Below, piece after piece: positions 1 through 64,000 of a stretch of 64,000 bases of DNA (the stretch's first letter is position 1; the number at the start of each line of letters is the position of its first letter). This stretch comes from Flectonema sp. DT1601 (lineage: Eukaryota). The position numbers and the translations under genes were made by a program. The DNA lies in assembly GCA_964019425.1 (NCBI GenBank), contig OZ025781.1, positions 1 through 64,000 of the forward strand. The letters run 5' to 3'. A model generated the notes under the pieces. That model did not search any database, was not told the origin of the DNA, and saw only the letters and a list, made by a program, of their open reading frames with translations.

Positions 1-418
1 GTAGACTCTCCTACGTTAAGACTGGAGGGAAGGGAAAATGGAAGGATTTCCATAAAGAGGCTAAGAACACACAAATAAATAAATAAAAAAAAAAAAAGAA
101 AATCCCAGGGCTGCACAGCCGAGTGGATACCTTAAATCTCTTCGGTAGCCGTGGCAAGGGTTCAATTCCCAGGCACATTTTTTGTGTTTTTCAACCAGAA
201 AAATTAGTAAGAAGAAAGTAGCAAGGAAAAGGGACAAAATTGGACTTAACTTAACGCGAGCGAAGCGAGCGTAAAGTTAAGTTCAAATTTGTACCCTGGA
301 CGGGTACCTAGCCAGGGAATAAAAACAGACGTGACTTGGTTGTAAAAATAATGTTTGTTCAGGAAGCTTAAAAAAAAAAATTGCGCGAGCAACGCGAGCC
401 TGGAAGGGGTATCTCTAG
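1..418 (+). mobile_element. Repeated non-coding module with a Helitron-like 3' end (copy 1; continues left of the window)
   Basis: Near-identical to 30631-31005. Contains a long hairpin with a GCGAAGC loop (~238-290), a GTACCC/GGGTAC palindrome followed by CTAG, and GCGAGCAACGCGAGC followed 15 nt later by CTAG|T (415-419). Confidence 0.45.
106..183 (+). pseudogene. tRNA-derived (Leu/Ser-like) degenerate sequence / Pol III-type head
   Basis: A-box-like GCCGAGTGG, B-box-like GGTTCAATTCCC and a T-run. Anticodon arm is deleted relative to the copy at 24094-24177. Confidence 0.45.
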
Positions 419-1520
419 TGCGGGTTTGCGGGTTTGCGGGTTTGCGGGTTTGCGGGTTTGCGGGTTTGCGGGTTTGCGGGTTTGCGGTTTTGCGGGTTTG
501 CGGGTTTGCGGGTTTGCGGGTTTGCGGGTTTGCGGGTTTGCGGGTTTGCGGGTTTGCGGGTTTGCGGGTTTGCGGGTTTGCGGGTTTGCGGGTTTGCGGG
601 TTTGCGGGTTTGCGGGTTTGCGGGTTTGCGGGTTTGCGGGTTTGCGGGTTTGCGGGTTTGCGGGTTTGCGGGTTTGCGGGTTTGCGGGTTTGCGGGTTTG
701 CGGGTTTGCGGGTTTGCGGGTTTGCGGGTTTGCGGGTTTGCGGGTTTGCGGGTTTGCGGGTTTGCGGGTTTGCGGGTTTGCGGGTTTGCGGGTTTGCGGG
801 TTTGCGGGTTTGCGGGTTTGCGGGTTTGCGGGTTTGCGGGTTTGCGGGTTTGCGGGTTTGCGGGTTTGCGGGTTTGCGGGTTTGCGGGTTTGCGGGTTTG
901 CGGGTTTGCGGGTTTGCGGGTTTGCGGGTTTGCGGGTTTGCGGGTTTGCGGGTTTGCGGGTTTGCGGGTTTGCGGGTTTGCGGGTTTGCGGGTTTGCGGG
1001 TTTGCGGGTTTGCGGGTTTGCGGGTTTGCGGGTTTGCGGGTTTGCGGGTTTGCGGGTTTGCGGGTTTGCGGGTTTGCGGGTTTGCGGGTTTGCGGGTTTG
1101 CGGGTTTGCGGGTTTGCGGGTTTGCGGGTTTGCGGGTTTGCGGGTTTGCGGGTTTGCGGGTTTGCGGGTTTGCGGGTTTGCGGGTTTGCGGGTTTGCGGG
1201 TTTGCGGGTTTGCGGGTTTGCGGGTTTGCGGGTTTGCGGGTTTGCGGGTTTGCGGGTTTGCGGGTTTGCGGGTTTGCGGGTTTGCGGGTTTGCGGGTTTG
1301 CGGGTTTGCGGGTTTGCGGGTTTGCGGGTTTGCGGGTTTGCGGGTTTGCGGGTTTGCGGGTTTGCGGGTTTGCGGGTTTGCGGGTTTGCGGGTTTGCGGG
1401 TTTGCGGGTTTGCGGGTTTGCGGGTTTGCGGGTTTGCGGGTTTGCGGGTTTGCGGGTTTGCGGGTTTGCGGGTTTGCGGGTTTGCGGGTTTGCGGGTTTG
1501 CGGGTTTGCGGGTTTGCGGG
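419..1520 (+). repeat. (GGGTTTGC)n telomere-like octamer array, ~137 units
   Basis: Direct reading; one variant unit near 487. Confidence 0.99.
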
Positions 1521-2194
1521 GAACCGCTTGGCATTTAATTCTGGCACCCTGATTTTAAGAGGAAGGAAATAAAGAACACGTTAACACAGGAAAGAAAGAA
1601 TTGGCGAAGTTAAATCCGCACTATGTCTACTGATCCTGACATGTCTTGTCAAACTGGCAAAAATACGAAAAATGAAAACAAACTAACATCAGATATTCAA
1701 GTCTCAAGGTTGTTCATCCGCGATGGGGTAAACTGTAGTGTGGTACTCGAGCCTCGGAAGAGGCCCCACGGTAGTTAGCACAGTCGGGGGATGGGCGGGT
1801 GGGAAAGAACTTGGCACACTGAAGTCGTAATAGACTTCGGCCATTGTTTTTCCTTTATCCTGTACCACAAACTACAGAAGAATGAACATTAAGAGAGAGG
1901 TAGAGTGAACGCAAAGCAAACACAAAGCTAAGATGTAAATGGATAACGCAGAACATCAAAGGCGCCGAATACCATTGAGCAGTTCCCTGTGAAAAGATAG
2001 GGAACCGCTTGGCATTTAATTCTGGCACCCTGATTTTAAGAGGAAGGAAATAAAGAACACGTTAACACAGGAAAGAAAGAATTGGCGAAGTTAAATCCGC
2101 ACTATGTCTACTGATCCTGACATGTCTTGTCAAACTGGCAAAAATACGAAAAATGAAAACAAACTAACATCAGATATTCAAGTCTCAAGGTTGT

Positions 2195-5098
2195 TCATCC
2201 GCGATGGGGTAAACTGTAGTGTGGTACTCGAGCCTCGGAAGAGGCCCCACGGTAGTTAGCACAGTCTACCACCACCGCATCGCCAGTAAAGAACCTCCGA
2301 ACCGCCAGTTCAACCTCCCGCTGGTGCCGAGACGTCGATATCACCACTGGGTCCACCCTCGAAGGAATGTCAGCCGGGTTCTCCGCAGACTTAACGTACT
2401 CCAAAGAAAACGTAACGTTCCTCGCCCGCAGACAATCCAAGGCCGAAACCGTTGCCCTATTCAGCAGCTCCGAGCGTATCGACATCCTCTTCCGGGCCGC
2501 CCCAAGAACAGAGGTGTTATCCACCCAGATCTTCACACAGCAGCCGTCACAAGTCGTCGGCATGTCACGAACCGTATTTCTCAGTGCAAGGCCTTCCAAA
2601 ACACTAATGTGGAGTCCAGCTTCACCAACCACCCACGAGTCCCCCATCACCGTCACCTCCGCCGTGTCATCATTGACAACGACGCCTCCCCAACCCTTCA
2701 ACGACGCATCGACAAAGATGCTGAAAGCCTGGCATTCCGGACGGAAGGACTCGCCGACCAGCCTAAGTTGGAGCACCGCACCGATCCAACCTCGCAGCTC
2801 ACGCACAACCGAAGGCGGCACAACAACTCGATCCTCCACCACCCTCACACCCCTGTTCAATCCATTCGACACTCGACGGAGGAACTTGAGCGCGAACCAA
2901 AAGCTGCCCGGAGACACGCCCGCCACAGCCGAAGCGTGTAGCAGCCTGCCCCCGAGCGACTCCAGGTCACCAGCCGTAATCCCAACAAAATCGACCCGTC
3001 CCACCTTCTCGCGTATCTTAGACGCCACAACCACCGTGTCTGCGTCATGGTCAAAGTCGACCCCCAAGAAGGTATACCGCCTCACCGCCGTGTGGCTATC
3101 CGCTTCCTTCCAGGTCAAGCGGAACTCGGACGCAGCCCCATCCAGATTCACGGTCGCCGCCAAAACCGCTTCCTCCGTCCCCACATAACGGATGTTGTCC
3201 ACAAAAACGTCCACCTTCACACCCTTCGCCGCCCACCTACCAGATACATACACAGGATCCCCCGCAGCCGCCGCCGCCAAGGTGTGCATAATCTCAGGCG
3301 CACACGCATGGCCCATTGGCAGCCTGCACAGTTCAAACCAACTCCCCTCCGAGGTCTGGAAACGAAACAAGTCCCTCGCGTCCTCTGGTATCTCTATGGC
3401 GTAGAAGCCGGTCCTGAAATCCCTCGTCGATCCACACTGCTCCCTCACCTGTTCAAGGTACTGGGAGATGTGGCCCAAAGGAACCTTGGGCTCATAAACC
3501 CCCTCCAACCTATCATTCGCATCACGGGTCCAAAGGATAAACCGTTGTCGAAGGCCCTCCGGTTTCTCCTCCAACACTGTGAACGGCACGTTCGTCGTAC
3601 GACCCGGGCCCTCCGCCGCCCGCGCCACCCCGTGCTGACACAACTCCCTCGCATGTCGCAATGCAAATGATGATGGCGCCCGTCTACCAGCATCCGTCGT
3701 CACCGTCGGTGCAAAGGTCATATCCCACACCTCATCGAAACGTCCACGGGCCTCCTCCGAAAGACGCCTTCGCAGCCCACCGACATCCATCGTACACACC
3801 CCACTCACGTGCAGAGGTGAATGCATCTCCGTCTCAGTAACCGGCAATCGCGTCCGTTTCCCCTTCCGCACGATACTGTGTCTTGTCGCCCCTGGCACAC
3901 TCCTGATCCTCCGATTCAAAGCAGCTGTGTCACCTTCCAAGTCTGCAGCGCACGAGCCATGTCCACCAGGTTTGACGAATACCTGAGAGTCACCCCCGCC
4001 AACTGAACACCGTCCTCCTTGTGTTTCAACAGACGAGACACCAAATGCCCCTCGGCCAGCCTTCCCTCTGCCAACGCCTTCACCAGAACCGCCGCCGCGC
4101 CCCGCTTTACGGAGTGGCCCGTAAAACCCTCCATACCCGGAGTTCTTCGCCAAACCGACGCGATCCTCTCGGTGTTGACGTCCGTGAGGCGCTCGAATGG
4201 ACGAAGAAAGCGCACCAATACCGCGATTTCTCCCACCAGATCTCCGCGAATAACCGACCATCTCGAAGGCACGTAAGGATCCGCCCGTCTGTGCTTCGGA
4301 AGTGTTCCCCAATCGACGATCACCTCCCCGTCCTCTACCAACAAGAAGTGATCCGAAGTGAGAGCGTGCACCTCTCCCCACCGAGACGCGGTCTTCCAAC
4401 ACACGAGCGCCGCCAACCGGATGCGAGCCTCTTGCGAGCCTGCCCAAGTCAGCAGTTCCTGTTTGCCCATCGGCAGCGCCTGCACCCGCGGAATCGTTCC
4501 TCCCGCAGCTCGCAGCGCGCCTGCCAAGCTCAACAACGGCTGGTTCGATAATCCGAGGTGGCGAAAAATCCCCGACAAAGCCTTTGCGTACTGCAACTGG
4601 CCTTGGGACGCCACGCCCGTAGCAACCACGAACAAAGCCGCTGTCTCTGCAGACATAGGGAGCTGTTGGTCCGCCGCCCAACGCTGCAACCTTGCCCAGA
4701 GGTTTCGGCGCTTCGCAGACGTTTCCGACGCCCACATCGAGGCAATGACGACCCCTAGTCGCTCCAAGGCTTCGTCCCGATCCACTCCCACCTCCTCGGT
4801 CCGGGGCTTCCGTTGTCCAACTCCTCCGGCTACGTGCTCCAGGACTACCTGTCCGAACAACGACGGGACCTCGTCCAGACCATCTCTCCACCCTCGTTTT
4901 CGGGATGTTTTTCCAACTGACCGTCCGAGAAGGTCCGCGTCGGACGCCAACGCCTTGCGCGGCAACGTTGTTCCGACGACGACGTCCACCCGTCGCTCCC
5001 CTACCAAGCCAGCCCCCGTGCCGGCCGCCAAGCAGGCAAGGACTCAATGACCCTTGCCTGCGGGACCGTTTTTTGCTGGTCCTGTGTACGGCCTCCAA
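2195..5098 (-). CDS. E1 reverse transcriptase-RNase H (DIRS-order); 5' part overlaps the YR ORF in the -1 frame
   Basis: RDFRTGFYAI, RLPMGH, VFVDNIRY, YTFLG; RNase H motifs FVDAS..GWGG, LE, WVDN, NPADIPSR. No ATG start. Confidence 0.9.
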   Translation of the reverse strand: MEAVHRTSKKRSRRQGSLSPCLLGGRHGGWLGRGATGGRRRRNNVAAQGVGVRRGPSRTVSWKNIPKTRVERWSGRGPVVVRTGSPGARSRRSWTTEAPDRGGGSGSGRSLGATRGRHCLDVGVGNVCEAPKPLGKVAALGGGPTAPYVCRDSGFVRGCYGRGVPRPVAVRKGFVGDFSPPRIIEPAVVELGRRAASCGRNDSAGAGAADGQTGTADLGRLARGSHPVGGARVLEDRVSVGRGARSHFGSLLVGRGRGGDRRLGNTSEAQTGGSLRAFEMVGYSRRSGGRNRGIGALSSSIRAPHGRQHREDRVGLAKNSGYGGFYGPLRKAGRGGGSGEGVGRGKAGRGAFGVSSVETQGGRCSVGGGDSQVFVKPGGHGSCAADLEGDTAALNRRIRSVPGATRHSIVRKGKRTRLPVTETEMHSPLHVSGVCTMDVGGLRRRLSEEARGRFDEVWDMTFAPTVTTDAGRRAPSSFALRHARELCQHGVARAAEGPGRTTNVPFTVLEEKPEGLRQRFILWTRDANDRLEGVYEPKVPLGHISQYLEQVREQCGSTRDFRTGFYAIEIPEDARDLFRFQTSEGSWFELCRLPMGHACAPEIMHTLAAAAAGDPVYVSGRWAAKGVKVDVFVDNIRYVGTEEAVLAATVNLDGAASEFRLTWKEADSHTAVRRYTFLGVDFDHDADTVVVASKIREKVGRVDFVGITAGDLESLGGRLLHASAVAGVSPGSFWFALKFLRRVSNGLNRGVRVVEDRVVVPPSVVRELRGWIGAVLQLRLVGESFRPECQAFSIFVDASLKGWGGVVVNDDTAEVTVMGDSWVVGEAGLHISVLEGLALRNTVRDMPTTCDGCCVKIWVDNTSVLGAARKRMSIRSELLNRATVSALDCLRARNVTFSLEYVKSAENPADIPSRVDPVVISTSRHQREVELAVRRFFTGDAVVVDCANYRGASSEARVPHYSLPHRG
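3916..5031 (-). CDS. E1 tyrosine recombinase
   Basis: Catalytic residues: KTASRWGE (R), PKH (K), GHSVKRG (HxxR), LLKH (H), TLRY (Y). Confidence 0.9.
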   Translation of the reverse strand: MAAGTGAGLVGERRVDVVVGTTLPRKALASDADLLGRSVGKTSRKRGWRDGLDEVPSLFGQVVLEHVAGGVGQRKPRTEEVGVDRDEALERLGVVIASMWASETSAKRRNLWARLQRWAADQQLPMSAETAALFVVATGVASQGQLQYAKALSGIFRHLGLSNQPLLSLAGALRAAGGTIPRVQALPMGKQELLTWAGSQEARIRLAALVCWKTASRWGEVHALTSDHFLLVEDGEVIVDWGTLPKHRRADPYVPSRWSVIRGDLVGEIAVLVRFLRPFERLTDVNTERIASVWRRTPGMEGFTGHSVKRGAAAVLVKALAEGRLAEGHLVSRLLKHKEDGVQLAGVTLRYSSNLVDMARALQTWKVTQLL

Positions 5099-7131
5099 CC
5101 AGTCCTCGGCACCATTGCCGGTCCCGTAGTCGTCTTTCTCACAGGCTTCACTTGCATACCGGCCTTCCTTGCCTTCGCCGTCGACTGGTCCAACTCCTCC
5201 TCACCCAATTGTTGAAGGTATCTCTCTCCGCCCAACCATCCATGCCCAGCCCTAATCGACTGGTACTCCAACAACCGGTGTAGCTCCTTGAGCGTCGCAC
5301 CTGTTCCTCCCGCAATTGTTGCCATTGCAGTTTCGGCCAACCTGCTCACCATCTCCTTCCCAACCGACGATGTACCCACCGAATATCTTTGCACAATTGC
5401 CTGTTGCAAGAAGTCGCGCTGCATTTATCCCTGCTCCCCGTAAGCTGCCCACTCTCCAGGCAAGACCGCCACCTGCGTCACCGGCCTCTCTGGCCCCATT
5501 TTCTCCGGGTTCCAATGACCAACGGTCCAGCCCTCATCCTCAAACTGTTCCGGTGTCAGCTCGAACATGGCATCAGCCTTCCCAACCAACACAAGAGTCA
5601 CCTTCTCCCCCTCCAAATCCACAACCATCCCCTTGTTCCCTACCCTCCGCACCTTCACTCCTGGAATCAGTGCCTTTGGGAAACGTACATTCTTCTCCTT
5701 CTTCCCTGCCACATGCTCCACCAAACTCCCCGTGCTGTTGGCAAAGCGCCCAATAGCTTCGGCCAACCCTTCAGGTGCCTGTTCTCTCTGCTGAAATTGG
5801 TGTTGAAACTGTTGTGTCTGTTGCTGTAACTGCAGCTGCTGTTGTAAATGCTGCTGCTGTTGTACCTGCTGCTGCTGTTGTAAACTCAACTGCTGCTGCA
5901 ACATGTCACATCGCTTTTGAAGTCCCACCAGGTCCTCCGCCTGTGGTGCCGCCGCGAAAGACTCCGCTTGCTGTTGATTCGCTAGCGTCTGTTGATGAAC
6001 CTGCTGCTCCAACTGACGCTGTTGATTGAGCATCGAATCCAAAATAGCCTGCTGCTCCCCAGCCTTCTTGAACTGTTCCTTCTGCTCCGCTACCAATCTC
6101 TCCTGATGTAGTTGCTGTTGTTCCAACAAGGCTTGCTGTTGCAGGTGCTGGTTCCTCCGAGCTTCTTGGTGCCCATCCTGGGACGCGAGCATTTTGTCCA
6201 CTGCCCGCTGCCGCTCGGCTTGTGAACGCTCAAACGCGGCGCGATCCTTCTGCTGCTGCAAAAGCTCTTGCTGCTGCCTTTCCAGCATTCCCTGCTGCAC
6301 CAACAGTCTCTTCCGCTGTTCCTCCCCCTGTCGCCCCACCTCCTCCATTATGGATGCGACCTCCTCCTCCGTCTTCACCTGTCGTGAGCAGACCTCGTCC
6401 ACCACCAAACCGGCATGATCTTGCCATTCCCCCACATCGTTGAGCGCCCTTGCCGCAGCCGCGCCCACTTCCTTCACCTCCTTCAACGACTCCGCAGCCT
6501 TCTGTTGCTCCGTCTGCACTTCAGTAAAAGCAGCCGAGGTTGCCGCAATCACCTTCTCCACCCTCTTTTCTGTCTTCATCTGGCCAGCCGTTTGCTGCTG
6601 CAAGGTGGCCATGTTCTCCTTCCGGAGCCTACCCACCGCCATACTTGTGGCCTTGGCAAGCCCAACAACTTCAGGGTTCCGCAAAGAAGCATCATCCTCC
6701 AACTGCGGTGGCGTTATCCCATCATGGGGCTCCACCACCGTTACAACGCCCCTCAAAGGCGTCAACACCCCAGGCTCCCCTGGCAGCAGTTGAGCCTTCA
6801 TCATTCTTTCTTTGAATGGCCCTGGTGCCTTCTCCGCCAGCATCGTCAATATGACGAATACCGCTCGCGCCGACAACACAGGCAGCGTGCCCTCCGCCAC
6901 GTCCAAGCAGCACGCCAGCAACCGATCGTTGCTCTTCCTCCTCCCGTCCCGGTCGTCCTCCTTCGTTGTAGCCAACCAAATGAGGTTGGCCTCTGCCTCA
7001 CCCAGGCACCTCACCAACACCCCCTGCCTATAGGTCAGGCTCACCTTCGTCCGGGTCAGTTGGCCCAGAATCGGCCGCAAGTTCTCTGCCAAAGAACTTG
7101 GCACACTGAAGTCGTAATAGACTTCGGCCAT
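5044..7131 (-). CDS. E1 gag-like coiled-coil protein, interrupted by an in-frame TAA at 5425-5427
   Basis: ORFs 5425-7155 and 5044-5424 are contiguous in one frame. Homologous to E2 gag across the stop (GWTVGHWNPE / GWSVQHWNPE; AIVQRYS / AIVERYS). ATG at 7131 (MAEVYYDF, compare E2 MAKSYDF). Confidence 0.8.
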
Positions 7132-7286
7132 TGTTTTTCCTTTATCCTGTACCACAAACTACAGAAGAATGAACATTAAGAGAGAGGTAGAGTGAACGCA
7201 AAGCAAACACAAAGCTAAGATGTAAATGGATAACGCAGAACATCAAAGGCGCCGAATACCATTGAGCAGTTCCCTGTGAAAAGATA

Positions 7287-7384
7287 GGTTTGCGGGTTTG
7301 CGGGTTTGCGGGTTTGCGGGTTTGCGGGTTTGCGGGTTTGCGGGTTTGCGGGTTTGCGGGTTTGCGGGTTTGCGGGTTTGCGGG
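7287..7384 (+). repeat. (GGGTTTGC)n, ~12 units between E1 and E2
   Basis: Direct reading. Confidence 0.99.
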
Positions 7385-8299
7385 GAACCGCTCTGCATTT
7401 TCTATGCGATATCTGCTATAGAAATGTAAAAGTAATAATGAAATAGAAAACAGAGAGGGAGTAAGCAAGCAATTAATACTAAAGGAGAATGACGGAATCC
7501 AATTAAGGATAATTGAAATTGATCAGCTATATCGAATTCTGACATGCCGTCGTGTCTCATCCATAAAGTATATCGCAGCTGTGATGGGAGATGATGGTTG
7601 TGAATTATAGTAATCGATAATTGAAGTATTGTCCACGTACGAAGTATATTCATTTGCGACGGGGGTAGCAGGGCGCCACAGAGGCGAAATCGTCCGGACC
7701 AGGCTGCGAAAGGCATGCATGGCCACGGGACGGGGGCGCCGTCACGGGGGTCGGGTGGGTGGGAACAAAAAAGTTGTTTTCTTTAAAGCAAAGCCAGCCA
7801 AACCTGAAAGTAGAAAGAACAATATTCACCAGAGAATAACGGCGAAATAAAGTAAAATCTCTTTACAAGAAGTCGGCGCCAAGCGCTAAATCAAGGCTGT
7901 GATATCGCTATGCCATTTGAGCTGTTCCCTGTAAAGGTGAGGGAACCGCTCTGCATTTTCTATGCGATATCTGCTATAGAAATGTAAAAGTAATAATGAA
8001 ATAGAAAACAGAGAGGGAGTAAGCAAGCAATTAATACTAAAGGAGAATGACGGAATCCAATTAAGGATAATTGAAATTGATCAGCTATATCGAATTCTGA
8101 CATGCCGTCGTGTCTCATCCATAAAGTATATCGCAGCTGTGATGGGAGATGATGGTTGTGAATTATAGTAATCGATAATTGAAGTATTGTCCACGTACGA
8201 AGTATATTCATTTGCGACGGGGGTAGCAGGGCGCCACAGAGGCGAAATCGTCCGGACCAGGCTGCGAAAGGCATGCATGGCCACGGGACGGGGGCGCCG

Positions 8300-11056
8300 T
8301 CACGCCACCACCACATCGCGAGTCAAAAATTCCTGCACCGCAAGTTGGACATCACGCATATGAGCAAGAGAGTCTATCTTGCAAGGCTCAATGCGTGATG
8401 GGAGGTCGGCTGGGTTCTGTGCAGAAACGATGTATCTCATCTCAAATGAAATCTGTCGTTCCCTAAGAAATGTAATGGACTGAACTACTGCATCATTAAG
8501 TCGGCGGCATCTCATAGACATCCGCTTGCGCGCAACGCCCAAAACCGATGTGTTGTCAATCCAGAACGCCACAGACCGCCCGTTGCAAGAATCCGGCAAT
8601 GCCACAACAGTATTCCTGAGAGCCAGTGCCTCCAGAATATTAATATGTAGCGACTGCTCAGACGGCCCCCAGGAGTTCCCAAGAACGGTCACCTCAGCCG
8701 TCGCATCGTCAACGATCACACCCCCCCAGCCACGAAGCGAGGCATCGATAAATACAGTAAAGAGCTTCTCCTGGTGGCTGAAAGGTTCGGAAATCAACCT
8801 CCCATTAACCGCTTCATTTGACCATGATGCCAGCTCTCTCTGAACAGACCGTGGTATCCGTACAACATCAGAAGGTGCCCGTCTGCCGCTATTCAGGCTG
8901 TTCGAAATCCTTCGGATGAACTTCATCGCAAACCAGAAAGCCCCTGGTGAGGTGGCCGAGATAGCGGAAGCATGCATGAGACGGCCCCCAAGGGACTCGA
9001 TCGCACCTGCCCCCATCGATAAGAGGTCACACTCCATGATCTTCCTCCTAATCTTCTCACTGGCACGAACCTCATGGCTGCCATGGTCGAAGTCAACGCC
9101 AAGAAATGTATACTTCTGGGCCGCCGTATTGCTATCGGCCGGCTTCCATGTCAGGTTACAGCGATCAGCAGTCTCGTCCAAATTATAGGTCGCCGCGAGC
9201 ACAGCGCCAGAATCACCAGTGTAGCGAATGTTATCAATGAAGATATCAACATCCACACCAGTCGCTGCCCACCCATCACTCACATAAGACGGATCACCAG
9301 CTGCTGCCGCCGCAAGCGTGTGCATGACTTCGGGAGCACACACATGCCCCATCGGCAGACGGCAGAGCTCATACCACAACCCGTCGGCTGCACGAAAGCG
9401 AAAAAGGTCACGCGCATCCTCTGGTATTTCAATGGCATAGAACCCGGTCTTAAAGTCCCTCGTCGTGGCACACTCAGCCCTCACGGAATCGAGGTAACCA
9501 GAAACGTGCCTGAGCGGAACCTTCGCCTTGTACAGCCCCTCTGCCCAGCGGTTCGCATCCCTCGTCCAGAGGATAAACCGCTGCCTCAGCCCCTCCGGCT
9601 TCTCCTCCAACACCGTGAACGGGACATTCCCTGATCGCCCGGGCCCAATCGCCACCCGAGCAACCGAGTGTTCAACAAGGAGGCCAGCATGCTCCGACGA
9701 TAAAGATGATTCGGGAGGTTGCCTGCGCCTGCCAACTACAGGGTAGAAAGTCATCTTCCAAACTGTGTCAAACCTCTCCCTCGCATCAGCTGAAAGGCGG
9801 CTGCGCAATCCCTGAACATCCATCGGCTCAATCGACCCCACGTGAAGAGGCGACCTACGTTCCCCCTCCGTCGCCGGAATACGTGTCCTCTTCCCCCTGC
9901 GGGCAATGCTATGCATCGAAGTGCCACGAGCGACGTTCCTACCCAGCGCAGTATACACATCCGCCCTACTCAAAGCAATCTCGTCACCTTCCAAGTCTGG
10001 AGAGCGCGTGCCGTGTCGACTGCATTCGAGCTGTACCTCAGCGTCGTTTGCGATATCGCCGGCCCTCCTTCCGAGTGCTTCAGGAGGCGAGACACCAGTA
10101 CCGCATCGGTAATCCTCCCATCTGCGAGGGCGGCCATCAGAACGGATGCCGCACCTCTTTTTATGGAGTGCCCTGTCAACCCTTCCATCCCAGGGACCTG
10201 TTGCCAGTGGTGCGCAATCCTCCCTGTTGTTGCCTCCGCGAGGAGGTCGAACGGGGACAGAAGCCTGACGAGAGCTGCAATCTCTCCCACCAAATCGCCC
10301 CGGATCACCGCCCACCTCGAAGCGACGTACGGGTTCCCGCGGCGGTGCTTCGGCAGGACCCCCCAATCCACAATCACCTCCGAGTCTTCGACCAAAATGA
10401 AGTGCTCTGATGTCAAGAGGCGCACCTCCCCCCAGCGAGATGCCGTCTTCCAGCAAACGAGAGCCGCCAGCCTCAGCTCCGGTCCCAGTTGCCGCACCCA
10501 ACCTAGCAGTTGCTGCCTCGTCATCGGCCTTGCCTGCGTCACCGGAATCGACGCACCGTCCGTCCTCAAAGCGCCTGCGAGACTTAGAAGGGGCTGGTTC
10601 TCCACTCCCAGGTGACGGAAGACACCCGACAGTGCCTTGGCATACTGAAGTTGCCCCTGGGGGCGGACACCTGTTGCCACGACGAATAGAGCCGCGGTCT
10701 CGGCATCGACGGGGAGCCCTCGCGACCGAGCCCATCTCTCCATCCTTCCCCAGAGGTTGCGTCTCTTCGACGTCGTCTCTGTTGCCCAGAGGTTGGCAAT
10801 CACGATCCCGAGCCTTTCTAGAGCCACGTCGTAGTCGACGTCTGCCTCCCCAGTTCTTCCGGTATCGTGCTGCTCCCTGGCAATGTGCTCCAGCACAACC
10901 CTTCCAAAGAGCGATGGGATGCCCGGCGAACCCTTTGTAGCTGTAGTCACTACCACTGGGTGCCCACACCCGCCGGACCCTTGTCTTGGGGACATCCTCA
11001 TAACGCTGCCAACCAGTGCCCCGTAGCTGGCTGGTTTTGTGGGGGCAAGGATTCAT
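8300..11056 (-). CDS. E2 reverse transcriptase-RNase H
   Basis: RDFKTGFYAI, RLPMGH, IFIDNIRY, YTFLG, FIDAS..GWGG, NPADLPSR. Confidence 0.9.
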   Translation of the reverse strand: MNPCPHKTSQLRGTGWQRYEDVPKTRVRRVWAPSGSDYSYKGFAGHPIALWKGCAGAHCQGAARYRKNWGGRRRLRRGSRKARDRDCQPLGNRDDVEETQPLGKDGEMGSVARAPRRCRDRGSIRRGNRCPPPGATSVCQGTVGCLPSPGSGEPAPSKSRRRFEDGRCVDSGDAGKADDEAATARLGAATGTGAEAGGSRLLEDGISLGGGAPLDIRALHFGRRLGGDCGLGGPAEAPPREPVRRFEVGGDPGRFGGRDCSSRQASVPVRPPRGGNNREDCAPLATGPWDGRVDRALHKKRCGIRSDGRPRRWEDYRCGTGVSPPEALGRRAGDIANDAEVQLECSRHGTRSPDLEGDEIALSRADVYTALGRNVARGTSMHSIARRGKRTRIPATEGERRSPLHVGSIEPMDVQGLRSRLSADARERFDTVWKMTFYPVVGRRRQPPESSLSSEHAGLLVEHSVARVAIGPGRSGNVPFTVLEEKPEGLRQRFILWTRDANRWAEGLYKAKVPLRHVSGYLDSVRAECATTRDFKTGFYAIEIPEDARDLFRFRAADGLWYELCRLPMGHVCAPEVMHTLAAAAAGDPSYVSDGWAATGVDVDIFIDNIRYTGDSGAVLAATYNLDETADRCNLTWKPADSNTAAQKYTFLGVDFDHGSHEVRASEKIRRKIMECDLLSMGAGAIESLGGRLMHASAISATSPGAFWFAMKFIRRISNSLNSGRRAPSDVVRIPRSVQRELASWSNEAVNGRLISEPFSHQEKLFTVFIDASLRGWGGVIVDDATAEVTVLGNSWGPSEQSLHINILEALALRNTVVALPDSCNGRSVAFWIDNTSVLGVARKRMSMRCRRLNDAVVQSITFLRERQISFEMRYIVSAQNPADLPSRIEPCKIDSLAHMRDVQLAVQEFLTRDVVVA
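9970..11001 (-). CDS. E2 tyrosine recombinase
   Basis: KTASRWGE, GHSIKRG, LLKH, TLRY. Confidence 0.9.
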   Translation of the reverse strand: MRMSPRQGSGGCGHPVVVTTATKGSPGIPSLFGRVVLEHIAREQHDTGRTGEADVDYDVALERLGIVIANLWATETTSKRRNLWGRMERWARSRGLPVDAETAALFVVATGVRPQGQLQYAKALSGVFRHLGVENQPLLSLAGALRTDGASIPVTQARPMTRQQLLGWVRQLGPELRLAALVCWKTASRWGEVRLLTSEHFILVEDSEVIVDWGVLPKHRRGNPYVASRWAVIRGDLVGEIAALVRLLSPFDLLAEATTGRIAHHWQQVPGMEGLTGHSIKRGAASVLMAALADGRITDAVLVSRLLKHSEGGPAISQTTLRYSSNAVDTARALQTWKVTRLL

Positions 11057-12453
11057 TTTCCCCTGCCCAACTGCCCGTTTTTTGAACTTGGAACATACGC
11101 CCTTGGAGGAGCAGCCGGTGGCCCCTTATGGGTCGCCCCCACCCGGTGCCCCTTCGACACTTTCTGCGCTGCCTTCCTTGCCTGCGCTGTCGACGGGGTA
11201 TCCCTCGCAGCATCAAGGGTTTCGTAGTATGCTTCAGCTCCCCGCGGCCCGTTCTCTGTGCGCAGCAGCTGCCACTCCATCATCTGGTGTAGTGCCGCTA
11301 TGGCCCCTTCCGTACCTCCCAAAACAGCCCTCTCAACTGCATTCGCAAGCCTCTTCACTACCTCACTCGCAACTGCCCCAGAGCCCCCGGAATACCTCTC
11401 AACAATCGCGCGCCTCAGCAGCGAACGGCACACGTCATCACGCTCCGCATATCCCAGCCACAACTCCGCATTCCTCGCGATGTCCTCAACAGGTGCATGC
11501 GACGCGGCAATTTCCGGGTTCCAATGCTGCACCGACCAGCCCCCTGCCCTGAACTCCTCTGGTGTGAGGCGCCACAGCCCACTGTCGTTGTGCAAGACTG
11601 CAATCGTCACATCAGCCGGTGCCACGCAGACAACAATCCCTCTTGAGCCTCCGTCCGTAACCTTGGAGCCTACCACCATGCTTGGAGGAAAACCCTCTGT
11701 TACCTGTGGCTTTGTTGCAGCTTGCTGGATCGCTGCCGTAATGGAGCTCATCATTGAGTCCTGATCCGTCCTAACCGGCGGTGGCCCTTGTGGAACAACT
11801 TGCGGCCTTCCCATACCTGCCTTCAGGGTTTCAATCTCACCTTCCAGTCGTGCCATCACGGACTGCTGCTGCTGAACGAACCCCTGCATCATCTCCTCCA
11901 TCCGTGTCTGGCGGGACTCCGCTTCCGTCATGTGCCGCCTTGTCGATTGCGCACCGCGATGTAGATCCGCAAACGCCTGACCAGCCTCGCTCCTCAGTCC
12001 TTGGATCTTCTCTTCGCCTTGGCGTAAGCTCTCAGCCGTTGCCTTCCTCAACACATCAGTGTCGACGCGCAAACTCTCCATTGCATCCGCAGCTTCATCA
12101 TGGGTCACCAGGCGGTTCGAATCCCCCGAAGCCAGGCGACTGCTTGCCTTCGCAGCCCGCTCCGCAACGCCGGCCCTATTCACCGAAGACATCATTGCCA
12201 ACACTACCAACATCTTTTTGATTGAAACCTTTTCAATCGCTGCATACTGCACCCCAAGGCAAAGGGCAACAGTAAGCCTAACCAGGCTCTGCAACTCCCT
12301 ATCGGACTCCAACAAAGCCAAGTCAACTGGTATTGGTACAAGCTTCACCAACTTCACCAAGTCAACGTGCTGTCTTTGCGGAACTTCTCCGACCCTCCGT
12401 CCCCATGCCTCAGCTAATGCTGACGGGAACTCGAAATCGTAGCTTTTTGCCAT
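11053..12453 (-). CDS. E2 gag-like protein
   Basis: First ORF of the element, ATG 46 nt after the spliced-leader junction, similar to E1 ORF1. Confidence 0.8.
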   Translation of the reverse strand: MAKSYDFEFPSALAEAWGRRVGEVPQRQHVDLVKLVKLVPIPVDLALLESDRELQSLVRLTVALCLGVQYAAIEKVSIKKMLVVLAMMSSVNRAGVAERAAKASSRLASGDSNRLVTHDEAADAMESLRVDTDVLRKATAESLRQGEEKIQGLRSEAGQAFADLHRGAQSTRRHMTEAESRQTRMEEMMQGFVQQQQSVMARLEGEIETLKAGMGRPQVVPQGPPPVRTDQDSMMSSITAAIQQAATKPQVTEGFPPSMVVGSKVTDGGSRGIVVCVAPADVTIAVLHNDSGLWRLTPEEFRAGGWSVQHWNPEIAASHAPVEDIARNAELWLGYAERDDVCRSLLRRAIVERYSGGSGAVASEVVKRLANAVERAVLGGTEGAIAALHQMMEWQLLRTENGPRGAEAYYETLDAARDTPSTAQARKAAQKVSKGHRVGATHKGPPAAPPRAYVPSSKNGQLGRGK

Positions 12454-12499
12454 TTAAAAAACAAAAAAGTTGTTTTCTTTAAAGCAAAGCCAGCCAAAC

Positions 12500-12537
12500 C
12501 AATAAAGTACAGAAACTGTAGCTTTAGAATCGTTGGT
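12500..12537 (-). other. Reverse-transcribed spliced leader (38 nt) ACCAACGATTCTAAAGCTACAGTTTCTGTACTTTATTG
   Basis: Has the conserved euglenozoan SL 3' end CAGTTTCTGTACTTTATTG and a diplonemid-type 5' part. Joined exactly at the AG acceptor visible in the unspliced A2 copy (7804-7805). Confidence 0.9.
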
Positions 12538-13013
12538 AGACACCGCCCACATCTTTCTTACGATGGCGCGTACCCGCTTCTCTGCTGCCTTTATGGTGAC
12601 TTCGTCTTCTGATTGAGTCCTTCTTGTTGGTCTGCGTTGCAAGATCTGTAAAGTTGCTTGCTCCATTATTCCTTTTCCTTTGACCAACTCGTCTTGCCGC
12701 ATTTTGGCGATCATGCTCCCGGTTTTTTTGCTTAATAAAGTTATACTTGGCCGGGTCCAAGTAAACTTCCTTTCCCGTACTGCGATTCAATTTTTCCGCA
12801 CCTGCTGGGGCCAACGGCCTGGACCTAAAAAAGCCTTCGTTGGCTTTGGTTTCGGGGTCCAGGTGTTCTTATTTTTCTTCGAAGCTTTTTGAATTGACCT
12901 GTCGATGTAGTCGTGTTGATTGGCTTCCATTTCCGTCAATACATCGCTGAGCCTGGCCCCCCGTACAACATATCCTTGTTGTACACGAAGCAGCGATAGA
13001 CTCCTATTTCCCA
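12534..13013 (-). repeat. 480-bp duplication of an internal E3 segment (16006-16485)
   Basis: Sequence identity on reading; ORF fragments identical to the E3 gag end and YR start. Confidence 0.95.
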
Positions 13014-13469
13014 TTGGTTTAGGGAGGGTGGGAATTTTAAATTATTAAATTAATTTAAAGATGCAAGAATGCCTGGAAAGGCAGATAGGCATAAACGAAT
13101 CAATCGTAATGCACTATAAAAAGGATGGAAGAAACAAATGGTCGTATTATACTATAGGCTCGACGAATCAATCATGTTGCACTATAATAAAATAAATGGT
13201 AAGACTGCTCACATTAAGAACTGATAAGACAATGGATTGCTACATAGAAATTTGTATCATAAGAATAAAGTGGTGAACTACAGCGCTGATCCTGAGAGAT
13301 TCCCATATTGGTGTTAGGGGAATCACTTTTTTAGGATCAGCCATAGTTCTGGTATGGAACTTTTGGGAGTAGAAAGTAAGATGAAGCAAGTTATAAAGAT
13401 ATAACCTTGCAAAACTGGAATGTATACATGTACTAAAAGGAAAAGACTTGATAACTCATTCTTTCAATT

Positions 13470-16286
13470 TTATCTGCAGATGCTTTCTTTATTCTTACCC
13501 ATTAAGACAAAGAATAAATAACTAAGAATGGAATATTGATTACCACCACCCCCACGCAAGTCAAAGAAACGCCCCAACGCAAGTGCTGCCTCGGAACGTT
13601 GTTGTTTGATATTAGCGCCGTCAGGACAAATGCGAGACGGAAAATCTGCTGGATTGCATTTTGTAGAAACCCAGTTGAGCCTATAAGTGCATTGTAGTCT
13701 ATTAAGATGATTCATAATGTAATTTACTTGTCTGTTGAGTGCCATGGAACGGACTGACATGCCCTTCTTTGTTGAGTATAAGACGGTTGTATTATCCACG
13801 TAAATATCCAAATGTGATGCTTTCGAGATCGATCGAAGCGTAGAAGTAAGAGCAGTGGCCTCAAGGACGTTGATATGCTCACTACTTTCCTTCTCAGTCC
13901 ATCGTGCCCCCAGGATGTCCATCTCATAATTATGATCAAAGATCACAGCTCCCCAGCCCTTCATGGAAGCGTCGACGAAGATCATCCTAGAATCATCATC
14001 ATCATCATCTCTCTTCGTTTCCCCTACATGTACGTTCCGTGTTGTTAGTACCTCCTTAGACCAGTTTGAAATTTCCTTCCTAACTGAGCTGGGGATGGGC
14101 ACCACGTGTTCAGTCTGAACGACCCCACGGTTTAATGAATTCGTGACCCTGCGAAAAAACTTTAGCGCAAACCAGTATTTACCAGGATGTATGTGAGTAA
14201 TTGCCGAAGCATGTAGGAGGCGACCAGCTAAGCTTTCGATCTTCTCCGCGGTGATGTTATCGAGGCAAGTATTAAGTATCCTCCTGCGTAGCTTTTCGGC
14301 GACGGCAACAGTACACCTAGTATGGTCAAACCTTACACCAAGAAAGTCGTATTCTTTAGCGAGTTCCTGAGTTTCTTCTTGCTTCCAAGTCACGTTACAA
14401 CGTCTCGCCACCTCATTTATTCTTGCTGTTGCCTCATTTACACACCCGAATGAGCCAGTTATCCTGATATTGTCAATCCAAATATCGGTAACTACCCCCC
14501 GATATGTGAAAGCAGGCTTGGCAAATGTAGGATCGCCTGCAACAGTTGCTGTTAGAGAATGCATAATCTCAGGTGCCGCCATATGTCCCATCGGCAACCT
14601 GGTTAGCTCAAACCACTCCCCTCGCTCATCCTGGAATCTGAAATATTTCCTAGAGCGCTCAGGTATGGAAACCTGGTAAAACCCCGTCTTCAAGTCCCAT
14701 TGGGATGATGTCTCCCTCGTCACTTGAGAGAGGTACTGAGCAATGTGCTCCAAGGGAACCTTCGGCTTGTACCCGAGTTCGTGCATCATCAAGTTGGCCT
14801 CCTTCGTCCACAAGATGAATCGCTGCCGTGTTCCAGTTATCCGTTCTTCAAGTATTGTAAAGGGTATTGATTCCAATATCCCGGGGCTGCTTGTTTGGGT
14901 TGCAACCCCTGCCTCTACTAGCCGGCGTGCATGCTGAGACTGCAGACAAGACTCCCTATGACTCTTTTTATACTGATGGCTTTGGTGAGTACCTTGCCGA
15001 CACGGGTTGAACGTAAGGTCCCATACCTCTTCAAACCTCCTGCGTGTCCCATCAGTCATCATCCGTTTTACCTCTTGAACGTCAATGGTCCCCACTTCCT
15101 TTACGTGTAGAGGCGTCGCCCTCTCTTCCTCGGTTGAAGGGAGGCGAGTGGTCTTCGACTTCCGAGTGAAGTTCTGCATAAGTCTCCGCGCAGTTCTTGG
15201 AATTACAAATGTTGGGTTATGCGGCTTGTGTTCAGGGAGAGAGCCAGCGACCTGTCCGACCCTGCATATCTTAACGTCGTTTCTGATATCTGCTGGTTTG
15301 CCGTTTCGTGTTTGGCTAGTCGACTTATGAGCATCAGCGGAATAACTAATCCTGTCTGTTTCTTCTCGAAAATGAACTTTATTGCACCGCGTTTTATGCT
15401 GTGAGCACTGTAATTTTCCATGCGAGAATCCTTCTTCCAAAGTCCTGTGAGCTTTGCAGTGTCGACTTTTGTTAAACGATCGAAGAATCCCAACCTCATG
15501 ATGGCTCTGTATATCTCCTCCGTCCATCTTCCGGTGATTACCGCGAACCTTGAAGCCGTGTACGGATTCTCCCTCTTTCCCTTCGGAATCTGGTTCCAGT
15601 CCACAATTACTGTTAAAGGGTCGCATTGAATGAAGCTGCCCGAGGACAGCGCCGCGACCTCCCCCCAGCGAGACATTGTTTTCCAGGCAATCATTGCGGC
15701 GGTTGAAACCCCTAGCTCCTGTGTTTGACACCATTCTTCCAGGATTCCCCTTGGGATCGGAGTTGCTTGTGACTCGGGCACCGTAGCACCGTCTGCCCTT
15801 AGGGCCACCTGAAGGCTCCTGAGGGGTTGGTTTTCCATCCCGAGGTGTTTCATAATACCCGACAATGCCTTTGCGTAGTTTAGTAAACTTTGTGACTTCG
15901 CCCCTGTAGCGGTTACGAATAAGACCGCAGAATTTGCATCCATGGGTAGGCTCCTGTCGGTGACCCACTTCACATACCTCGACCATAATCGTTTTCTCTG
16001 GTCGATGGTAGACACCGCCCACATCTTTCTTACGATGGCGCGTACCCGCTTCTCTGCTGCCTTTATGGTGACTTCGTCTTCTGATTGAGTCCTTCTTGTT
16101 GGTCTGCGTTGCAAGATCTGTAAAGTTGCTTGCTCCATTATTCCTTTTCCTTTGACCAACTCGTCTTGCCGCATTTTGGCGATCATGCTCCCGGTTTTTT
16201 TGCTTAATAAAGTTATACTTGGCCGGGTCCAAGTAAACTTCCTTTCCCGTACTGCGATTCAATTTTTCCGCACCTGCTGGGGCCAA
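13470..16286 (-). CDS. E3 reverse transcriptase-RNase H
   Basis: WDLKTGFYQV, RLPMGH, IWIDNIRI, YDFLG, FVDAS..GWG, NPADFPSR. Confidence 0.9.
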   Translation of the reverse strand: MAPAGAEKLNRSTGKEVYLDPAKYNFIKQKNREHDRQNAARRVGQRKRNNGASNFTDLATQTNKKDSIRRRSHHKGSREAGTRHRKKDVGGVYHRPEKTIMVEVCEVGHRQEPTHGCKFCGLIRNRYRGEVTKFTKLRKGIVGYYETPRDGKPTPQEPSGGPKGRRCYGARVTSNSDPKGNPGRMVSNTGARGFNRRNDCLENNVSLGGGRGAVLGQLHSMRPFNSNCGLEPDSEGKEGESVHGFKVRGNHRKMDGGDIQSHHEVGILRSFNKSRHCKAHRTLEEGFSHGKLQCSQHKTRCNKVHFREETDRISYSADAHKSTSQTRNGKPADIRNDVKICRVGQVAGSLPEHKPHNPTFVIPRTARRLMQNFTRKSKTTRLPSTEEERATPLHVKEVGTIDVQEVKRMMTDGTRRRFEEVWDLTFNPCRQGTHQSHQYKKSHRESCLQSQHARRLVEAGVATQTSSPGILESIPFTILEERITGTRQRFILWTKEANLMMHELGYKPKVPLEHIAQYLSQVTRETSSQWDLKTGFYQVSIPERSRKYFRFQDERGEWFELTRLPMGHMAAPEIMHSLTATVAGDPTFAKPAFTYRGVVTDIWIDNIRITGSFGCVNEATARINEVARRCNVTWKQEETQELAKEYDFLGVRFDHTRCTVAVAEKLRRRILNTCLDNITAEKIESLAGRLLHASAITHIHPGKYWFALKFFRRVTNSLNRGVVQTEHVVPIPSSVRKEISNWSKEVLTTRNVHVGETKRDDDDDDSRMIFVDASMKGWGAVIFDHNYEMDILGARWTEKESSEHINVLEATALTSTLRSISKASHLDIYVDNTTVLYSTKKGMSVRSMALNRQVNYIMNHLNRLQCTYRLNWVSTKCNPADFPSRICPDGANIKQQRSEAALALGRFFDLRGGGGNQYSILSYLFFVLMGKNKESICR
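15203..16186 (-). CDS. E3 tyrosine recombinase
   Basis: KTMSRWGE, AHSIKRG, LAKH, TLRY. Confidence 0.9.
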   Translation of the reverse strand: MIAKMRQDELVKGKGIMEQATLQILQRRPTRRTQSEDEVTIKAAEKRVRAIVRKMWAVSTIDQRKRLWSRYVKWVTDRSLPMDANSAVLFVTATGAKSQSLLNYAKALSGIMKHLGMENQPLRSLQVALRADGATVPESQATPIPRGILEEWCQTQELGVSTAAMIAWKTMSRWGEVAALSSGSFIQCDPLTVIVDWNQIPKGKRENPYTASRFAVITGRWTEEIYRAIMRLGFFDRLTKVDTAKLTGLWKKDSRMENYSAHSIKRGAIKFIFEKKQTGLVIPLMLISRLAKHETANQQISETTLRYAGSDRSLALSLNTSRITQHL

Positions 16287-17605
16287 CGGCCTGGACCTAA
16301 AAAAGCCTTCGTTGGCTTTGGTTTCGGGGTCCAGGTGTTCTTATTTTTCTTCGAAGCTTTTTGAATTGACCTGTCGATGTAGTCGTGTTGATTGGCTTCC
16401 ATTTCCGTCAATACATCGCTGAGCCTGGCCCCCCGTACAACATATCCTTGTTGTACACGAAGCAGCGATAGACTCCTATTTCCCAAGCTAACCATTTCAG
16501 GCATCCCCTCCCAGGAGTTTACCTGTTCTGCCACCCTAATCCAGTCTACAAGCATTTCGAAATATGCGAGTAGTACTCGGTCACCTGGTTTGACGGTGGT
16601 ACAACCGTTGGTGTATTTAAAACGCAAGTCTCTAATGAGACCGGTCGCGTCCTCCTCAATGGCATCTTTCCATTGTAAGACATCCTTCGAGTCCTCGATT
16701 CTCTTAGTTGTAAAGAAAACCTTCGTTTGTGTTGGGGACGTCTGTAATGTGGGAGCATCCTCCGGAACATTTCTGTTTGCAATTGCCGTCAGCCTGTCCA
16801 CTCGTTCGTCCGAAGCGGCAGATTGTTCGAGCCCCGTCACCGATTGAGAGGTAGACCTCTTCGCGGCATTCTCCAAACTCTTCAAGATCCTGTCGATCTT
16901 TTTATCCTGGGCTACAGCCATTTCACGATTTTCGGTAATGGCCCCCCGCATCTTCGCCATCTCCGAATGTTGATCCCTGATCGCTGAATCAGTCATCCCA
17001 GCCAAATTGCTTGTATTCTGGCCTTGGCGAGATAATTCGTCGGCAATAATGGCGTGTCCCTGCTCCAATGCCTGTTGACGGTTTCTCACGTTAACAGTTT
17101 CATGCTCCAATACAGTCTGTCTCTGCCCCGCTGAATTCAAAGCTTGCGAGGTAACTTGTTCAAGAACCGCTTGCCTCTGCACGGTGTTTGATACCACTTG
17201 GCTCGCACCCTCCATAACATGGTGAAACTCCGTACGGGAGACGGGTAAACCCTCCGTCACCCCACATGCTCGTAGCATTTCATCGAATCTCTGCACATTC
17301 CTGTTTCGCAGATGTGAGAGCATAACTTCCTTTGGCCTCATCGCTATTCCTTGCAACGAGTCTCTCGAAACACCCAGGAAGGCCATCAACATATCATTAA
17401 TGATGCTCTCAGCTTGATGCTGTACACACCATCCCCCTAAGTTCATTCTTACGTCATCCATTTTGTATGTACCTCGTTTTAACTCCTCTTCGCCGAAAGT
17501 GCTTTTCCAAGCATCTTCCAAACTTGAAGGAAATCTAAAATCGTACGTACTTATTACAGTCGAGGGGGATGGTTGGTCGATTATCATAGGCGTTTGTTGA
17601 TCCAT
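16259..17605 (-). CDS. E3 gag-like protein
   Basis: First ORF; N-terminal YDFRFPSSL matches the YDF.(F/V)PS motif of E1/E2; coiled-coil character. Confidence 0.78.
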   Translation of the reverse strand: MDQQTPMIIDQPSPSTVISTYDFRFPSSLEDAWKSTFGEEELKRGTYKMDDVRMNLGGWCVQHQAESIINDMLMAFLGVSRDSLQGIAMRPKEVMLSHLRNRNVQRFDEMLRACGVTEGLPVSRTEFHHVMEGASQVVSNTVQRQAVLEQVTSQALNSAGQRQTVLEHETVNVRNRQQALEQGHAIIADELSRQGQNTSNLAGMTDSAIRDQHSEMAKMRGAITENREMAVAQDKKIDRILKSLENAAKRSTSQSVTGLEQSAASDERVDRLTAIANRNVPEDAPTLQTSPTQTKVFFTTKRIEDSKDVLQWKDAIEEDATGLIRDLRFKYTNGCTTVKPGDRVLLAYFEMLVDWIRVAEQVNSWEGMPEMVSLGNRSLSLLRVQQGYVVRGARLSDVLTEMEANQHDYIDRSIQKASKKNKNTWTPKPKPTKAFLGPGRWPQQVRKN

Positions 17606-17887
17606 TTTAAATTATTAAATTAATTTAAAGATGCAAGAATGCCTGGAAAGGCAGATAGGCATAAACGAATCAATCGTAATGCACTATAAAAAGGATGGAA
17701 GAAACAAATGGTCGTATTATACTATAGGCTCGACGAATCAATCATGTTGCACTATAATAAAATAAATGGTAAGACTGCTCACATTAAGAACTGATAAGAC
17801 AATGGATTGCTACATAGAAATTTGTATCATAAGAATAAAGTGGTGAACTACAGCGCTGATCCTGAGAGATTCCCATATTGGTGTTAG

Positions 17888-18476
17888 GGTTTGCGGGTTT
17901 GCGGGTTTGCGGGTTTGCGGGTTTGCGGGTTTGCGGGTTTGCGGGGTTTGCGGGTTTGCGGGTTTGCGGGTTTGCGGGTTTGCGGGTTTGCGGGTTTGCG
18001 GGTTTGCGGGTTTGCGGGTTTGCGGGTTTGCGGGTTTGCGGGTTTGCGGGTTTGCGGGTTTGCGGGTTTGCGGGTTTGCGGGTTTGCGGGTTTGCGGGTT
18101 TGCGGGTTTGCGGGTTTGCGGGTTTGCGGGTTTGCGGGTTTGCGGGTTTGCGGGTTTGCGGGTTTGCGGGTTTGCGGGTTTGCGGGTTTGCGGGTTTGCG
18201 GGTTTGCGGGTTTGCGGGTTTGCGGGTTTGCGGGTTTGCGGGTTTGCGGGTTTGCGGGTTTGCGGGTTTGCGGGTTTGCGGGTTTGCGGGTTTGCGGGTT
18301 TGCGGGTTTGCGGGTTTGCGGGTTTGCGGGTTTGCGGGTTTGCGGGTTTGCGGGTTTGCGGGTTTGCGGGTTTGCGGGTTTGCGGGTTTGCGGGTTTGCG
18401 GGTTTGCGGGTTTGCGGGTTTGCGGGTTTGCGGGTTTGCGGGTTTGCGGGTTTGCGGGTTTGCGGGTTTGCGGGTT
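17888..18476 (+). repeat. (GGGTTTGC)n, ~73 units
   Basis: Direct reading; one GGGG variant near 17943. Confidence 0.99.
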
Positions 18477-20427
18477 CACGTTTCAGCTCTGAACACGCAG
18501 AAGAATTGGTAAACTGTGGGATTGCGGTACCTGTTAGCACGGCCCCTTTGTCTGAGAACATACCTTTTACAGTGTATGAGGAGAGGGAGACTGGGAACAG
18601 GCAACGCTTCATTTTATGGACGCGAGAAGCAAATGAAAACCTGACAGATTTTGGATATGAGCCGAATGTCCCACTAAAACATATCTCATACTACTTGGAT
18701 GCAGTTCGTTCTGAGGTGGCTTCATGCAGGGATTTCAAGACTGGTTTCTTTCAGATCCAAATACCAGAACAGTCACAGAAGTTCTTTACATTTTTCGATT
18801 CATCTGGAAGGACCTTTGCTTTGACACGACTGCCAATGGGACATGTTTGTGCACCGGAAATCATGAACACCATTGCAGCAGTTGTGGCCGGTGATCCAAT
18901 GTTTGTGAGGGAGGAGTTTGCTGAGAAACATGTTGGTATTCATTGGTGGATTGACAACATAAGGTTGTTTGGTAAGAAGGAAGATGTAGAGGCGGCGACA
19001 AGAAGAATGGATGGATTTGCTAAGGAAGCGAGAGTAACATGGAAGCCCAGTGACACAGTGAACTTGTCGCAGGATTATGAATTTCTGGGTGTTTCATTCT
19101 CTCACTGTGATGAGGTCGTTTCTTTAGGTTCTAAGATTAAGAGGAAGATTTCAACGTGTGTTCTATCAGGTTTGAGTGCATCACAGCTTGAATCGCTGGG
19201 GGGCCGCCTTCTACATGCGAGTGCCATCGTGGGGGTCTCACCTGGAAAGTATTGGTTTGCCCTGAAGTACATGCGCAGGATCACAAACCGCCTGAACTAC
19301 GGCTCTATACAGGTGCAGGATCATGTTACTATTCCCTTGTCGGTTAAGAAGGAACTTTCAAGTTGGATTCAGGCGGTTCAGCGCACTAGGAAGATTCTTC
19401 CTGAAAGAAAAAGTGGTAGGACTGCAGAGGTGTTTGTTGATGCCTCCCTCAAAGGGTGGGGAGGTGTTATTGTTTGGAATAGCGGTGAATTGGATATTGT
19501 GGGATCTTCATGGCCTCAAGGTGAAGATCGTCATATCAATGTGCTTGAGGCAGATGCCTTAGGGCAGACATTAAAAGCCATCAAAGCTGCAGACCACCTT
19601 ACTATAATGGGTGGACAATACCACGGTAATGCGGAGTTTTTAGGAAAAAGATGTCTGTTAAGTCATTCATTTTGAACAAGTGTTTGGTCAAGGCCATTGA
19701 TTTTCTTTTTCTTTTGAAATGTTCCTACACCCTTGGATGGGTTAGTACGAAGTACAATCCTGCTGACATTCCTTCAAGGGAGACTGTTTCTCATTCGACC
19801 AAGGGGAAGGTTAAACAAGCGTTGGGGGACTTTTTCAACATGCGCAGGGGTGGTGGAGCTGAGTCCAACGAAAACGGACTTCAGTTACCCCGCCGCAGCG
19901 AGCCACCTTGAACCAGGGTGTTCTTGCAATCGCGCGTTCTAGTGTAATCGCTTGTTATTGGTGCGTGTGTAGTTTTTAAGTTTTATTATTTCGACAGGTG
20001 CAAAGCATGGAAGGACAATTACTAGAATTCATTCAGGTAATTTTCCACCAAGCTTAGCACCGGAAAGAAATAATCAAAGGAATCAGACAGAAAGGTGTAT
20101 GATTCCGGAGTTGGAAAAATGAACAAAACAACAGACATTTTTATATATTCTTTAGCCTTCTATTTTTTCAAAAAGAAATTCTTTATACAGCTCGATCACT
20201 TCTTTCTCTCACACTCACGTTTTCGAAGCCCACCCTCCTCACCCCTCCACCCCGTGGTGGAGCTGAGTCCAACGAAAACGGACTTCAGTTACCCCGCCGC
20301 AGCGAGCCACCTTGAACCAGGGTGTTCTTGCAATCGCGCGTTCTAGTGTAATCGCTTGTTATTGGTGCGTGTGTAGTTTTTAAGTTTTATTATTTCGACA
20401 GGTGCAAAGCATGGAAGGACAATTACT
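18477..20427 (+). mobile_element. 5'-truncated YR retrotransposon E4 (RT/RNaseH pseudogene plus B1-A2-spacer-B2)
   Basis: RQRFILWTREAN, RDFKTGF, WWIDNIRL, FVDAS..GWGG; frameshifts near 19610-19650. Direct repeat ~19850-20022 = 20254-20427, with a C-rich spacer at 20229-20253. Confidence 0.88.
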
Positions 20428-20467
20428 CTTCATATTATTTTTTTTTTTTTTTCTGCCTCTCCCTTAA

Positions 20468-23400
20468 TCCACGTTCAAAATTTGAAAAAACCGGCAGCTC
20501 CACACAAAGTTTTAAAAAACCAGCAGCTCCACACAAAGTTTCAGAAACGCACAAAATTTTAAAAAACCGGCAGCTCCATACAAAGTTTCAAAAAACTGGC
20601 AGTTCCACACACAAAATTTAAAAACCGGCGGCTCCACACAAAGTTTTGAAAAACTGGCAGCTCCACACAAAATTTTGAAAAACTGGCTCCACACACAAAG
20701 TTTAAAAAAACCTGCGAAAACTGGCAGCTCCACACAAAGTTTCAAAAAACTGGCAGTTCTACGTTCAAAATTTGAAAAAACCGGCAGCTCCATACAAAGT
20801 TTTGAAAAAAAACTGACAGCTCCACACAAAGTTTTGAAAAACTGGCAACTCCACACAAAGTTTTGAAAAACTGGCTCAACACACAAAGTTTAAAAAAACC
20901 GGCGAAAACTGGCAGCTCCACTCACAAAATTTCAAAAAACCAGCAGCCCCATACAAAGTTTCAAAAAACTGGCAGTTCCACGTTCAAAATTTAAAAAAAC
21001 CGGCAGCTCCACACAAAGTTTTGAAAAAAAACTGACAGCTCCACACAAAGTTTTGAAAAACTGGCAACTCCACACAAAGTTTTGAAAAACTGGCTCAACA
21101 CACAAAGTTTAAAAAAACCGGCGAAAACTGGCAGCTCCACTCACAAAATTTCAAAAAACCAGCAGCCCCATACAAAGTTTCAAAAAACTGGCAGTTCCAC
21201 GTTCAAAATTTGAAAAAACCGGCAGCTCCACACAAAGTTTTGAAAAAAAACTGACAGCTCCACTCACAAAATTTTAAAAAACCAGCAGCTCCATACAAAG
21301 TTTCAAAAAACTGGCAGTTCCACGTTCAAAATTTGAAAAAACCGGCAGCTCCACACAAAGTTTTAAAAAACCAGAAACGCACAAAATTTTAAAAAACCGG
21401 CAGCTCCATACAAAGTTTCAAAAAACTGGCAGTTCCACACACAAAATTTAAAAACCGGCGGCTCCACACAAAGTTTTGAAAAACTGGCAGCTCCACACAA
21501 AATTTTGAAAAACTGGCTCCACACACAAAGTTTAAAAAAACCTGCGAAAACTGGCAGCTCCACACAAAGTTTCAAAAAACTGGCAGTTCTACGTTCAAAA
21601 TTTGAAAAAACCGGCAGCTCCACACAAAGTTTTGAAAAAAAACTGACAGCTCCACTCACAAAATTTTAAAAAACCAGTAGCTCCATACAAAGTTTTGAAA
21701 AAAAACTGACAGCTCCACTCACAAAATTTTAAAAAACCAGCAGCTCCATACAAAGTTTCAAAAAACTGGCAGTTCAACGTTCAAAATTTGAAAAAACCGG
21801 CAGCTCCACACAAAGTTTTGAAAAAAAACTGACAGCTCCACACAAAGTTTTGAAAAAAAACTGACAGCTCCACTCACAAAATTTTAAAAAACCAGTAGCT
21901 CCATACAAAGTTTTGAAAAAAAACTGACAGCTCCACTCACAAAATTTTAAAAAACCAGCAGCTCCATACAAAGTTTCAAAAAACTGGCAGTTCAACGTTC
22001 AAAATTTGAAAAAACCGGCAGCTCCACACAAAGTTTTGAAAAAAAACTGACAGCTCCACACAAAGTTTTGAAAAAAAACTGACAGCTCCACTCACAAAAT
22101 TTTAAAAAACCAGTAGCTCCATACAAAGTTTTGAAAAAAAACTGACAGCTCCACTCACAAAATTTTAAAAAACCAGCAGCTCCATACAAAGTTTCAAAAA
22201 ACTGGCAGTTCCACGTTCAAAATTTGAAAAAACCGGCAGCTCCACACAAAGTTTTAAAAAACCAGAAACGCACAAAATTTTAAAAAACCGGCAGCTCCAT
22301 ACAAAGTTTCAAAAAACTGGCAGTTCCACACACAAAATTTAAAAACCGGCGGCTCCACACAAAGTTTTGAAAAACTGGCAGCTCCACACAAAATTTTGAA
22401 AAACTGGCTCCACACACAAAGTTTAAAAAAACCTGCGAAAACTGGCAGCTCCACACAAAGTTTCAAAAAACTGGCAGTTCTACGTTCAAAATTTGAAAAA
22501 ACCGGCAGCTCCACACAAAGTTTTGAAAAAAAACTGACAGCTCCACTCACAAAATTTTAAAAAACCAGCAGCTCCATACAAAGTTTCAAAAAACTGGCAG
22601 TTCCACGTTCAAAATTTGAAAAAACCGGCAGCTCCACACAAAGTTTTAAAAAACCAGAAACGCACAAAATTTTAAAAAACCGGCAGCTCCATACAAAGTT
22701 TCAAAAAACTGGCAGTTCCACACACAAAATTTAAAAACCGGCGGCTCCACACAAAGTTTTGAAAAACTGGCAGCTCCACACAAAATTTTGAAAAACTGGC
22801 TCCACACACAAAGTTTAAAAAAACCTGCGAAAACTGGCAGCTCCACACAAAGTTTCAAAAAACTGGCAGTTCTACGTTCAAAATTTGAAAAAACCGGCAG
22901 CTCCACACAAAGTTTTGAAAAAAAACTGACAGCTCCACTCACAAAATTTTAAAAAACCAGTAGCTCCATACAAAGTTTTGAAAAAAAACTGACAGCTCCA
23001 CTCACAAAATTTTAAAAAACCAGCAGCTCCATACAAAGTTTCAAAAAACTGGCAGTTCAACGTTCAAAATTTGAAAAAACCGGCAGCTCCACACAAAGTT
23101 TTGAAAAAAAACTGACAGCTCCACACAAAGTTTTGAAAAAAAACTGACAGCTCCACTCACAAAATTTTAAAAAACCAGTAGCTCCATACAAAGTTTTGAA
23201 AAAAAACTGACAGCTCCACTCACAAAATTTTAAAAAACCAGCAGCTCCATACAAAGTTTCAAAAAACTGGCAGTTCCACGTTCAAAATTTGAAAAAACCG
23301 GCAGCTCCACACAAAGTTTTAAAAAACCAGAAACGCACAAAATTTTAAAAAACCGGCAGCTCCATACAAAGTTTCAAAAAACTGGCAGTTCCACACACAA

Positions 23401-23997
23401 AATTTAAAAACCGGCGGCTCCACACAAAGTTTTGAAAAACTGGCAGCTCCACACAAAATTTTGAAAAACTGGCTCCACACACAAAGTTTAAAAAAACCTG
23501 CGAAAACTGGCAGCTCCACACAAAGTTTCAAAAAACTGGCAGTTCTACGTTCAAAATTTGAAAAAACCGGCAGCTCCACACAAAGTTTTGAAAAAAAACT
23601 GACAGCTCCACTCACAAAATTTTAAAAAACCAGTAGCTCCATACAAAGTTTTGAAAAAAAACTGACAGCTCCACTCACAAAATTTTAAAAAACCAGCAGC
23701 TCCATACAAAGTTTCAAAAAACTGGCAGTTCCACGTTCAAAATTTGAAAAAACCGGCAGCTCCACACAAAGTTTTAAAAAACCAGAAACGCACAAAATTT
23801 TAAAAAACCGGCAGCTCCATACAAAGTTTCAAAAAACTGGCAGTTCCACACACAAAATTTAAAAACCGGCGGCTCCACACAAAGTTTTGAAAAACTGGCA
23901 GCTCCACACAAAATTTTGAAAAACTGGCTCCACACACAAAGTTTAAAAAAACCTGCGAAAACTGGCAGCTCCACACAAAGTTTCAAAAAACTGGCAG
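20468..23997. repeat. AT-rich satellite, ~28-33 bp monomers (AAAAACYGGCAGCTCCACACAAAGTTTT) in higher-order blocks
   Basis: Direct reading; identical blocks recur (e.g. 21363, 22254, 22646, 23319, 23774). Confidence 0.97.
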
Positions 23998-24093
23998 CGG
24001 GGTTTGAGCCGAGGCCGATTGGGTGCGGGGGCACCACCCCATCCACTGCACTATGACGCCCCCCAAATATGCCGTATTTTATTTATTTATACC

Positions 24094-24177
24094 GTAACAG
24101 GGAATTGAACCCGTGCCACGGCTACCGAATAGACTTAAGGTCGGTGACCATATCCACTCGGCTATGCAGTCCGTTAC
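24094..24177 (-). pseudogene. tRNA-Leu(TAA)-like degenerate sequence
   Basis: GTAACGG/CTGTTAC terminal stem, TAGCCGAGTGG A box, GAC-CTTAA-GTC arm, GGTTCAATTCCC B box; spacing is non-canonical. Confidence 0.45.
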
Positions 24178-24681
24178 TTCCCACCTTTTTTTTTTTTTTT
24201 TTTTTTTGGTTACACTCGTTTGTGCTACCAAACTCTTTGTTTTTGTTCTTTTCACTTCTATGTTTTGTCTTTCTTTTATACTTTCTTTTTGACTTAAGTC
24301 TGACAAATTGGAAAACACGGGAAACATAGGTAGGCTCCGCCTGAGGACGTAAGAAGAGCGGCAACGGAAAAAATAAATGGTCACGCGTCCTTGAAATTGG
24401 ACACACGAAGCTAATTCGGTTACCATTCCTACCATCGATAAGGAAAACAAAGAGTCGAGCATATAACTAGAGCGGTGGTCAAAGACCACTTGAACAGCCC
24501 GAAGGCCTGCCCTCAAGAGAAATTTATAAGGAGAATAGGAGAAGAAGGAGACAGGAGTGTTGGAAGAGACACTGCGACAACACCGAAGGTGATGTGCAGT
24601 TACCCAACCAGGAGATGATTGATAATGATGAAAATACTAAAATAATAACAAATTGATATTGGCGACTACATGTCACCTACT

Positions 24682-27600
24682 TTACTTCCAAAGTCTAAGG
24701 TTAGATGTCTGTTCCATCCACCTTATGATCAACGCGAGTGATGGAAGCCACGCCAAAGTGAAGAGAGCTTCAAGGTTAGGAATTTCGTTGGCAATAATAA
24801 GTTCTCGATCGCGATCCCACTTGCCGGTCAGTGTTGAGAAGCCCAGGATTTTGAACCTGGCCGAGTCGAGTTTGGGAGATTGACATCCCTGCAGCAGGTG
24901 AACCTGTGAGGACGGTTCGCCACAAAATGGGCAGTCGATCGTCTTGCGCCAGTTCTGAATTAGCGGGTGACATCCTGTCCGGAAGTTCGCTATCCGTATC
25001 TCGTCGGCTCTTTCCATCCCAGGAGGGTATTTAACGGAACGGCCTCTGATGAGGTGTTTGTAGCAGGTGTAACCACTCACGTTAAGCAGATCCTTTTTGA
25101 TGCAGCGCTTAACATGTGATGATCGCGAGAAGTAAGTGCCTTTGACTAGCACAGGTCGGATGTTCTTGTTGTGCGCTGCTTCCTTTGCAAGCGCGTCAAC
25201 TTCATCGTGAAACTCGATTCCAATGTGCGAGGGGATGAATTGCAAATGCACTTTCATTTCACACATGCGCAGGTATTCCAGTATCTTCAAGGACTCAGTA
25301 TTCTTCTGTCTGCACCTTCCACCCAGCAGTTCATCCAGAAGGGATTTTGAGTCCGTGAATATCCTCACAGATTTCATTGAACGATCTTTGCTAAACACCG
25401 TTTTCAGATGTCTAGCCGCGTTCTTCAGAGCATGTTGTTCAGTCCTATAGCTGCAGTCAGCTTGATAAAGCCTAGACGCGTATGCAGATCGAAGGCCGCT
25501 ACGTGACTTGGCAATATGAGCCGCACCGGCCGCGCCGGAAGCAGAGTAGGAGCCATCGCAGTTGATTACCATGTCGACAGGAGGTAACGTTCCAATGTAC
25601 GACATGAATTTTTCTTTGTCCACCGCAGGGTTCGCGGACTTCGGAAATCCGCAGCTGTTGCTAATCCTAAGGTTCGTCGGAGATATCCAGGGTTCCATCG
25701 AGTCAGGCTGCACTAAGCACTGGCTTTCACGCTGACTATCAGTGCCAGGGATTAGGCCAGCCCAGTAGCTTTGTGTTGAGGCGAGTCTGTTTGTATTAGG
25801 TATCCAAGTCATGGCTTTATACCTGTAGTATGCAATTTTTGTCTGCTTTTCAATCTGACGTTTAAAAGGATACATGTCAGACTCCCACAACAGTAACTCT
25901 CTTGGCGTACACTTGCTGCATCCAGTAACCAGTCTGGCGACCTTCCTCAGTTCGAAGTCGATGCTGTCAACGCTGCTGCTTATCAACCAACCAAAACTGT
26001 CAAGCGCATATGAGATTCTCGCGGTTACATAAAGGTTCTTAACCATGTTAAGAGTCTTGTAGTCCAGTTCGTACGGCTGGAGGCACTGCAGAAGTGATAT
26101 CCCCCTCTTTAATTCTTCGTGAATCTTGCCTACTTGTTTGTGGAAGGTGAGCCTGTCGTCGATGTGAACTCCGAGGTATTTTACTGAGTCGACTATCGGT
26201 AACAGAAAGGCAGTTTTGAATATTGCTCTCACAACCATAATGCTGTCCTCACGAACGACGTATTGCAGCATCAAGTTGTCGAGTTCTTCATGTGTCTTGA
26301 TTGGGATTCCTCCAATTTCAAGAATCGTTTCGCCACTTTGAAGCATGGGTCTGGGTGATTTGAGATTGATATGCTTCTCGATGTCACCATAGTCAAGTTT
26401 AAGCATGCGTTCCTCAACAGATCTAGAGAAAAGCAGTTCGCGATTACACGTATCGTTTAGTACTATGCCCTTCGAGCGAACATTCATCTTAAGCGCACAG
26501 GTTTTGGAGACCGATAAGGCCATGTCGTTTTCAAAACACCATTGATCCACTTTGTCGAGTACTAATTGAGCATTCGAAAGAGCTTCTTCCATGTTTGATC
26601 CTGACACTACACAGGCTGTGTCATCAGCATACAGAGCAGACGTCGTTGTTTCCTTCTCCAGTTCCAAAATCTTGCAGAGGTCATCAACGTAGATAAGATA
26701 GAGAAGAGGACCCAGGATCGATCCCTGGGGAACCCCCTTAGCCAGAGTACGGAATTCGCTAAAATGACCATTTGCTTCAACTCTAACCTTCCTGTTTGTA
26801 AGAAAGTCTGTGATCCATCTGATAATAACATTTGGAACACCCATCTTTACTAATTTTAATATAAGTATCTTATGGTTGATCCTGTCAAACGCAGCAGTAA
26901 AGTCGAATGACAAGAACACTGATCTCTTTTCTTCCATGTGGCTCCTTACGATAGCATCCACTAGAACGGTGATCTGCTCGCAGGTATTTCTCCCCTTTCT
27001 GAATCCAGCCTGTAGTGGGCTGAGCGACGAATGTTTTGTGAGCCAGTGCATGAGTCGGTCATACACGAGCCTCTCCGCAAGTTTCCCAACAACCGAGGTG
27101 AGCGTAATGGGTCTGAAACTCTTCAGCTCATTTCGAGGTTTTCCAGCCTTGAACATAGGCTTGATTAAACCTTGTTTCCACTGGTACGGTACTTTTGAAG
27201 TCTTCCAGGAAGTGTTAATAATTCTCAAGAGGTATTCCACTGTTGCCGGAGTGAAGTTTTTGATCATCTCATTGTGAACTCCATCAGGTCCTGCAGCCTT
27301 GCGGGTCTTCAGGTTCTTAATCGCAGCTTTAATTTCAGCCATTGTGAAATCACAGCAAATATCTATTTCATTATCACCTTCTGAGAGTGCGGGGGCCTCT
27401 AGCGATAATATTTCCGATTTCGAGACAAACAGGTCCAAGAATGCTGATGGGAGATCGCAGTCAGAGATATTGTTGACACTGATATCCTTACCAGCATCTT
27501 GCTGCAGTTCTTTGATCTTCTTAAACGCAAAGGCAAAGTTGTTACCCTTGTCAAGTTGATCACGTAGGTGGACACCCTTCGATTTGGTAGAATCGGGAGT

Positions 27601-28593
27601 TGACGTCTTCCACTTTCGTCTCCGTTTTCCTTTGAAAAGGAGACGTCGACGAATGAATTTAGCCGCCACTTCATGCAGTATGTTGTTAAAGAGCTTGGCA
27701 TTCGCAGTTGCATCATCGGAGAGTCTTGATTTTCTAATTCTCTTTTCGAGCATGGTCCCAAAGCAGTTCCAGTCCGTAGACTTGAAGTCCCATACAACGC
27801 GTTTCTTCGAACCTATCGTGGCCCGTGCAAGTTGGCACATGGGATCCAGTACGGTGTAGAGAGGTCGATGATCTGACCCATGTTTATTATCTTCTTCAAT
27901 TGCACTAAATTCTTCAAGAACCATCGAGTTTGAAAAGAATACTACATCTGGCGAGGTACCACCCCCCGGGACGTCAGGAAAAGGCCTTGTGATTGACCCC
28001 ATCTTGTTAGCAACCAGTAGATCATTTTGAGCTGCCCATTCATGTAAAGTTGAACCTGCTCTCGTCGATTTAAGTGACCACACCGGATGATGGGCATTAA
28101 AGTCACCCGCGACGATTGCTTTCGTTGAGACTGGAAGATCTGACTCTCTGATCATGCATCCCGGGGGAGCATAAACATTGATGATGTCAATCTTTCCACC
28201 TATGTTGACCTTCACGACCTCGACATCATTTAAGTGTGGCGGAAGCTCCATGTTCAAACGCTGCTGAGTGTGGCATTTTTTCACCATAGAAATAACCCCT
28301 CCACCTCGTGTTGCCCTATCATTCCGATAGGTGAAATAGTCCGTGTGCGAAATTACATCATTCGTCCAAGTCTCCTGTAGGCACAGTACGTCAGGCGCAT
28401 AGGCATTTAGCAGCTTGTGAATATAAGCGCCTTTGTTCCCCATCGATCGACAGTTCCAGCTCAGTAGAGATATGAGAGAGTTGTCAGGGCCAGGGTTGCG
28501 TTCGACGTCGCCTGCCTTTAGCAGCAGTTCACGAGCCGTATCCTTTTCCACAAGTGAGTTGGTCGGATTGAGTTCATCCTCATCGTCATCTAG
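24682..28593 (-). CDS. LINE ORF2: 2A peptide, AP endonuclease, RT, RNase H, CCHC knuckle
   Basis: DVERNPGP; APE SWNCRS, LQET, GDFNAH, SDHRP; RT GVPQGS, LYADD, KYLG; RNase H CDGS, FTDS, PSHIG; CPFC-x8-H-x4-C. Confidence 0.93.
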   Translation of the reverse strand, partial: LDDDEDELNPTNSLVEKDTARELLLKAGDVERNPGPDNSLISLLSWNCRSMGNKGAYIHKLLNAYAPDVLCLQETWTNDVISHTDYFTYRNDRATRGGGVISMVKKCHTQQRLNMELPPHLNDVEVVKVNIGGKIDIINVYAPPGCMIRESDLPVSTKAIVAGDFNAHHPVWSLKSTRAGSTLHEWAAQNDLLVANKMGSITRPFPDVPGGGTSPDVVFFSNSMVLEEFSAIEEDNKHGSDHRPLYTVLDPMCQLARATIGSKKRVVWDFKSTDWNCFGTMLEKRIRKSRLSDDATANAKLFNNILHEVAAKFIRRRLLFKGKRRRKWKTSTPDSTKSKGVHLRDQLDKGNNFAFAFKKIKELQQDAGKDISVNNISDCDLPSAFLDLFVSKSEILSLEAPALSEGDNEIDICCDFTMAEIKAAIKNLKTRKAAGPDGVHNEMIKNFTPATVEYLLRIINTSWKTSKVPYQWKQGLIKPMFKAGKPRNELKSFRPITLTSVVGKLAERLVYDRLMHWLTKHSSLSPLQAGFRKGRNTCEQITVLVDAIVRSHMEEKRSVFLSFDFTAAFDRINHKILILKLVKMGVPNVIIRWITDFLTNRKVRVEANGHFSEFRTLAKGVPQGSILGPLLYLIYVDDLCKILELEKETTTSALYADDTACVVSGSNMEEALSNAQLVLDKVDQWCFENDMALSVSKTCALKMNVRSKGIVLNDTCNRELLFSRSVEERMLKLDYGDIEKHINLKSPRPMLQSGETILEIGGIPIKTHEELDNLMLQYVVREDSIMVVRAIFKTAFLLPIVDSVKYLGVHIDDRLTFHKQVGKIHEELKRGISLLQCLQPYELDYKTLNMVKNLYVTARISYALDSFGWLISSSVDSIDFELRKVARLVTGCSKCTPRELLLWESDMYPFKRQIEKQTKIAYYRYKAMTWIPNTNRLASTQSYWAGLIPGTDSQRESQCLVQPDSMEPWISPTNLRISNSCGFPKSANPAVDKEKFMSYIGTLPPVDMVINCDGSYSASGAAGAAHIAKSRSGLRSAYASRLYQADCSYRTEQHALKNAARHLKTVFSKDRSMKSVRIFTDSKSLLDELLGGRCRQKNTESLKILEYLRMCEMKVHLQFIPSHIGIEFHDEVDALAKEAAHNKNIRPVLVKGTYFSRSSHVKRCIKKDLLNVSGYTCYKHLIRGRSVKYPPGMERADEIRIANFRTGCHPLIQNWRKTIDCPFCGEPSSQVHLLQGCQSPKLDSARFKILGFSTLTGKWDRDRELIIANEIPNLEALFTLAWLPSLALIIRWMEQTSNLRLWK

Positions 28594-30246
28594 TCAGTTG
28601 AGATCAAAGTCCGAATCGTTACTTTCCATTTCTACGTCACGGTTTTTATCACTATCCTGCTTAGCAGCAGATTCGGTGGGCGGTGTTGTCGCTTGTGCTG
28701 TTGCTGGTGCTGGCGTTGGTGCTGATGGTGCTGGCGCTGGTGTTGGTGCTGATGTCGGCTGCTGAGTTGGTTGTTGTGGTTGAGGAGTTGTTTTTTGTCT
28801 CTTCAGGGTTCCCGTTAGTTTTTGAGCCGCGTCGCCTGGGATGTAGGTTGGGCCTAGCGGTTTTCTGTCAGTTCGTTTAACTTCTTTGTTTATCACAAGG
28901 TATTCATTAGTACCTATGCTTACGAAGTTGGGCGGTTGAGATTTCGCAATTGCAACAATAGTAGTACTCCCTCCTTTATGGAAAGAAGCAACAACTGTGT
29001 GTTCCCAGTTGTGTGAGGACTTCAAGAAGTCGCTGATCTGCGCTGTCGAGTACTTACGAATCGCCATCGAATTTATAACAAACCTGTCGCCCGAGGGCAG
29101 TGCAGGCTTGATTGCCGCGTTGAGCTTGATGCTGACTCTGATATTACAGTCAGGGTGGACTCGGAGTCCAAAACAGCTCTTGAACCTGCACATGTAGAAC
29201 TTTCCTTTGTATTCATCAAGTGCAGAAGTCTTGGACTTCGCTGCCAGGAAGCCAAGGTCGTTTTTGAATTGCAAAGTCGGCCAAACGTCACTTCCGTTCG
29301 ACCAACTCGGGTTTCTGATAAAGACATTCTTGGGTTTGTCAGTTTCAGGTTCGCTGTTGTTGTATTCCAGAACCTCGTGTACTTGGTTTCTGGGGACTCT
29401 GAAAGCCATCGAGGTGTGGGACTCGTTCTTCCTGTAGCTAAAGGGGTCCGCCTTTATCTTCAATTTCTTTAGAATATCGGTCGTTTTGACGGTCAATTCT
29501 TTCTCAGCTGATTTTCCCCAGTCTTGGATGAATAGAACTGGGTTGGGAGTTGGAATCTGGTGGCTAGTTGCTGCTTTAGAAAAGTCGTCACCAAATACGT
29601 GCGTGTAAAATACGCGCCTGATCTCGCAGACGCCACCCTTTTTTATCACCGGTAATGCTACTGGAACGGTGCTCTTTGTGAGCGGGATTTTGCTGATAGC
29701 AGCCCAACGGCCGCTCTTCTTTGTTTGGCGGAGTGCTTCTAAGTCTAGCTTCGAACGAACTAAAACAAGACCAGAGGTAAGGTTGTTTGTAGCATTAGCT
29801 GCTACGTCGTAACTGATGGTGGCCACAGCGCCTGCCCATGCACCGTGAATGTGCCACTCCGGGTAGCTTGCTTTTGCTTTTCCCTTCGTGGTTTGATTGT
29901 CCTTCATTGCTGTCGGTATCGGCAATGAGAACGGCTTCGTACTCGTTTGTTGATTAGAAGCTGTAGATGCTCCTGTAGTTGGTTGGTTGACACCTGTGGT
30001 TGAGGGTGTCGTCGCTTCTGCTGCCGTCGTCGCGGTCGCTTCCGTCCCACCACTCCCATCGAGTGTGTCCGGTGTCCTCCTCTTCATCTCCGGGTTCCCA
30101 CCTTCTGACCCAGCTACGAATTGAACGATCTCCATTAGGAGATTTGCCACCCTTCTTTCCTTCTCTTGCTCCGGGATCCCGTCTTCTCCCACTATCTTCA
30201 GGAGGTTTATTGCCTCCGATACCAACCTCCTCAGGTTGTCTCTCAT
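28594..30246 (-). CDS. LINE ORF1 (550 aa, function unknown)
   Basis: Long ORF from the first ATG after the SL remnant, in frame with ORF2. Confidence 0.8.
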   Translation of the reverse strand: MRDNLRRLVSEAINLLKIVGEDGIPEQEKERRVANLLMEIVQFVAGSEGGNPEMKRRTPDTLDGSGGTEATATTAAEATTPSTTGVNQPTTGASTASNQQTSTKPFSLPIPTAMKDNQTTKGKAKASYPEWHIHGAWAGAVATISYDVAANATNNLTSGLVLVRSKLDLEALRQTKKSGRWAAISKIPLTKSTVPVALPVIKKGGVCEIRRVFYTHVFGDDFSKAATSHQIPTPNPVLFIQDWGKSAEKELTVKTTDILKKLKIKADPFSYRKNESHTSMAFRVPRNQVHEVLEYNNSEPETDKPKNVFIRNPSWSNGSDVWPTLQFKNDLGFLAAKSKTSALDEYKGKFYMCRFKSCFGLRVHPDCNIRVSIKLNAAIKPALPSGDRFVINSMAIRKYSTAQISDFLKSSHNWEHTVVASFHKGGSTTIVAIAKSQPPNFVSIGTNEYLVINKEVKRTDRKPLGPTYIPGDAAQKLTGTLKRQKTTPQPQQPTQQPTSAPTPAPAPSAPTPAPATAQATTPPTESAAKQDSDKNRDVEMESNDSDFDLN

Positions 30247-30304
30247 AATTGCTTTTTCCTGTGAAACGTACCCACTGATTCTTACCAATATTAGGTTGCG
30301 AAAT

Positions 30305-30417
30305 CAATAAAGTACAGAAAGTACAGAAAGTACAGAAGTACAGAAGTACAGAAGTACAGAAGTACAAAGTACAGAAAGTACAGAAGTACAGAAGTACAGA
30401 AGTACAGAAGTACAGAA
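30305..30417 (-). repeat. SL 3' end (TTTCTGTACTTTATTG) preceded by a tandem run of (T)TTCTGTAC, ~13 units in all
   Basis: Last 16 nt are identical to the SL at 12500-12515. Confidence 0.85.
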
Positions 30418-30486
30418 GAACACCTTTTCGAAAACTTATTTATAAATAAAAATTGCAGAAAAGTAATAATAATAAAAAGTTGCGAT

Positions 30487-30558
30487 ATCCCAGGGGTAGT
30501 GGTATAACCCTCGCCCTGGGGCTGGGGTGATCGCTGGTTCGACCCCCTGCCACTGCAA
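30487..30558 (+). pseudogene. tRNA-like degenerate sequence
   Basis: GTAGTGGTATAA A-box-like and GGTTCGACCC B-box-like motifs at tRNA-like spacing; stems are poor. Confidence 0.3.
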
Positions 30559-30630
30559 TAACCCATCGCGCCCGTACACGCAATTAGTTCAAATCCTGCG
30601 CCCGAAGGGCGTCCAGGGTAGGCACCTGGA

Positions 30631-31005
30631 GACTCCCTACGTTAAGGGGAGGGAAGGGAAAATGGAAGGATTTCCATAAAGAGGCTACAGGGCTGCACAG
30701 CCGAGTGGATACCTTAAATCTCTTCGGTAGCCGTGGCAAGGGTTCAATTCCCAGGCACATTTTTTGTGTTTTTCAACCAGAAAAATTAGTAAGAAGAAAG
30801 TAGCAAGGAAAAGGGTACAAAATTGGACTTAACTTAACGCGAGCGAAGCAAGCGTAAAGTTAAGTTCAAATTTGTACCCTGGACGGGTACCTAGCCAGGG
30901 AATAAAAACAGACGTGACTTGGTTGTAAAAATAAGGTTTGTTCAGAAAGATTTAAAAAAAAAAAATTGTGTGCGAGCAACGCGAGCCTGGAAGGGGTATC
31001 TCTAG
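30631..31005 (+). mobile_element. Repeated module with a Helitron-like 3' end (copy 2)
   Basis: Near-identical to 1-418; ends CTAG|TGCGGGTTTGC. Confidence 0.45.
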
Positions 31006-31025
31006 TGCGGGTTTGCGGGTTTGCA

Positions 31026-31666
31026 GGGAACCGCGCGGCATTTATTTAAGTTAATTGTACTTTTTGGAAAGGGAAATAAAAAGAAACGAAGCTAAGAATT
31101 TTTAAGGCAAGAATAAATAATGCATCATAATTGTATCCGAACTGAGAGAGAAAAAAGGAGTTACGCCACAAGACTAACAGACAAAGAATTCCATACATTC
31201 ACAACGGGGTAGGGGGGCACCTGGTCCACACCTTGTGGAGAGGCCCGGTCGCGCACCGTCACAGGGGGTGGGCTTTCAAAACTTTAATGTAAAAGTCTGA
31301 AAAACCCTGTGATAAAGCTAAAAGAATGATATTGTGAGGAAAAATAAATCTTAAAAGTAATCTGATTTCTTTTCTGGACTTGAAAAGCCTAAGAAAGCTG
31401 TTTTAACAGGAACAGCTTGAATGCACTCGGAATCACAAAAATAGTCTAGGGGAAGTCCCTTTTGAAGAAAGACTGCTTGTCTAACGATCAGTCGGTGCAG
31501 CAAACTTATTGTCAATGAGCGGACCCTTTGGAAAACAGAAAAAACAATTGAAGTTGAGAACTCGAACTTCTTTTGACACCAGCGATAAATAATGAAATGA
31601 AAACAAGAGAAAATGATATTAGATAAATTAAACACTGCCATTTGCAAGGTTCCCAAGTGATAAGGG
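31026..31666 (-). mobile_element. Non-coding 'solo' B-spacer-A remnant of a further YR family
   Basis: Starts GGGAACCGC like the E1/E2 B ends, has a GGGGGTGGG spacer at ~31264-31272, and ends GCCATTTGCAAGGTTCCC-N-GG like the A ends. Short GGGTTTGC runs on both sides. Confidence 0.7.
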
Positions 31667-31892
31667 TTTGCGGGTTTGCGGGACTATAAAATAACTTTCG
31701 TTTGATGTATTTTACAAATAAGTTGCAAATACTTTCCGTCCCGATATCGAGAAAAGGGGAAAAAAAGGAAATGGCTTTAACTGAAACTAACACGGAAATT
31801 GCGAAACATATAACTATTTTATTGTTTTCCCGTCCAAACAATATTTTTCAGTACCTTACCAATACTTCAAACAAAAATACAAAAAATAAGAA

Positions 31893-34097
31893 TCAATTCA
31901 ACACTTTACATTTAACAGACTGTTCAAAGAGAGCTCTATTATTTTGAGGCAGCTGAACAGTTTTCAGGGCGCTGCATTTATTGAGGAAGTGCTCACCAAT
32001 TTTCTTCACATCACTAAGACCTGAAAGGTCAAGAGAAGTGATTTCTGAACATGCAAACAAAAAACTATTTCCAATACTGGTGACACTACTAAGACCTGAA
32101 AGGTCAAGAGAAGTGATTTTTAAAAACTCAGACAAGAAATCATTTCCAATACTGGTGACACTACTAAGACCTGAAAGGTCAAGAGAAGTGATTTCTGGAC
32201 AATTAAACAAAAAAAAATCTCCAATGCTGGTGACACTACCAAGACCTGAAAGGTCAAGAGAAGTGATTTCTGGACAATTAAACAAAAAAAAATCTCCAAT
32301 GCTGGTGACACTACTAAGACCTGAAAGGTCAAGAGAAGTGATTTTTAAAAACTCAGACAAGAAATAATGTCCAATACTGGTGACACGACTAAGAGCTGAA
32401 AGGTCAAGAGAAGTGATTTTTAAAAACTCAGACAAGAAATCATTTCCAATACTGGTGACACTACTAAGACCTGAAAGGTCAAGAGAAGTGATTTCTGAAC
32501 ATGCAAACAAAAAACTATTTCCAATACTGGTGACACTACTAAGACCTGAAAGGTCAAGAGAAGTGATTTCTGAACATGCAAACAAAAAACTATTTCCAAT
32601 ACTGGTGACACTACTAAGACCTGAAAGGTCAAGAGAAGTGATTTCTGAACATGCAAACAAAAAACTATTTCCAATACTGGTGACACTACTAAGACCTGAA
32701 AGGTCAAGAGAAGTGATTTTTAAAAACTCAGACAAGAAATCATTTCCAATACTGGTGACACTACTAAGACCTGAAAGGTCAAGAGAAGTGATTTCTGAAC
32801 ATGCAAACAAAAAACTATTTCCAATACTGGTGACACTACTAAGACCTGAAAGGTCAAGAGAAGTGATTTTTAAAAACTCAGACAAGAAATCATTTCCAAT
32901 ACTGGTGACACTACTAAGACCTGAAAGGTCAAGAGAAGTGATTTCTGGACAATTAAACAAAAAAAAATCTCCAATGCTGGTGACACTACTAAGACCGGAA
33001 AGGTCAAGAGAAGTGATTTTTAAAAACTCAGACAAGAAAAAATTTCCAATACTGGTGACACTACTAAGACCGGAAAGGTCAAGAGAAGTGATTTCTGAAC
33101 ATTTAAACAAAAAACTATTTCCAATACTGGTGACACTACTAAGACCGGAAAGGTCAAGAGAAGTGATTTTTAAAAACTCAGACAAGAAATAATTTCCAAT
33201 ACTGGTGACACTACTAAGACCTGAAAGGTCAAGAGAAGTGATTTCTGAACACTCACACAAAAAACCATGTCCAATACTGGTGACACTACTAAGACCGGAA
33301 AGGTCAAGAGAAGTGATTTCTGAACAATTATACAAAAAAAAATCTCCAATACTGGTGACACTACTAAGACCGGAAAGGTCAAGAGAAGTGATTTTTAAAA
33401 ACTCAGACAAGAAAAAATTTCCAATACTGGTGACACTACTAAGACCGGAAAGGTCAAGAGAAGTGATTTTTAAAAACTCAGACAAGAAATAATTTCCAAT
33501 ACTGGTGACACTACTAAGACCGGAAAGGTCAAGAGAAGTGATTTCTGAACAATTATACAAAAAAGAATCTCCAATACTGGTGACACTACTAAGACCTGAA
33601 AGGTCAAGAGAAGTGATTTTTGAACAATTACGCAAGAAGTCATCTCCAATAGCAGTAACCTGTGAGGTGACCGTGCTATTGCAATTTGAATGGCGGAAGG
33701 AAATCCGTTTGGCATCTGAAGGAAGCAACCCCTTGTCAATAGTGAGGCAACCATCCACCGAGAATGTGGGAGTGTCCAGACATAAATCCTCCGTAATGTG
33801 GTCTCTGATCCAAAGAAGCAGCTTCTCCCTTTTACTATCGTCAACAAACCAGCATTTACCGAAGATCCGAACCAGCTTCTCCCATATTTCCAACTCGCTG
33901 TTTGCACCCACTCCATGATCTGCTAGCCGATCACTGTCGCAAAGGGCATCACCAGCGAACGACAGTTCAACTTCCTCCAGATCGACATCCCACTCGCCAG
34001 CCGCTGCCGTCAACACGTCGCTCACAACAGAATCAGCACCAACTGTGACTGACACCGCAGGGAATCCTAAATCCGGACACGTCACGAAAACTTGCAT
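31893..34097 (-). CDS. Ubiquitin-like N-terminal domain plus ~22 x 25-aa leucine-rich repeats (BspA-like)
   Basis: ITSLDLSGLSSVTSIGxxFL repeats (75-bp units); N-terminus MQVFV...LSFAG..L.D...L...GV...S.L is Ubl-like. Confidence 0.85.
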   Translation of the reverse strand: MQVFVTCPDLGFPAVSVTVGADSVVSDVLTAAAGEWDVDLEEVELSFAGDALCDSDRLADHGVGANSELEIWEKLVRIFGKCWFVDDSKREKLLLWIRDHITEDLCLDTPTFSVDGCLTIDKGLLPSDAKRISFRHSNCNSTVTSQVTAIGDDFLRNCSKITSLDLSGLSSVTSIGDSFLYNCSEITSLDLSGLSSVTSIGNYFLSEFLKITSLDLSGLSSVTSIGNFFLSEFLKITSLDLSGLSSVTSIGDFFLYNCSEITSLDLSGLSSVTSIGHGFLCECSEITSLDLSGLSSVTSIGNYFLSEFLKITSLDLSGLSSVTSIGNSFLFKCSEITSLDLSGLSSVTSIGNFFLSEFLKITSLDLSGLSSVTSIGDFFLFNCPEITSLDLSGLSSVTSIGNDFLSEFLKITSLDLSGLSSVTSIGNSFLFACSEITSLDLSGLSSVTSIGNDFLSEFLKITSLDLSGLSSVTSIGNSFLFACSEITSLDLSGLSSVTSIGNSFLFACSEITSLDLSGLSSVTSIGNSFLFACSEITSLDLSGLSSVTSIGNDFLSEFLKITSLDLSALSRVTSIGHYFLSEFLKITSLDLSGLSSVTSIGDFFLFNCPEITSLDLSGLGSVTSIGDFFLFNCPEITSLDLSGLSSVTSIGNDFLSEFLKITSLDLSGLSSVTSIGNSFLFACSEITSLDLSGLSDVKKIGEHFLNKCSALKTVQLPQNNRALFEQSVKCKVLN

Positions 34098-34294
34098 TGT
34101 TGTTTTTTTTGCTTTTTTTTTTAGTAATCTACTGAAAGAAAAAAAGATGTACTAATCTTGCTGAAGTGCCCCAAACGGTAAAGTAATAAGGAAAAACTGA
34201 AAAGCAGCTTCCATTCCTGAACAGTGCAACATATTCTGTGGTTGTAATTTCCTATAAAATACTATTACTGCTCTACCCTGTTTGTAAACAATAC

Positions 34295-34387
34295 AGTATA
34301 AAAGACAAACATAGAAGTGAAAAGAACAAAAACAAAGAGTCTGGAAGCACAGACGAGTGTAACCAAAAAAAAAAAAAAAAAAAAAAA
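34295..34387 (+). mobile_element. Severely 5'-truncated copy of the LINE (3' UTR end plus poly(A))
   Basis: Reverse complement of ~24186-24282 with a few differences. Confidence 0.8.
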
Positions 34388-35030
34388 CAGAAGCAGGACA
34401 CTCGCCTTACACGTGAGGGATCCTCGGTTACGTGTGCAGAAGGAGTTCAACAGCCCGAAGGAAAGAAGCATTGGAGGTGGAGACCCTAGGGTAGCTGCCC
34501 AAGAAGCTGCTATTAAAAGAAGTGTTGGTATGCAGTTCCCCAATTCACATTTATATTAGACAGGTATGCAAGTTTGCACCGAGTTCGCAGCAGGTACTTC
34601 AAGGTAGTGGAGGGAAGCTTCGATAACTTGCACTTAAAGGCAGTGGAGCGAAACTTCGACATCTTGCGGGTAGCTGCCCGAAGAAGCTGCTGTTGAAAGA
34701 AGCGTTGGTGATGAATAAAAGAAGGCAAAAGTTCCCTGTTTCTTGTACCAGAATGGTGACAACCCCTCAATCCCAGGTTCATTGTCATGGTGCGAGAAGA
34801 CGAAGCCGCCATCACTGAGGTGACTAATCACATCAGCCACAACGTCGTTCAAAACACTATCGTTCGTATCCCCCAAGGTATTTGATAAAAATCTTCTGAA
34901 GGCAAACTCGTTCCATTAGGGGGCAGTTTAGATATCATCCCTGAGAATCCCTTACTGATGTGACGGTACACTCCGCCCCCGAAATGCGAAATTTTCGGAA
35001 TTGGCATACCCCATGCCTTCTGGCAGCAGA

Positions 35031-35697
35031 GTTTCTGCACCGACCTTCCATCACACATGAGCCTTGCAAGATAGACTCTCTTGCTCATATGCGTGATGTC
35101 CAACTTGCGGTGCAGGAATTTTTGACTCGCGATGTGGTGGTGGCGTGACGGCGCCCCCGTCCTGTGGCCATGCATGCCTTTCGCAGCCTGGTCCGGACGA
35201 TTTCGCCTCTGTGGCGCCCTGCTACCCCCGTCGCAAATGAATACACTTCGTACGTGGATAATACTTCAACTATCGATTACTATAATTCACAACCATCATC
35301 TCCCATCACAGCTGCGATATACTTTATGGATAAGACATGAGACACGACGGCATGTTAGAATTCGATATAGCTGATCAATTGCATCCTTAATTGGGTTCCG
35401 TCATTCTCCTTTAGTATTAATTGCTTGCTTACTCCCTCTCTGTTTTCTATTTCATCATTACTTATACATTTTTATAGCAGATATCGCATAGTAAATGCAG
35501 AGCGGTTCCCTCACCTTTACAGGAAACAGCTCAAATGGCATTGCAATATCACAGCCTTGATTTAGCGCTTGGCGCCGAGTTCTTGTAAAGAGATTTTACT
35601 TTATTCCGCCGTTATTCTCTGGTGAATATTGTTCTTTCTACTTTCAGGTTTGGCTGGCTTTGCTTTTAAAGAAAACAACTTTTTTGTTCCCACCCAC
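35031..35697 (+). mobile_element. Diverged 3' fragment of the E2 family (RT end, B1, A2, start of spacer)
   Basis: Reverse complement of ~7755-8430 (EPCKIDSLAHMRDVQLAVQEFLTRDVVVA). Ends CCCACCCAC, followed by degenerate GGTTTGC units. Confidence 0.9.
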
Positions 35698-36388
35698 GTT
35701 TGCGGTTTGCGGGTTTGCGGACTTTCTCCAGTTACAGAATCTTAAGGCAAACGTTAATTTGCGGAAGAGTTCAGATTGCGGCAACAATCGTAAAGTAATA
35801 AGGAAAAACTGAAAAGCAGCTTCGATTCCTGAATAGTGAACATATTCTGTGGTTGTCGCAGCTGCGCCGTAGGAGGAGCATTCGCAGGACCTGATGTTAG
35901 AGACAACTCCTTCCTCTCACGCCACCAATCACTACCTCGCACTCATTTCATCAGATCACTGATAAAGAAGTTAATTGTTCAGCAACTAAAGAATAAGATC
36001 AAAGCTGTCGAGACAACAATTAAAGTCCAGTAACACACTGCGCTAATTACGCCTTCCGGGGTTGGTTAGTTCAAATGTTAATATAACGTTTGAACCACTC
36101 CGGTAAATTTGCGACAAGATAAAACGGTGCAGAAAAAAAAAAAAAAAAAGAAAAAGAAAATAATAATAAAAGAACCGTTTCTTCTGTCATCATCAAGACC
36201 TCAGGTTACGTGATGAGATTCTTTTGTATTGAACAAATCTTCTGTTGGTAAAAGAACACCAAGTTACCAAGAGCTTTAGTAGTTAAAATACAACAGATTC
36301 AGTTGCATTTTAGATGTCCAAGAAACCTTAAATGAGGTTCAGAGGCTCCATCAAAATTAATAATCAGAGTCGCACTCTTCATGTCGAT

Positions 36389-37627
36389 CTACTTGGTGCG
36401 AGATTCGATAAAATCGCGGCAGTCGGGTCGGATTTCGAGGAATTCTTTCCAAATAGCATCACGCATTTGGTCAGTTTGAGGATTAGTATGTTCGTACCGA
36501 CTGGCTGTTGGTTCTGTACCCCATCGGACATCCTGACCGACTGGAGGAGGTCCAAAAAACGGATTTTCAATAGCTTTGCAGCAGCTTGGGCGTTCAGGGT
36601 GCTTTACTTTTAATAAACTCAGAATTAGATTAATTTCGGAATCGTCGGCTGATGGAATCTTACGAAGATCATTTTCCAGAGATCCGTCAGAAATGCATCG
36701 AGTGATTTTATTACTTTGAGCAAAGGGACCCTGTCCGCAACCCTTCGTAAACACTGGAGCGCATGTTAACATCTCCGCCATTATGCAGCCACAAGCCCAC
36801 ATGTCTACCCAATACGGAGCAGTGTTTTCCTTGTCTTGACAAAGAAGCACTTCGGGAGATCGATAATACATTGTTGTTATGTTATTCCCTCCAGTAACAT
36901 CGAAGGAAGGTACCGGAAGACCGTCTGAAGTTTCAAATCCGCCGCGAGTAGTACCAAAGTCGCAAATAACCAGCCGGTAGGGGTACTCCGAATCCTCAGG
37001 CATTTCCTTAATCAGAAGGTTTTCAGGTTTTAGATCGCGATGAACGCAGCCAGCAGAATGGATTGCTTTTACACCTCTGAGAAGTTGATACGCGAATGAA
37101 GCTCTGTAGTAGATATCTAACGGTGTTGGGTTGTCGTCTGATTCTGATTTGGATTGTTCAATCAGAGACTTCAAAGAATCATCGTATAAATCAGTTACTA
37201 AATAAACATCATTAAAGTCTGCTACTCTCATATTAATCATTTCTGGTGTTTCAAGATCGCTGATATCTCCCAAAGGAATCATCAAGTCAACCAGTTGGAG
37301 AATATTTTCATGTGCTCCACTCTCAGTGTTGCTGTTTTTAGTAAAGTGCTTCATAATTCTAATTTCCCTAATAGCACTTTTCATCCTCGCTTCACACTCA
37401 AATACTGTTATCGATTTCTTCACAGCAACATCAGTATTGGTTTCTTTATTCCTTGCAATCGCCACGTAACCATAACTACCAAAAGCAACTCCTTGTATCA
37501 TCGTGTATCTTGAAAACACTTCTAAGCCTACTCTTCGATATGTATCAGTTCCATCAGGAAAGAACAAACACTGTCGGTGGCAAGTAAACGGAGTAGTCTC
37601 CTCCAGACTGGGGGCGGAATCCGCCAT
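36389..37627 (-). CDS. CMGC/MAPK-like Ser/Thr protein kinase
   Basis: GSYGYV, VAVKK, HRDLKPEN, DFG, YRSPE, DMWACG; no TxY motif in the activation loop. Confidence 0.92.
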   Translation of the reverse strand: MADSAPSLEETTPFTCHRQCLFFPDGTDTYRRVGLEVFSRYTMIQGVAFGSYGYVAIARNKETNTDVAVKKSITVFECEARMKSAIREIRIMKHFTKNSNTESGAHENILQLVDLMIPLGDISDLETPEMINMRVADFNDVYLVTDLYDDSLKSLIEQSKSESDDNPTPLDIYYRASFAYQLLRGVKAIHSAGCVHRDLKPENLLIKEMPEDSEYPYRLVICDFGTTRGGFETSDGLPVPSFDVTGGNNITTMYYRSPEVLLCQDKENTAPYWVDMWACGCIMAEMLTCAPVFTKGCGQGPFAQSNKITRCISDGSLENDLRKIPSADDSEINLILSLLKVKHPERPSCCKAIENPFFGPPPVGQDVRWGTEPTASRYEHTNPQTDQMRDAIWKEFLEIRPDCRDFIESRTK

Positions 37628-38316
37628 GTTTGTATGTTTCTGTGACGGTTAAGATAGGTTTGAAAGCTTTTTGCTGGAATTTTATTATTTAACATCAAAT
37701 TGTCACTGATGTCACTGTTTTCAACATCATCACATTCACACATCATCCGCTATGAGTGCTAATCAGTTAAGTTCAAGAAATTGGTGGGGAAGGGGAACCG
37801 ACTCTCAGTTTTTCAACAGTCTGCTGCTTTAAAGCAGATTGAAAAGAGAACAGTAGTAACACAGCAACAATGAAAACGAACCAGAAAATAATAACAGAAA
37901 ACAAGACAGTCAAGACAGAAAGTAAGCAATTCTAACGACATCTGGAAACACGGATCTTTCAGTGTTTCACATAAGTTGTTCAGATTGAGAATGATTACAA
38001 GCTTTAAATCTCTTTAATCCTTTTTAAAATTGAAAAGAAATGAGAGATTCTATTTTTATCTGATTTAAATAGTCACCAAATGGTCACGTCTGCCTGACAA
38101 TTAACTCCCTCGGTTGCATATCATAACAACTTTATAAAAAAAAATTTAAAAAAAATTTTCGCTATTGCGCGAGGGAACAAACCGATTCGCGAAGCAAAAG
38201 TGAGATAAATAAATCAGAAAATGGATATTTGGAGTACTGAGGAGTACTAAGTAATCGAATATCCCCCCATGAATATTATTATCAATACTAAACTAAACTA
38301 TTGGTGCAAAGCAGGT

Positions 38317-41300
38317 TCAGCAAACAGGGTCGACATCGTATTCGTAGATGAAATGTCCATCTTTTGGCTCAAGTTCCACAAGTGATTCAACCGCCTGAGG
38401 CTTGTTCATTCTCTTGTAGCATATCGCGGTGATAATTATTATGTTTAACACTACGAAAACTCCCAATACAAGAAACCAAATCCACAGATTTGATGACGCC
38501 GATCCTTCAGAACTGTTAGCCGATGAGGCAGGGAAGAGAACTTCGTGTCCGGGTGTTACGAGTCGGATAATTTCAGTGTAGCCATCTCCATTGCTGCCAA
38601 AGCTACACTTTCGTTCCACTCTGCACTCCGTACTGTTAAGTGCCAGCCATTCCTTGTGTACTTGATCAAAGTCTATTTCATTGTTATTCTGTTTTTGATT
38701 ATTATAATTTGATCTCAAAAGATTAATAGTTGTAGTCAACTGATATTTGATAATGTACACATTAGTAAAACACACCTCGATTGTAAACTCTATGAAAACA
38801 CCTTCGCTGCCGTATTTCATATTTGTAAAGGGAGTGCTCAAGAATGAGAGCGGAGGAGTTTGAATTTCATTTACTTCGTACTTCAAATCCGAACGATCGA
38901 CAAGTTGCAACTCCTGAAATGCTGTGAGCACTTTATGCGTCATGACCTTCTGGTCTTGTTGAGAGGATGGAATAGAAACTCTCCAGCTATGTGAAAGTGG
39001 AGGAATTCCATTGTTTGCCATCAGCGCACCAAGAGTTCGTATTTTTAGGTTTCCCTCAAAAGACTGCAGCGAAGGGAGAGCGCGGAGAAGAGTTCGACGA
39101 AACCGAACTTCAAACAATAAAGGGTTCCTGGCTATAAGGTTCCAAGACCCAGCAAAAGACATTCGGTACTGTCGGATCTGCAAAGGATCCGCCCCAGGAG
39201 GAATTTTATAAAAGTCTGGACTGGCAAAACAAATTCCTTTAATTTTGCAACAAAACTCAGAAGCTTCTTTAGTCAAATCAAAACGACTGTCACCGATTGA
39301 ACAATCGTAGGTACAGCCGACGTTCATTTCTTGGCAGCACTTCGCTAGCATATCGTTGCTCGCGTACTCGTCACATTGTAAGTTGTTTTGAATGGCGCAG
39401 TGTATTCCAACATGTTCGCAACACCAAATCTTGTGGGACACTGATAAACCTCGCTGTTCAGCGCACGCAATCGCTTTGTTTGATTTTGATTCCAGTGGGA
39501 CATATTTATTGCTGTTTGGGCGGTACGGGCATCGAACTCCCTTGACGATACAACACCACCTCCTCCTGGGCTCTGACCAGCTACTAATTGTTGTTGAATC
39601 CCAAGTACAGGAATACGCGTCTTCTGCCTTTGCCTGACATGCAGTGGCAAAGTTCTGACAACAGTAATTCTTCTGTGATGAAGGCCAGTCAGAAGTGACA
39701 CCATAATCACTTGTTAGCAACCAGTTACCTTCACTAGCTGGAAGTGCGAATGTCGAGTTAGTTGCGTGCAGTTGCCGAAGATCTTTCTCAGGAATGCGAC
39801 AGTCATATATTGTCGGATAGCCACCAAGTTTATATTTATTCCAACAAAAAGTACGCTTGTCTGAAGGCCATGCAGTTGATGGAGTCATACAATTGTAGTG
39901 AGATTGTGTTGTTTTATTTAATGTCAACTGTGGCACAACAGTGCATGTCATCCGACAGTCTTCAACACAACTAGAGAGTGATCCAGACTCGCATAAACAC
40001 TTACTTGATACACATTCATCGCATTGATATCCACTTGGACAAATCATATCGGGAGAGCATAAAAGAGTTTGCTCATCAGGGTACTCAAAACTAGAACAGG
40101 AATCAACACAAAGATACCTACCAAGAGATTCCTGACAACTGCTACCTTTCGGACACATCCAATCATTTTCACCCTTTGCTGATTCATTATTATGACGTGG
40201 GTTAGGTAGACACACACCCCATAAGTCTGATGGTATGCAGATACTCTTATGCTTGCAACACCAGACTTTTTTATCAAAAGTCCAAGATCCCAGTGGTGAA
40301 TTGCAGTCGTAGACGAGGCAGTTGAGGTTCGTACATTCCCAGAAACCGTTGTCACAGACGCAGTTGTTGCATTCTTCAGTGTGAGTACTTCCTGTCTCAT
40401 AAGTGTTGCCTTTAAAGACGCAGGGGTCAAGAGTTGCTGTGCATCTGAATTTGTTGTCACTCCACACTTTACAAACAGTTCCTTTTCGGCATAACTCTAC
40501 TATTTGAGATGATGGATCACACGATTCATTCTTCTTTAAATACGTCAACGTACATTGATCGTTGACACACGTCGAATCCGTAGAGCAGCGGAGACGCTGA
40601 CAATCTAATAAATTGGAGTTACTACAACCAACACCGGATGATGAAGGCGGAATACAATAAGAAATATTAGTGCAAGCATTTCTCTCAGGGTCATAAACAG
40701 ATCGACAAGAGTCTGTTCTAAAGCAGTCGGTGTCATTATTACAACTGCGGCATTCTGTTTGAAATTGAACTTCAATTACTCCACTGCTGGTGCATGTGTT
40801 CCGTTCACAATTCCGCAACCAACTAATTCCCCGTGGCTTATACTCTTTTAAAGTGCTGTCGAAACAGTCTGTACAAATTTCTGTGAAATCTCTAATTTCT
40901 GGATCCCTAAAGGCGCAATGTTCTTCATCACAGCTCAACTTACTGCAAGTAGCGGTATTAGGAGGTGTGAATATCTCGCATCCACTTAGTTGAGTACAGT
41001 TGGTATAACCTCCAAGGCAATCACAAACTCTGCATTTTATGATTGCTCGTTGACCATGAGCTAAGTAAAAGTTTGGGATAGTCGGATGTGCGCAATTCTT
41101 TTTTATGACGCAAGTGTCATTCCTACAAAAAGCATCCTTAGAGCAAGGTAACGTTTTACAAGAAGCTCCTACGGAAGCAGCCCTGGTGCAGACCGAAAGG
41201 TGTCCGGATTTACTGCTAGCAGAAGGAGGGTCATGTGAATATTTTATATCATTTAAATGACAAGTGGAGGCTTCAGAACAGAAGTCGTCATCGGGATAGC

Positions 41301-42792
41301 AAATAGGACCAGAATACAAACAGTGACACCTTGCACAGCCGATATTGATGCCCTTTCCCTGCACTACAAAGATATCATCAAACATACACCCAATAACACA
41401 ACTCACTTTCCCTTTCGCTGCCACACAAGAAGCACCCTTACCACATTGCGTGCTGTTGCACTCAGCGTTGCATCGAAGTGTCGAAGTGCAATCCAAAGTA
41501 CCATTGATACAAGAGCAAAAGTCACATTGGCTTGTACGCATTATTGTATGGTGTTTAATTAAATATCCAGAGGAACCTTTCTCATTGTATTGACAGTTAA
41601 AGACAGGAGTGCAGATCCCATATTTTTTTGTCTTCTGAATACAAATTGTTCCTCGTTGGCAGTTTCTGTAGCCCAATTGGCACTCACCGAAAGCAGGAAT
41701 GACGTCCATGCACCCGCTCTTTACGTCAACACCACTACGAGTGTTGTCGAAGCAGAGCTGATTCCGTGAAGGATCATTGCAGAGAGAGTCGTCTGCTTTA
41801 CATTCTTTTTTACCATTGTTGCATGTACAGCGAAGGCATCCACTTTCAACAGCAGATGTTTGATCTTCAATCAAACCTCGTATTGGGGTACTCACTAGAC
41901 AAACATCATCAACACACGAAGGGAATCCATTTATATAAAAACATTGAGCATCTGTACTCGAACATGCTTTCTTTGCGTCTTCTGCGTGACACGTCGTTAA
42001 CGTCATTTCAGCTACTGGTTCGGGTGTTGAAATACAAAACTTTCTACTGCATGCCAGATTTCCACTTACACAGCTGCAGGTATTACAATCAACCGGTACT
42101 GTGTCTCCATGTTCAATTGGTTTACCATTTAAGAAACAAAGTGGTTGGCATTCCATAATGTCTCCTTTCTTAACACAACTAGAATTCTTGTGACAGTCGT
42201 TGGGTTTTGTCGTGCAGTCTGCTGAGTCAAGGAGCGGAGAAACACAACCAGTGTCTTGGTAATTACTTTCATTGTATTGACAAATCATATTATTCGGACA
42301 CAATGAAGGAGTTGGAACACAAGTTAAGTTTCCTTTATCACAATCACATACGACACATGTTCCGCGAACAATATCAGTTTCTCCATCAATTAGTAATACA
42401 CCATGAGAGTTAGGGAAGTAACAATTAGATTCACATTCCGGGTGGTCATCTACATAAGTACAACGTTCATTACCGCAGCTATTCTTGCATGCTTGCTCTG
42501 GAGTTTGAGGACAAGCAATTTCAGTACAGAATCTGAGTATCGTATTAGAACACTGACAGGTATTACATCCCAATTCGATATTCTTCTTGTGTCCTACTAT
42601 AAGATGATCATCTCCATTGTGGACTAAGCAGTCATGAAGTCCAACGCAGTACCAGTCTGTCGTACCTAACAGCTCCCTGCAATCTGAACCGCTAACGCAA
42701 TTCTTCGACATATCAATCGTAGCATTCCTGCAGACGTCCCCAACGTTGCGATTCAATGCCACAACGCTGAGTGCAGCAAGTACTAAAAACAT
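38317..42792 (-). CDS. Cysteine-rich type I membrane protein (pacifastin/VWC-like CNTCxC repeats, WCC repeats); probable 87-nt in-frame intron at 38689-38775
   Basis: Signal peptide MFLVLAALSVVA, C-terminal TM helix; AT-rich segment bounded by GAG|GTGTGT and AAAAACAG. Confidence 0.85.
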   Translation of the reverse strand: MFLVLAALSVVALNRNVGDVCRNATIDMSKNCVSGSDCRELLGTTDWYCVGLHDCLVHNGDDHLIVGHKKNIELGCNTCQCSNTILRFCTEIACPQTPEQACKNSCGNERCTYVDDHPECESNCYFPNSHGVLLIDGETDIVRGTCVVCDCDKGNLTCVPTPSLCPNNMICQYNESNYQDTGCVSPLLDSADCTTKPNDCHKNSSCVKKGDIMECQPLCFLNGKPIEHGDTVPVDCNTCSCVSGNLACSRKFCISTPEPVAEMTLTTCHAEDAKKACSSTDAQCFYINGFPSCVDDVCLVSTPIRGLIEDQTSAVESGCLRCTCNNGKKECKADDSLCNDPSRNQLCFDNTRSGVDVKSGCMDVIPAFGECQLGYRNCQRGTICIQKTKKYGICTPVFNCQYNEKGSSGYLIKHHTIMRTSQCDFCSCINGTLDCTSTLRCNAECNSTQCGKGASCVAAKGKVSCVIGCMFDDIFVVQGKGINIGCARCHCLYSGPICYPDDDFCSEASTCHLNDIKYSHDPPSASSKSGHLSVCTRAASVGASCKTLPCSKDAFCRNDTCVIKKNCAHPTIPNFYLAHGQRAIIKCRVCDCLGGYTNCTQLSGCEIFTPPNTATCSKLSCDEEHCAFRDPEIRDFTEICTDCFDSTLKEYKPRGISWLRNCERNTCTSSGVIEVQFQTECRSCNNDTDCFRTDSCRSVYDPERNACTNISYCIPPSSSGVGCSNSNLLDCQRLRCSTDSTCVNDQCTLTYLKKNESCDPSSQIVELCRKGTVCKVWSDNKFRCTATLDPCVFKGNTYETGSTHTEECNNCVCDNGFWECTNLNCLVYDCNSPLGSWTFDKKVWCCKHKSICIPSDLWGVCLPNPRHNNESAKGENDWMCPKGSSCQESLGRYLCVDSCSSFEYPDEQTLLCSPDMICPSGYQCDECVSSKCLCESGSLSSCVEDCRMTCTVVPQLTLNKTTQSHYNCMTPSTAWPSDKRTFCWNKYKLGGYPTIYDCRIPEKDLRQLHATNSTFALPASEGNWLLTSDYGVTSDWPSSQKNYCCQNFATACQAKAEDAYSCTWDSTTISSWSEPRRRWCCIVKGVRCPYRPNSNKYVPLESKSNKAIACAEQRGLSVSHKIWCCEHVGIHCAIQNNLQCDEYASNDMLAKCCQEMNVGCTYDCSIGDSRFDLTKEASEFCCKIKGICFASPDFYKIPPGADPLQIRQYRMSFAGSWNLIARNPLLFEVRFRRTLLRALPSLQSFEGNLKIRTLGALMANNGIPPLSHSWRVSIPSSQQDQKVMTHKVLTAFQELQLVDRSDLKYEVNEIQTPPLSFLSTPFTNMKYGSEGVFIEFTIEVCFTNVYIIKYQLTTTINLLRSNYNNQKQNNNEIDFDQVHKEWLALNSTECRVERKCSFGSNGDGYTEIIRLVTPGHEVLFPASSANSSEGSASSNLWIWFLVLGVFVVLNIIIITAICYKRMNKPQAVESLVELEPKDGHFIYEYDVDPVC

Positions 42793-43318
42793 CTGGACTG
42801 GAAAAAAAAAAGGTGTGTTAATAATATTCTGATTTCCTAAAAACAATATATTCCAATTCGTCAACTGAGAAACATAAAGAGATAACGCAATGAAAAGGAT
42901 ACAGATTATTCCGCCCCAAGCATGCGTTTATTTCAATGTGTCAGTTGACCTTGCTCGCTGACTCAGGCAAGCTCAAAACCGCGGTTTTGGTTAAATAAAA
43001 GGAATGGGTGGAACTACTTGCTGAATGACTAAGTAAACCTTCATACAGACTCAACAGAATAGCTGCACACATATAATGACAAAATCACATTAAACATAAA
43101 ATGAAAAAAAAGAAGTCGTAAAAATTTTGGTACGGAGTTTAAGTCAACTAACTAGTCGAGGTCGAGAAACTATTTTTTTTTTTTTTTTTTTGACAGAATG
43201 GCAACAAACAGCAACCGAACCATCAGCTGCCGTGTTCCCCGTTTGGAGTAATCTGTCTGTCTTTTCGTATTCAACGTCGTCAAAAAAGAGTCTTCACTTT
43301 CAGTACTTAAAATAAATA

Positions 43319-43349
<31 letters not shown>

Positions 43350-43863
43350 TGAGACTTGTTTATGCTTTACTTAACTAATCGACCTTTTTACGGTACGTAC
43401 TTAGTCACGTTGCCAACAAGCTGATGAGGACAAGCTAAGCCTGATACAAATAAAGTATTCAGAATAGCTCTACAAGTAGAAGTAAAGACCTACAGTGCAG
43501 TTCAGTAAACCGAACACAATATAACAAATGGAATAAATCAAAGCCTGCTTCCTAACTCCCATCACATCACAGCTAAGCTGCGACCGAGGAAAAGAAGGAA
43601 AAACTGACAACTTTTAAAATAATTGTGAATAGCTGACTAGCAGGTAACAAGAACAAGACGAATTACTAAAATAGCTGACAACACAAATACCAAACAAGAA
43701 TAGATTCACTCCCTTCAACAACATGTGGGAGATGTAAACTAAAGAAGTTCTTGTCGGTGCTCAACGTATCAGAGAGAAGGGAATATTGAGTACGAAACAG
43801 AGAATCAATGCTTTCACAGCAGCGGTAAGTGGATAAACCATCAGGTACGACCTAACAAAGAAG

Positions 43864-46338
43864 TTACACTGCAGCTTCTTCAGCAACTACTTCATCATCG
43901 TCACACAGTTGGGTGGAAACGAGTTCGACTGAGTTCTCACTATCAACACGTGTTTCGTTATCATCGCCAGGGATGTAGTTCAGGTCGATTCCCTCATTCG
44001 GGTCAGCCATTTCTACATCCTCATCAGAATACGTGGATTCTTTACACAAATAATAACCACCACAAAGAGAGAACAGTAAAAGAACTGCACACCCGATGAC
44101 AACTATCAACCCAGCAGTCGAAATAGAATTCTTATTCTCAACAATTACAGTTCCTGTTGAAGGTGTTGAGCTGACTGCTATTTCTTCAGCAACAGATCCC
44201 CGTAAGAGACGAGTATGAGATATTGGATAAGTGAATAAAGAATAACCAAACCAATTGTCGCTAAAAGATCCCTTCATATGCTGCCCGCTATTAATCGACT
44301 TCTGCAGCTCATTGTGAACGTTGTTGAGCCATCTTAACGACTCTTCGGTTGCTGCAGTATGAGTGTGTACTATGAAATCAATGAATATTCCATTCGCTCC
44401 CTTACTTATCGAAGGGTAGACTCCTGGTTTCCAAATGCTGACGGCCTCTTCCTCCATCACTGAGATGTTTCGAATTATGTGAAGGTCGGTAGAGTTTGCG
44501 CAATCTTCAGCGTTCCATTTTTCAGGAAATTTGATGCCCCAATCTCGTAGATCTTCAGGGACGTGATTAGCGAACAGTAATCCTCCAACTGCTGTGATGT
44601 GAACTGTGTGGGGACGATCTCTCAGTCTGGGTGACATTTTTATTATCGTCATCCGAAGTTGAGAAAACTTCATTCTTGGAGAGGCGGCCACATTCCAATA
44701 ATCGAATCTTAACTTTACGCGATGGAATGCCCAGGGCCTGCTCACTGAGACATTACCTTCGTCGGTGCCGTTGAGAGGAAAATCCGGAAGGTGAGTTGTA
44801 AAGTCCCCGCTCATGTCGCAGAAGGATCCTCTCAGTCTACAACAATACTCTCTGTGAGATCTGCTTTTGGATTCGTGTAAAGTACACTTGTACATACAGT
44901 GTTGATTGTTGTGAGTGCAGCACCACTTCTTTGCTTCCTGAGACAGGTCTGTCGTAGGCCTACTACAATCATATTTATTTGGTAAGCAAGCAACTCCGAT
45001 ACCGAGGCAGCAAGATCCATTTCTACTGAGTGACCAACTGGATACGTCACCTGAGCACAACAACTCATATTCTGAACGCTCTTTTATAATCTCCGGGGTT
45101 TGTACTTCACACTGAATCCCATGATGTGAACAGCACCACTTCCGATGAGCAGGTGTCCATAAAGAGCTGCTTACTGCCCACTCACATGTTGGGTAAACGA
45201 AACACGCTATCCCATATGCAGTGCAGCAGAAGTTTTTTCTCTCCGCGTCCCAACCGCTGGTGTAAGTCACGTCTGTCGATATTTGTTGTCTATCCTTAGT
45301 GTGAGACTGCCAATTGTAGTTAATTGTAATATTCTTTACTGGTACCGTACAGTCATAAGGTTCAGTATTACATCCAATCCAGTGACGAGTACAGCAGTAG
45401 TTCTGATGATCAAATGACCAGTCGTTTATTGGAGAAGAGCAGTCGTAGTTTTGATTGATTCCAATTCGAGAAGTTGACGCTGACGAGTCAAGAGACTTAC
45501 AAAACGGACGACAAACATCATTACAAATAACTTCACCAGAAAAGGAATCACATTCACATTTAGTTGCTTTACATCCACTGCATTCCATACCATCAGGGCA
45601 CTGCTTTTGAGCATTACAATAAAGGACTTCAGTCAAGAAGTTGCCAAATGTTTTTTCATCACAATCCTTCACGGGGATGGATGTGCAAGTGTTACCCATA
45701 ATCATGTTACCGCGACACTCTAATCCTTCTTTACATTCAAAGTGAATATAACCCTCTGGTGGGATCAGAGGAACTGCTTCACATGAGTCACCCTCTTCAA
45801 GATAAGACTTCTGACAAATACTGTTCACACACACTGCTAATTCCGTACAACTTCCAATACTGCAGTCAGACCCGACTGATATATCTTTTGGAGGTTCAGT
45901 ACATGTGAATAGCGTTGAGAGTAACTGTTGTTGGCAAATCAAGTCATCTTCGCAATACGGCTGATGGTTGACAACACACAGAGATCCGACACTCAGTAAA
46001 GGATATTCACAGAGGTTAGTATCTCCACATTGTGATTGGATGTCTTTTTTTATTGGACAGGAGTAGTTTTGTTCTTCATATCTACAGATGTCACCAATAT
46101 CAATTATAAGTTCATCAGATCCTTTCTGACAAGACCAAAAAGAGTTCAATACGAAACCCGATGATATCTTTGGCACACATCCGTACCCAGTAGGACAGTC
46201 GTATGGTTTATTTAATAATAATTCAGTCTTTTCACTATTTTGTATCCGACAGTCATCACCAGCATTCAAATTACTTCCCCGACATTCGATCCACAAACTA
46301 ACTCCAATCAGACACTTCACTAAACCAAACAACTTCAT
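43864..46338 (-). CDS. Cysteine-rich type I membrane protein, related to 38317-42792
   Basis: Signal peptide, YDC...W...(Y/F/W)CC repeats, shared membrane-proximal motif G(V/I)FI(E/D)F, TM helix. Confidence 0.88.
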   Translation of the reverse strand: MKLFGLVKCLIGVSLWIECRGSNLNAGDDCRIQNSEKTELLLNKPYDCPTGYGCVPKISSGFVLNSFWSCQKGSDELIIDIGDICRYEEQNYSCPIKKDIQSQCGDTNLCEYPLLSVGSLCVVNHQPYCEDDLICQQQLLSTLFTCTEPPKDISVGSDCSIGSCTELAVCVNSICQKSYLEEGDSCEAVPLIPPEGYIHFECKEGLECRGNMIMGNTCTSIPVKDCDEKTFGNFLTEVLYCNAQKQCPDGMECSGCKATKCECDSFSGEVICNDVCRPFCKSLDSSASTSRIGINQNYDCSSPINDWSFDHQNYCCTRHWIGCNTEPYDCTVPVKNITINYNWQSHTKDRQQISTDVTYTSGWDAERKNFCCTAYGIACFVYPTCEWAVSSSLWTPAHRKWCCSHHGIQCEVQTPEIIKERSEYELLCSGDVSSWSLSRNGSCCLGIGVACLPNKYDCSRPTTDLSQEAKKWCCTHNNQHCMYKCTLHESKSRSHREYCCRLRGSFCDMSGDFTTHLPDFPLNGTDEGNVSVSRPWAFHRVKLRFDYWNVAASPRMKFSQLRMTIIKMSPRLRDRPHTVHITAVGGLLFANHVPEDLRDWGIKFPEKWNAEDCANSTDLHIIRNISVMEEEAVSIWKPGVYPSISKGANGIFIDFIVHTHTAATEESLRWLNNVHNELQKSINSGQHMKGSFSDNWFGYSLFTYPISHTRLLRGSVAEEIAVSSTPSTGTVIVENKNSISTAGLIVVIGCAVLLLFSLCGGYYLCKESTYSDEDVEMADPNEGIDLNYIPGDDNETRVDSENSVELVSTQLCDDDEVVAEEAAV

Positions 46339-48078
46339 TCTACCAAATCATAAATTGTGTGAAATCATCTGTAATGATAACCTGACATAACTTGAAGCCT
46401 TCTCAAATTCGTAAATAACAGTTCTTGCATAATTTAGTAATGGCAAGTAGAAAACAAGACAATCACTGCGGCTCAATGAAGGCACAAAAAAATAAAATAG
46501 AATCGGGTCAAAAATTCACTTTTTTTTCTTTTTTACTTATAATTTTGTTTGTTTGTTTTCGGAAAATTTGCTAAATAAGTAATTTTTTCTTTTTTCCGAG
46601 ACACGAAATCATCGCAAGAGGCACACCACATTGATTCTTGCTAAATAAGTTGGTGAGGAGGAAGAGGTTTTTTTTTTACTACTGATTGCAGTCACAAAAC
46701 CATTACTTTTTTTTTTTTTTTTTTCAAAAAAAAACAAGCAGGTTGCAACACGAAATAAAGGTCTTCGAATGAGAAAAAAGTCTAGTTGCTAAGGTGTAGA
46801 GGTTTTTAAAAAAAAAAAAAAAAAAAAAAAAGGTTGGATGTCCCCTTCATGAGCTGTAGATAGTCTCGGGATAAAGTGTAATCCTAAATTCAAACAACAA
46901 CATCAAATGCAATGAATTTAGTACCCCGAGTGTTGCTCCACATGCCTTGGGTTCAATCACGACAAACCAAAAACTACTTCGAACTAGCTACAAAAAAAAA
47001 AAAAAATACAAAATAATAAACAACTCGACCAATAATATCCAAACAGAGATGAAAGCTTCCAAAAGCAGAATCAAAGAAGTCCAGCTCAAAGCGACCCAAA
47101 CAACTCAATGCTAACTTAGAAGAGCTTAGGTAAGGAAGTGGGAGTAAAGGGTGGTAAACTTTTCAGGTAACAAGCTCAACTACAGCCTAAAGTAGAGCTT
47201 AGCAGAGATGATGATGATTTTATAAAAAAAAATAAGCAGCCATCAAGTCTCATAAGGAATTTAAGAACCAGGAGGTGAAGTTTTCCTTTTTAAGTAGGGA
47301 AAGACTACATTCCACCGTCGTCTTTTTTTTCTCGCAATAAACCCTGCTAGCGATGGCAATATGCTTGTTGTCGCCAGCAAGATTCAAAACACAGATCGAA
47401 GAAAGGGAATAACAAGTAACAAGAAAAACTCAACTAACTTAAAGTAAAGCTTTTACGACATAGAGATCATGATTTTATACTTTTTGTCAAAAGTACTTTT
47501 AGAATATAAAAATAGAGCACTAATTCAAAATATAACACACATTGGTATTGCTGTTCCATTTACTGTGGAATACGTAGTTCAGAAGACTTGTTCTCATACT
47601 ACTTGTCCCCAGTTAGTAAAAGTAAGCAAACCTATAAAACACTTCAAGGGAAATATAAAGACATTTCTCCATTATCTTTTTCTAGACACAAAGTAACTTA
47701 ATAATACGGAGGTCTTTATATTTCCTCAAGAAGGAAACACTGGGTAACAACTCAACTACATCTTAAACAGAATTTTAACAAATTATATCTTTTCAGGTCT
47801 CTATAAAGATTCAAGAACTGGGGTGTTGGAGTGGGGTGAAAAAAAATAAGGAGAGGGGGAAAGAAAAAATCGATTAAAAAATAAAGTAGAGATACCATGA
47901 GTGGATTTCTTTGTAATATTTTACATTTTTGTTTTGTTTGTGCGTAACAGGTTCAAAATCCTAATAAAGGAATAGGTTAGTTACGCTGCCACAGTTCTCT
48001 GAATAATTTGTTTGTTCCTCTTTGCAGCAACACCATAGTTACTTAATGTGGTTCTTGATTGTCTCATCAAACATCAGG

Positions 48079-48498
48079 TCAAAAAACAGATCCCATCGCC
48101 AACACACGGCTAATCTTTACTTTGGGGAAAAGATATTGTTTTGTCTTGTTTTGATTGTTTTCTTTGAGAAGAGTAGACGGGTCGGGTACCTTAGTGATAG
48201 GAACAGAAATAGCAGTAGAAAGGTCTAAGAAGAACTCTGCTGGATCGAGGTGATTAACTAACTTAAAGTGAGAAGAGCAACCCGTCTTGTCGTCAGACAC
48301 TTTGATCACAGCTTCAGCACCGCAAACGATCAGTTGAGAAATTTCTCCAGCGAGGTATGCTCGCGAGACGCATTCGTGTGAACCTGTAACGAAAAACACT
48401 CCACCACGTCTTAGTTTGACGTCCATGGCTTTGGTCTTACCTCTAGTCGTCATTCTCACGATTGGAGCCTTCAAAGAAACGTTCTTGGTGTTGGTCAT
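48079..48498 (-). CDS. Hypothetical protein (139 aa)
   Basis: ATG ORF on the gene-bearing strand, with a TTTTTTCAG acceptor ~20 nt upstream. Confidence 0.5.
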   Translation of the reverse strand: MTNTKNVSLKAPIVRMTTRGKTKAMDVKLRRGGVFFVTGSHECVSRAYLAGEISQLIVCGAEAVIKVSDDKTGCSSHFKLVNHLDPAEFFLDLSTAISVPITKVPDPSTLLKENNQNKTKQYLFPKVKISRVLAMGSVF

Positions 48499-50813
48499 GT
48501 TTTTGTCTTATCTTAAACCTGAAAAAATATATCTATAGTCGTCGCTTTACATTTCCGTGATGTTCCATTTAAGACTGTGGAATACGTACTTCATCAGTAA
48601 GTCTGTCTGTAGAGAAGATAAATAAAGAAGTCACATAATACATCCCTGACAGTAAACTATGGAGCATCTGATTAACTCCAACCACAAGACTTATATCATC
48701 TACACCCTCGTCTGTGAAGTTACGACGGAAATAAAGAAATTCTTCATCAGTCGCAACAGCCTAGCCTTAGGTGAATCACGGCGCTATAGCTACAAAAGGA
48801 GGTCTATCGAATTTCATTAACATGACGACATGACGTCACTTATCAGTCGATGATTCCGACACATTCAAGTGACGGATCTGTGCGGTATTATCGCAAGAAA
48901 AAAAAAAAAAAAAAAAAAAAGGGAACAAGAGAATAGAAACAAGAATAACACTACTGACTACCTTTTCGCAAATCAAAGGGAAGAATGAGAAAGGAGAACA
49001 AGAAACTAGAAATCGATCCAATCTAATTAAATTAATTCGCGAGGCCGCATTACTCCAAATCAAAAGGAAGGAGATCTCTGTGGCGGAAATTTCCACCAAA
49101 AAGTTGAACAAAACATCAATTTAGACATTTTAAGAAAAAGGTTACAACACATCGCAACAGCTTCTTCGAAAACGTGTGTCCCTGAAGAAGCAATTACACT
49201 ACTGCTTGTCGACTTTTAGTCTACTTCGACAAGCAGAAAACCCAAAAGTATAAAACACGATTTCTTTTTAATACCGTAATACAGTAATAATTTACCCTTT
49301 TTTTTTGTTAGTAAACATCGATAGGCACGCCCTCGGCAGAATAATTTATTTTCTTATTTTGGAGGAAGTGGACAAAAAAGTAAAATAAAGGAACCAACAT
49401 AACGAATGAGGAGAAGCTACCAGACTTTGAATATCGAGATCTCGTAGTAGAGGAACTGTTATTCTATTCAGAGACGAGGAACAACAAGCTGGGAATAGGA
49501 AATACAGATGGGGGGGAATAATTGGGAGGGAGAGAAGCAATGCGAAAACAAAATGTCTCCGAACAAAAAAAAAAAAAATAGACTTCTTGCAATCTCAAAT
49601 ACTTTGGGGGGATTGGAATGATTCTAATTTACTTTAAAAGGTTTTGTACTTTATCAATATTTAGGATGAGTAAATTAGTTATCCAAGTGGTGAAGGACGA
49701 GAGCAGAAGACAATCAGTAACCACACCTGTTACCAAACATTCTGCAAAGTAGCAATTGAGCACCTTTCTTCAATCAGAGAGCTAACGAAGAGATTGGATT
49801 GAGAGTTTTATCAAATCAAATAACATGTTCGCACAACTGATTATAAATAAATTGTAAGTTGTTACAAAGTAGCGGAATTGGGGAGAGCGCCTTCAGTCAA
49901 ACATATGCTTGGCAACCCTCCTCCAAATAGTTAATTCGCACCGCTGGGGCATTCGGGATTTTAAGAGAAGGTGATGAGTGTGGGAAGTACTGTACCGTTA
50001 TTGTCATCTTTATGTTGTTCTTCACTTTAAATGATCACCAAGAATATTATTCCGGGCGAATGCCGAATAACTAACCAATACAGCAGCTGAGAAATCGCAT
50101 GCAGGAGTAAGTCACACAACACGCTCGAGAGAGCGTTGCGATTAATCGGTGGAGTGTTCCTGAGCTAATATTATTTACTACTTGATTCATACTTTTCTTT
50201 AAGACTATTTCTTTTCTTAAAAAAAAACAACGCAACATGGAAAACAGTTCATTGCGAAGACGTTCGTACGTAGATAATGAAAGCGACATCAGTCAGCAAA
50301 GCCCGATGTCTTTTGTTGTAGTAAAAACAGGCGAGAGGGGTAAAGCAAGGCCTAACAAATAATAATATTTAATTTGTTTGCTATCAACTCGTTTGCTACC
50401 AGACAGTAGAACAGTAATTAGGTTTCGATAACACTGACTGTCAGTTCCGTTAGTGATATCTTTTGGTATGTTTGTTTGAAGATTTCTACAAGTTGAAGTG
50501 ATTGTTTCTTTATCAAGCAACAAAATAAAAAAGAGGGAAAAAAAATTTTTCATTCGCAAGTTGAGGGACAATGCGCTTATAACTAACATCAAGGTTGATA
50601 GTCCACCAACAGAAGTCAGTTTTACGATTACATCCCTCTCCATCACGCCAATAAACAGAAAACCTAACGGAAAACGTTGGAATAAGGGAACTACGAAACA
50701 AATAGCCACGAAAGAAATTTCTTATAGAAACTGTCGGCTGGAGGGATGGTTAACAGAAGGGAGTAAAAGATATTAGTCGCAATCCCTGAGAGCAGGGAAA
50801 ACAACAAAAGTGA

Positions 50814-53800
50814 TCAGACGGTAGTAATCCGCGTGGAAAGGTTTGAAGGCTGCTCACCAAAAGTAGTATTCGGATCTGGGTACTGGTTTGTTGAAAATGA
50901 AGCAGTTGGAGTCTCCATCTCCATGTGATTGCAAAAGTCTGAAACTGAAACGCGTTTCTGCCTCGTAAACTTCCAAACGGCAAATGCAATTGCAGCACAA
51001 AGACAAAGAACAGACCCGATCACAACAGGAATCCACCACCATGAGGAGTCATCATCGTTGCCAATTGGAGGCTCCATCTCACCAACAGCCTGACTGTAGA
51101 GCTCGCACCCCTTAGCAGCTTCTCCAACTTTGGTAATTCCTCCGTCGCTCATGCAAGTGCACTCGTAGTCATTTAGCATCCTCAGGTCCACATCCCTGCA
51201 GATCTGATCCTTTTTATGTCCACACACTGAATGTGTGTCATTCTTAGTGCACTCGTCTACCTCAATACGTTGACATCCTTCAGCAGGCTTTCCAACTTCT
51301 GAAACCTTTTCGTCACTGACACAGGTGCACTCGAAGTCGTTTAGCATCGTCAGGTTCCCATCTTTGCAAGTTTGATCACTCTTGTGTCCACATGCTGAGT
51401 GTGTAGTATTCCGAGTGCACTCGTTAATTTCAGATCCCGGCTTTCCAAAACAATTGGCTGGTTTACTTATAGAGGTGGCTCCATTGTTGAAACAGGTGCA
51501 GATGAAATTACCGCTGGTGGCAAAATCGATATCCGAACAGTGCTGCTCTGCCCCGCACGGAGATCCCTCGCACTCGTCTTTCTCTCCTGCTGCTGCGATA
51601 TTACAATTAGCGCTTCCTCCAACAGATGATTTACCATTCGAACAAGTGCATTCATAGTCGTGAATGTGATCGAAATCTTGCGACTTGTCTTTGCATGTCT
51701 GACCATCTCCACAAGGGTTGTGGAAACACTCATCAGCGAAGCACGAAGCTGGCGCATTCATCAACTCCCTGCTGTTGTTTTTACACTTGCAAATGTAATC
51801 ATGTTGAGATGTGTATGCCGTGTTCGGGTCAGTGCACGTCTGATCTTCTTCTATTCCACAGGGGAAGGGATCGAGCTTGCACTCATCAAGTGTGCATATC
51901 GCCGGTCCTCCCGAAGCAGTCACGTTATTATCACAGGTGCAGGTGAAATCCTTGAGACTTGAAAATGATGTGTTCGGATCGTTACAAGTTTGATCCTTTA
52001 AACATAAAGAGTTGAGACACTCGTCTAGCTCACACTTAGCCGCGTGATCGATTTGGATAATCGAGGGATCATTGTCACACGTGCAGGTATAGTCATGTTG
52101 CGACGAATAGCTTTTAGACGGGTCCGAACACGTCTGGCCGGCATCGCATGGGTCGGACAAGCACTCGTCAGCTGTACACAGCGCTCTACCTCCCATTGCT
52201 GAAACTGTCGTATCGTTGGGACAGGTGCAGGTGAAATCCTTCAGAGACTTGGGCGACTTGTTGGGGTCATCACAAGTTTGCTGAGTTACATTCACGTGAC
52301 AGGGGTCTAATAGACATTCATCTATTTCACACTTTGCGGGATTTCCAATTTGTTTTATTCCGTTGTCATTATCGCAAACACATTCGAAGTCATACAACGA
52401 ATTCGAACTCACGTCGGGATCGTTGCAGGTCTGACCGGTGCCACAGGTATCGTTCGCCCCCGCGCTTGCTTGCTGGCACTCGTCAACTTCGCAAGTCGCG
52501 GCACCACCTGTGCTGTTGATATTCATATTCGATAAGCAGCTGCAAATGAAGTCACCTTTCGAAGTCGGTGATGTGTTTGGATCGCTGCAGAGTTGTGATC
52601 CGCACGGAGCTAAGTCACACTCGTTAACGTAACAAGAAGCTGGATGACCAATAACAGATATTGAAGTATCATTATCACAAGTACAAGTGAAGTCACTTTG
52701 ACTTTGATAACTTTTCGTAGGGTCATCACAAGTCTGATTATTTCCACAAGGAACTGAATCGCATTCATCTGACGTGCAGGTAGCCATACCTCCGGTAGCC
52801 ACAACTCCGTTGTCGCATGTGCAGGTGTAGTCGGATTTCGACATCGGGTTCTTATTCACATCCAAACACGTTTGATTGCCACAAGGAAGTCCTTCACACT
52901 CATCAAGTTCACACTGCGCCGACTTACCAACTGCCGAAATAGAATTGTTCTGATTACAAGTGCATACATAATCTCCCTGACTCTTGTAATCTTTAGCTGG
53001 ATCAACACAACTTTGATTAGTATCACAGGGGTTGGAAGTACACTCATCCTTGTCACAGAGGGCTGCCCCACCAGTAGCCGACTGCCCGTTGCTGGTGCAG
53101 CTGCAAGTGAAGTCACTTCTACTTGAAGGAGACTTGTTAGGATCAACACATGTCTGCAAGCTTCCCCCACACGGGTCGGACGAACACTCGTCGATTTCGC
53201 AAATCGCTGGCCCATTAACTCGCGAAATGGAAGTGTTTCCATTACACGAGCACACGAAATTATTCCTCGACGTTGCACTGGTGTTCGTATCCAAACAACT
53301 CTGCCCCATACCGCAATCATAACCAATGCATTCATCGGTGTCACACTTCGCTGGACCTCCTCGGGTGGACACCCCATTCTGACAAGTGCAGGTATAATCA
53401 CTTACACTGTTTCTCGTCTTCATTGGGTCACTGCAGGATTGGGAAGCTCCACACGCCCCGCTGGTCGCGCACTCGTCGTACTCGCAGGAGGCCGCCGCCC
53501 CGGTCTGCGTTCCAGTTTCAGGTAGCAAGCAAGTACAAACAAAGTCACGAAGCTGCCCAGTCTGAATTGTATCCACACAGGTCTGCCCAGTTCCACATGG
53601 TGATGATCCGCACTCATCGAATGTACAGGTTGCTGATGTCCCAGTCTTGGTACCTGAACCTGTTTTGCAGCTGCAAATGAAGTCAAGCTTGTCAGACATA
53701 ACAGGATTCGGATCCAGGCAATCCTGGTCTATACCACACGGAGATGACAAACATTCATCATCACTCCCACTTTGACACGTCGCTATTCCACCAACTTGAG

Positions 53801-56800
53801 AAGGTCCATTGTTAGGACAGCTGCAGGTGTAGTCACCTGTTGATTTGGTTTGAGTATTCGCATCAACACAAGTTTGACCTCCACAAGGATCAGCGTCACA
53901 CTCATCGACAATACAAACAGCTGCACTGCCAATCACAACTATCGACGCGTCGTTGGTGCACGTGCAGGTGTAGTCAAACACTTTTGATCGACTCTGATCA
54001 GGGTCGTTACACATTTGATCATTCCCACAAGGAGGAGATGTCGCTGAACATTCATCTAAAGAGCAGGTTGCTGTAGTCCCGACAGCTGATATCGAAGTAT
54101 CCAACTTGCACGTGCACACGAAGTCGCTTACTGACATTGGGGACATGGCTGGATCGTTACAAGTTTGGTCCATATCGCATGGATCGGAAGCGCACTCATC
54201 CAACGAACAACTCGGCTGTGAGTTTATTGCATTTATCGAAGTATCCGAAATACAAGTACACACGTAATCATGTTGTGAACTGTATCTCTTGTCGGGATCG
54301 CTGCAGGTTTGGTCGGTCTTGCACGGGGTACTGGCGATACACTCGTCGATCTCGCAACGAGACACTGCCCCACCAGTTGCAGTTGTCGCCGCATCGTTAT
54401 CACACGTGCAGACGAAGTTACCCAACGAGTTGGGGCTCGGATCTGGATCCTGACAGCTTTGCTGTGTTCCGCACGGGTTTGCTTGACACTCGTCAATCGA
54501 GCAGGTGGCGTTGCCGTCGATCATTGAAATCGAAGCGTCACTTTTACACGAGCAGGTGAAGTCATGTTGGCTGCTGAACTTCGTATTTGGATCATTGCAA
54601 GTCTGGTCAGAACCGCAACTATATATTTGACATTCATCAACTTCACAAGTAGCAGCAGTTCCAATTGTAAATACAGTGCTGTCACTCATACATGTACACC
54701 TGTAGTCACCAAGTGAACTGACAGACGTATTTTGGTCACTGCAAACTTGAGCAGCTCCGCAAGGAGATGACGGAAGGCATTCATCTTTTGAGCAGATCGC
54801 AGGAGCGTTCTTGTTCGTAATCGATGGATCGGATTTGCAGCTGCAAACGTAGTCATGTTGTGATCCATAGCTCACATCTGGATCATTGCAAGTTTGGTCT
54901 GATGGGCAGACAGAAGTAGTGCACTCGTCAATCGTGCAGGTTGCAGCAGTCCCAACAGCAACTACAGAGGAATCATTCAAACACGTACAGGTGTAATCGC
55001 CAACCATCGTCGACTGCGCAGCCGTAGGGTCGTTGCAAACCTGATCAGATGGACACGGCTGCTGATCGCACTCATTCAGTGAACATGTCGCCTTTCCGTT
55101 GATCGCTGAGATGCTGGAGTCTGATTTACACGTACACACGTAGTCATGTTGAGAGGTGTATGCTTGGTTTGGGTCAACGCAATCTTGGTCAGCTGGACAC
55201 GGGTTCTGATCGCACTCGTTGATGCTGCACGTCGCGGCAGCACCGGTGGCAAAGATCGAGGTGTCGCTGTTGCAAACGCAAGTAAAATCACTCAATGAGG
55301 TGATCGCAGGGTTGGGGTCGTTGCAGGTTTGGTTTGCGTCACAAGGAGACACATCGCACTCATCTTTTGAGCAAGTCGCAGGGGCGTTGATTTTTGTAAT
55401 TTGAGGATCCGATTTGCAGCTGCAAACGTAGTCATGCTGACTCCCGTAACCAGTATTTGGATCGCTACAGTCCTGATCTCCTCCACAAGGGCTTGTCGTG
55501 CACTCGTCTAACGTACACTGAGGTTGGGTACCTACAGCAGAGATGGAACTGTCATTCTTGCAGGTGCACCTGAAGTCTTTCAGTGACTTGGGGCTGCTGT
55601 CGGGATCAGAGCAAGTCTGATCACCACCACAAGGAGTTGGGTTGCACTCATCTTTCACGCAGATTGCTGCTGCTCCAGTACGGTTGAGAGAAGCGTCTGA
55701 ATTACAGGTGCAGGTGAAGTCTCCACGGGAATTGTAAGTAGTGTCGGGATCAACGCATGTTTGGTTTGCCGCGCAAGGCGTGGCGTCACATTCATCGATC
55801 GTACACATCGGCTGAGAATCAACAGCTGATATGGTTGTGTCACTTTTACAAATACATTTATAAGACACATCTGACAAGTCTTCACAAGTCTGCTCAGAAG
55901 TGCACGGCATCGCATCACACGGCTTGGCTGACAGACAGCTTGGTGGCAGGTTAGGGACGTACAAATTCTTTTCATAAATACCCATTCTTCCTTCCCACGA
56001 GCAACGTCCCGTGCACTCCGGATTCGAGGACCGTTTCAGTGTCTCCTCACTGTTGCTTGAACGCCTCCAGCACTGGACACCCTGACCTTTAGCTGGCTGA
56101 TTCTGAAAAGCAACATTCGGATTAAACTCCCCACATACTAATGGATAAACAGTACACTCTTGAGTTCGTTGCTTGTAGTCGAAAGCTTCGCAATCAGTTC
56201 CTCTTGCAGTGCAGGCGTCAGCACATTTTTGAACACTTCCGTTACCAGAAGGTTCATCTATACCACAGTTCCTATCAACCTTTGACCAACACTCTCCATC
56301 AGATCGATAGACTCTGGCATGCCATACGAAACCCTTTGGAGTGTCCACTTGGATACTTGTTAGTGTAGATGTTTGTGTTCCGAGTTGAGCAGCATTTTCT
56401 ACAGCACATTTTACATCGTATATTTGACCATTGTCGACAACTCCCGTGGGACTGATCACCTTATCGATTAATACTGTGGTTACTGGACCATCTCCTAGTG
56501 TTGCTGTAAATACCTGTTTTAGTTTTTATATTTGATTGTTGGTTAAAGTAGTAGTAACCAGAAGGCTAAATAAGTAAACCAAACCTTGTCGGCATCATAA
56601 TCGGTGCTGGTTTTCAGCTTTTCAGCTGTGTTTGATAACACTAAACTCTTTTCGTTGGAATAAAAGAAATTCTTGTCTTTGAAGTAGACACCTGCACCCT
56701 GAGTCATGTAATTGAGGGCTGCCACGCAAGTGAAATTAGTACCTTTCGGAAACATGCCGTTTGTTTGAATGCGGACGGTGATGCCTTCAGACTCACTCCC

Positions 56801-58842
56801 GGCATTGGGCCAGGTGTCAATGATTTCGTATGTTGGCTGCTGCTTCTTGTACGTCGCCTTACCGTAACCGAAGTAACAGGACTCGAAGGCGCAACCCTCT
56901 ACATTCTTGTTCTTAACATTACACTTCGATGCAGCTGCAAACAACTGGCACTTCTTCGACCCATCTTGCCAGAAAGTGAAGGCCTGACAACTACTATCAG
57001 CCATACACTCTGTAGCACAACAGTCGTGAGTGTCGACTACTACTTCAGTGATTGGTGTCCCTGAGCAACTGATGTATCCAAAAGCAAGTCTTTGGAGGTC
57101 GAATCCCATAACGAAAGGAGACATCTCTTCTCTCGCACACATCCAGGTATCGTATTGCCAGGATGGTTCTCTCACTCCCTCATCGATGTGAATTAAAATA
57201 CATCTCATTATGTCTCCGTCATTTCTTAACATTGGATCATCATTCTTGTCTGATCGCTTTGGTGTTTTCGCAATAGCAAACCCGACACAGACGGCATCGA
57301 GATCGCAAAGTGCTTGACACTGTTGTGGATGAGTGACAGGTTTATTGTCAGGTGTACCCAAGTGAATATCTGATCCTGTTTGAGGAAAACGAGCCCACAG
57401 CCAACCTTTACCTGCGAAAACATTCGCATTAGTGAATGGAGCAGTGTTTTGATGTCGAATCCAACGAGAACATCTTTTCCGCTCCTTACCAGTGGCAGGT
57501 GTGTTTGATGGAGTTGGACAGACAACTGCTCCAACATTTCTAACAGAGTAATGACTTCTTTGATTAGTTTGTGCTTCAATCCAACAACTACCACCTGTTG
57601 GACCTCCAGTAATGGCAGCGAAATTAAATATTCTACAGGGCGGTGTTGATCCACCTTCTGTGTACTTGTTGACGTTGTGATCGTTGCAAAGAGAAATACA
57701 ATCCGAGAGACTGGTTGCTCTTCTACCAAGATCGACATCGTAAGGAGCTGGGAGATCTTTTCCCATAGTAATTCCTGCCTCAATGCAAGGAGCTTCCGCA
57801 AACTTGTAATCAGTAATTGGGTACATTGGACCGTTTAATTCCGACAACTTATCAACACTGTTCTCACCCCATTTATTAACAGCCACGACTGCCCAGTAAT
57901 GAGGATTACATATATCATTCGCAGCAGTCAATCGATCTTTTAAATCGAATGAAATGGGACATCTCTCATTAGGAACTGTATTCGTGGCGATGGTAAATGA
58001 GATATCCCCTCCAGTAGCAGCGACTTCCGTAATCAATTTACTTCTGTCAGCCCATTTTATGTTTTCCCACGAAACTGGATTGTGACTCCCTCTTGGAATC
58101 TTCCTCGTTTGTAATGAAAATGCCCAATACACTCTATAGTGAGTGATATCTGATTCATCAGTGGCTCTGAGAATGGTCGCCGTTCCGCCAAATTCATACC
58201 AACCGGGATCCTCATCGTTGAAAAGAATACCTCGTGCGAATCCTTTTGGGAGAGCTTTTCCTGTTTTTGGTTTGTTGTTTTCGTCTCAACTACTATTTAG
58301 GAGGTTATGTGGAAGCTTTGAAGGATTAGATAAGAAACAAGGAATGAATAATATCGATAAGAGAATGTTAACATACCCGCAACTGGTGTTTTGGTACAAC
58401 AAGTGTACTGATCGCAGTCACCCATCAAGCAGGGGATGGTCTCAGGGTTTGTCTTGCTTTCCCATCCAGAAGGACATGCGAACGTGTCACAAATACCGAA
58501 AGCACAACAGGTGCGGTCAGTGCAGTCGTCAGCAGCAGCTTCTCCGAAATCCGGATTCGCGTAGTCAGCGCAAATAAGAACATCCGCATCCGGACGTAGT
58601 ACTTTGCCAGCCTCTTTACATACATAGGGCTGAGTGTTTTTAATTGTGAATCTCGGACTCACTGCCATCCACTGCGCAGCCTTTGCACCTCCTGAGCAAA
58701 ATGGCCATCCGTCCGTCGTGTACGGAGGGTTTGCAGGGTTACACCAATTGTCAACATTAAACCCCGGGTTGAAAGGATTCTTTCCATCACAAGGGGGGTC
58801 AGCAGCGTTCGCTAATGCGAACAGCAACAGAACCGACCACAT
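50814..58842 (-). CDS. Large surface protein (~2613 aa): PAN/apple-like domains, >30 EGF-like repeats, TM; 3 exons (58842-58377, 58260-56585, 56513-50814)
   Basis: GT-AG introns 58261-58376 and 56514-56584 join three ORFs in frame; signal peptide MWSVLLLFALANA; DEC...PC...QTC.DP...DF.C.C repeats. Confidence 0.88.
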
Positions 58843-60535
58843 TTTATTGTTGTTTGCTAAGAAAGGAATTTCTTGACTTGTTACGTACTTCTATTTAAAA
58901 CCAACAGCGGTCATCAATACGACCATCTGAATGACAAGAGTTCAATGTGTGTACGTGTGAATAACGTACCAACTTATTAACTGAAGAGTTGAAAGCTAAC
59001 TCCACGTGAGGAGGAGTCATATCAAACTTCCGACTACTAAGACAGCTCTGGTGAGTCAGTCAAAGCTTATCAACTAAATACCTTTTTGCTTACCTGTCAG
59101 TTCACTCTGTAGCAGGCTCGGCATTGTTACCTTCAGGACCTTCACCAGCAGGGACCAACTGTTTTAATAATTAAATAAAATATTTTATAAGTCTTTCAGG
59201 TCGAAAGATCCACACCAATCAATATTATATTTCTTTAAAAAAAATAAAACTGAAACATACCAACGCAAGTGACTTTGAGTTCAATAAAATACATCCCATC
59301 TGTTTTTTAGCCCAACCGCCTTCCGCTAACTCTTCGTACTCAGTTACGTCTTCCAAGACTAAGTCTGTTTTTTTTTTTATTATATTTGGTAGAAGTTATT
59401 TTTATACTTTAACAGTTTATTTTACATGTCATACTTAAGAAGGAATCAAACCCCTTCAGTGTTGCTACGAATTCGGTGTTTTGTTTTGTAATGATCCACA
59501 TTCGGGATCCAACACACTTCTCAACAAGCTCTAGAGGGAGGAACATTTTTTTTTTTTTTTTTTTAATTCTATTCGTCTGCCTTATTTATCACTTTTCATC
59601 CATCCTATTTTGAAGAGAAGAAAACATATTTAACTTATTATTAATACCAAAAAAAAAAAAAAAAAAAAAAAAAAACCATCACAACACAAAAACACTAAAA
59701 TAATAATTAAATGTAGTGAGTCGACTACTTAAGTGAGAGGGAGAGTAAGTGTGTAGTAGAAAGGAATAGAACACTTGCCGATTAAAACAAGAAACAGATA
59801 TCACGATGTGATTGAAGGGACGTAATTATTTTATAAGTATTCAGAGTTTGGGTTGTTTCATATGAACCACAACAACACATTCACACACGAGGCACTAACT
59901 TGTTTGACGCAACAGTTACCACCATAAGTCAATAATAAAATGAGAGAGATAGAGGATGTTCAGGACCCTGGTATTCCTGTTACACAGATCGTGCTGTTTA
60001 CACACCACACAACACAACACAATAAAACAGAATAGAATAAATATATAAGGCTGGACGAGTATCATACCAGGCGTGCTAATCAGAAGGCTACTGGAAAGTA
60101 CCTTTTGACACCATCAAAGCTTTACTTTTTAACAATCACAAGACCACTCAGGTAGGCTAACGAAACGTTATAAAATAAACTGCAGAAGAAGAATGGGCAT
60201 CCCATTCGTTTTTTTTTAAAAAAAAAAAAAAATTGTAAATATTAAAAAGATTAATAAATGTAAATACGAAAAATTAATTATATTTCTTACCAAAACATTG
60301 ATATCATCAACGACACTTTAAAAGAGAGACGCGCATTGAAAGACTGCTGCTGCCAACATCTTTCAGTTCGGCTACCGAACGACGTTGTTGATTAATAATA
60401 ATGTGTAAAAGACAGTACATTCATCTCTTAGAAGATTGGGCAAATGAAATCCGCCCCCCCCAAGTAGAGGAGGTAAACTTTCCTTAGAAGAGTTAGAAGA
60501 AATCAACAGCAGCTGTCGCATTAGAAATTAATGAT

Positions 60536-61756
60536 CTACACACGAACAACTTTACTGTTGTTTGAAATATCTCTAAATGAGTAGACTACCTGTCGCGATG
60601 GCATTTTAGAACTGTCTCGACTCTCAAAGGACGCTGCCGCACAAGGGCTGGGTGTCTTGATTGAAGGTGGAAGACGGATTTTAGATGACGGCACTGAAGG
60701 AAGTAAAGTGGGAGAACTATCATCAGAGTTATAACCATAAATAGAAGGAGGAGGTGATGTAATAATTGAATCACTTGGAGGGAAGTACTGAGTCACAAAA
60801 GGGTGATGAAGTAATTGGTCAGCACGCATTCTCTTCGGAGGACACAACCCGAGAGCTCCGTGAAGTAAACTACGGAACTGTGGATCATCAACACCTTCAA
60901 TCCAAGAACGAGAAGAACACTTTGATCTCATGTACCTATCTCTACTGCTGTAAAGGATTTCCCTGCTACGAGGAGGAGCCTTCGCTGCCAATGACTGAGG
61001 AATGAATCCAATATTCTTCTCAATTAAGTAAAGTTGTTCTTCATCTGATCTCGCATCAAATAAAGGAGTTCCTCTTATAATTTCAATTAAAACACAAGCA
61101 AATGACCACATATCAACAGCGTACCCCCAAACACATCCGAGTAGTGCTTCTGGAGATCTGTAAGGACGAGTACTAATTAAATCTTTATCTCCCGAAGTGG
61201 TGTATCTTGAAGCGCTTCCGAAATCGCATAGGCTCCACCCAGAACCGATACCCCGATCTCCAGCAGTGTGACAGTCGAGTAGGATATTTTCAGGTTTAAT
61301 ATCCGTGTGAATAATCTTACACTCAAAGTGTAAGAATCGTAAAGCACTCCCGATGTCTCTTATAAAGTGAGCAAGTTGATAACGTGTTACTCTTCCAGGT
61401 CCTAATTTACGTTTTCTCAAAGAAGGTCCAAGCATCTTAAAAACAAAACAAGGATTACCTGACACGGTCATACTTCGTAAGACGTGTACAACTTTCTGAC
61501 GTTCTTCTTCATCGTATCTTCTGATTGTGTTTAAGATTTCTGATTCACAAGCAGCGTCTCGTGAGTACTCGTGTTTTATGATTTTGACTGCTACTCTCTC
61601 ACGAGTGTTGCGGTCTACGGCTTCTACTACTCGGGCAAAGTTTCCCAACCCTGCCTCAGCAATAATCCGATATTGACCTGCTAAGACCGTATCAATCGGC
61701 GCTCGGAATATCGAAGCTGTTCTCTCAGATGACCTGTCGGAGTATCGGAAGGACAT
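60536..61756 (-). CDS. CLK/DYRK-like (CMGC) protein kinase
   Basis: GLGNFARV, VAVKII, HTDIKPEN, DFGSA, STRPYRSPE. Confidence 0.9.
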   Translation of the reverse strand: MSFRYSDRSSERTASIFRAPIDTVLAGQYRIIAEAGLGNFARVVEAVDRNTRERVAVKIIKHEYSRDAACESEILNTIRRYDEEERQKVVHVLRSMTVSGNPCFVFKMLGPSLRKRKLGPGRVTRYQLAHFIRDIGSALRFLHFECKIIHTDIKPENILLDCHTAGDRGIGSGWSLCDFGSASRYTTSGDKDLISTRPYRSPEALLGCVWGYAVDMWSFACVLIEIIRGTPLFDARSDEEQLYLIEKNIGFIPQSLAAKAPPRSREILYSSRDRYMRSKCSSRSWIEGVDDPQFRSLLHGALGLCPPKRMRADQLLHHPFVTQYFPPSDSIITSPPPSIYGYNSDDSSPTLLPSVPSSKIRLPPSIKTPSPCAAASFESRDSSKMPSRQVVYSFRDISNNSKVVRV

Positions 61757-62312
61757 GTTTTGTTATAATCTGATGAAGTTATTAAATTAATTTACTTTTA
61801 GAATTCTTCAAAAACTTCATCTTCGACCTGATGCTGTTTTTTAATAATTGTTATCAGCGGAGTCGGCTCCGTTCCTCAACAGCAGGGAAATCATTAATAA
61901 GTTTACTTCACTAATATTTATTTATTCGATCGTTTGGTAGGAAGTGTCTTCCACGGTTTACTCATTTGATTGTTCTTCTATTAAATAAAATATTTTTGAG
62001 ATGATTTCCTAACAACAACTAACATAAATGAAATCAACGAGTTCCAATACACGAACTACCAGAGTACCACAAGCATACTGACGGTTGCCAAGTGTTATAA
62101 ACGAAAGCAAGACACTCTCTTAATGTAATCACGAGATACATTAATTCACAAATACTCAAGAATGGAACCATCTGCTTGTGGTGGGCTCAAGGGGGGGTTA
62201 TTTTTTCAAAAGTTCTCGTACGAAAGAAAGAATAAGGAGTATTCCAAAATAATCTTTTTACTTTTCTTTTTTTTTTTTTTTTTCTCGTAATTTTCTTTTC
62301 TCCAATAGATTA

Positions 62313-63107
62313 TCACAAATACTTGTTCCACTCGGACCAGGACCCGACGTACATTTTTGGTAAACCAAGACCAGCATGAACAATAGAAGCAGCAGTCACA
62401 CAGGCGGTGACACCAGAGCCGCAGTACACGACGGACTTGTCTGCAGGGACGCCAGAGAGAGTTGTCTCGCAGAGAGTGCGGAGTTTGTCATCTGCGAGGA
62501 TCGCACCGTCTTCATCGAAATTTGAAGAAAACGGATGATTTACAGCTCCCTCAATGTGTCCTGGCTTTGGATCAGGGAAACATGGTTCTGTAGTCGATTC
62601 GTATCTTGGCTTACCTCTACAGTCGATAATCTTTTCAAAAGACAAAACGTTCTCTCTTTGAACTGTTGAGGTTCCCCAGGTGTTCTCTAAATCTATTTTA
62701 GTAGGTTCGTAGGTCTTTGGCTGGTCGGTTTCGATGGGTCCTCCGATCTTCTCCCAGGCTGCCCTGTCGCCTTCTAAAATATTAACATTCTTAAAACCTA
62801 AAGTGTAAAGCATCCACCAAACACGTGCAGCAGCATCTCCGTAGGCAATAATGTTGTCGTCTTTTTGAAGAGCGCAGGTCTCAATCCAAGTTTTGAATTT
62901 ATCGAACTCTGGTAGCGGATGTCTACCCGTCTTCTCTGTCATAGCGCCACTCAACACCTCCAAATCGAAGAACACTGCTCCAGGAATTCTGCTTCCCTTG
63001 TAAGCTTCTGGCCCATGTGCGAGGTTCCTAAGACTCCAAGTTGCGTCTACGAAACGGACGCGCTCGAGGGCAATTGCCTGTCTCGCTGCGATAAATACCT
63101 TAGTCAT
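62313..63107 (-). CDS. 3-mercaptopyruvate sulfurtransferase / tandem rhodanese
   Basis: IPGAVFFD, AAARVWW, GHIEGA, active-site CGSGVTA, YVGSWSEW. Confidence 0.93.
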   Translation of the reverse strand: MTKVFIAARQAIALERVRFVDATWSLRNLAHGPEAYKGSRIPGAVFFDLEVLSGAMTEKTGRHPLPEFDKFKTWIETCALQKDDNIIAYGDAAARVWWMLYTLGFKNVNILEGDRAAWEKIGGPIETDQPKTYEPTKIDLENTWGTSTVQRENVLSFEKIIDCRGKPRYESTTEPCFPDPKPGHIEGAVNHPFSSNFDEDGAILADDKLRTLCETTLSGVPADKSVVYCGSGVTACVTAASIVHAGLGLPKMYVGSWSEWNKYL

Positions 63108-64000
63108 GGTGTAGCTGGTGCTGAATTATATGATTATAATAATTAATTTATAACACAAAACATAACATAAGAAACAATATCCCTTCAGGCTCCCCGTTAC
63201 GTTGGAAGACAGATCTCTCTTACAACAAAATTAACCTCTCTCTCCAACATGTGTGAACTCATGCTTGAATAAAATAAAATAATGGTAAATATCTTTCTCA
63301 CTGCCAAACTATTACCGTTGTGTGTTTTTATTTTTTTCCTTTGTTGCATTTGTGTGTGCAAGGGTAGCTATTCGGATGCCACCATCGCCGTTGCCTCTTC
63401 AGGTTACTAAATTCGTTATTTTCTTTTTAATAAATAACAAGGACGGTTGCTATTCGTGTGTAAGGAGCGAAGTCAGACGTCTAATGACAGGAGTAGTTGT
63501 AGCTCTTGAACTGTTTTTGTTTGTTTGGTAATTTATTTTCATTTCTTCATACACATGAGTACCAATTAATATAAAGAACTGATATCAAAAGGAAACACAT
63601 ACCGCAAAGTCTGGTCCGCTTCCCTCCTTTCTTACTCCAGCGCATACCGGACGTGCGCTGGTGATGATGGCACGTGGTCCGAAGGTTACGTCCTTTGTGG
63701 CGACCTGTTTTTGATTAGCTTTTGACGATCATAATCAGTTTTCATTACCAAAATAAAACAAAACAACATACGGTGGAGTATCCTCCGAAGGTTGAGGCGT
63801 CGAATCCTGGCATGTTGTTAAAGGGAGTGTGTGTCGTGTCTGGTTAAAAAAATAATAATTCAAACGCTACCCAACTCAATTTGTGATCACCCTACTTACT
63901 ATTCTGAACCTGTAGAAATATAAACAAGAATTAGAATGAGGGTAAGAACTGACTAGTAGTTTGACTCTTTTAATTAATTCTACGGAGTTTTTGTTTGTTT

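Follow-up and report, generated by a model that had tools for sequence, protein, structure and literature searches.

A well-supported −1 frameshift and likely UGA readthrough at the end of gag in three VIPER-clade retrotransposons

In VIPER retrotransposons the open reading frames (ORFs) for the tyrosine recombinase (YR) and the reverse transcriptase (RT) overlap (PMC6681497; PMC12278014), and the sections of these two papers drawn on here give no mechanism for their translation. For Ngaro, programmed −1 frameshifting to express YR was proposed by Poulter and Butler (2015) (as cited in an excerpt of PMC13003380), retroviral and LTR gag-pol genes use either slippage or readthrough (in an excerpt of PMC5009743), and luteoviruses use both recodings, at separate genes (in an excerpt of PMC3542737). 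Frameshifting in DIRS-order elements, to which Ngaro belongs, is therefore not itself new; the combined slip and readthrough was absent from the literature searched, key reviews lying beyond that search.

The three elements described here, E1, E2, and E3, lie in a window of 64,000 nucleotides (the whole stretch of DNA analysed, from Flectonema sp. DT1601) and are VIPER-clade YR retrotransposons in a spliced-leader (euglenozoan) genome. Their gag-like, YR, and RT/RNase H ORFs follow one another in the order that defines the VIPER clade, their RT motifs agree by eye with the VIPER translations in the supplement of PMC6681497, and their RTs are 23–25% identical to that of a TATE-like locus (L003). 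The basis of this placement is ORF order, repeats, and YR and RT motifs. All junction features of the three elements are on the minus strand.

1519..7288, minus strand: E1, a complete VIPER-like element (self-blastn)
7383..8304, minus strand: 3' repeats of E2, with B1 at 7941-8304, A2 at about 7764-7940, and B2 at 7383-7746 (repeat comparison)
12500..12537, minus strand: exon, presumably a spliced leader (SL), fused to the splice-acceptor AG of the E2 A repeat (junction seen in sequence)
12530..13013, minus strand: duplicate, 484 nt, of the E3 junction (16002-16485), 99.8% identical

E1 has split direct repeats (A1 7091-7288, B1 2000-2266, A2 1804-2001, B2 1519-1785), each pair 100% identical by self-blastn, and is flanked on both sides by (GGGTTTGC)n arrays. 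Insertion in such arrays, which may be telomere-type repeats, is reminiscent of TATE. The E2 copy headed by the putative SL spans gag through the 3' repeats, with A1 truncated by the SL and an intact splice acceptor retained in A2, and from its sequence it looks like a cDNA of a trans-spliced mRNA. E3 retains its A pair (A2 at 13034-13316) and has an interrupted B2, and the 484-nt duplicate sits between this A2 and the SL end of E2.

The reading frames are arranged as follows.

5044..7131, minus strand: E1 gag, 695 codons, stop codon UGA at 5044-5046, with a nonsense UAA in this copy at 5425-5427 (ORF list)
11053..12453, minus strand: E2 gag, 466 codons, stop codon UGA at 11053-11055 (ORF list)
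16259..17605, minus strand: E3 gag, 448 codons, stop codon UGA at 16259-16261 (ORF list)
3916..5043, minus strand: E1 tyrosine recombinase ORF, in frame with gag and without an AUG until codon 103 (ORF list)
9970..11052, minus strand: E2 tyrosine recombinase ORF, predicted Cre-like fold (alignment and structure model)
15203..16258, minus strand: E3 tyrosine recombinase ORF, in frame with gag (ORF list)
2195..5200, minus strand: E1 −1-frame ORF, stop-free over all of YR and then RT-RNase H (ORF list and shuffles)
8300..11125, minus strand: E2 −1-frame ORF, over YR into RT-RNase H (ORF list and shuffles)
13470..16340, minus strand: E3 −1-frame ORF, over YR into RT-RNase H (ORF list and shuffles)

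Behind the gag UGA and in the gag frame, YR extends for 375 (E1), 360 (E2), and 351 (E3) codons. In a 31-sequence alignment, residues R165, K194, R258, H285, and Y299 are invariant and H254 nearly so, and the structure model (pLDDT 89.5) has Cre and Tre as its best PDB matches; the protein thus has the R-K-H-R-H-Y set and the predicted lambda/Cre fold of a tyrosine recombinase. Sequence searches against Pfam and against the PDB returned no YR match. The in-frame UAA of E1 gag, which the original prediction did not mention, is private to this copy: two other copies with an intact 695-aa gag (P0165, P0166) have Gln there, and a single run X1 contig, at depth 2, has a sense base. That run gave no useful coverage of the E1–E3 junctions or of the junction in a LINE elsewhere in the window.

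Just before the gag stop, each element carries a zero-frame heptamer of the form X_XXY_YYZ where the −1 frame is open (3/3), at the positions originally proposed.

5068..5074, minus strand: E1 slippery heptamer A_AAA_AAC, gag frame, 7 codons before UGA (sequence)
11077..11083, minus strand: E2 slippery heptamer A_AAA_AAC, gag frame, 7 codons before UGA (sequence)
16298..16304, minus strand: E3 slippery heptamer U_UUU_UUA, gag frame, 12 codons before UGA (sequence)

Across 15 ORFs of the window, totalling 11,460 codons, there are 47 canonical in-frame heptamers (those at the three junctions counted in), or about 6% per last-15-codon stretch. The −1 ORFs open 42 (E1), 14 (E2), and 12 (E3) codons upstream of the heptamer and measure 1001, 941, and 956 codons up to where RT ends. 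None of the three has a stop over YR, against 9–19 expected. Holding the protein constant under each element's codon usage, 14.7, 16.0, and 18.8 stops are expected in E1, E2, and E3, and none of 20,000 sequences each is stop-free; shuffling each element's own codons, 9.2, 9.2, and 11.0 are expected, and 1, 0, and 0 of 20,000 are stop-free. The open −1 frame over YR, as first noticed in the original prediction, is not due to chance and is kept open by selection. As protein, this linker is poorly conserved (18–35% identity versus 44–69% in the YR frame), and RT has no start AUG common to the families, so keeping the −1 frame open would serve a purpose only for ribosomes that enter it at the top. 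Given the selection against stops and the same layout in distant relatives, a −1 frameshift from gag into the RT frame across YR is well supported and highly probable.

Two of the heptamers are followed by hairpins.

5032..5061, minus strand: E1 hairpin, 11 bp, 6 nt past the heptamer, gag UGA in an 8-nt loop (folding, z −2.1)
11043..11068, minus strand: E2 hairpin, 9 bp (two of them G-U), 8-nt spacer, UGA in the loop (folding, z −0.2)

The E1 stem beats shuffled sequences (5/200 as good), which bears out the original description of it. Its E2 homologue is present with UGA in the loop, but is no better than shuffles, and E3 has no convincing stem after its heptamer (z +1.1); these tests compare simple hairpins with shuffles. 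Between the E1 and E2 stems there is just one two-sided change.

The comparison with VIPER and TATE homologues proposed alongside the original prediction bears out this layout, on junctions read by eye from supplement files 1 (VIPER) and 2 (TATE) of PMC6681497. In each of the five distinct published VIPERs read there (Bodo, three from Crithidia, and T. cruzi), a heptamer stands 7–14 codons ahead of a single UGA, YR continues the gag frame, and the −1 frame is open as far as RT. The heptamer is G_GGA_AAC in B. saltans, A_AAA_AAC in T. cruzi, and A_AAA_AAA, A_AAA_AAC, or G_GGA_AAC in the C. fasciculata copies, and in T. cruzi a stem of 10 bp, its sequence unlike the E1 stem, follows at a distance of 6 nt and has UGA in the loop. 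In the three TATE entries examined, A_AAA_AAC, U_UUA_AAU, or U_UUA_AAC with a 6–9-bp stem immediately precedes the YR domain, and the −1 frame is open to RT. Of the best 150 RT representatives, 60 are extended N-terminally by at least 200 aa, and in half of these (30/60) both YR motifs can be recognised, correctly spaced, as a −1-frame shadow, against 0/60 in the +1 control; 18 have the shadow of only one motif and 12 of neither. A fourth family (P0120/P0122) has the KKR...LNP shadow as in E1 and E2, P0030, P0031, and P0040 have gag-like sequence joined to RT without YR, and for P0007, P0015, P0019, and P0029 the junction is ambiguous from RT-frame proteins alone. Searches for related loci found one in metagenomes, without the junction, no match in viral contigs, and three in genome contigs: L002 covers a portion of YR, where the −1 frame is open, but not the junction, L003 has YR and RT fused in one ORF, and L004 is uninformative. 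The closest named homologues are from Diplonema papillatum, where gag-YR-RT "fusions" make up 7/8 matches. We rejected these as natural fusions, since copies of one family are joined at differing points and several have no catalytic Tyr, a pattern to be expected from gene models.

Access to YR would depend on the gag stop. One stop separates in-frame gag and YR in E1–E3 (computed), as originally claimed, and in the five published VIPERs (by eye), and this stop is UGA in all eight (three computed, five by eye). The original prediction had UGA always followed by RUC, which is so in E1 (UGA-GUC), E2, and E3 (both UGA-AUC) but in only 4/8 families; UGA-A is found in 7/8 and UGA-purine in 8/8. By comparison, UGA occurs at YR stops in 4/8 VIPERs and at none of three TATE gag stops, which have nothing in frame downstream. 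Conservation in the YR frame begins upstream of any AUG common to the families. The conservation of UGA at the gag stop and the lack of a common AUG make readthrough into YR the best reading of these sequences, and a likely one. Type I–III readthrough contexts include UAG-CARYYA, UGA-CUA/CGG, and UAG-G with a 3' structure, and UGA-GUC and UGA-AUC are absent from them in the passages of PMC3542737 drawn on here; the gag stops of E1–E3 may work alike though outside these types. No 3' stimulator after UGA stands out in E1, E2, or E3 (z −1.1, +0.7, and −0.9). A LINE in the window has ORF1-UGA-CUAG-ORF2 in frame, the type II motif as given in that source, which suggests that this host can use UGA readthrough. 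Against readthrough, UGA-A is no classic leaky context, UGA is frequent at other stops as well (3/7 host ORFs), and T. cruzi has an AUG immediately after the stop (by eye). A reading of UGA as a sense codon in the host code was rejected, since long host ORFs follow the standard code with no internal UGA.

Other routes to YR would leave the frameshift to RT in place. Free YR could arise by termination-reinitiation or by scanning to the next AUG past the gag UGA, which would suit the T. cruzi UGA-AUG and the first AUGs at codons 18 (E2), 25 (E3), and 8 (Crithidia copy 3, by eye), and termination-reinitiation is an established viral mechanism (in the part of PMC3542737 drawn on here). We nevertheless consider this route unlikely. 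Crithidia copy 2 has Val at the position of the copy 3 Met (by eye), reinitiation has no need for UGA in 8/8 VIPERs, and the first AUG of E1 stands at codon 103, so the original claim of no ATG before conserved YR residues holds for E1, with E2 and E3 having the earlier AUGs just given. The 43 codons preceding this E1 AUG, which contain two predicted helices, evolve as YR coding sequence, because third positions change most (substitutions at 65%, versus 33% at first and 28% at second positions) and identity is higher in frame 0 (60%) than in −1 (24%). Distinctly improbable, in our judgement, is a separate YR mRNA made by trans-splicing to some internal AG that precedes the YR AUG. The host trans-splices and there are 21–25 AGs within 300 nt of each first YR AUG, but no pyrimidine-rich acceptor like that of gag lies ahead of the YR AUGs of E1–E3: the best internal AGs reach 0.57–0.63 pyrimidine (U 0.23–0.30) versus 0.73–0.80 (U 0.50) at gag acceptors. 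This test is weak, since host ORF acceptors go as low as 0.57 and overlap the internal AGs; a second mRNA would, in addition, leave the shared gag/YR phase, the fixed UGA, and the conserved pre-AUG codons of E1 unexplained.

Dispensing with recoding altogether, YR and RT could come from separate trans-spliced mRNAs or their own AUGs, with the overlap reflecting compaction; many RT homologues are indeed called as 500–570-aa proteins with a Met near the RT start, and in E2 an AUG overlaps the UGA in the −1 frame. We regard this as very improbable, since it gives no reason for a stop-free yet unconserved linker of 350 codons or for heptamers at the same place in 8/8 VIPERs and 3/3 TATEs. In addition, the RT homologues differ in where the Met falls, and several families have UUG or GUG as the codon that overlaps the UGA. 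That the stop is always UGA might suggest decoding as selenocysteine or by a dedicated suppressor tRNA in place of a near-cognate leak, and kinetoplastids possess selenocysteine machinery. The use of UGA at half of the YR stops, the standard code of long host ORFs, and an Rfam search of the window in which no family, SECIS and SL included, passed threshold make such decoding very improbable too.

Under the favoured combination of frameshift and readthrough, a single spliced-leader mRNA would likely yield Gag, Gag-RT, and Gag-YR in E1–E3, the frameshift side of this original claim being strongly supported and the readthrough side less sure. Ribosomes would pause at the hairpin and, very probably, as in established −1 frameshifting, a minority would slip at the heptamer, translate about 350–380 poorly conserved linker codons over YR, and continue into RT-RNase H to make Gag-RT. 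Most non-slipped ribosomes would stop at the gag UGA and release Gag, and a few would probably decode UGA through a near-cognate tRNA (by analogy with yeast, the residue at UGA-A might be Trp) to make Gag-YR. With slip and stop in series, Gag would exceed Gag-RT and Gag-YR in a fixed ratio, and fusion to Gag would let both enzymes be packaged. The proposed "two-way switch" was an overstatement: the events fall in series, the hairpin has to be unwound before the UGA in its loop is decoded, UGA lies outside the stem in several families, and regulation is not evident.

We lean slightly toward a Euglenozoa-wide VIPER/TATE design that slips past the recombinase, in which a −1 site ahead of YR leads through a 350-codon shadow frame to RT; to this, VIPER would add UGA-A readthrough in a new context within about 40 nt, giving three products from one site, and TATE would add instead a second, upstream −1 slip. 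If true, this would offer a testable answer to how fully overlapping recombinase and RT are expressed in VIPER and TATE, in hosts whose mRNAs are taken as monocistronic, and a small natural example in which frameshift and readthrough compete over the same few codons. It would also supply a new UGA-A readthrough context and native recoding signals for trypanosomatid and diplonemid ribosomes, and would change annotation, the RT protein beginning in Gag; where gene models place introns across these junctions, they are probably artefactual.

Compared with known systems, E1–E3 share with VIPER (as presented in the portions of PMC6681497 drawn on here) the gag-YR-RT/RH order, the A1...B1-A2-B2 repeats, the YR and RT motifs, the overlapped YR and RT, and an RT ORF of similar size (948 aa aligned in T. 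cruzi versus 941–1001 codons); they differ in a host outside the species of that study, in their TATE-like insertion in (GGGTTTGC)n arrays, and in a gag in which no zinc knuckle was seen. With TATE they share insertion in repeats, here putatively of telomere type, and the heptamer and stem before the YR domain with −1 open to RT (by eye), but TATE reaches YR by a first −1 slip from gag into a long ORF2 with an N-terminal extension, has no stop before YR, and ends gag in UAA or UAG, whereas the YR of E1–E3 occupies 351–375 codons in the gag frame. Ngaro has split direct repeats as well, but its genes run gag-RT-YR, overlap only briefly, and use the slip to reach YR. In E1–E3 the slip would bypass YR, which is overlapped completely and lies behind a gag-frame stop. 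Like retroviral and LTR gag-pol genes (−1 slip in MMTV and HIV-1, UAG readthrough in MuLV), E1–E3 have X_XXY_YYZ and putative low-ratio enzymes fused to Gag, and E1, with a weaker counterpart in E2, has the spacer of 5–8 nt and the GC-rich stem; unlike in retroviruses and luteoviruses, both outcomes would here fall within 7–14 codons and lead to two fully overlapping enzymes.

The junction between gag, tyrosine recombinase (YR) and reverse transcriptase (RT) in E1, E2 and E3, the three minus-strand VIPER-clade retrotransposons of the window, is as originally predicted in its heptamers, stops and frames, all of which are confirmed from the sequence: in each element YR lies in the gag frame behind a single UGA, and the -1 frame has no stop across the entire YR and into RT-RNase H. 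The slippery heptamers, all in the gag frame, are:

5068-5074, minus strand: E1, A_AAA_AAC, 7 codons before the UGA
11077-11083, minus strand: E2, A_AAA_AAC, 7 codons before the UGA
16298-16304, minus strand: E3, U_UUU_UUA, 12 codons before the UGA

With the YR protein fixed and synonymous codons drawn at random, 14.7-18.8 stops are expected in the -1 frame over YR, and 0 of 20,000 outcomes per element were stop-free; with YR's own codons shuffled, 9.2-11.0 stops are expected and 1, 0 and 0 of 20,000 outcomes were stop-free (E1, E2 and E3, respectively). Across 15 window ORFs, which total 11,460 codons, heptamers number 47, with the three junction sites included. The open stretch of the -1 ("shadow") frame starts shortly above the heptamer, no start AUG is common to the RTs, and identity is 18-35% in the shadow frame versus 44-69% in the YR frame; the shadow is kept stop-free yet is not conserved as protein. 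Judged from the sequence, -1 frameshifting from gag to RT is very probable. Stems had also been claimed for E1 and E2: that of E1 beats shuffled sequences (z -2.1), the E2 stem does not (z -0.2), and E3 does no better than shuffles (z +1.1), leaving E1 alone with such a stem. An in-frame UAA interrupts the gag of E1 at 5425-5427 in this copy alone: two cluster members have a full-length 695 aa gag with Gln at the site, and a sense base also appears in one low-depth contig.

A heptamer and stem at matching positions in VIPER and in TATE agree with the prediction from programmed -1 frameshifting. Locus scans for relatives yielded no VIPER junction; published junctions of both were read by eye from the available portions of the PMC6681497 supplements (files 1 and 2). 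In all five distinct VIPER elements there, a gag-frame heptamer lies 7-14 codons before one UGA, YR follows in frame and the -1 frame is open to RT; heptamer phase and single UGA are kept in 5/5. The heptamers and stop contexts, by eye, are:

B. saltans VIPER: G_GGA_AAC, UGA-AGU
C. fasciculata VIPER, first copy: A_AAA_AAA, UGA-AUC
C. fasciculata VIPER, second copy: A_AAA_AAC, UGA-ACC
C. fasciculata VIPER, third copy: G_GGA_AAC, UGA-AGC
T. cruzi VIPER: A_AAA_AAC, UGA-AUG (junction in 2 copies)

In the first Crithidia copy an upstream T-run is one base off, and the gag frame was set by the zinc knuckle. In the T. cruzi element the geometry of E1 recurs with a different sequence: the spacer is 6 nt, the stem has 10 bp and the loop holds the UGA. 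E3 and two of the Crithidia copies have the UGA past any stem. Among RT protein matches, 22 of 73 (the window's own families included) carry a -1-frame shadow of both YR motifs. Among the best 150 representatives, a long N-terminal extension is present in 60; of these, 30 have both shadows correctly spaced, 18 have one and 12 have none, and the +1 control gives 0. RTs called at 500-570 aa lie outside this score. Three VIPER-like homologues (P0030, P0031 and P0040) join gag C-terminal sequence to RT without YR or its shadow, and we propose that they are either deleted derivatives or gene-model artefacts.

For YR itself, readthrough of the UGA would be a moderately probable route. The gag stop is UGA in 8/8 VIPERs, UGA-A in 7 (window computed, the rest by eye from partial sources); the stops that close YR, subject to the same overlap, are UGA in 4, UAG in 2 and UAA in 2 (window computed, the rest likewise by eye), whereas the TATE gag stops, which no in-frame ORF follows, are UAA, UAA and UAG (the TATE-like locus L003 computed, the rest by eye). 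At 50% UGA and with independent families, eight UGAs of eight would arise by chance in 0.4% of cases, though the independence of the families is incomplete. E1 lacks an early YR AUG, as noted originally, but E2 and E3 have AUGs at codons 18 and 25; the 43 codons before the first AUG of E1 evolve as YR coding sequence in comparison with E2 and contain two helices by prediction. As splice acceptors, internal AGs rank below those of gag, though no lower than some host acceptors. In yeast, UGA-A favors Trp-tRNA (PMC4748822, in part). Against readthrough, the VIPER stop context falls outside types I-III (as defined, like the type II motif, in the available text of PMC3542737) and T. cruzi has UGA-AUG; no 3' stimulator stands out after the UGA in E1-E3. 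Frameshift and readthrough acting jointly are, on the same reading of the junctions, somewhat favored. The term "two-way switch" needs correction: the hairpin is unwound before the UGA in its loop is decoded, and so can hardly drive both events. We propose instead two branch points in series, in which the ribosome would meet the slip site first and then the UGA.

The residues that form the catalytic site of tyrosine recombinases are present in the YR frame, whose structure prediction is confident (pLDDT 89.5), with Cre as best structural match. The closest named homologues of E1-E3 are Diplonema papillatum proteins. The direct repeats of E1 are split, in the order A1...B1-A2-B2, and the element is set between arrays that may represent the telomere repeat of the host and a target site of TATE type. 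The arrays, and a duplicated piece of E3, lie at:

422-1517, 7294-7381 and 17887-18471: (GGGTTTGC)n arrays flanking the elements
12530-13013, minus strand: duplicated E3 fragment, 99.8% identical to 16002-16485

E2 starts with an exon (12500-12537, minus strand), which we take to be the spliced-leader (SL) exon, joined exactly at the AG of its own splice acceptor, behind the E3 fragment; the pyrimidine-rich acceptor persists in the A2 repeat. Because the SL exon meets the AG of an acceptor surviving in A2, E2 has the appearance of a cDNA copied from a trans-spliced mRNA with gag, YR, RT and 3' repeats. It shows that one long mRNA from gag to the 3' repeats existed; shorter mRNAs are also compatible. 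The stretch copied in the E3 duplicate is precisely that from the end of gag, through heptamer and UGA, to the beginning of YR, and E3, this fragment and SL-E2 are probably a chimeric insertion made by template switching. Elsewhere in the window, a fourth VIPER family is represented by a 5'-truncated RT (18479-19675, plus strand, and 19850-20427) that begins directly in the repeat array and has a 174-nt direct repeat downstream, a long satellite with units of ~29-32 nt and higher-order repeats occupies 20471-24082, and a common non-coding repeat with a tRNA-like 3' motif lies at 106-380, 30688-30963 and 24100-24141, one copy inverted.

A further element of the window may be recoded as well:

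24682-30303, minus strand: LINE-like element, ORF1 of 569 codons with its stop at 28594-28596

Its ORF2 has no AUG before LLLKAGDVERNPGP, presumably a 2A-like motif, which is followed by APE-RT. ORF1 ends in UGA-CUAG, the type II readthrough motif of PMC3542737, in frame with ORF2, and this suggests readthrough followed by StopGo. Tandem fragments of the SL 3' end lie directly upstream of ORF1 (30302-30430, minus strand).

In the TATE sequences available in the supplement, gag of L. braziliensis and T. theileri finishes with A_AAA_AAC and a UAA stop, and a long ORF2 lies in -1. Immediately ahead of the YR domain, another heptamer with a stem of 6-9 bp occurs in both of them and in a third entry, and from it the -1 frame is open to RT in all three (by eye). 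From these sequences, TATE appears to rely on two -1 sites one after the other, the first leading from gag to ORF2 and the second, just before YR, from ORF2 to RT. The B. saltans TATE is described as a single ORF (PMC6681497, in part), and L003 has YR and RT fused and lacks a canonical heptamer:

86-5373, in a bacterial MAG: L003, gag ending U_UUU_UAG, fused YR-RT ORF in -1

Its place in a bacterial MAG is likely contamination (compare Oceanobacter in PMC6681497).

The decoding scheme of the VIPER junction was not found in the searched literature. In the text available, the terms "readthrough", "stop codon" and "translation" are absent from PMC6681497, where all three uses of "frameshift" refer to a mutation; PMC12278014 contains neither "frameshift" nor "readthrough"; PMC3783388, PMC5633606 and PMC10161547 give no mechanism; and the Atkins 2016 review, in its first 300,000 characters, contains no DIRS, VIPER or Ngaro. 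Literature searches returned no publication that, judged by its title or the opening of its abstract, treats VIPER/TATE recoding, and a remark in Lorenzi 2006, Poulter and Goodwin 2005 or Repbase is possible. The YR/RT overlap in VIPER and TATE is already published (PMC12278014 and PMC6681497, in the parts available), -1 frameshifting has been proposed for the Ngaro YR (Poulter and Butler 2015, as quoted in the accessible part of PMC13003380), and E1-E3 match the gene order and repeats of VIPER as described in the available text of PMC6681497. The junction is real and is conserved within an element family that is already known.

Follow-up and report, generated by a model that had tools for sequence, protein, structure and literature searches.

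Tyrosine-recombinase elements and their target arrays

The window analysed here, the whole 64,000-nt stretch at positions 1 to 64,000 of contig OZ025781.1 from Flectonema sp. DT1601, contains several tyrosine-recombinase (YR) elements. Three of them, E1, E2, and E3, each comprise three ORFs, namely gag-like, YR, and reverse transcriptase/RNase H (RT/RH), the last overlapping the YR ORF, with terminal repeats designated A and B. The 5' end of E2 carries spliced leader (SL) sequence, and the features concerned are as follows.

12500..12537, minus strand: SL exon nt 2-39, with nt 2-5 common to the E3 fragment
12460..12499, minus strand: A1', the 40 nt of repeat A past the acceptor (40/40), forming most of the E2 gag 5' UTR
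11053..12453, minus strand: E2 gag-like ORF, 466 aa, open, ATG at 12453, assigned by position only
9970..11052, minus strand: E2 YR ORF (Cre profile match, E 9e-7; model pLDDT 95.9)
8300..11125, minus strand: E2 RT/RH ORF, overlapping the YR ORF
7941..8304, minus strand: E2 B1 repeat, 364/364 identical to B2
7764..7940, minus strand: E2 A2 repeat, unspliced, acceptor AG at 7805-7804
7747..7763, minus strand: C-rich linker of E2; the cDNA strand has four G-tracts
7383..7746, minus strand: E2 B2 repeat, normal array junction with geometry as in E1, no poly(A)
7287..7384, strand not applicable: (AAACCCGC)n target array, about 12 copies
419-1520, 17887-18476, 31010-31030, and 31665-31682: further (AAACCCGC)n arrays
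1522..7285, minus strand: E1, complete A1...B1-A2-B2, the reference for normal junctions, with a premature gag stop
12534..13013, minus strand: duplicated internal E3 fragment (gag 3' end/YR 5' end), 480/480 identical to 16485-16006
13014..13033, minus strand: E3 C-rich linker, at which E3 is cut off, B2 missing
13034..17889, minus strand: E3 (A1 17889-17604, gag, YR, RT/RH, A2 13319-13034)
35040..35697, plus strand: E2-family 3' remnant, 95% identical, with unspliced A (AG 35646-35647), cut inside the linker
30305..30420, minus strand: second SL-derived end, where an APE-RT LINE begins that runs to about 24190

E2 extends from 12499 to 7383 on the minus strand, and all three of its ORFs are open. 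A reading made earlier from the sequence alone had identified it as a YR element, and this was borne out by the Cre profile match of the YR ORF, by the similarity of its structural model to Cre/Tre in a Foldseek comparison with known structures (E 5e-6), and by the profile match of the RT/RH ORF to solved RT/RNase H chains (best E 4e-11); E2 is a YR retroelement. The YR model and the PDB profile match were obtained with a 75-sequence alignment, a three-sequence input giving a pLDDT of 35.8 and no PDB match, and Pfam Phage_integrase was found in 11 of the 75 aligned YR relatives. The gag-like ORF contained no CCHC box, and Pfam, which scarcely detects even the RT of this element, returned no methyltransferase domain.

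The host had been placed among the diplonemids, and the protein comparisons agreed: a kinase encoded in the window was 75% identical to a Flectonema neradi protein, followed by Diplonema proteins at 43-46%. The RT search gave 70 matches in all, and every match bearing an organism name (18/18) was to Diplonema papillatum. Among the nearest atlas clusters of the RT/RH protein with a known source, Euglenozoa was the commonest. An RT-alignment search of metagenome and viral contigs yielded no related loci.

Normal element ends all lay within (AAACCCGC)n arrays. The target junctions, including the left junction of E3, fitted a cut at AAACC^CGC with a shared CC, although a target duplication is hard to tell in a tandem repeat. 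The arrays are a position-specific target common to several YR families that are divergent from one another, with RTs 43-60% identical; this recalls the insertion of TATE in telomeric repeats. Two further elements were seen: E4 (18477-20427, plus strand), a 5'-truncated RT/RH with B1-A2-partial B2 in the opposite orientation, and E5 (31025-31665, minus strand), a solo A-linker-B unit flanked by octamers, like the SIRE derivative of VIPER.

A linker beginning CCCACCC followed every A2 (1786-1803, 7746-7763, 13014-13032, 20229-20253, 31262-31272, and 35689-35697), and on the cDNA strand those of E1, E2, and E4 fitted a G-quadruplex pattern of four tracts. Upstream of B1, a GGTGGTGG-type stretch was seen at 8304, 2261, about 13545, and 19850. 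Both E3 and the 35-kb remnant are broken at the linker; the linker and the GGTGGTGG-type stretch could possibly represent priming signals or a fragile site. A fold-back priming model was unsupported, because the minimum-energy RNA fold of B1-A2-linker left the G-rich stretch before B1 unpaired with the C-rich linker. An Rfam scan of the window gave no match. Elsewhere in the window, a satellite of ~29 nt occupied 20476-23998, and the 31893-63125 region carried long host ORFs that lie on the same strand and show few evident introns, encoding a BspA-type LRR protein with 75-nt repeats, two kinases, and VWC/pacifastin, PAN, and rhodanese proteins.

The spliced leader at the 5' end of E2

Sequence comparison revealed that 12537-12500 (minus strand) corresponds to SL nt 2-39, a 38-mer with the 3' end TTTATTG. 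The proposal that E2 begins with a 38-nt SL therefore stood as regards the identity of the leader and needed amendment at its 5' end, where SL nt 1 is absent and nt 2-5 (ACCA) also belong to the upstream E3 fragment. Directly downstream, 12499-12460 (minus strand) and 7803-7764 of the internal A2 of E2 were identical at 40/40 positions, plus a shared G. Both A2 and the 35-kb remnant carry these 40 nt directly behind TTTCAG, so the positions previously given for the AG of the unspliced repeat (7804-7805 and 35646-35647) were correct. This AG is the last of six YAGs in the E2 A repeat and lies behind a pyrimidine-rich stretch; the ATG of the 466-aa ORF follows 6 nt past the 40 nt, which places the acceptor AG 46 nt upstream of the ATG. 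The identity of the 38-mer and the 40/40 match to repeat A together confirmed that the SL is joined at the element's own AG. The nearness of the last YAG to the A end (38-67 nt in E1-E4) was not counted as statistical evidence because YAGs are frequent.

The 38-mer was then compared with known leaders. When the 19-mer at the SL 3' end was searched with up to three mismatches (<=3), two matches were found in the window against 0.04 expected. The leader labelled 'Euglenozoa 14' we take to be that of Diplonema. It agreed with the 38-mer at 36 of 38 positions compared by eye in the part of the table of PMC3795323 that was available. In an independent sequencing run (X1), one 68-nt record consisted of 13 other bases, the SL exon, GT, and 15 other bases; its depth was 14.3, compared with 2-3 for E2 records, which fits a multicopy SL gene. 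An exact 29-nt SL pattern gave 54 metagenome matches at 52 loci, with GT directly after the exon in 32/54, and several of these GT-type loci adjoined U1, U2, U4, U5, U6, 5S, or SRP genes. The D. papillatum SL genes, as far as PMC10161547 was accessible, likewise have a 39-bp exon, similar neighbour genes, and multiple copies. Of the remaining metagenome matches, 18/54 lay behind a viral-type promoter motif and 4/54 were of other kinds, three of these near a contig end; apart from the SL itself, none of the 52 loci resembled YR elements. The 38-mer at the 5' end of E2 is a real spliced leader.

The locus is not an SL RNA gene: GT follows the exon, but the next 40 nt are repeat A, unlike the gene flanks in X1. 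Instead, the arrangement is that of a relict SL, lying in DNA at the predicted acceptor of its parent element. A capture of part of an SL RNA gene at the DNA level, joined to A via the GGT shared by donor and acceptor with no RNA step, would produce the same join. Because the SL gene and the acceptor both read G followed by GT at this point, the junction sequence alone does not discriminate, and SL genes are multicopy (PMC10161547, in the portion available; X1 depth). However, the captured piece would have to begin within five bases of SL +1 and stop exactly at +39, at the last YAG before gag, and it includes no gene flank; we consider such a capture very improbable.

A second SL-derived end lies in the same window. 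The LINE is full-length (30305-30428 and 24182-24210), and its 5' end consists of a reiterated SL octamer followed by the exact SL 3' 16-mer, which occurs in the window only there and at E2, and the octamer reiteration suggests RT slippage on the SL. This LINE is flanked by 8-nt direct repeats and carries a poly(A) tail, as expected of LINE-type retroposition; its ORF1 cluster has 20 members. Because the LINE as well as E2 begins with SL sequence, it is likely that, within 20 kb, reverse transcription has brought SL sequence into the genome on two occasions.

The database matches also contained SLs in cis within giant-virus-like DNA. The motif AAAA(A/T)TGA, ending 18-19 nt before SL +1, accompanied 18/54 metagenome and 10/11 viral-collection matches, mostly just before an ATG, and GT followed the SL in 0/18 of the promoter-motif metagenome matches. 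SLs in cis were found at L001-L019 (on IMGVR_UViG_3300046534_001516 and two other IMG/VR contigs) and at L023, L025, L026, L030, L031, L038, L040-L042, L046-L048, L050, L058, L061, L067, L069, and L070; a 237,777-bp contig carried nine SL copies and a VLTF3 gene, neighbours included Bro-N, KilA-N, and TFIIS genes, and the SL of L014 was of kinetoplastid type. Giant-virus-like DNA thus encodes the euglenozoan SL in cis, which suggests that viruses of diplonemids mimic host mRNA 5' ends; our literature search found no report of a virus-encoded euglenozoan SL. The first 55 bases of L035 (minus strand) form a contig end with two tandem SLs, as if a euglenozoan transcript carried a relict SL of the dinoflagellate type.

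Rearrangement with E3 and origin of the SL-capped copy

Upstream of the SL lies the 480-bp E3 fragment, beyond which E3 ends at its C-rich linker and its B2 is gone. At the fragment junction, the SL 5' end matched E3 at 7/8 positions, the first four bases being shared exactly; allowing up to one mismatch (<=1), the SL 5' 8-mer matched 7/4876 E3 positions, the junction among them. Homology at the linker-side junction was limited to 1 checkable nt because there is no intact E3 B2 to compare. The right end of E2 and the left end of E3 have the target geometry of intact E1. Since E2 carries an E3 fragment, a full B2 at the array, and an E1-like target junction, and has neither poly(A) nor a target duplication of the LINE type, it is the product of a three-junction rearrangement rather than of LINE-type retroposition. 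The extra C at the right end of E2 was considered as a mark of a chimeric circle and dropped because intact E1 ends alike. In another E3 copy (P0182), a deletion was rejoined within 5 nt of the start of the duplicated fragment (16480-16485 of the window), hinting that this E3 breakpoint is recurrent.

The view that the copy records reverse transcription of the spliced RNA accordingly survives in part: an RNA-derived origin of the SL end is by far the simplest reading, but E2 is not the plain retroposed copy that had been envisaged, the rearrangement with E3 having been overlooked. The SL end is most likely an aberrant product of cDNA repair or recombination. We propose, with a probability of roughly 0.6, that RT copied a trans-spliced E2 RNA through the SL and that the cDNA was then patched or recombined into a tandem E3/E2 locus. 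Trans-splicing of E2 RNA would have come first, at the AG that lies 46 nt before the gag ATG. RT would then have failed to hand over from the 40-nt A1' to A2, continued into the SL, and halted within its first five bases. The free cDNA end would have primed on E3 at the 7-of-8 match, copied 480 nt from E3 RNA or E3 DNA, and been joined at the E3 linker, with loss of E3 B2, the inter-element array, and the outer A1 of E2. A resident copy would probably have supplied the 3' part of E2, whose junction is of the normal YR type.

Both ends of the SL piece coincide with mature exon ends, and SL-gene flank is absent, as could be judged because X1 shows the flank sequence. Methylation of the SL, if present in diplonemids, may stall RT. 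In trypanosomes, the first four SL nucleotides are methylated (PMC4783070, in the section available). In the case of DIRS-1, linear single-stranded cDNA builds up and the RT works in trans; however, transformed DIRS-1 cDNA was not integrated in wild-type cells, from which the authors inferred that there is no homologous-recombination route (PMC7192593, as far as accessible), and this counts against a recombination origin of the E2 SL end.

Protein clusters showed that other E2 copies exist. An E2 RT fragment on a contig listed as 779,553 bp had R364, as in the window, whereas the three other cluster members had K, and it starts with MNIVL, a frame that the window encodes only in unspliced A repeat. 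A 779,553-bp contig also encodes E1 with the same gag stop as the window, the link between E1 and this E2 fragment being made through the equal listed size and protein translations only. These translations suggest that an E2 with unspliced A was resident next to E1 and may have acquired its SL end later.

The same evidence bears on a different history, in which the whole of E2 would be a new insertion from one SL-capped RNA, either array-primed on a read-through transcript or placed there by the recombinase as a chimeric E3/E2 cDNA circle. The RNA would in that case have been spliced at A1 yet left unspliced at the identical A2 acceptor. Such an insertion would explain the three open ORFs, the 364/364 identity of B1 and B2, and the normal target junctions at both outer ends of the E3-E2 composite, and the strand polarity suits synthesis from the array toward the SL. 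However, a single circle requires an additional E2-B/E3-A crossover, and R364 and MNIVL favour an earlier resident E2 with unspliced A. We regard a new insertion as unlikely.

The search of sequencing runs returned X1 and no RNA run. No read or contig of X1 spanned the SL-E2 junction; X1 takes in most of E2 and little of E3, and its gaps prove nothing. Its records passed from gag into unspliced A at a depth of 2-3, with no SL branch. The missing spanning read would also be expected if a library or assembly chimera, through extrachromosomal cDNA or a misjoin, had set SL-E2 beside E3; in that case spliced RNA would remain the source of the SL-E2 DNA, which would not be chromosomal here. The density of near-identical repeats in the region favours such a chimera, as do protein-cluster contig assignments that conflict with the window gene order. 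Against it, three precise junctions are required, one with 7-of-8 microhomology, and misassembly of genomic sequence alone cannot create the SL join. Furthermore, arrays of 74 and 138 near-perfect octamers were resolved, from which we infer that long reads lie behind the assembly. A chimera thus seems improbable, and copying of spliced RNA followed by patching into the E3/E2 locus is preferred. Four host or LINE proteins of the window were found on a 122,834-bp contig with no E1- or E2-cluster member, and the exact E2 RT of the window was not in the protein collection, from which 5 of the 10 proteins queried were absent. Because of the E1- and E2-free contig and the absent RT, another haplotype or assembly may differ at the E2/E3 locus.

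Messenger, template, and known systems

The sequence-only reading had further argued that trans-splicing removes the part of A1 needed to rebuild the circle junction, so that one and the same RNA cannot serve as mRNA and as replication template. This does not follow, because the spliced 5' end retains 40 nt of A homology and the internal B1-A2, in which the circle junction is kept, can restore the lost outer part. Relative to the gag ATG, repeat A ends at +40 in E1 (inside gag), +2 in E3, and -7 in E2; because A reaches approximately the gag start in 3/3 full elements, any splice that leaves gag translatable leaves A on the mRNA. DIRS-1 rebuilds its ends from an incomplete transcript through an internal copy (PMC7192593, in the text available), and the spliced E2 RNA may also be the element's ordinary template.

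We tentatively extend this to diplonemid VIPER-like elements in general, which might replicate from the trans-spliced mRNA itself. The A1 splice acceptor would then stand in for the transcription start of an LTR, with the ~40 nt of A on the mRNA serving as an R-like strand-transfer region; RT would hand over before the SL, or the SL would be trimmed, and the identical A2 acceptor would be skipped. The E2 copy would be a hand-over failure preserved in the chromosome. The other possibility, to which we give somewhat less than an even chance, is that the unspliced full-length RNA is the template and the SL-capped mRNA a dead end copied by accident only. It is in keeping with C. elegans Cer1, whose 8-kb gag-pol RNA is not trans-spliced whereas a subgenomic RNA is (PMC3315495, in the part available). 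In the template, the identical acceptor of A2 must in any case go unused, strand transfer would be impeded by an SL tail of 39 nt that lacks homology, and the sole SL-bearing copy is aberrant. On the other hand, given where A ends, some A homology is always left on the spliced RNA, an incomplete transcript is enough for DIRS-1 to restore its ends (PMC7192593, same text), and RT evidently reached spliced RNA.

The spliced-template and unspliced-template models are near even. Because host trans-splicing would cut the element RNA inside its own terminal repeat, the element must either evade the spliceosome or exploit it. The SL-capped E2, present as one copy in the 64-kb window, marks the predicted acceptor at single-base resolution, indicates that RT can copy spliced RNA, and makes the template question testable; one aberrant copy does not settle the mechanism. 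In the literature examined, replication of split-direct-repeat YR retrotransposons was not shown, and the experimental work found concerned DIRS-1.

In our search of the openly accessible literature, no SL-capped genomic YR element was found, and a term search of the PMC10161547 supplements available, a set that perhaps lacks an additional repeat file, returned nothing on one. The sources compared below are cited for the portions accessible to us. Closest in organization are the kinetoplastid VIPER and TATE elements (PMC6681497, PMC12278014), which share with E2 a gag-like ORF followed by overlapping YR and RT/RH ORFs, although gag is assigned in E2 by position only. Like the elements of the window, they have A1...B1-A2-B2 split direct repeats of similar size, complete in E1, with only the last 40 nt of A1 kept in E2, and the insertion site of TATE is likewise a fixed position within a short tandem repeat. 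E2 differs in its diplonemid host, in its target (AAACCCGC instead of the telomeric hexamer), and in having SL and 40 nt in place of A1. Among the 70 and 78 RT matches of a word-limited search, none was to a kinetoplastid VIPER or TATE.

DIRS-1 (PMC7192593) resembles E2 in its incomplete transcript, its linear single-stranded cDNA without a left end, and its internal copy of the circle junction, but it has inverted repeats with an ICR instead of split direct repeats, and the 5' end of its RNA is defined by where transcription starts, not by trans-splicing. The retrotransposon Cer1 (PMC3315495), like E2, carries an SL acceptor and resides in a host that trans-splices; unlike E2, it is an LTR/Gypsy element whose full-length RNA skips the SL1 site, with no genomic SL-capped copy described in the portion available. 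SLACS, CZAR, and CRE (PMC12278014) are also retroelements adjoining SL sequence in euglenozoan genomes, but they are non-LTR elements with a restriction-like endonuclease inserted inside SL RNA genes, whereas E2 is a YR element with the whole SL exon upstream and no SL gene context.

SL relics of retroposed mRNAs are well known in dinoflagellates (PMC6050394), where, as in E2, SL in DNA marks a reverse-transcribed trans-spliced RNA. In E2, however, the parent is the retroelement itself and not a host gene, poly(A) and a target duplication of the LINE type are lacking, and the 5' end is fused by microhomology to another element. The SL-capped YR copy is a real, uncommon variant of these retroposed-SL relics.
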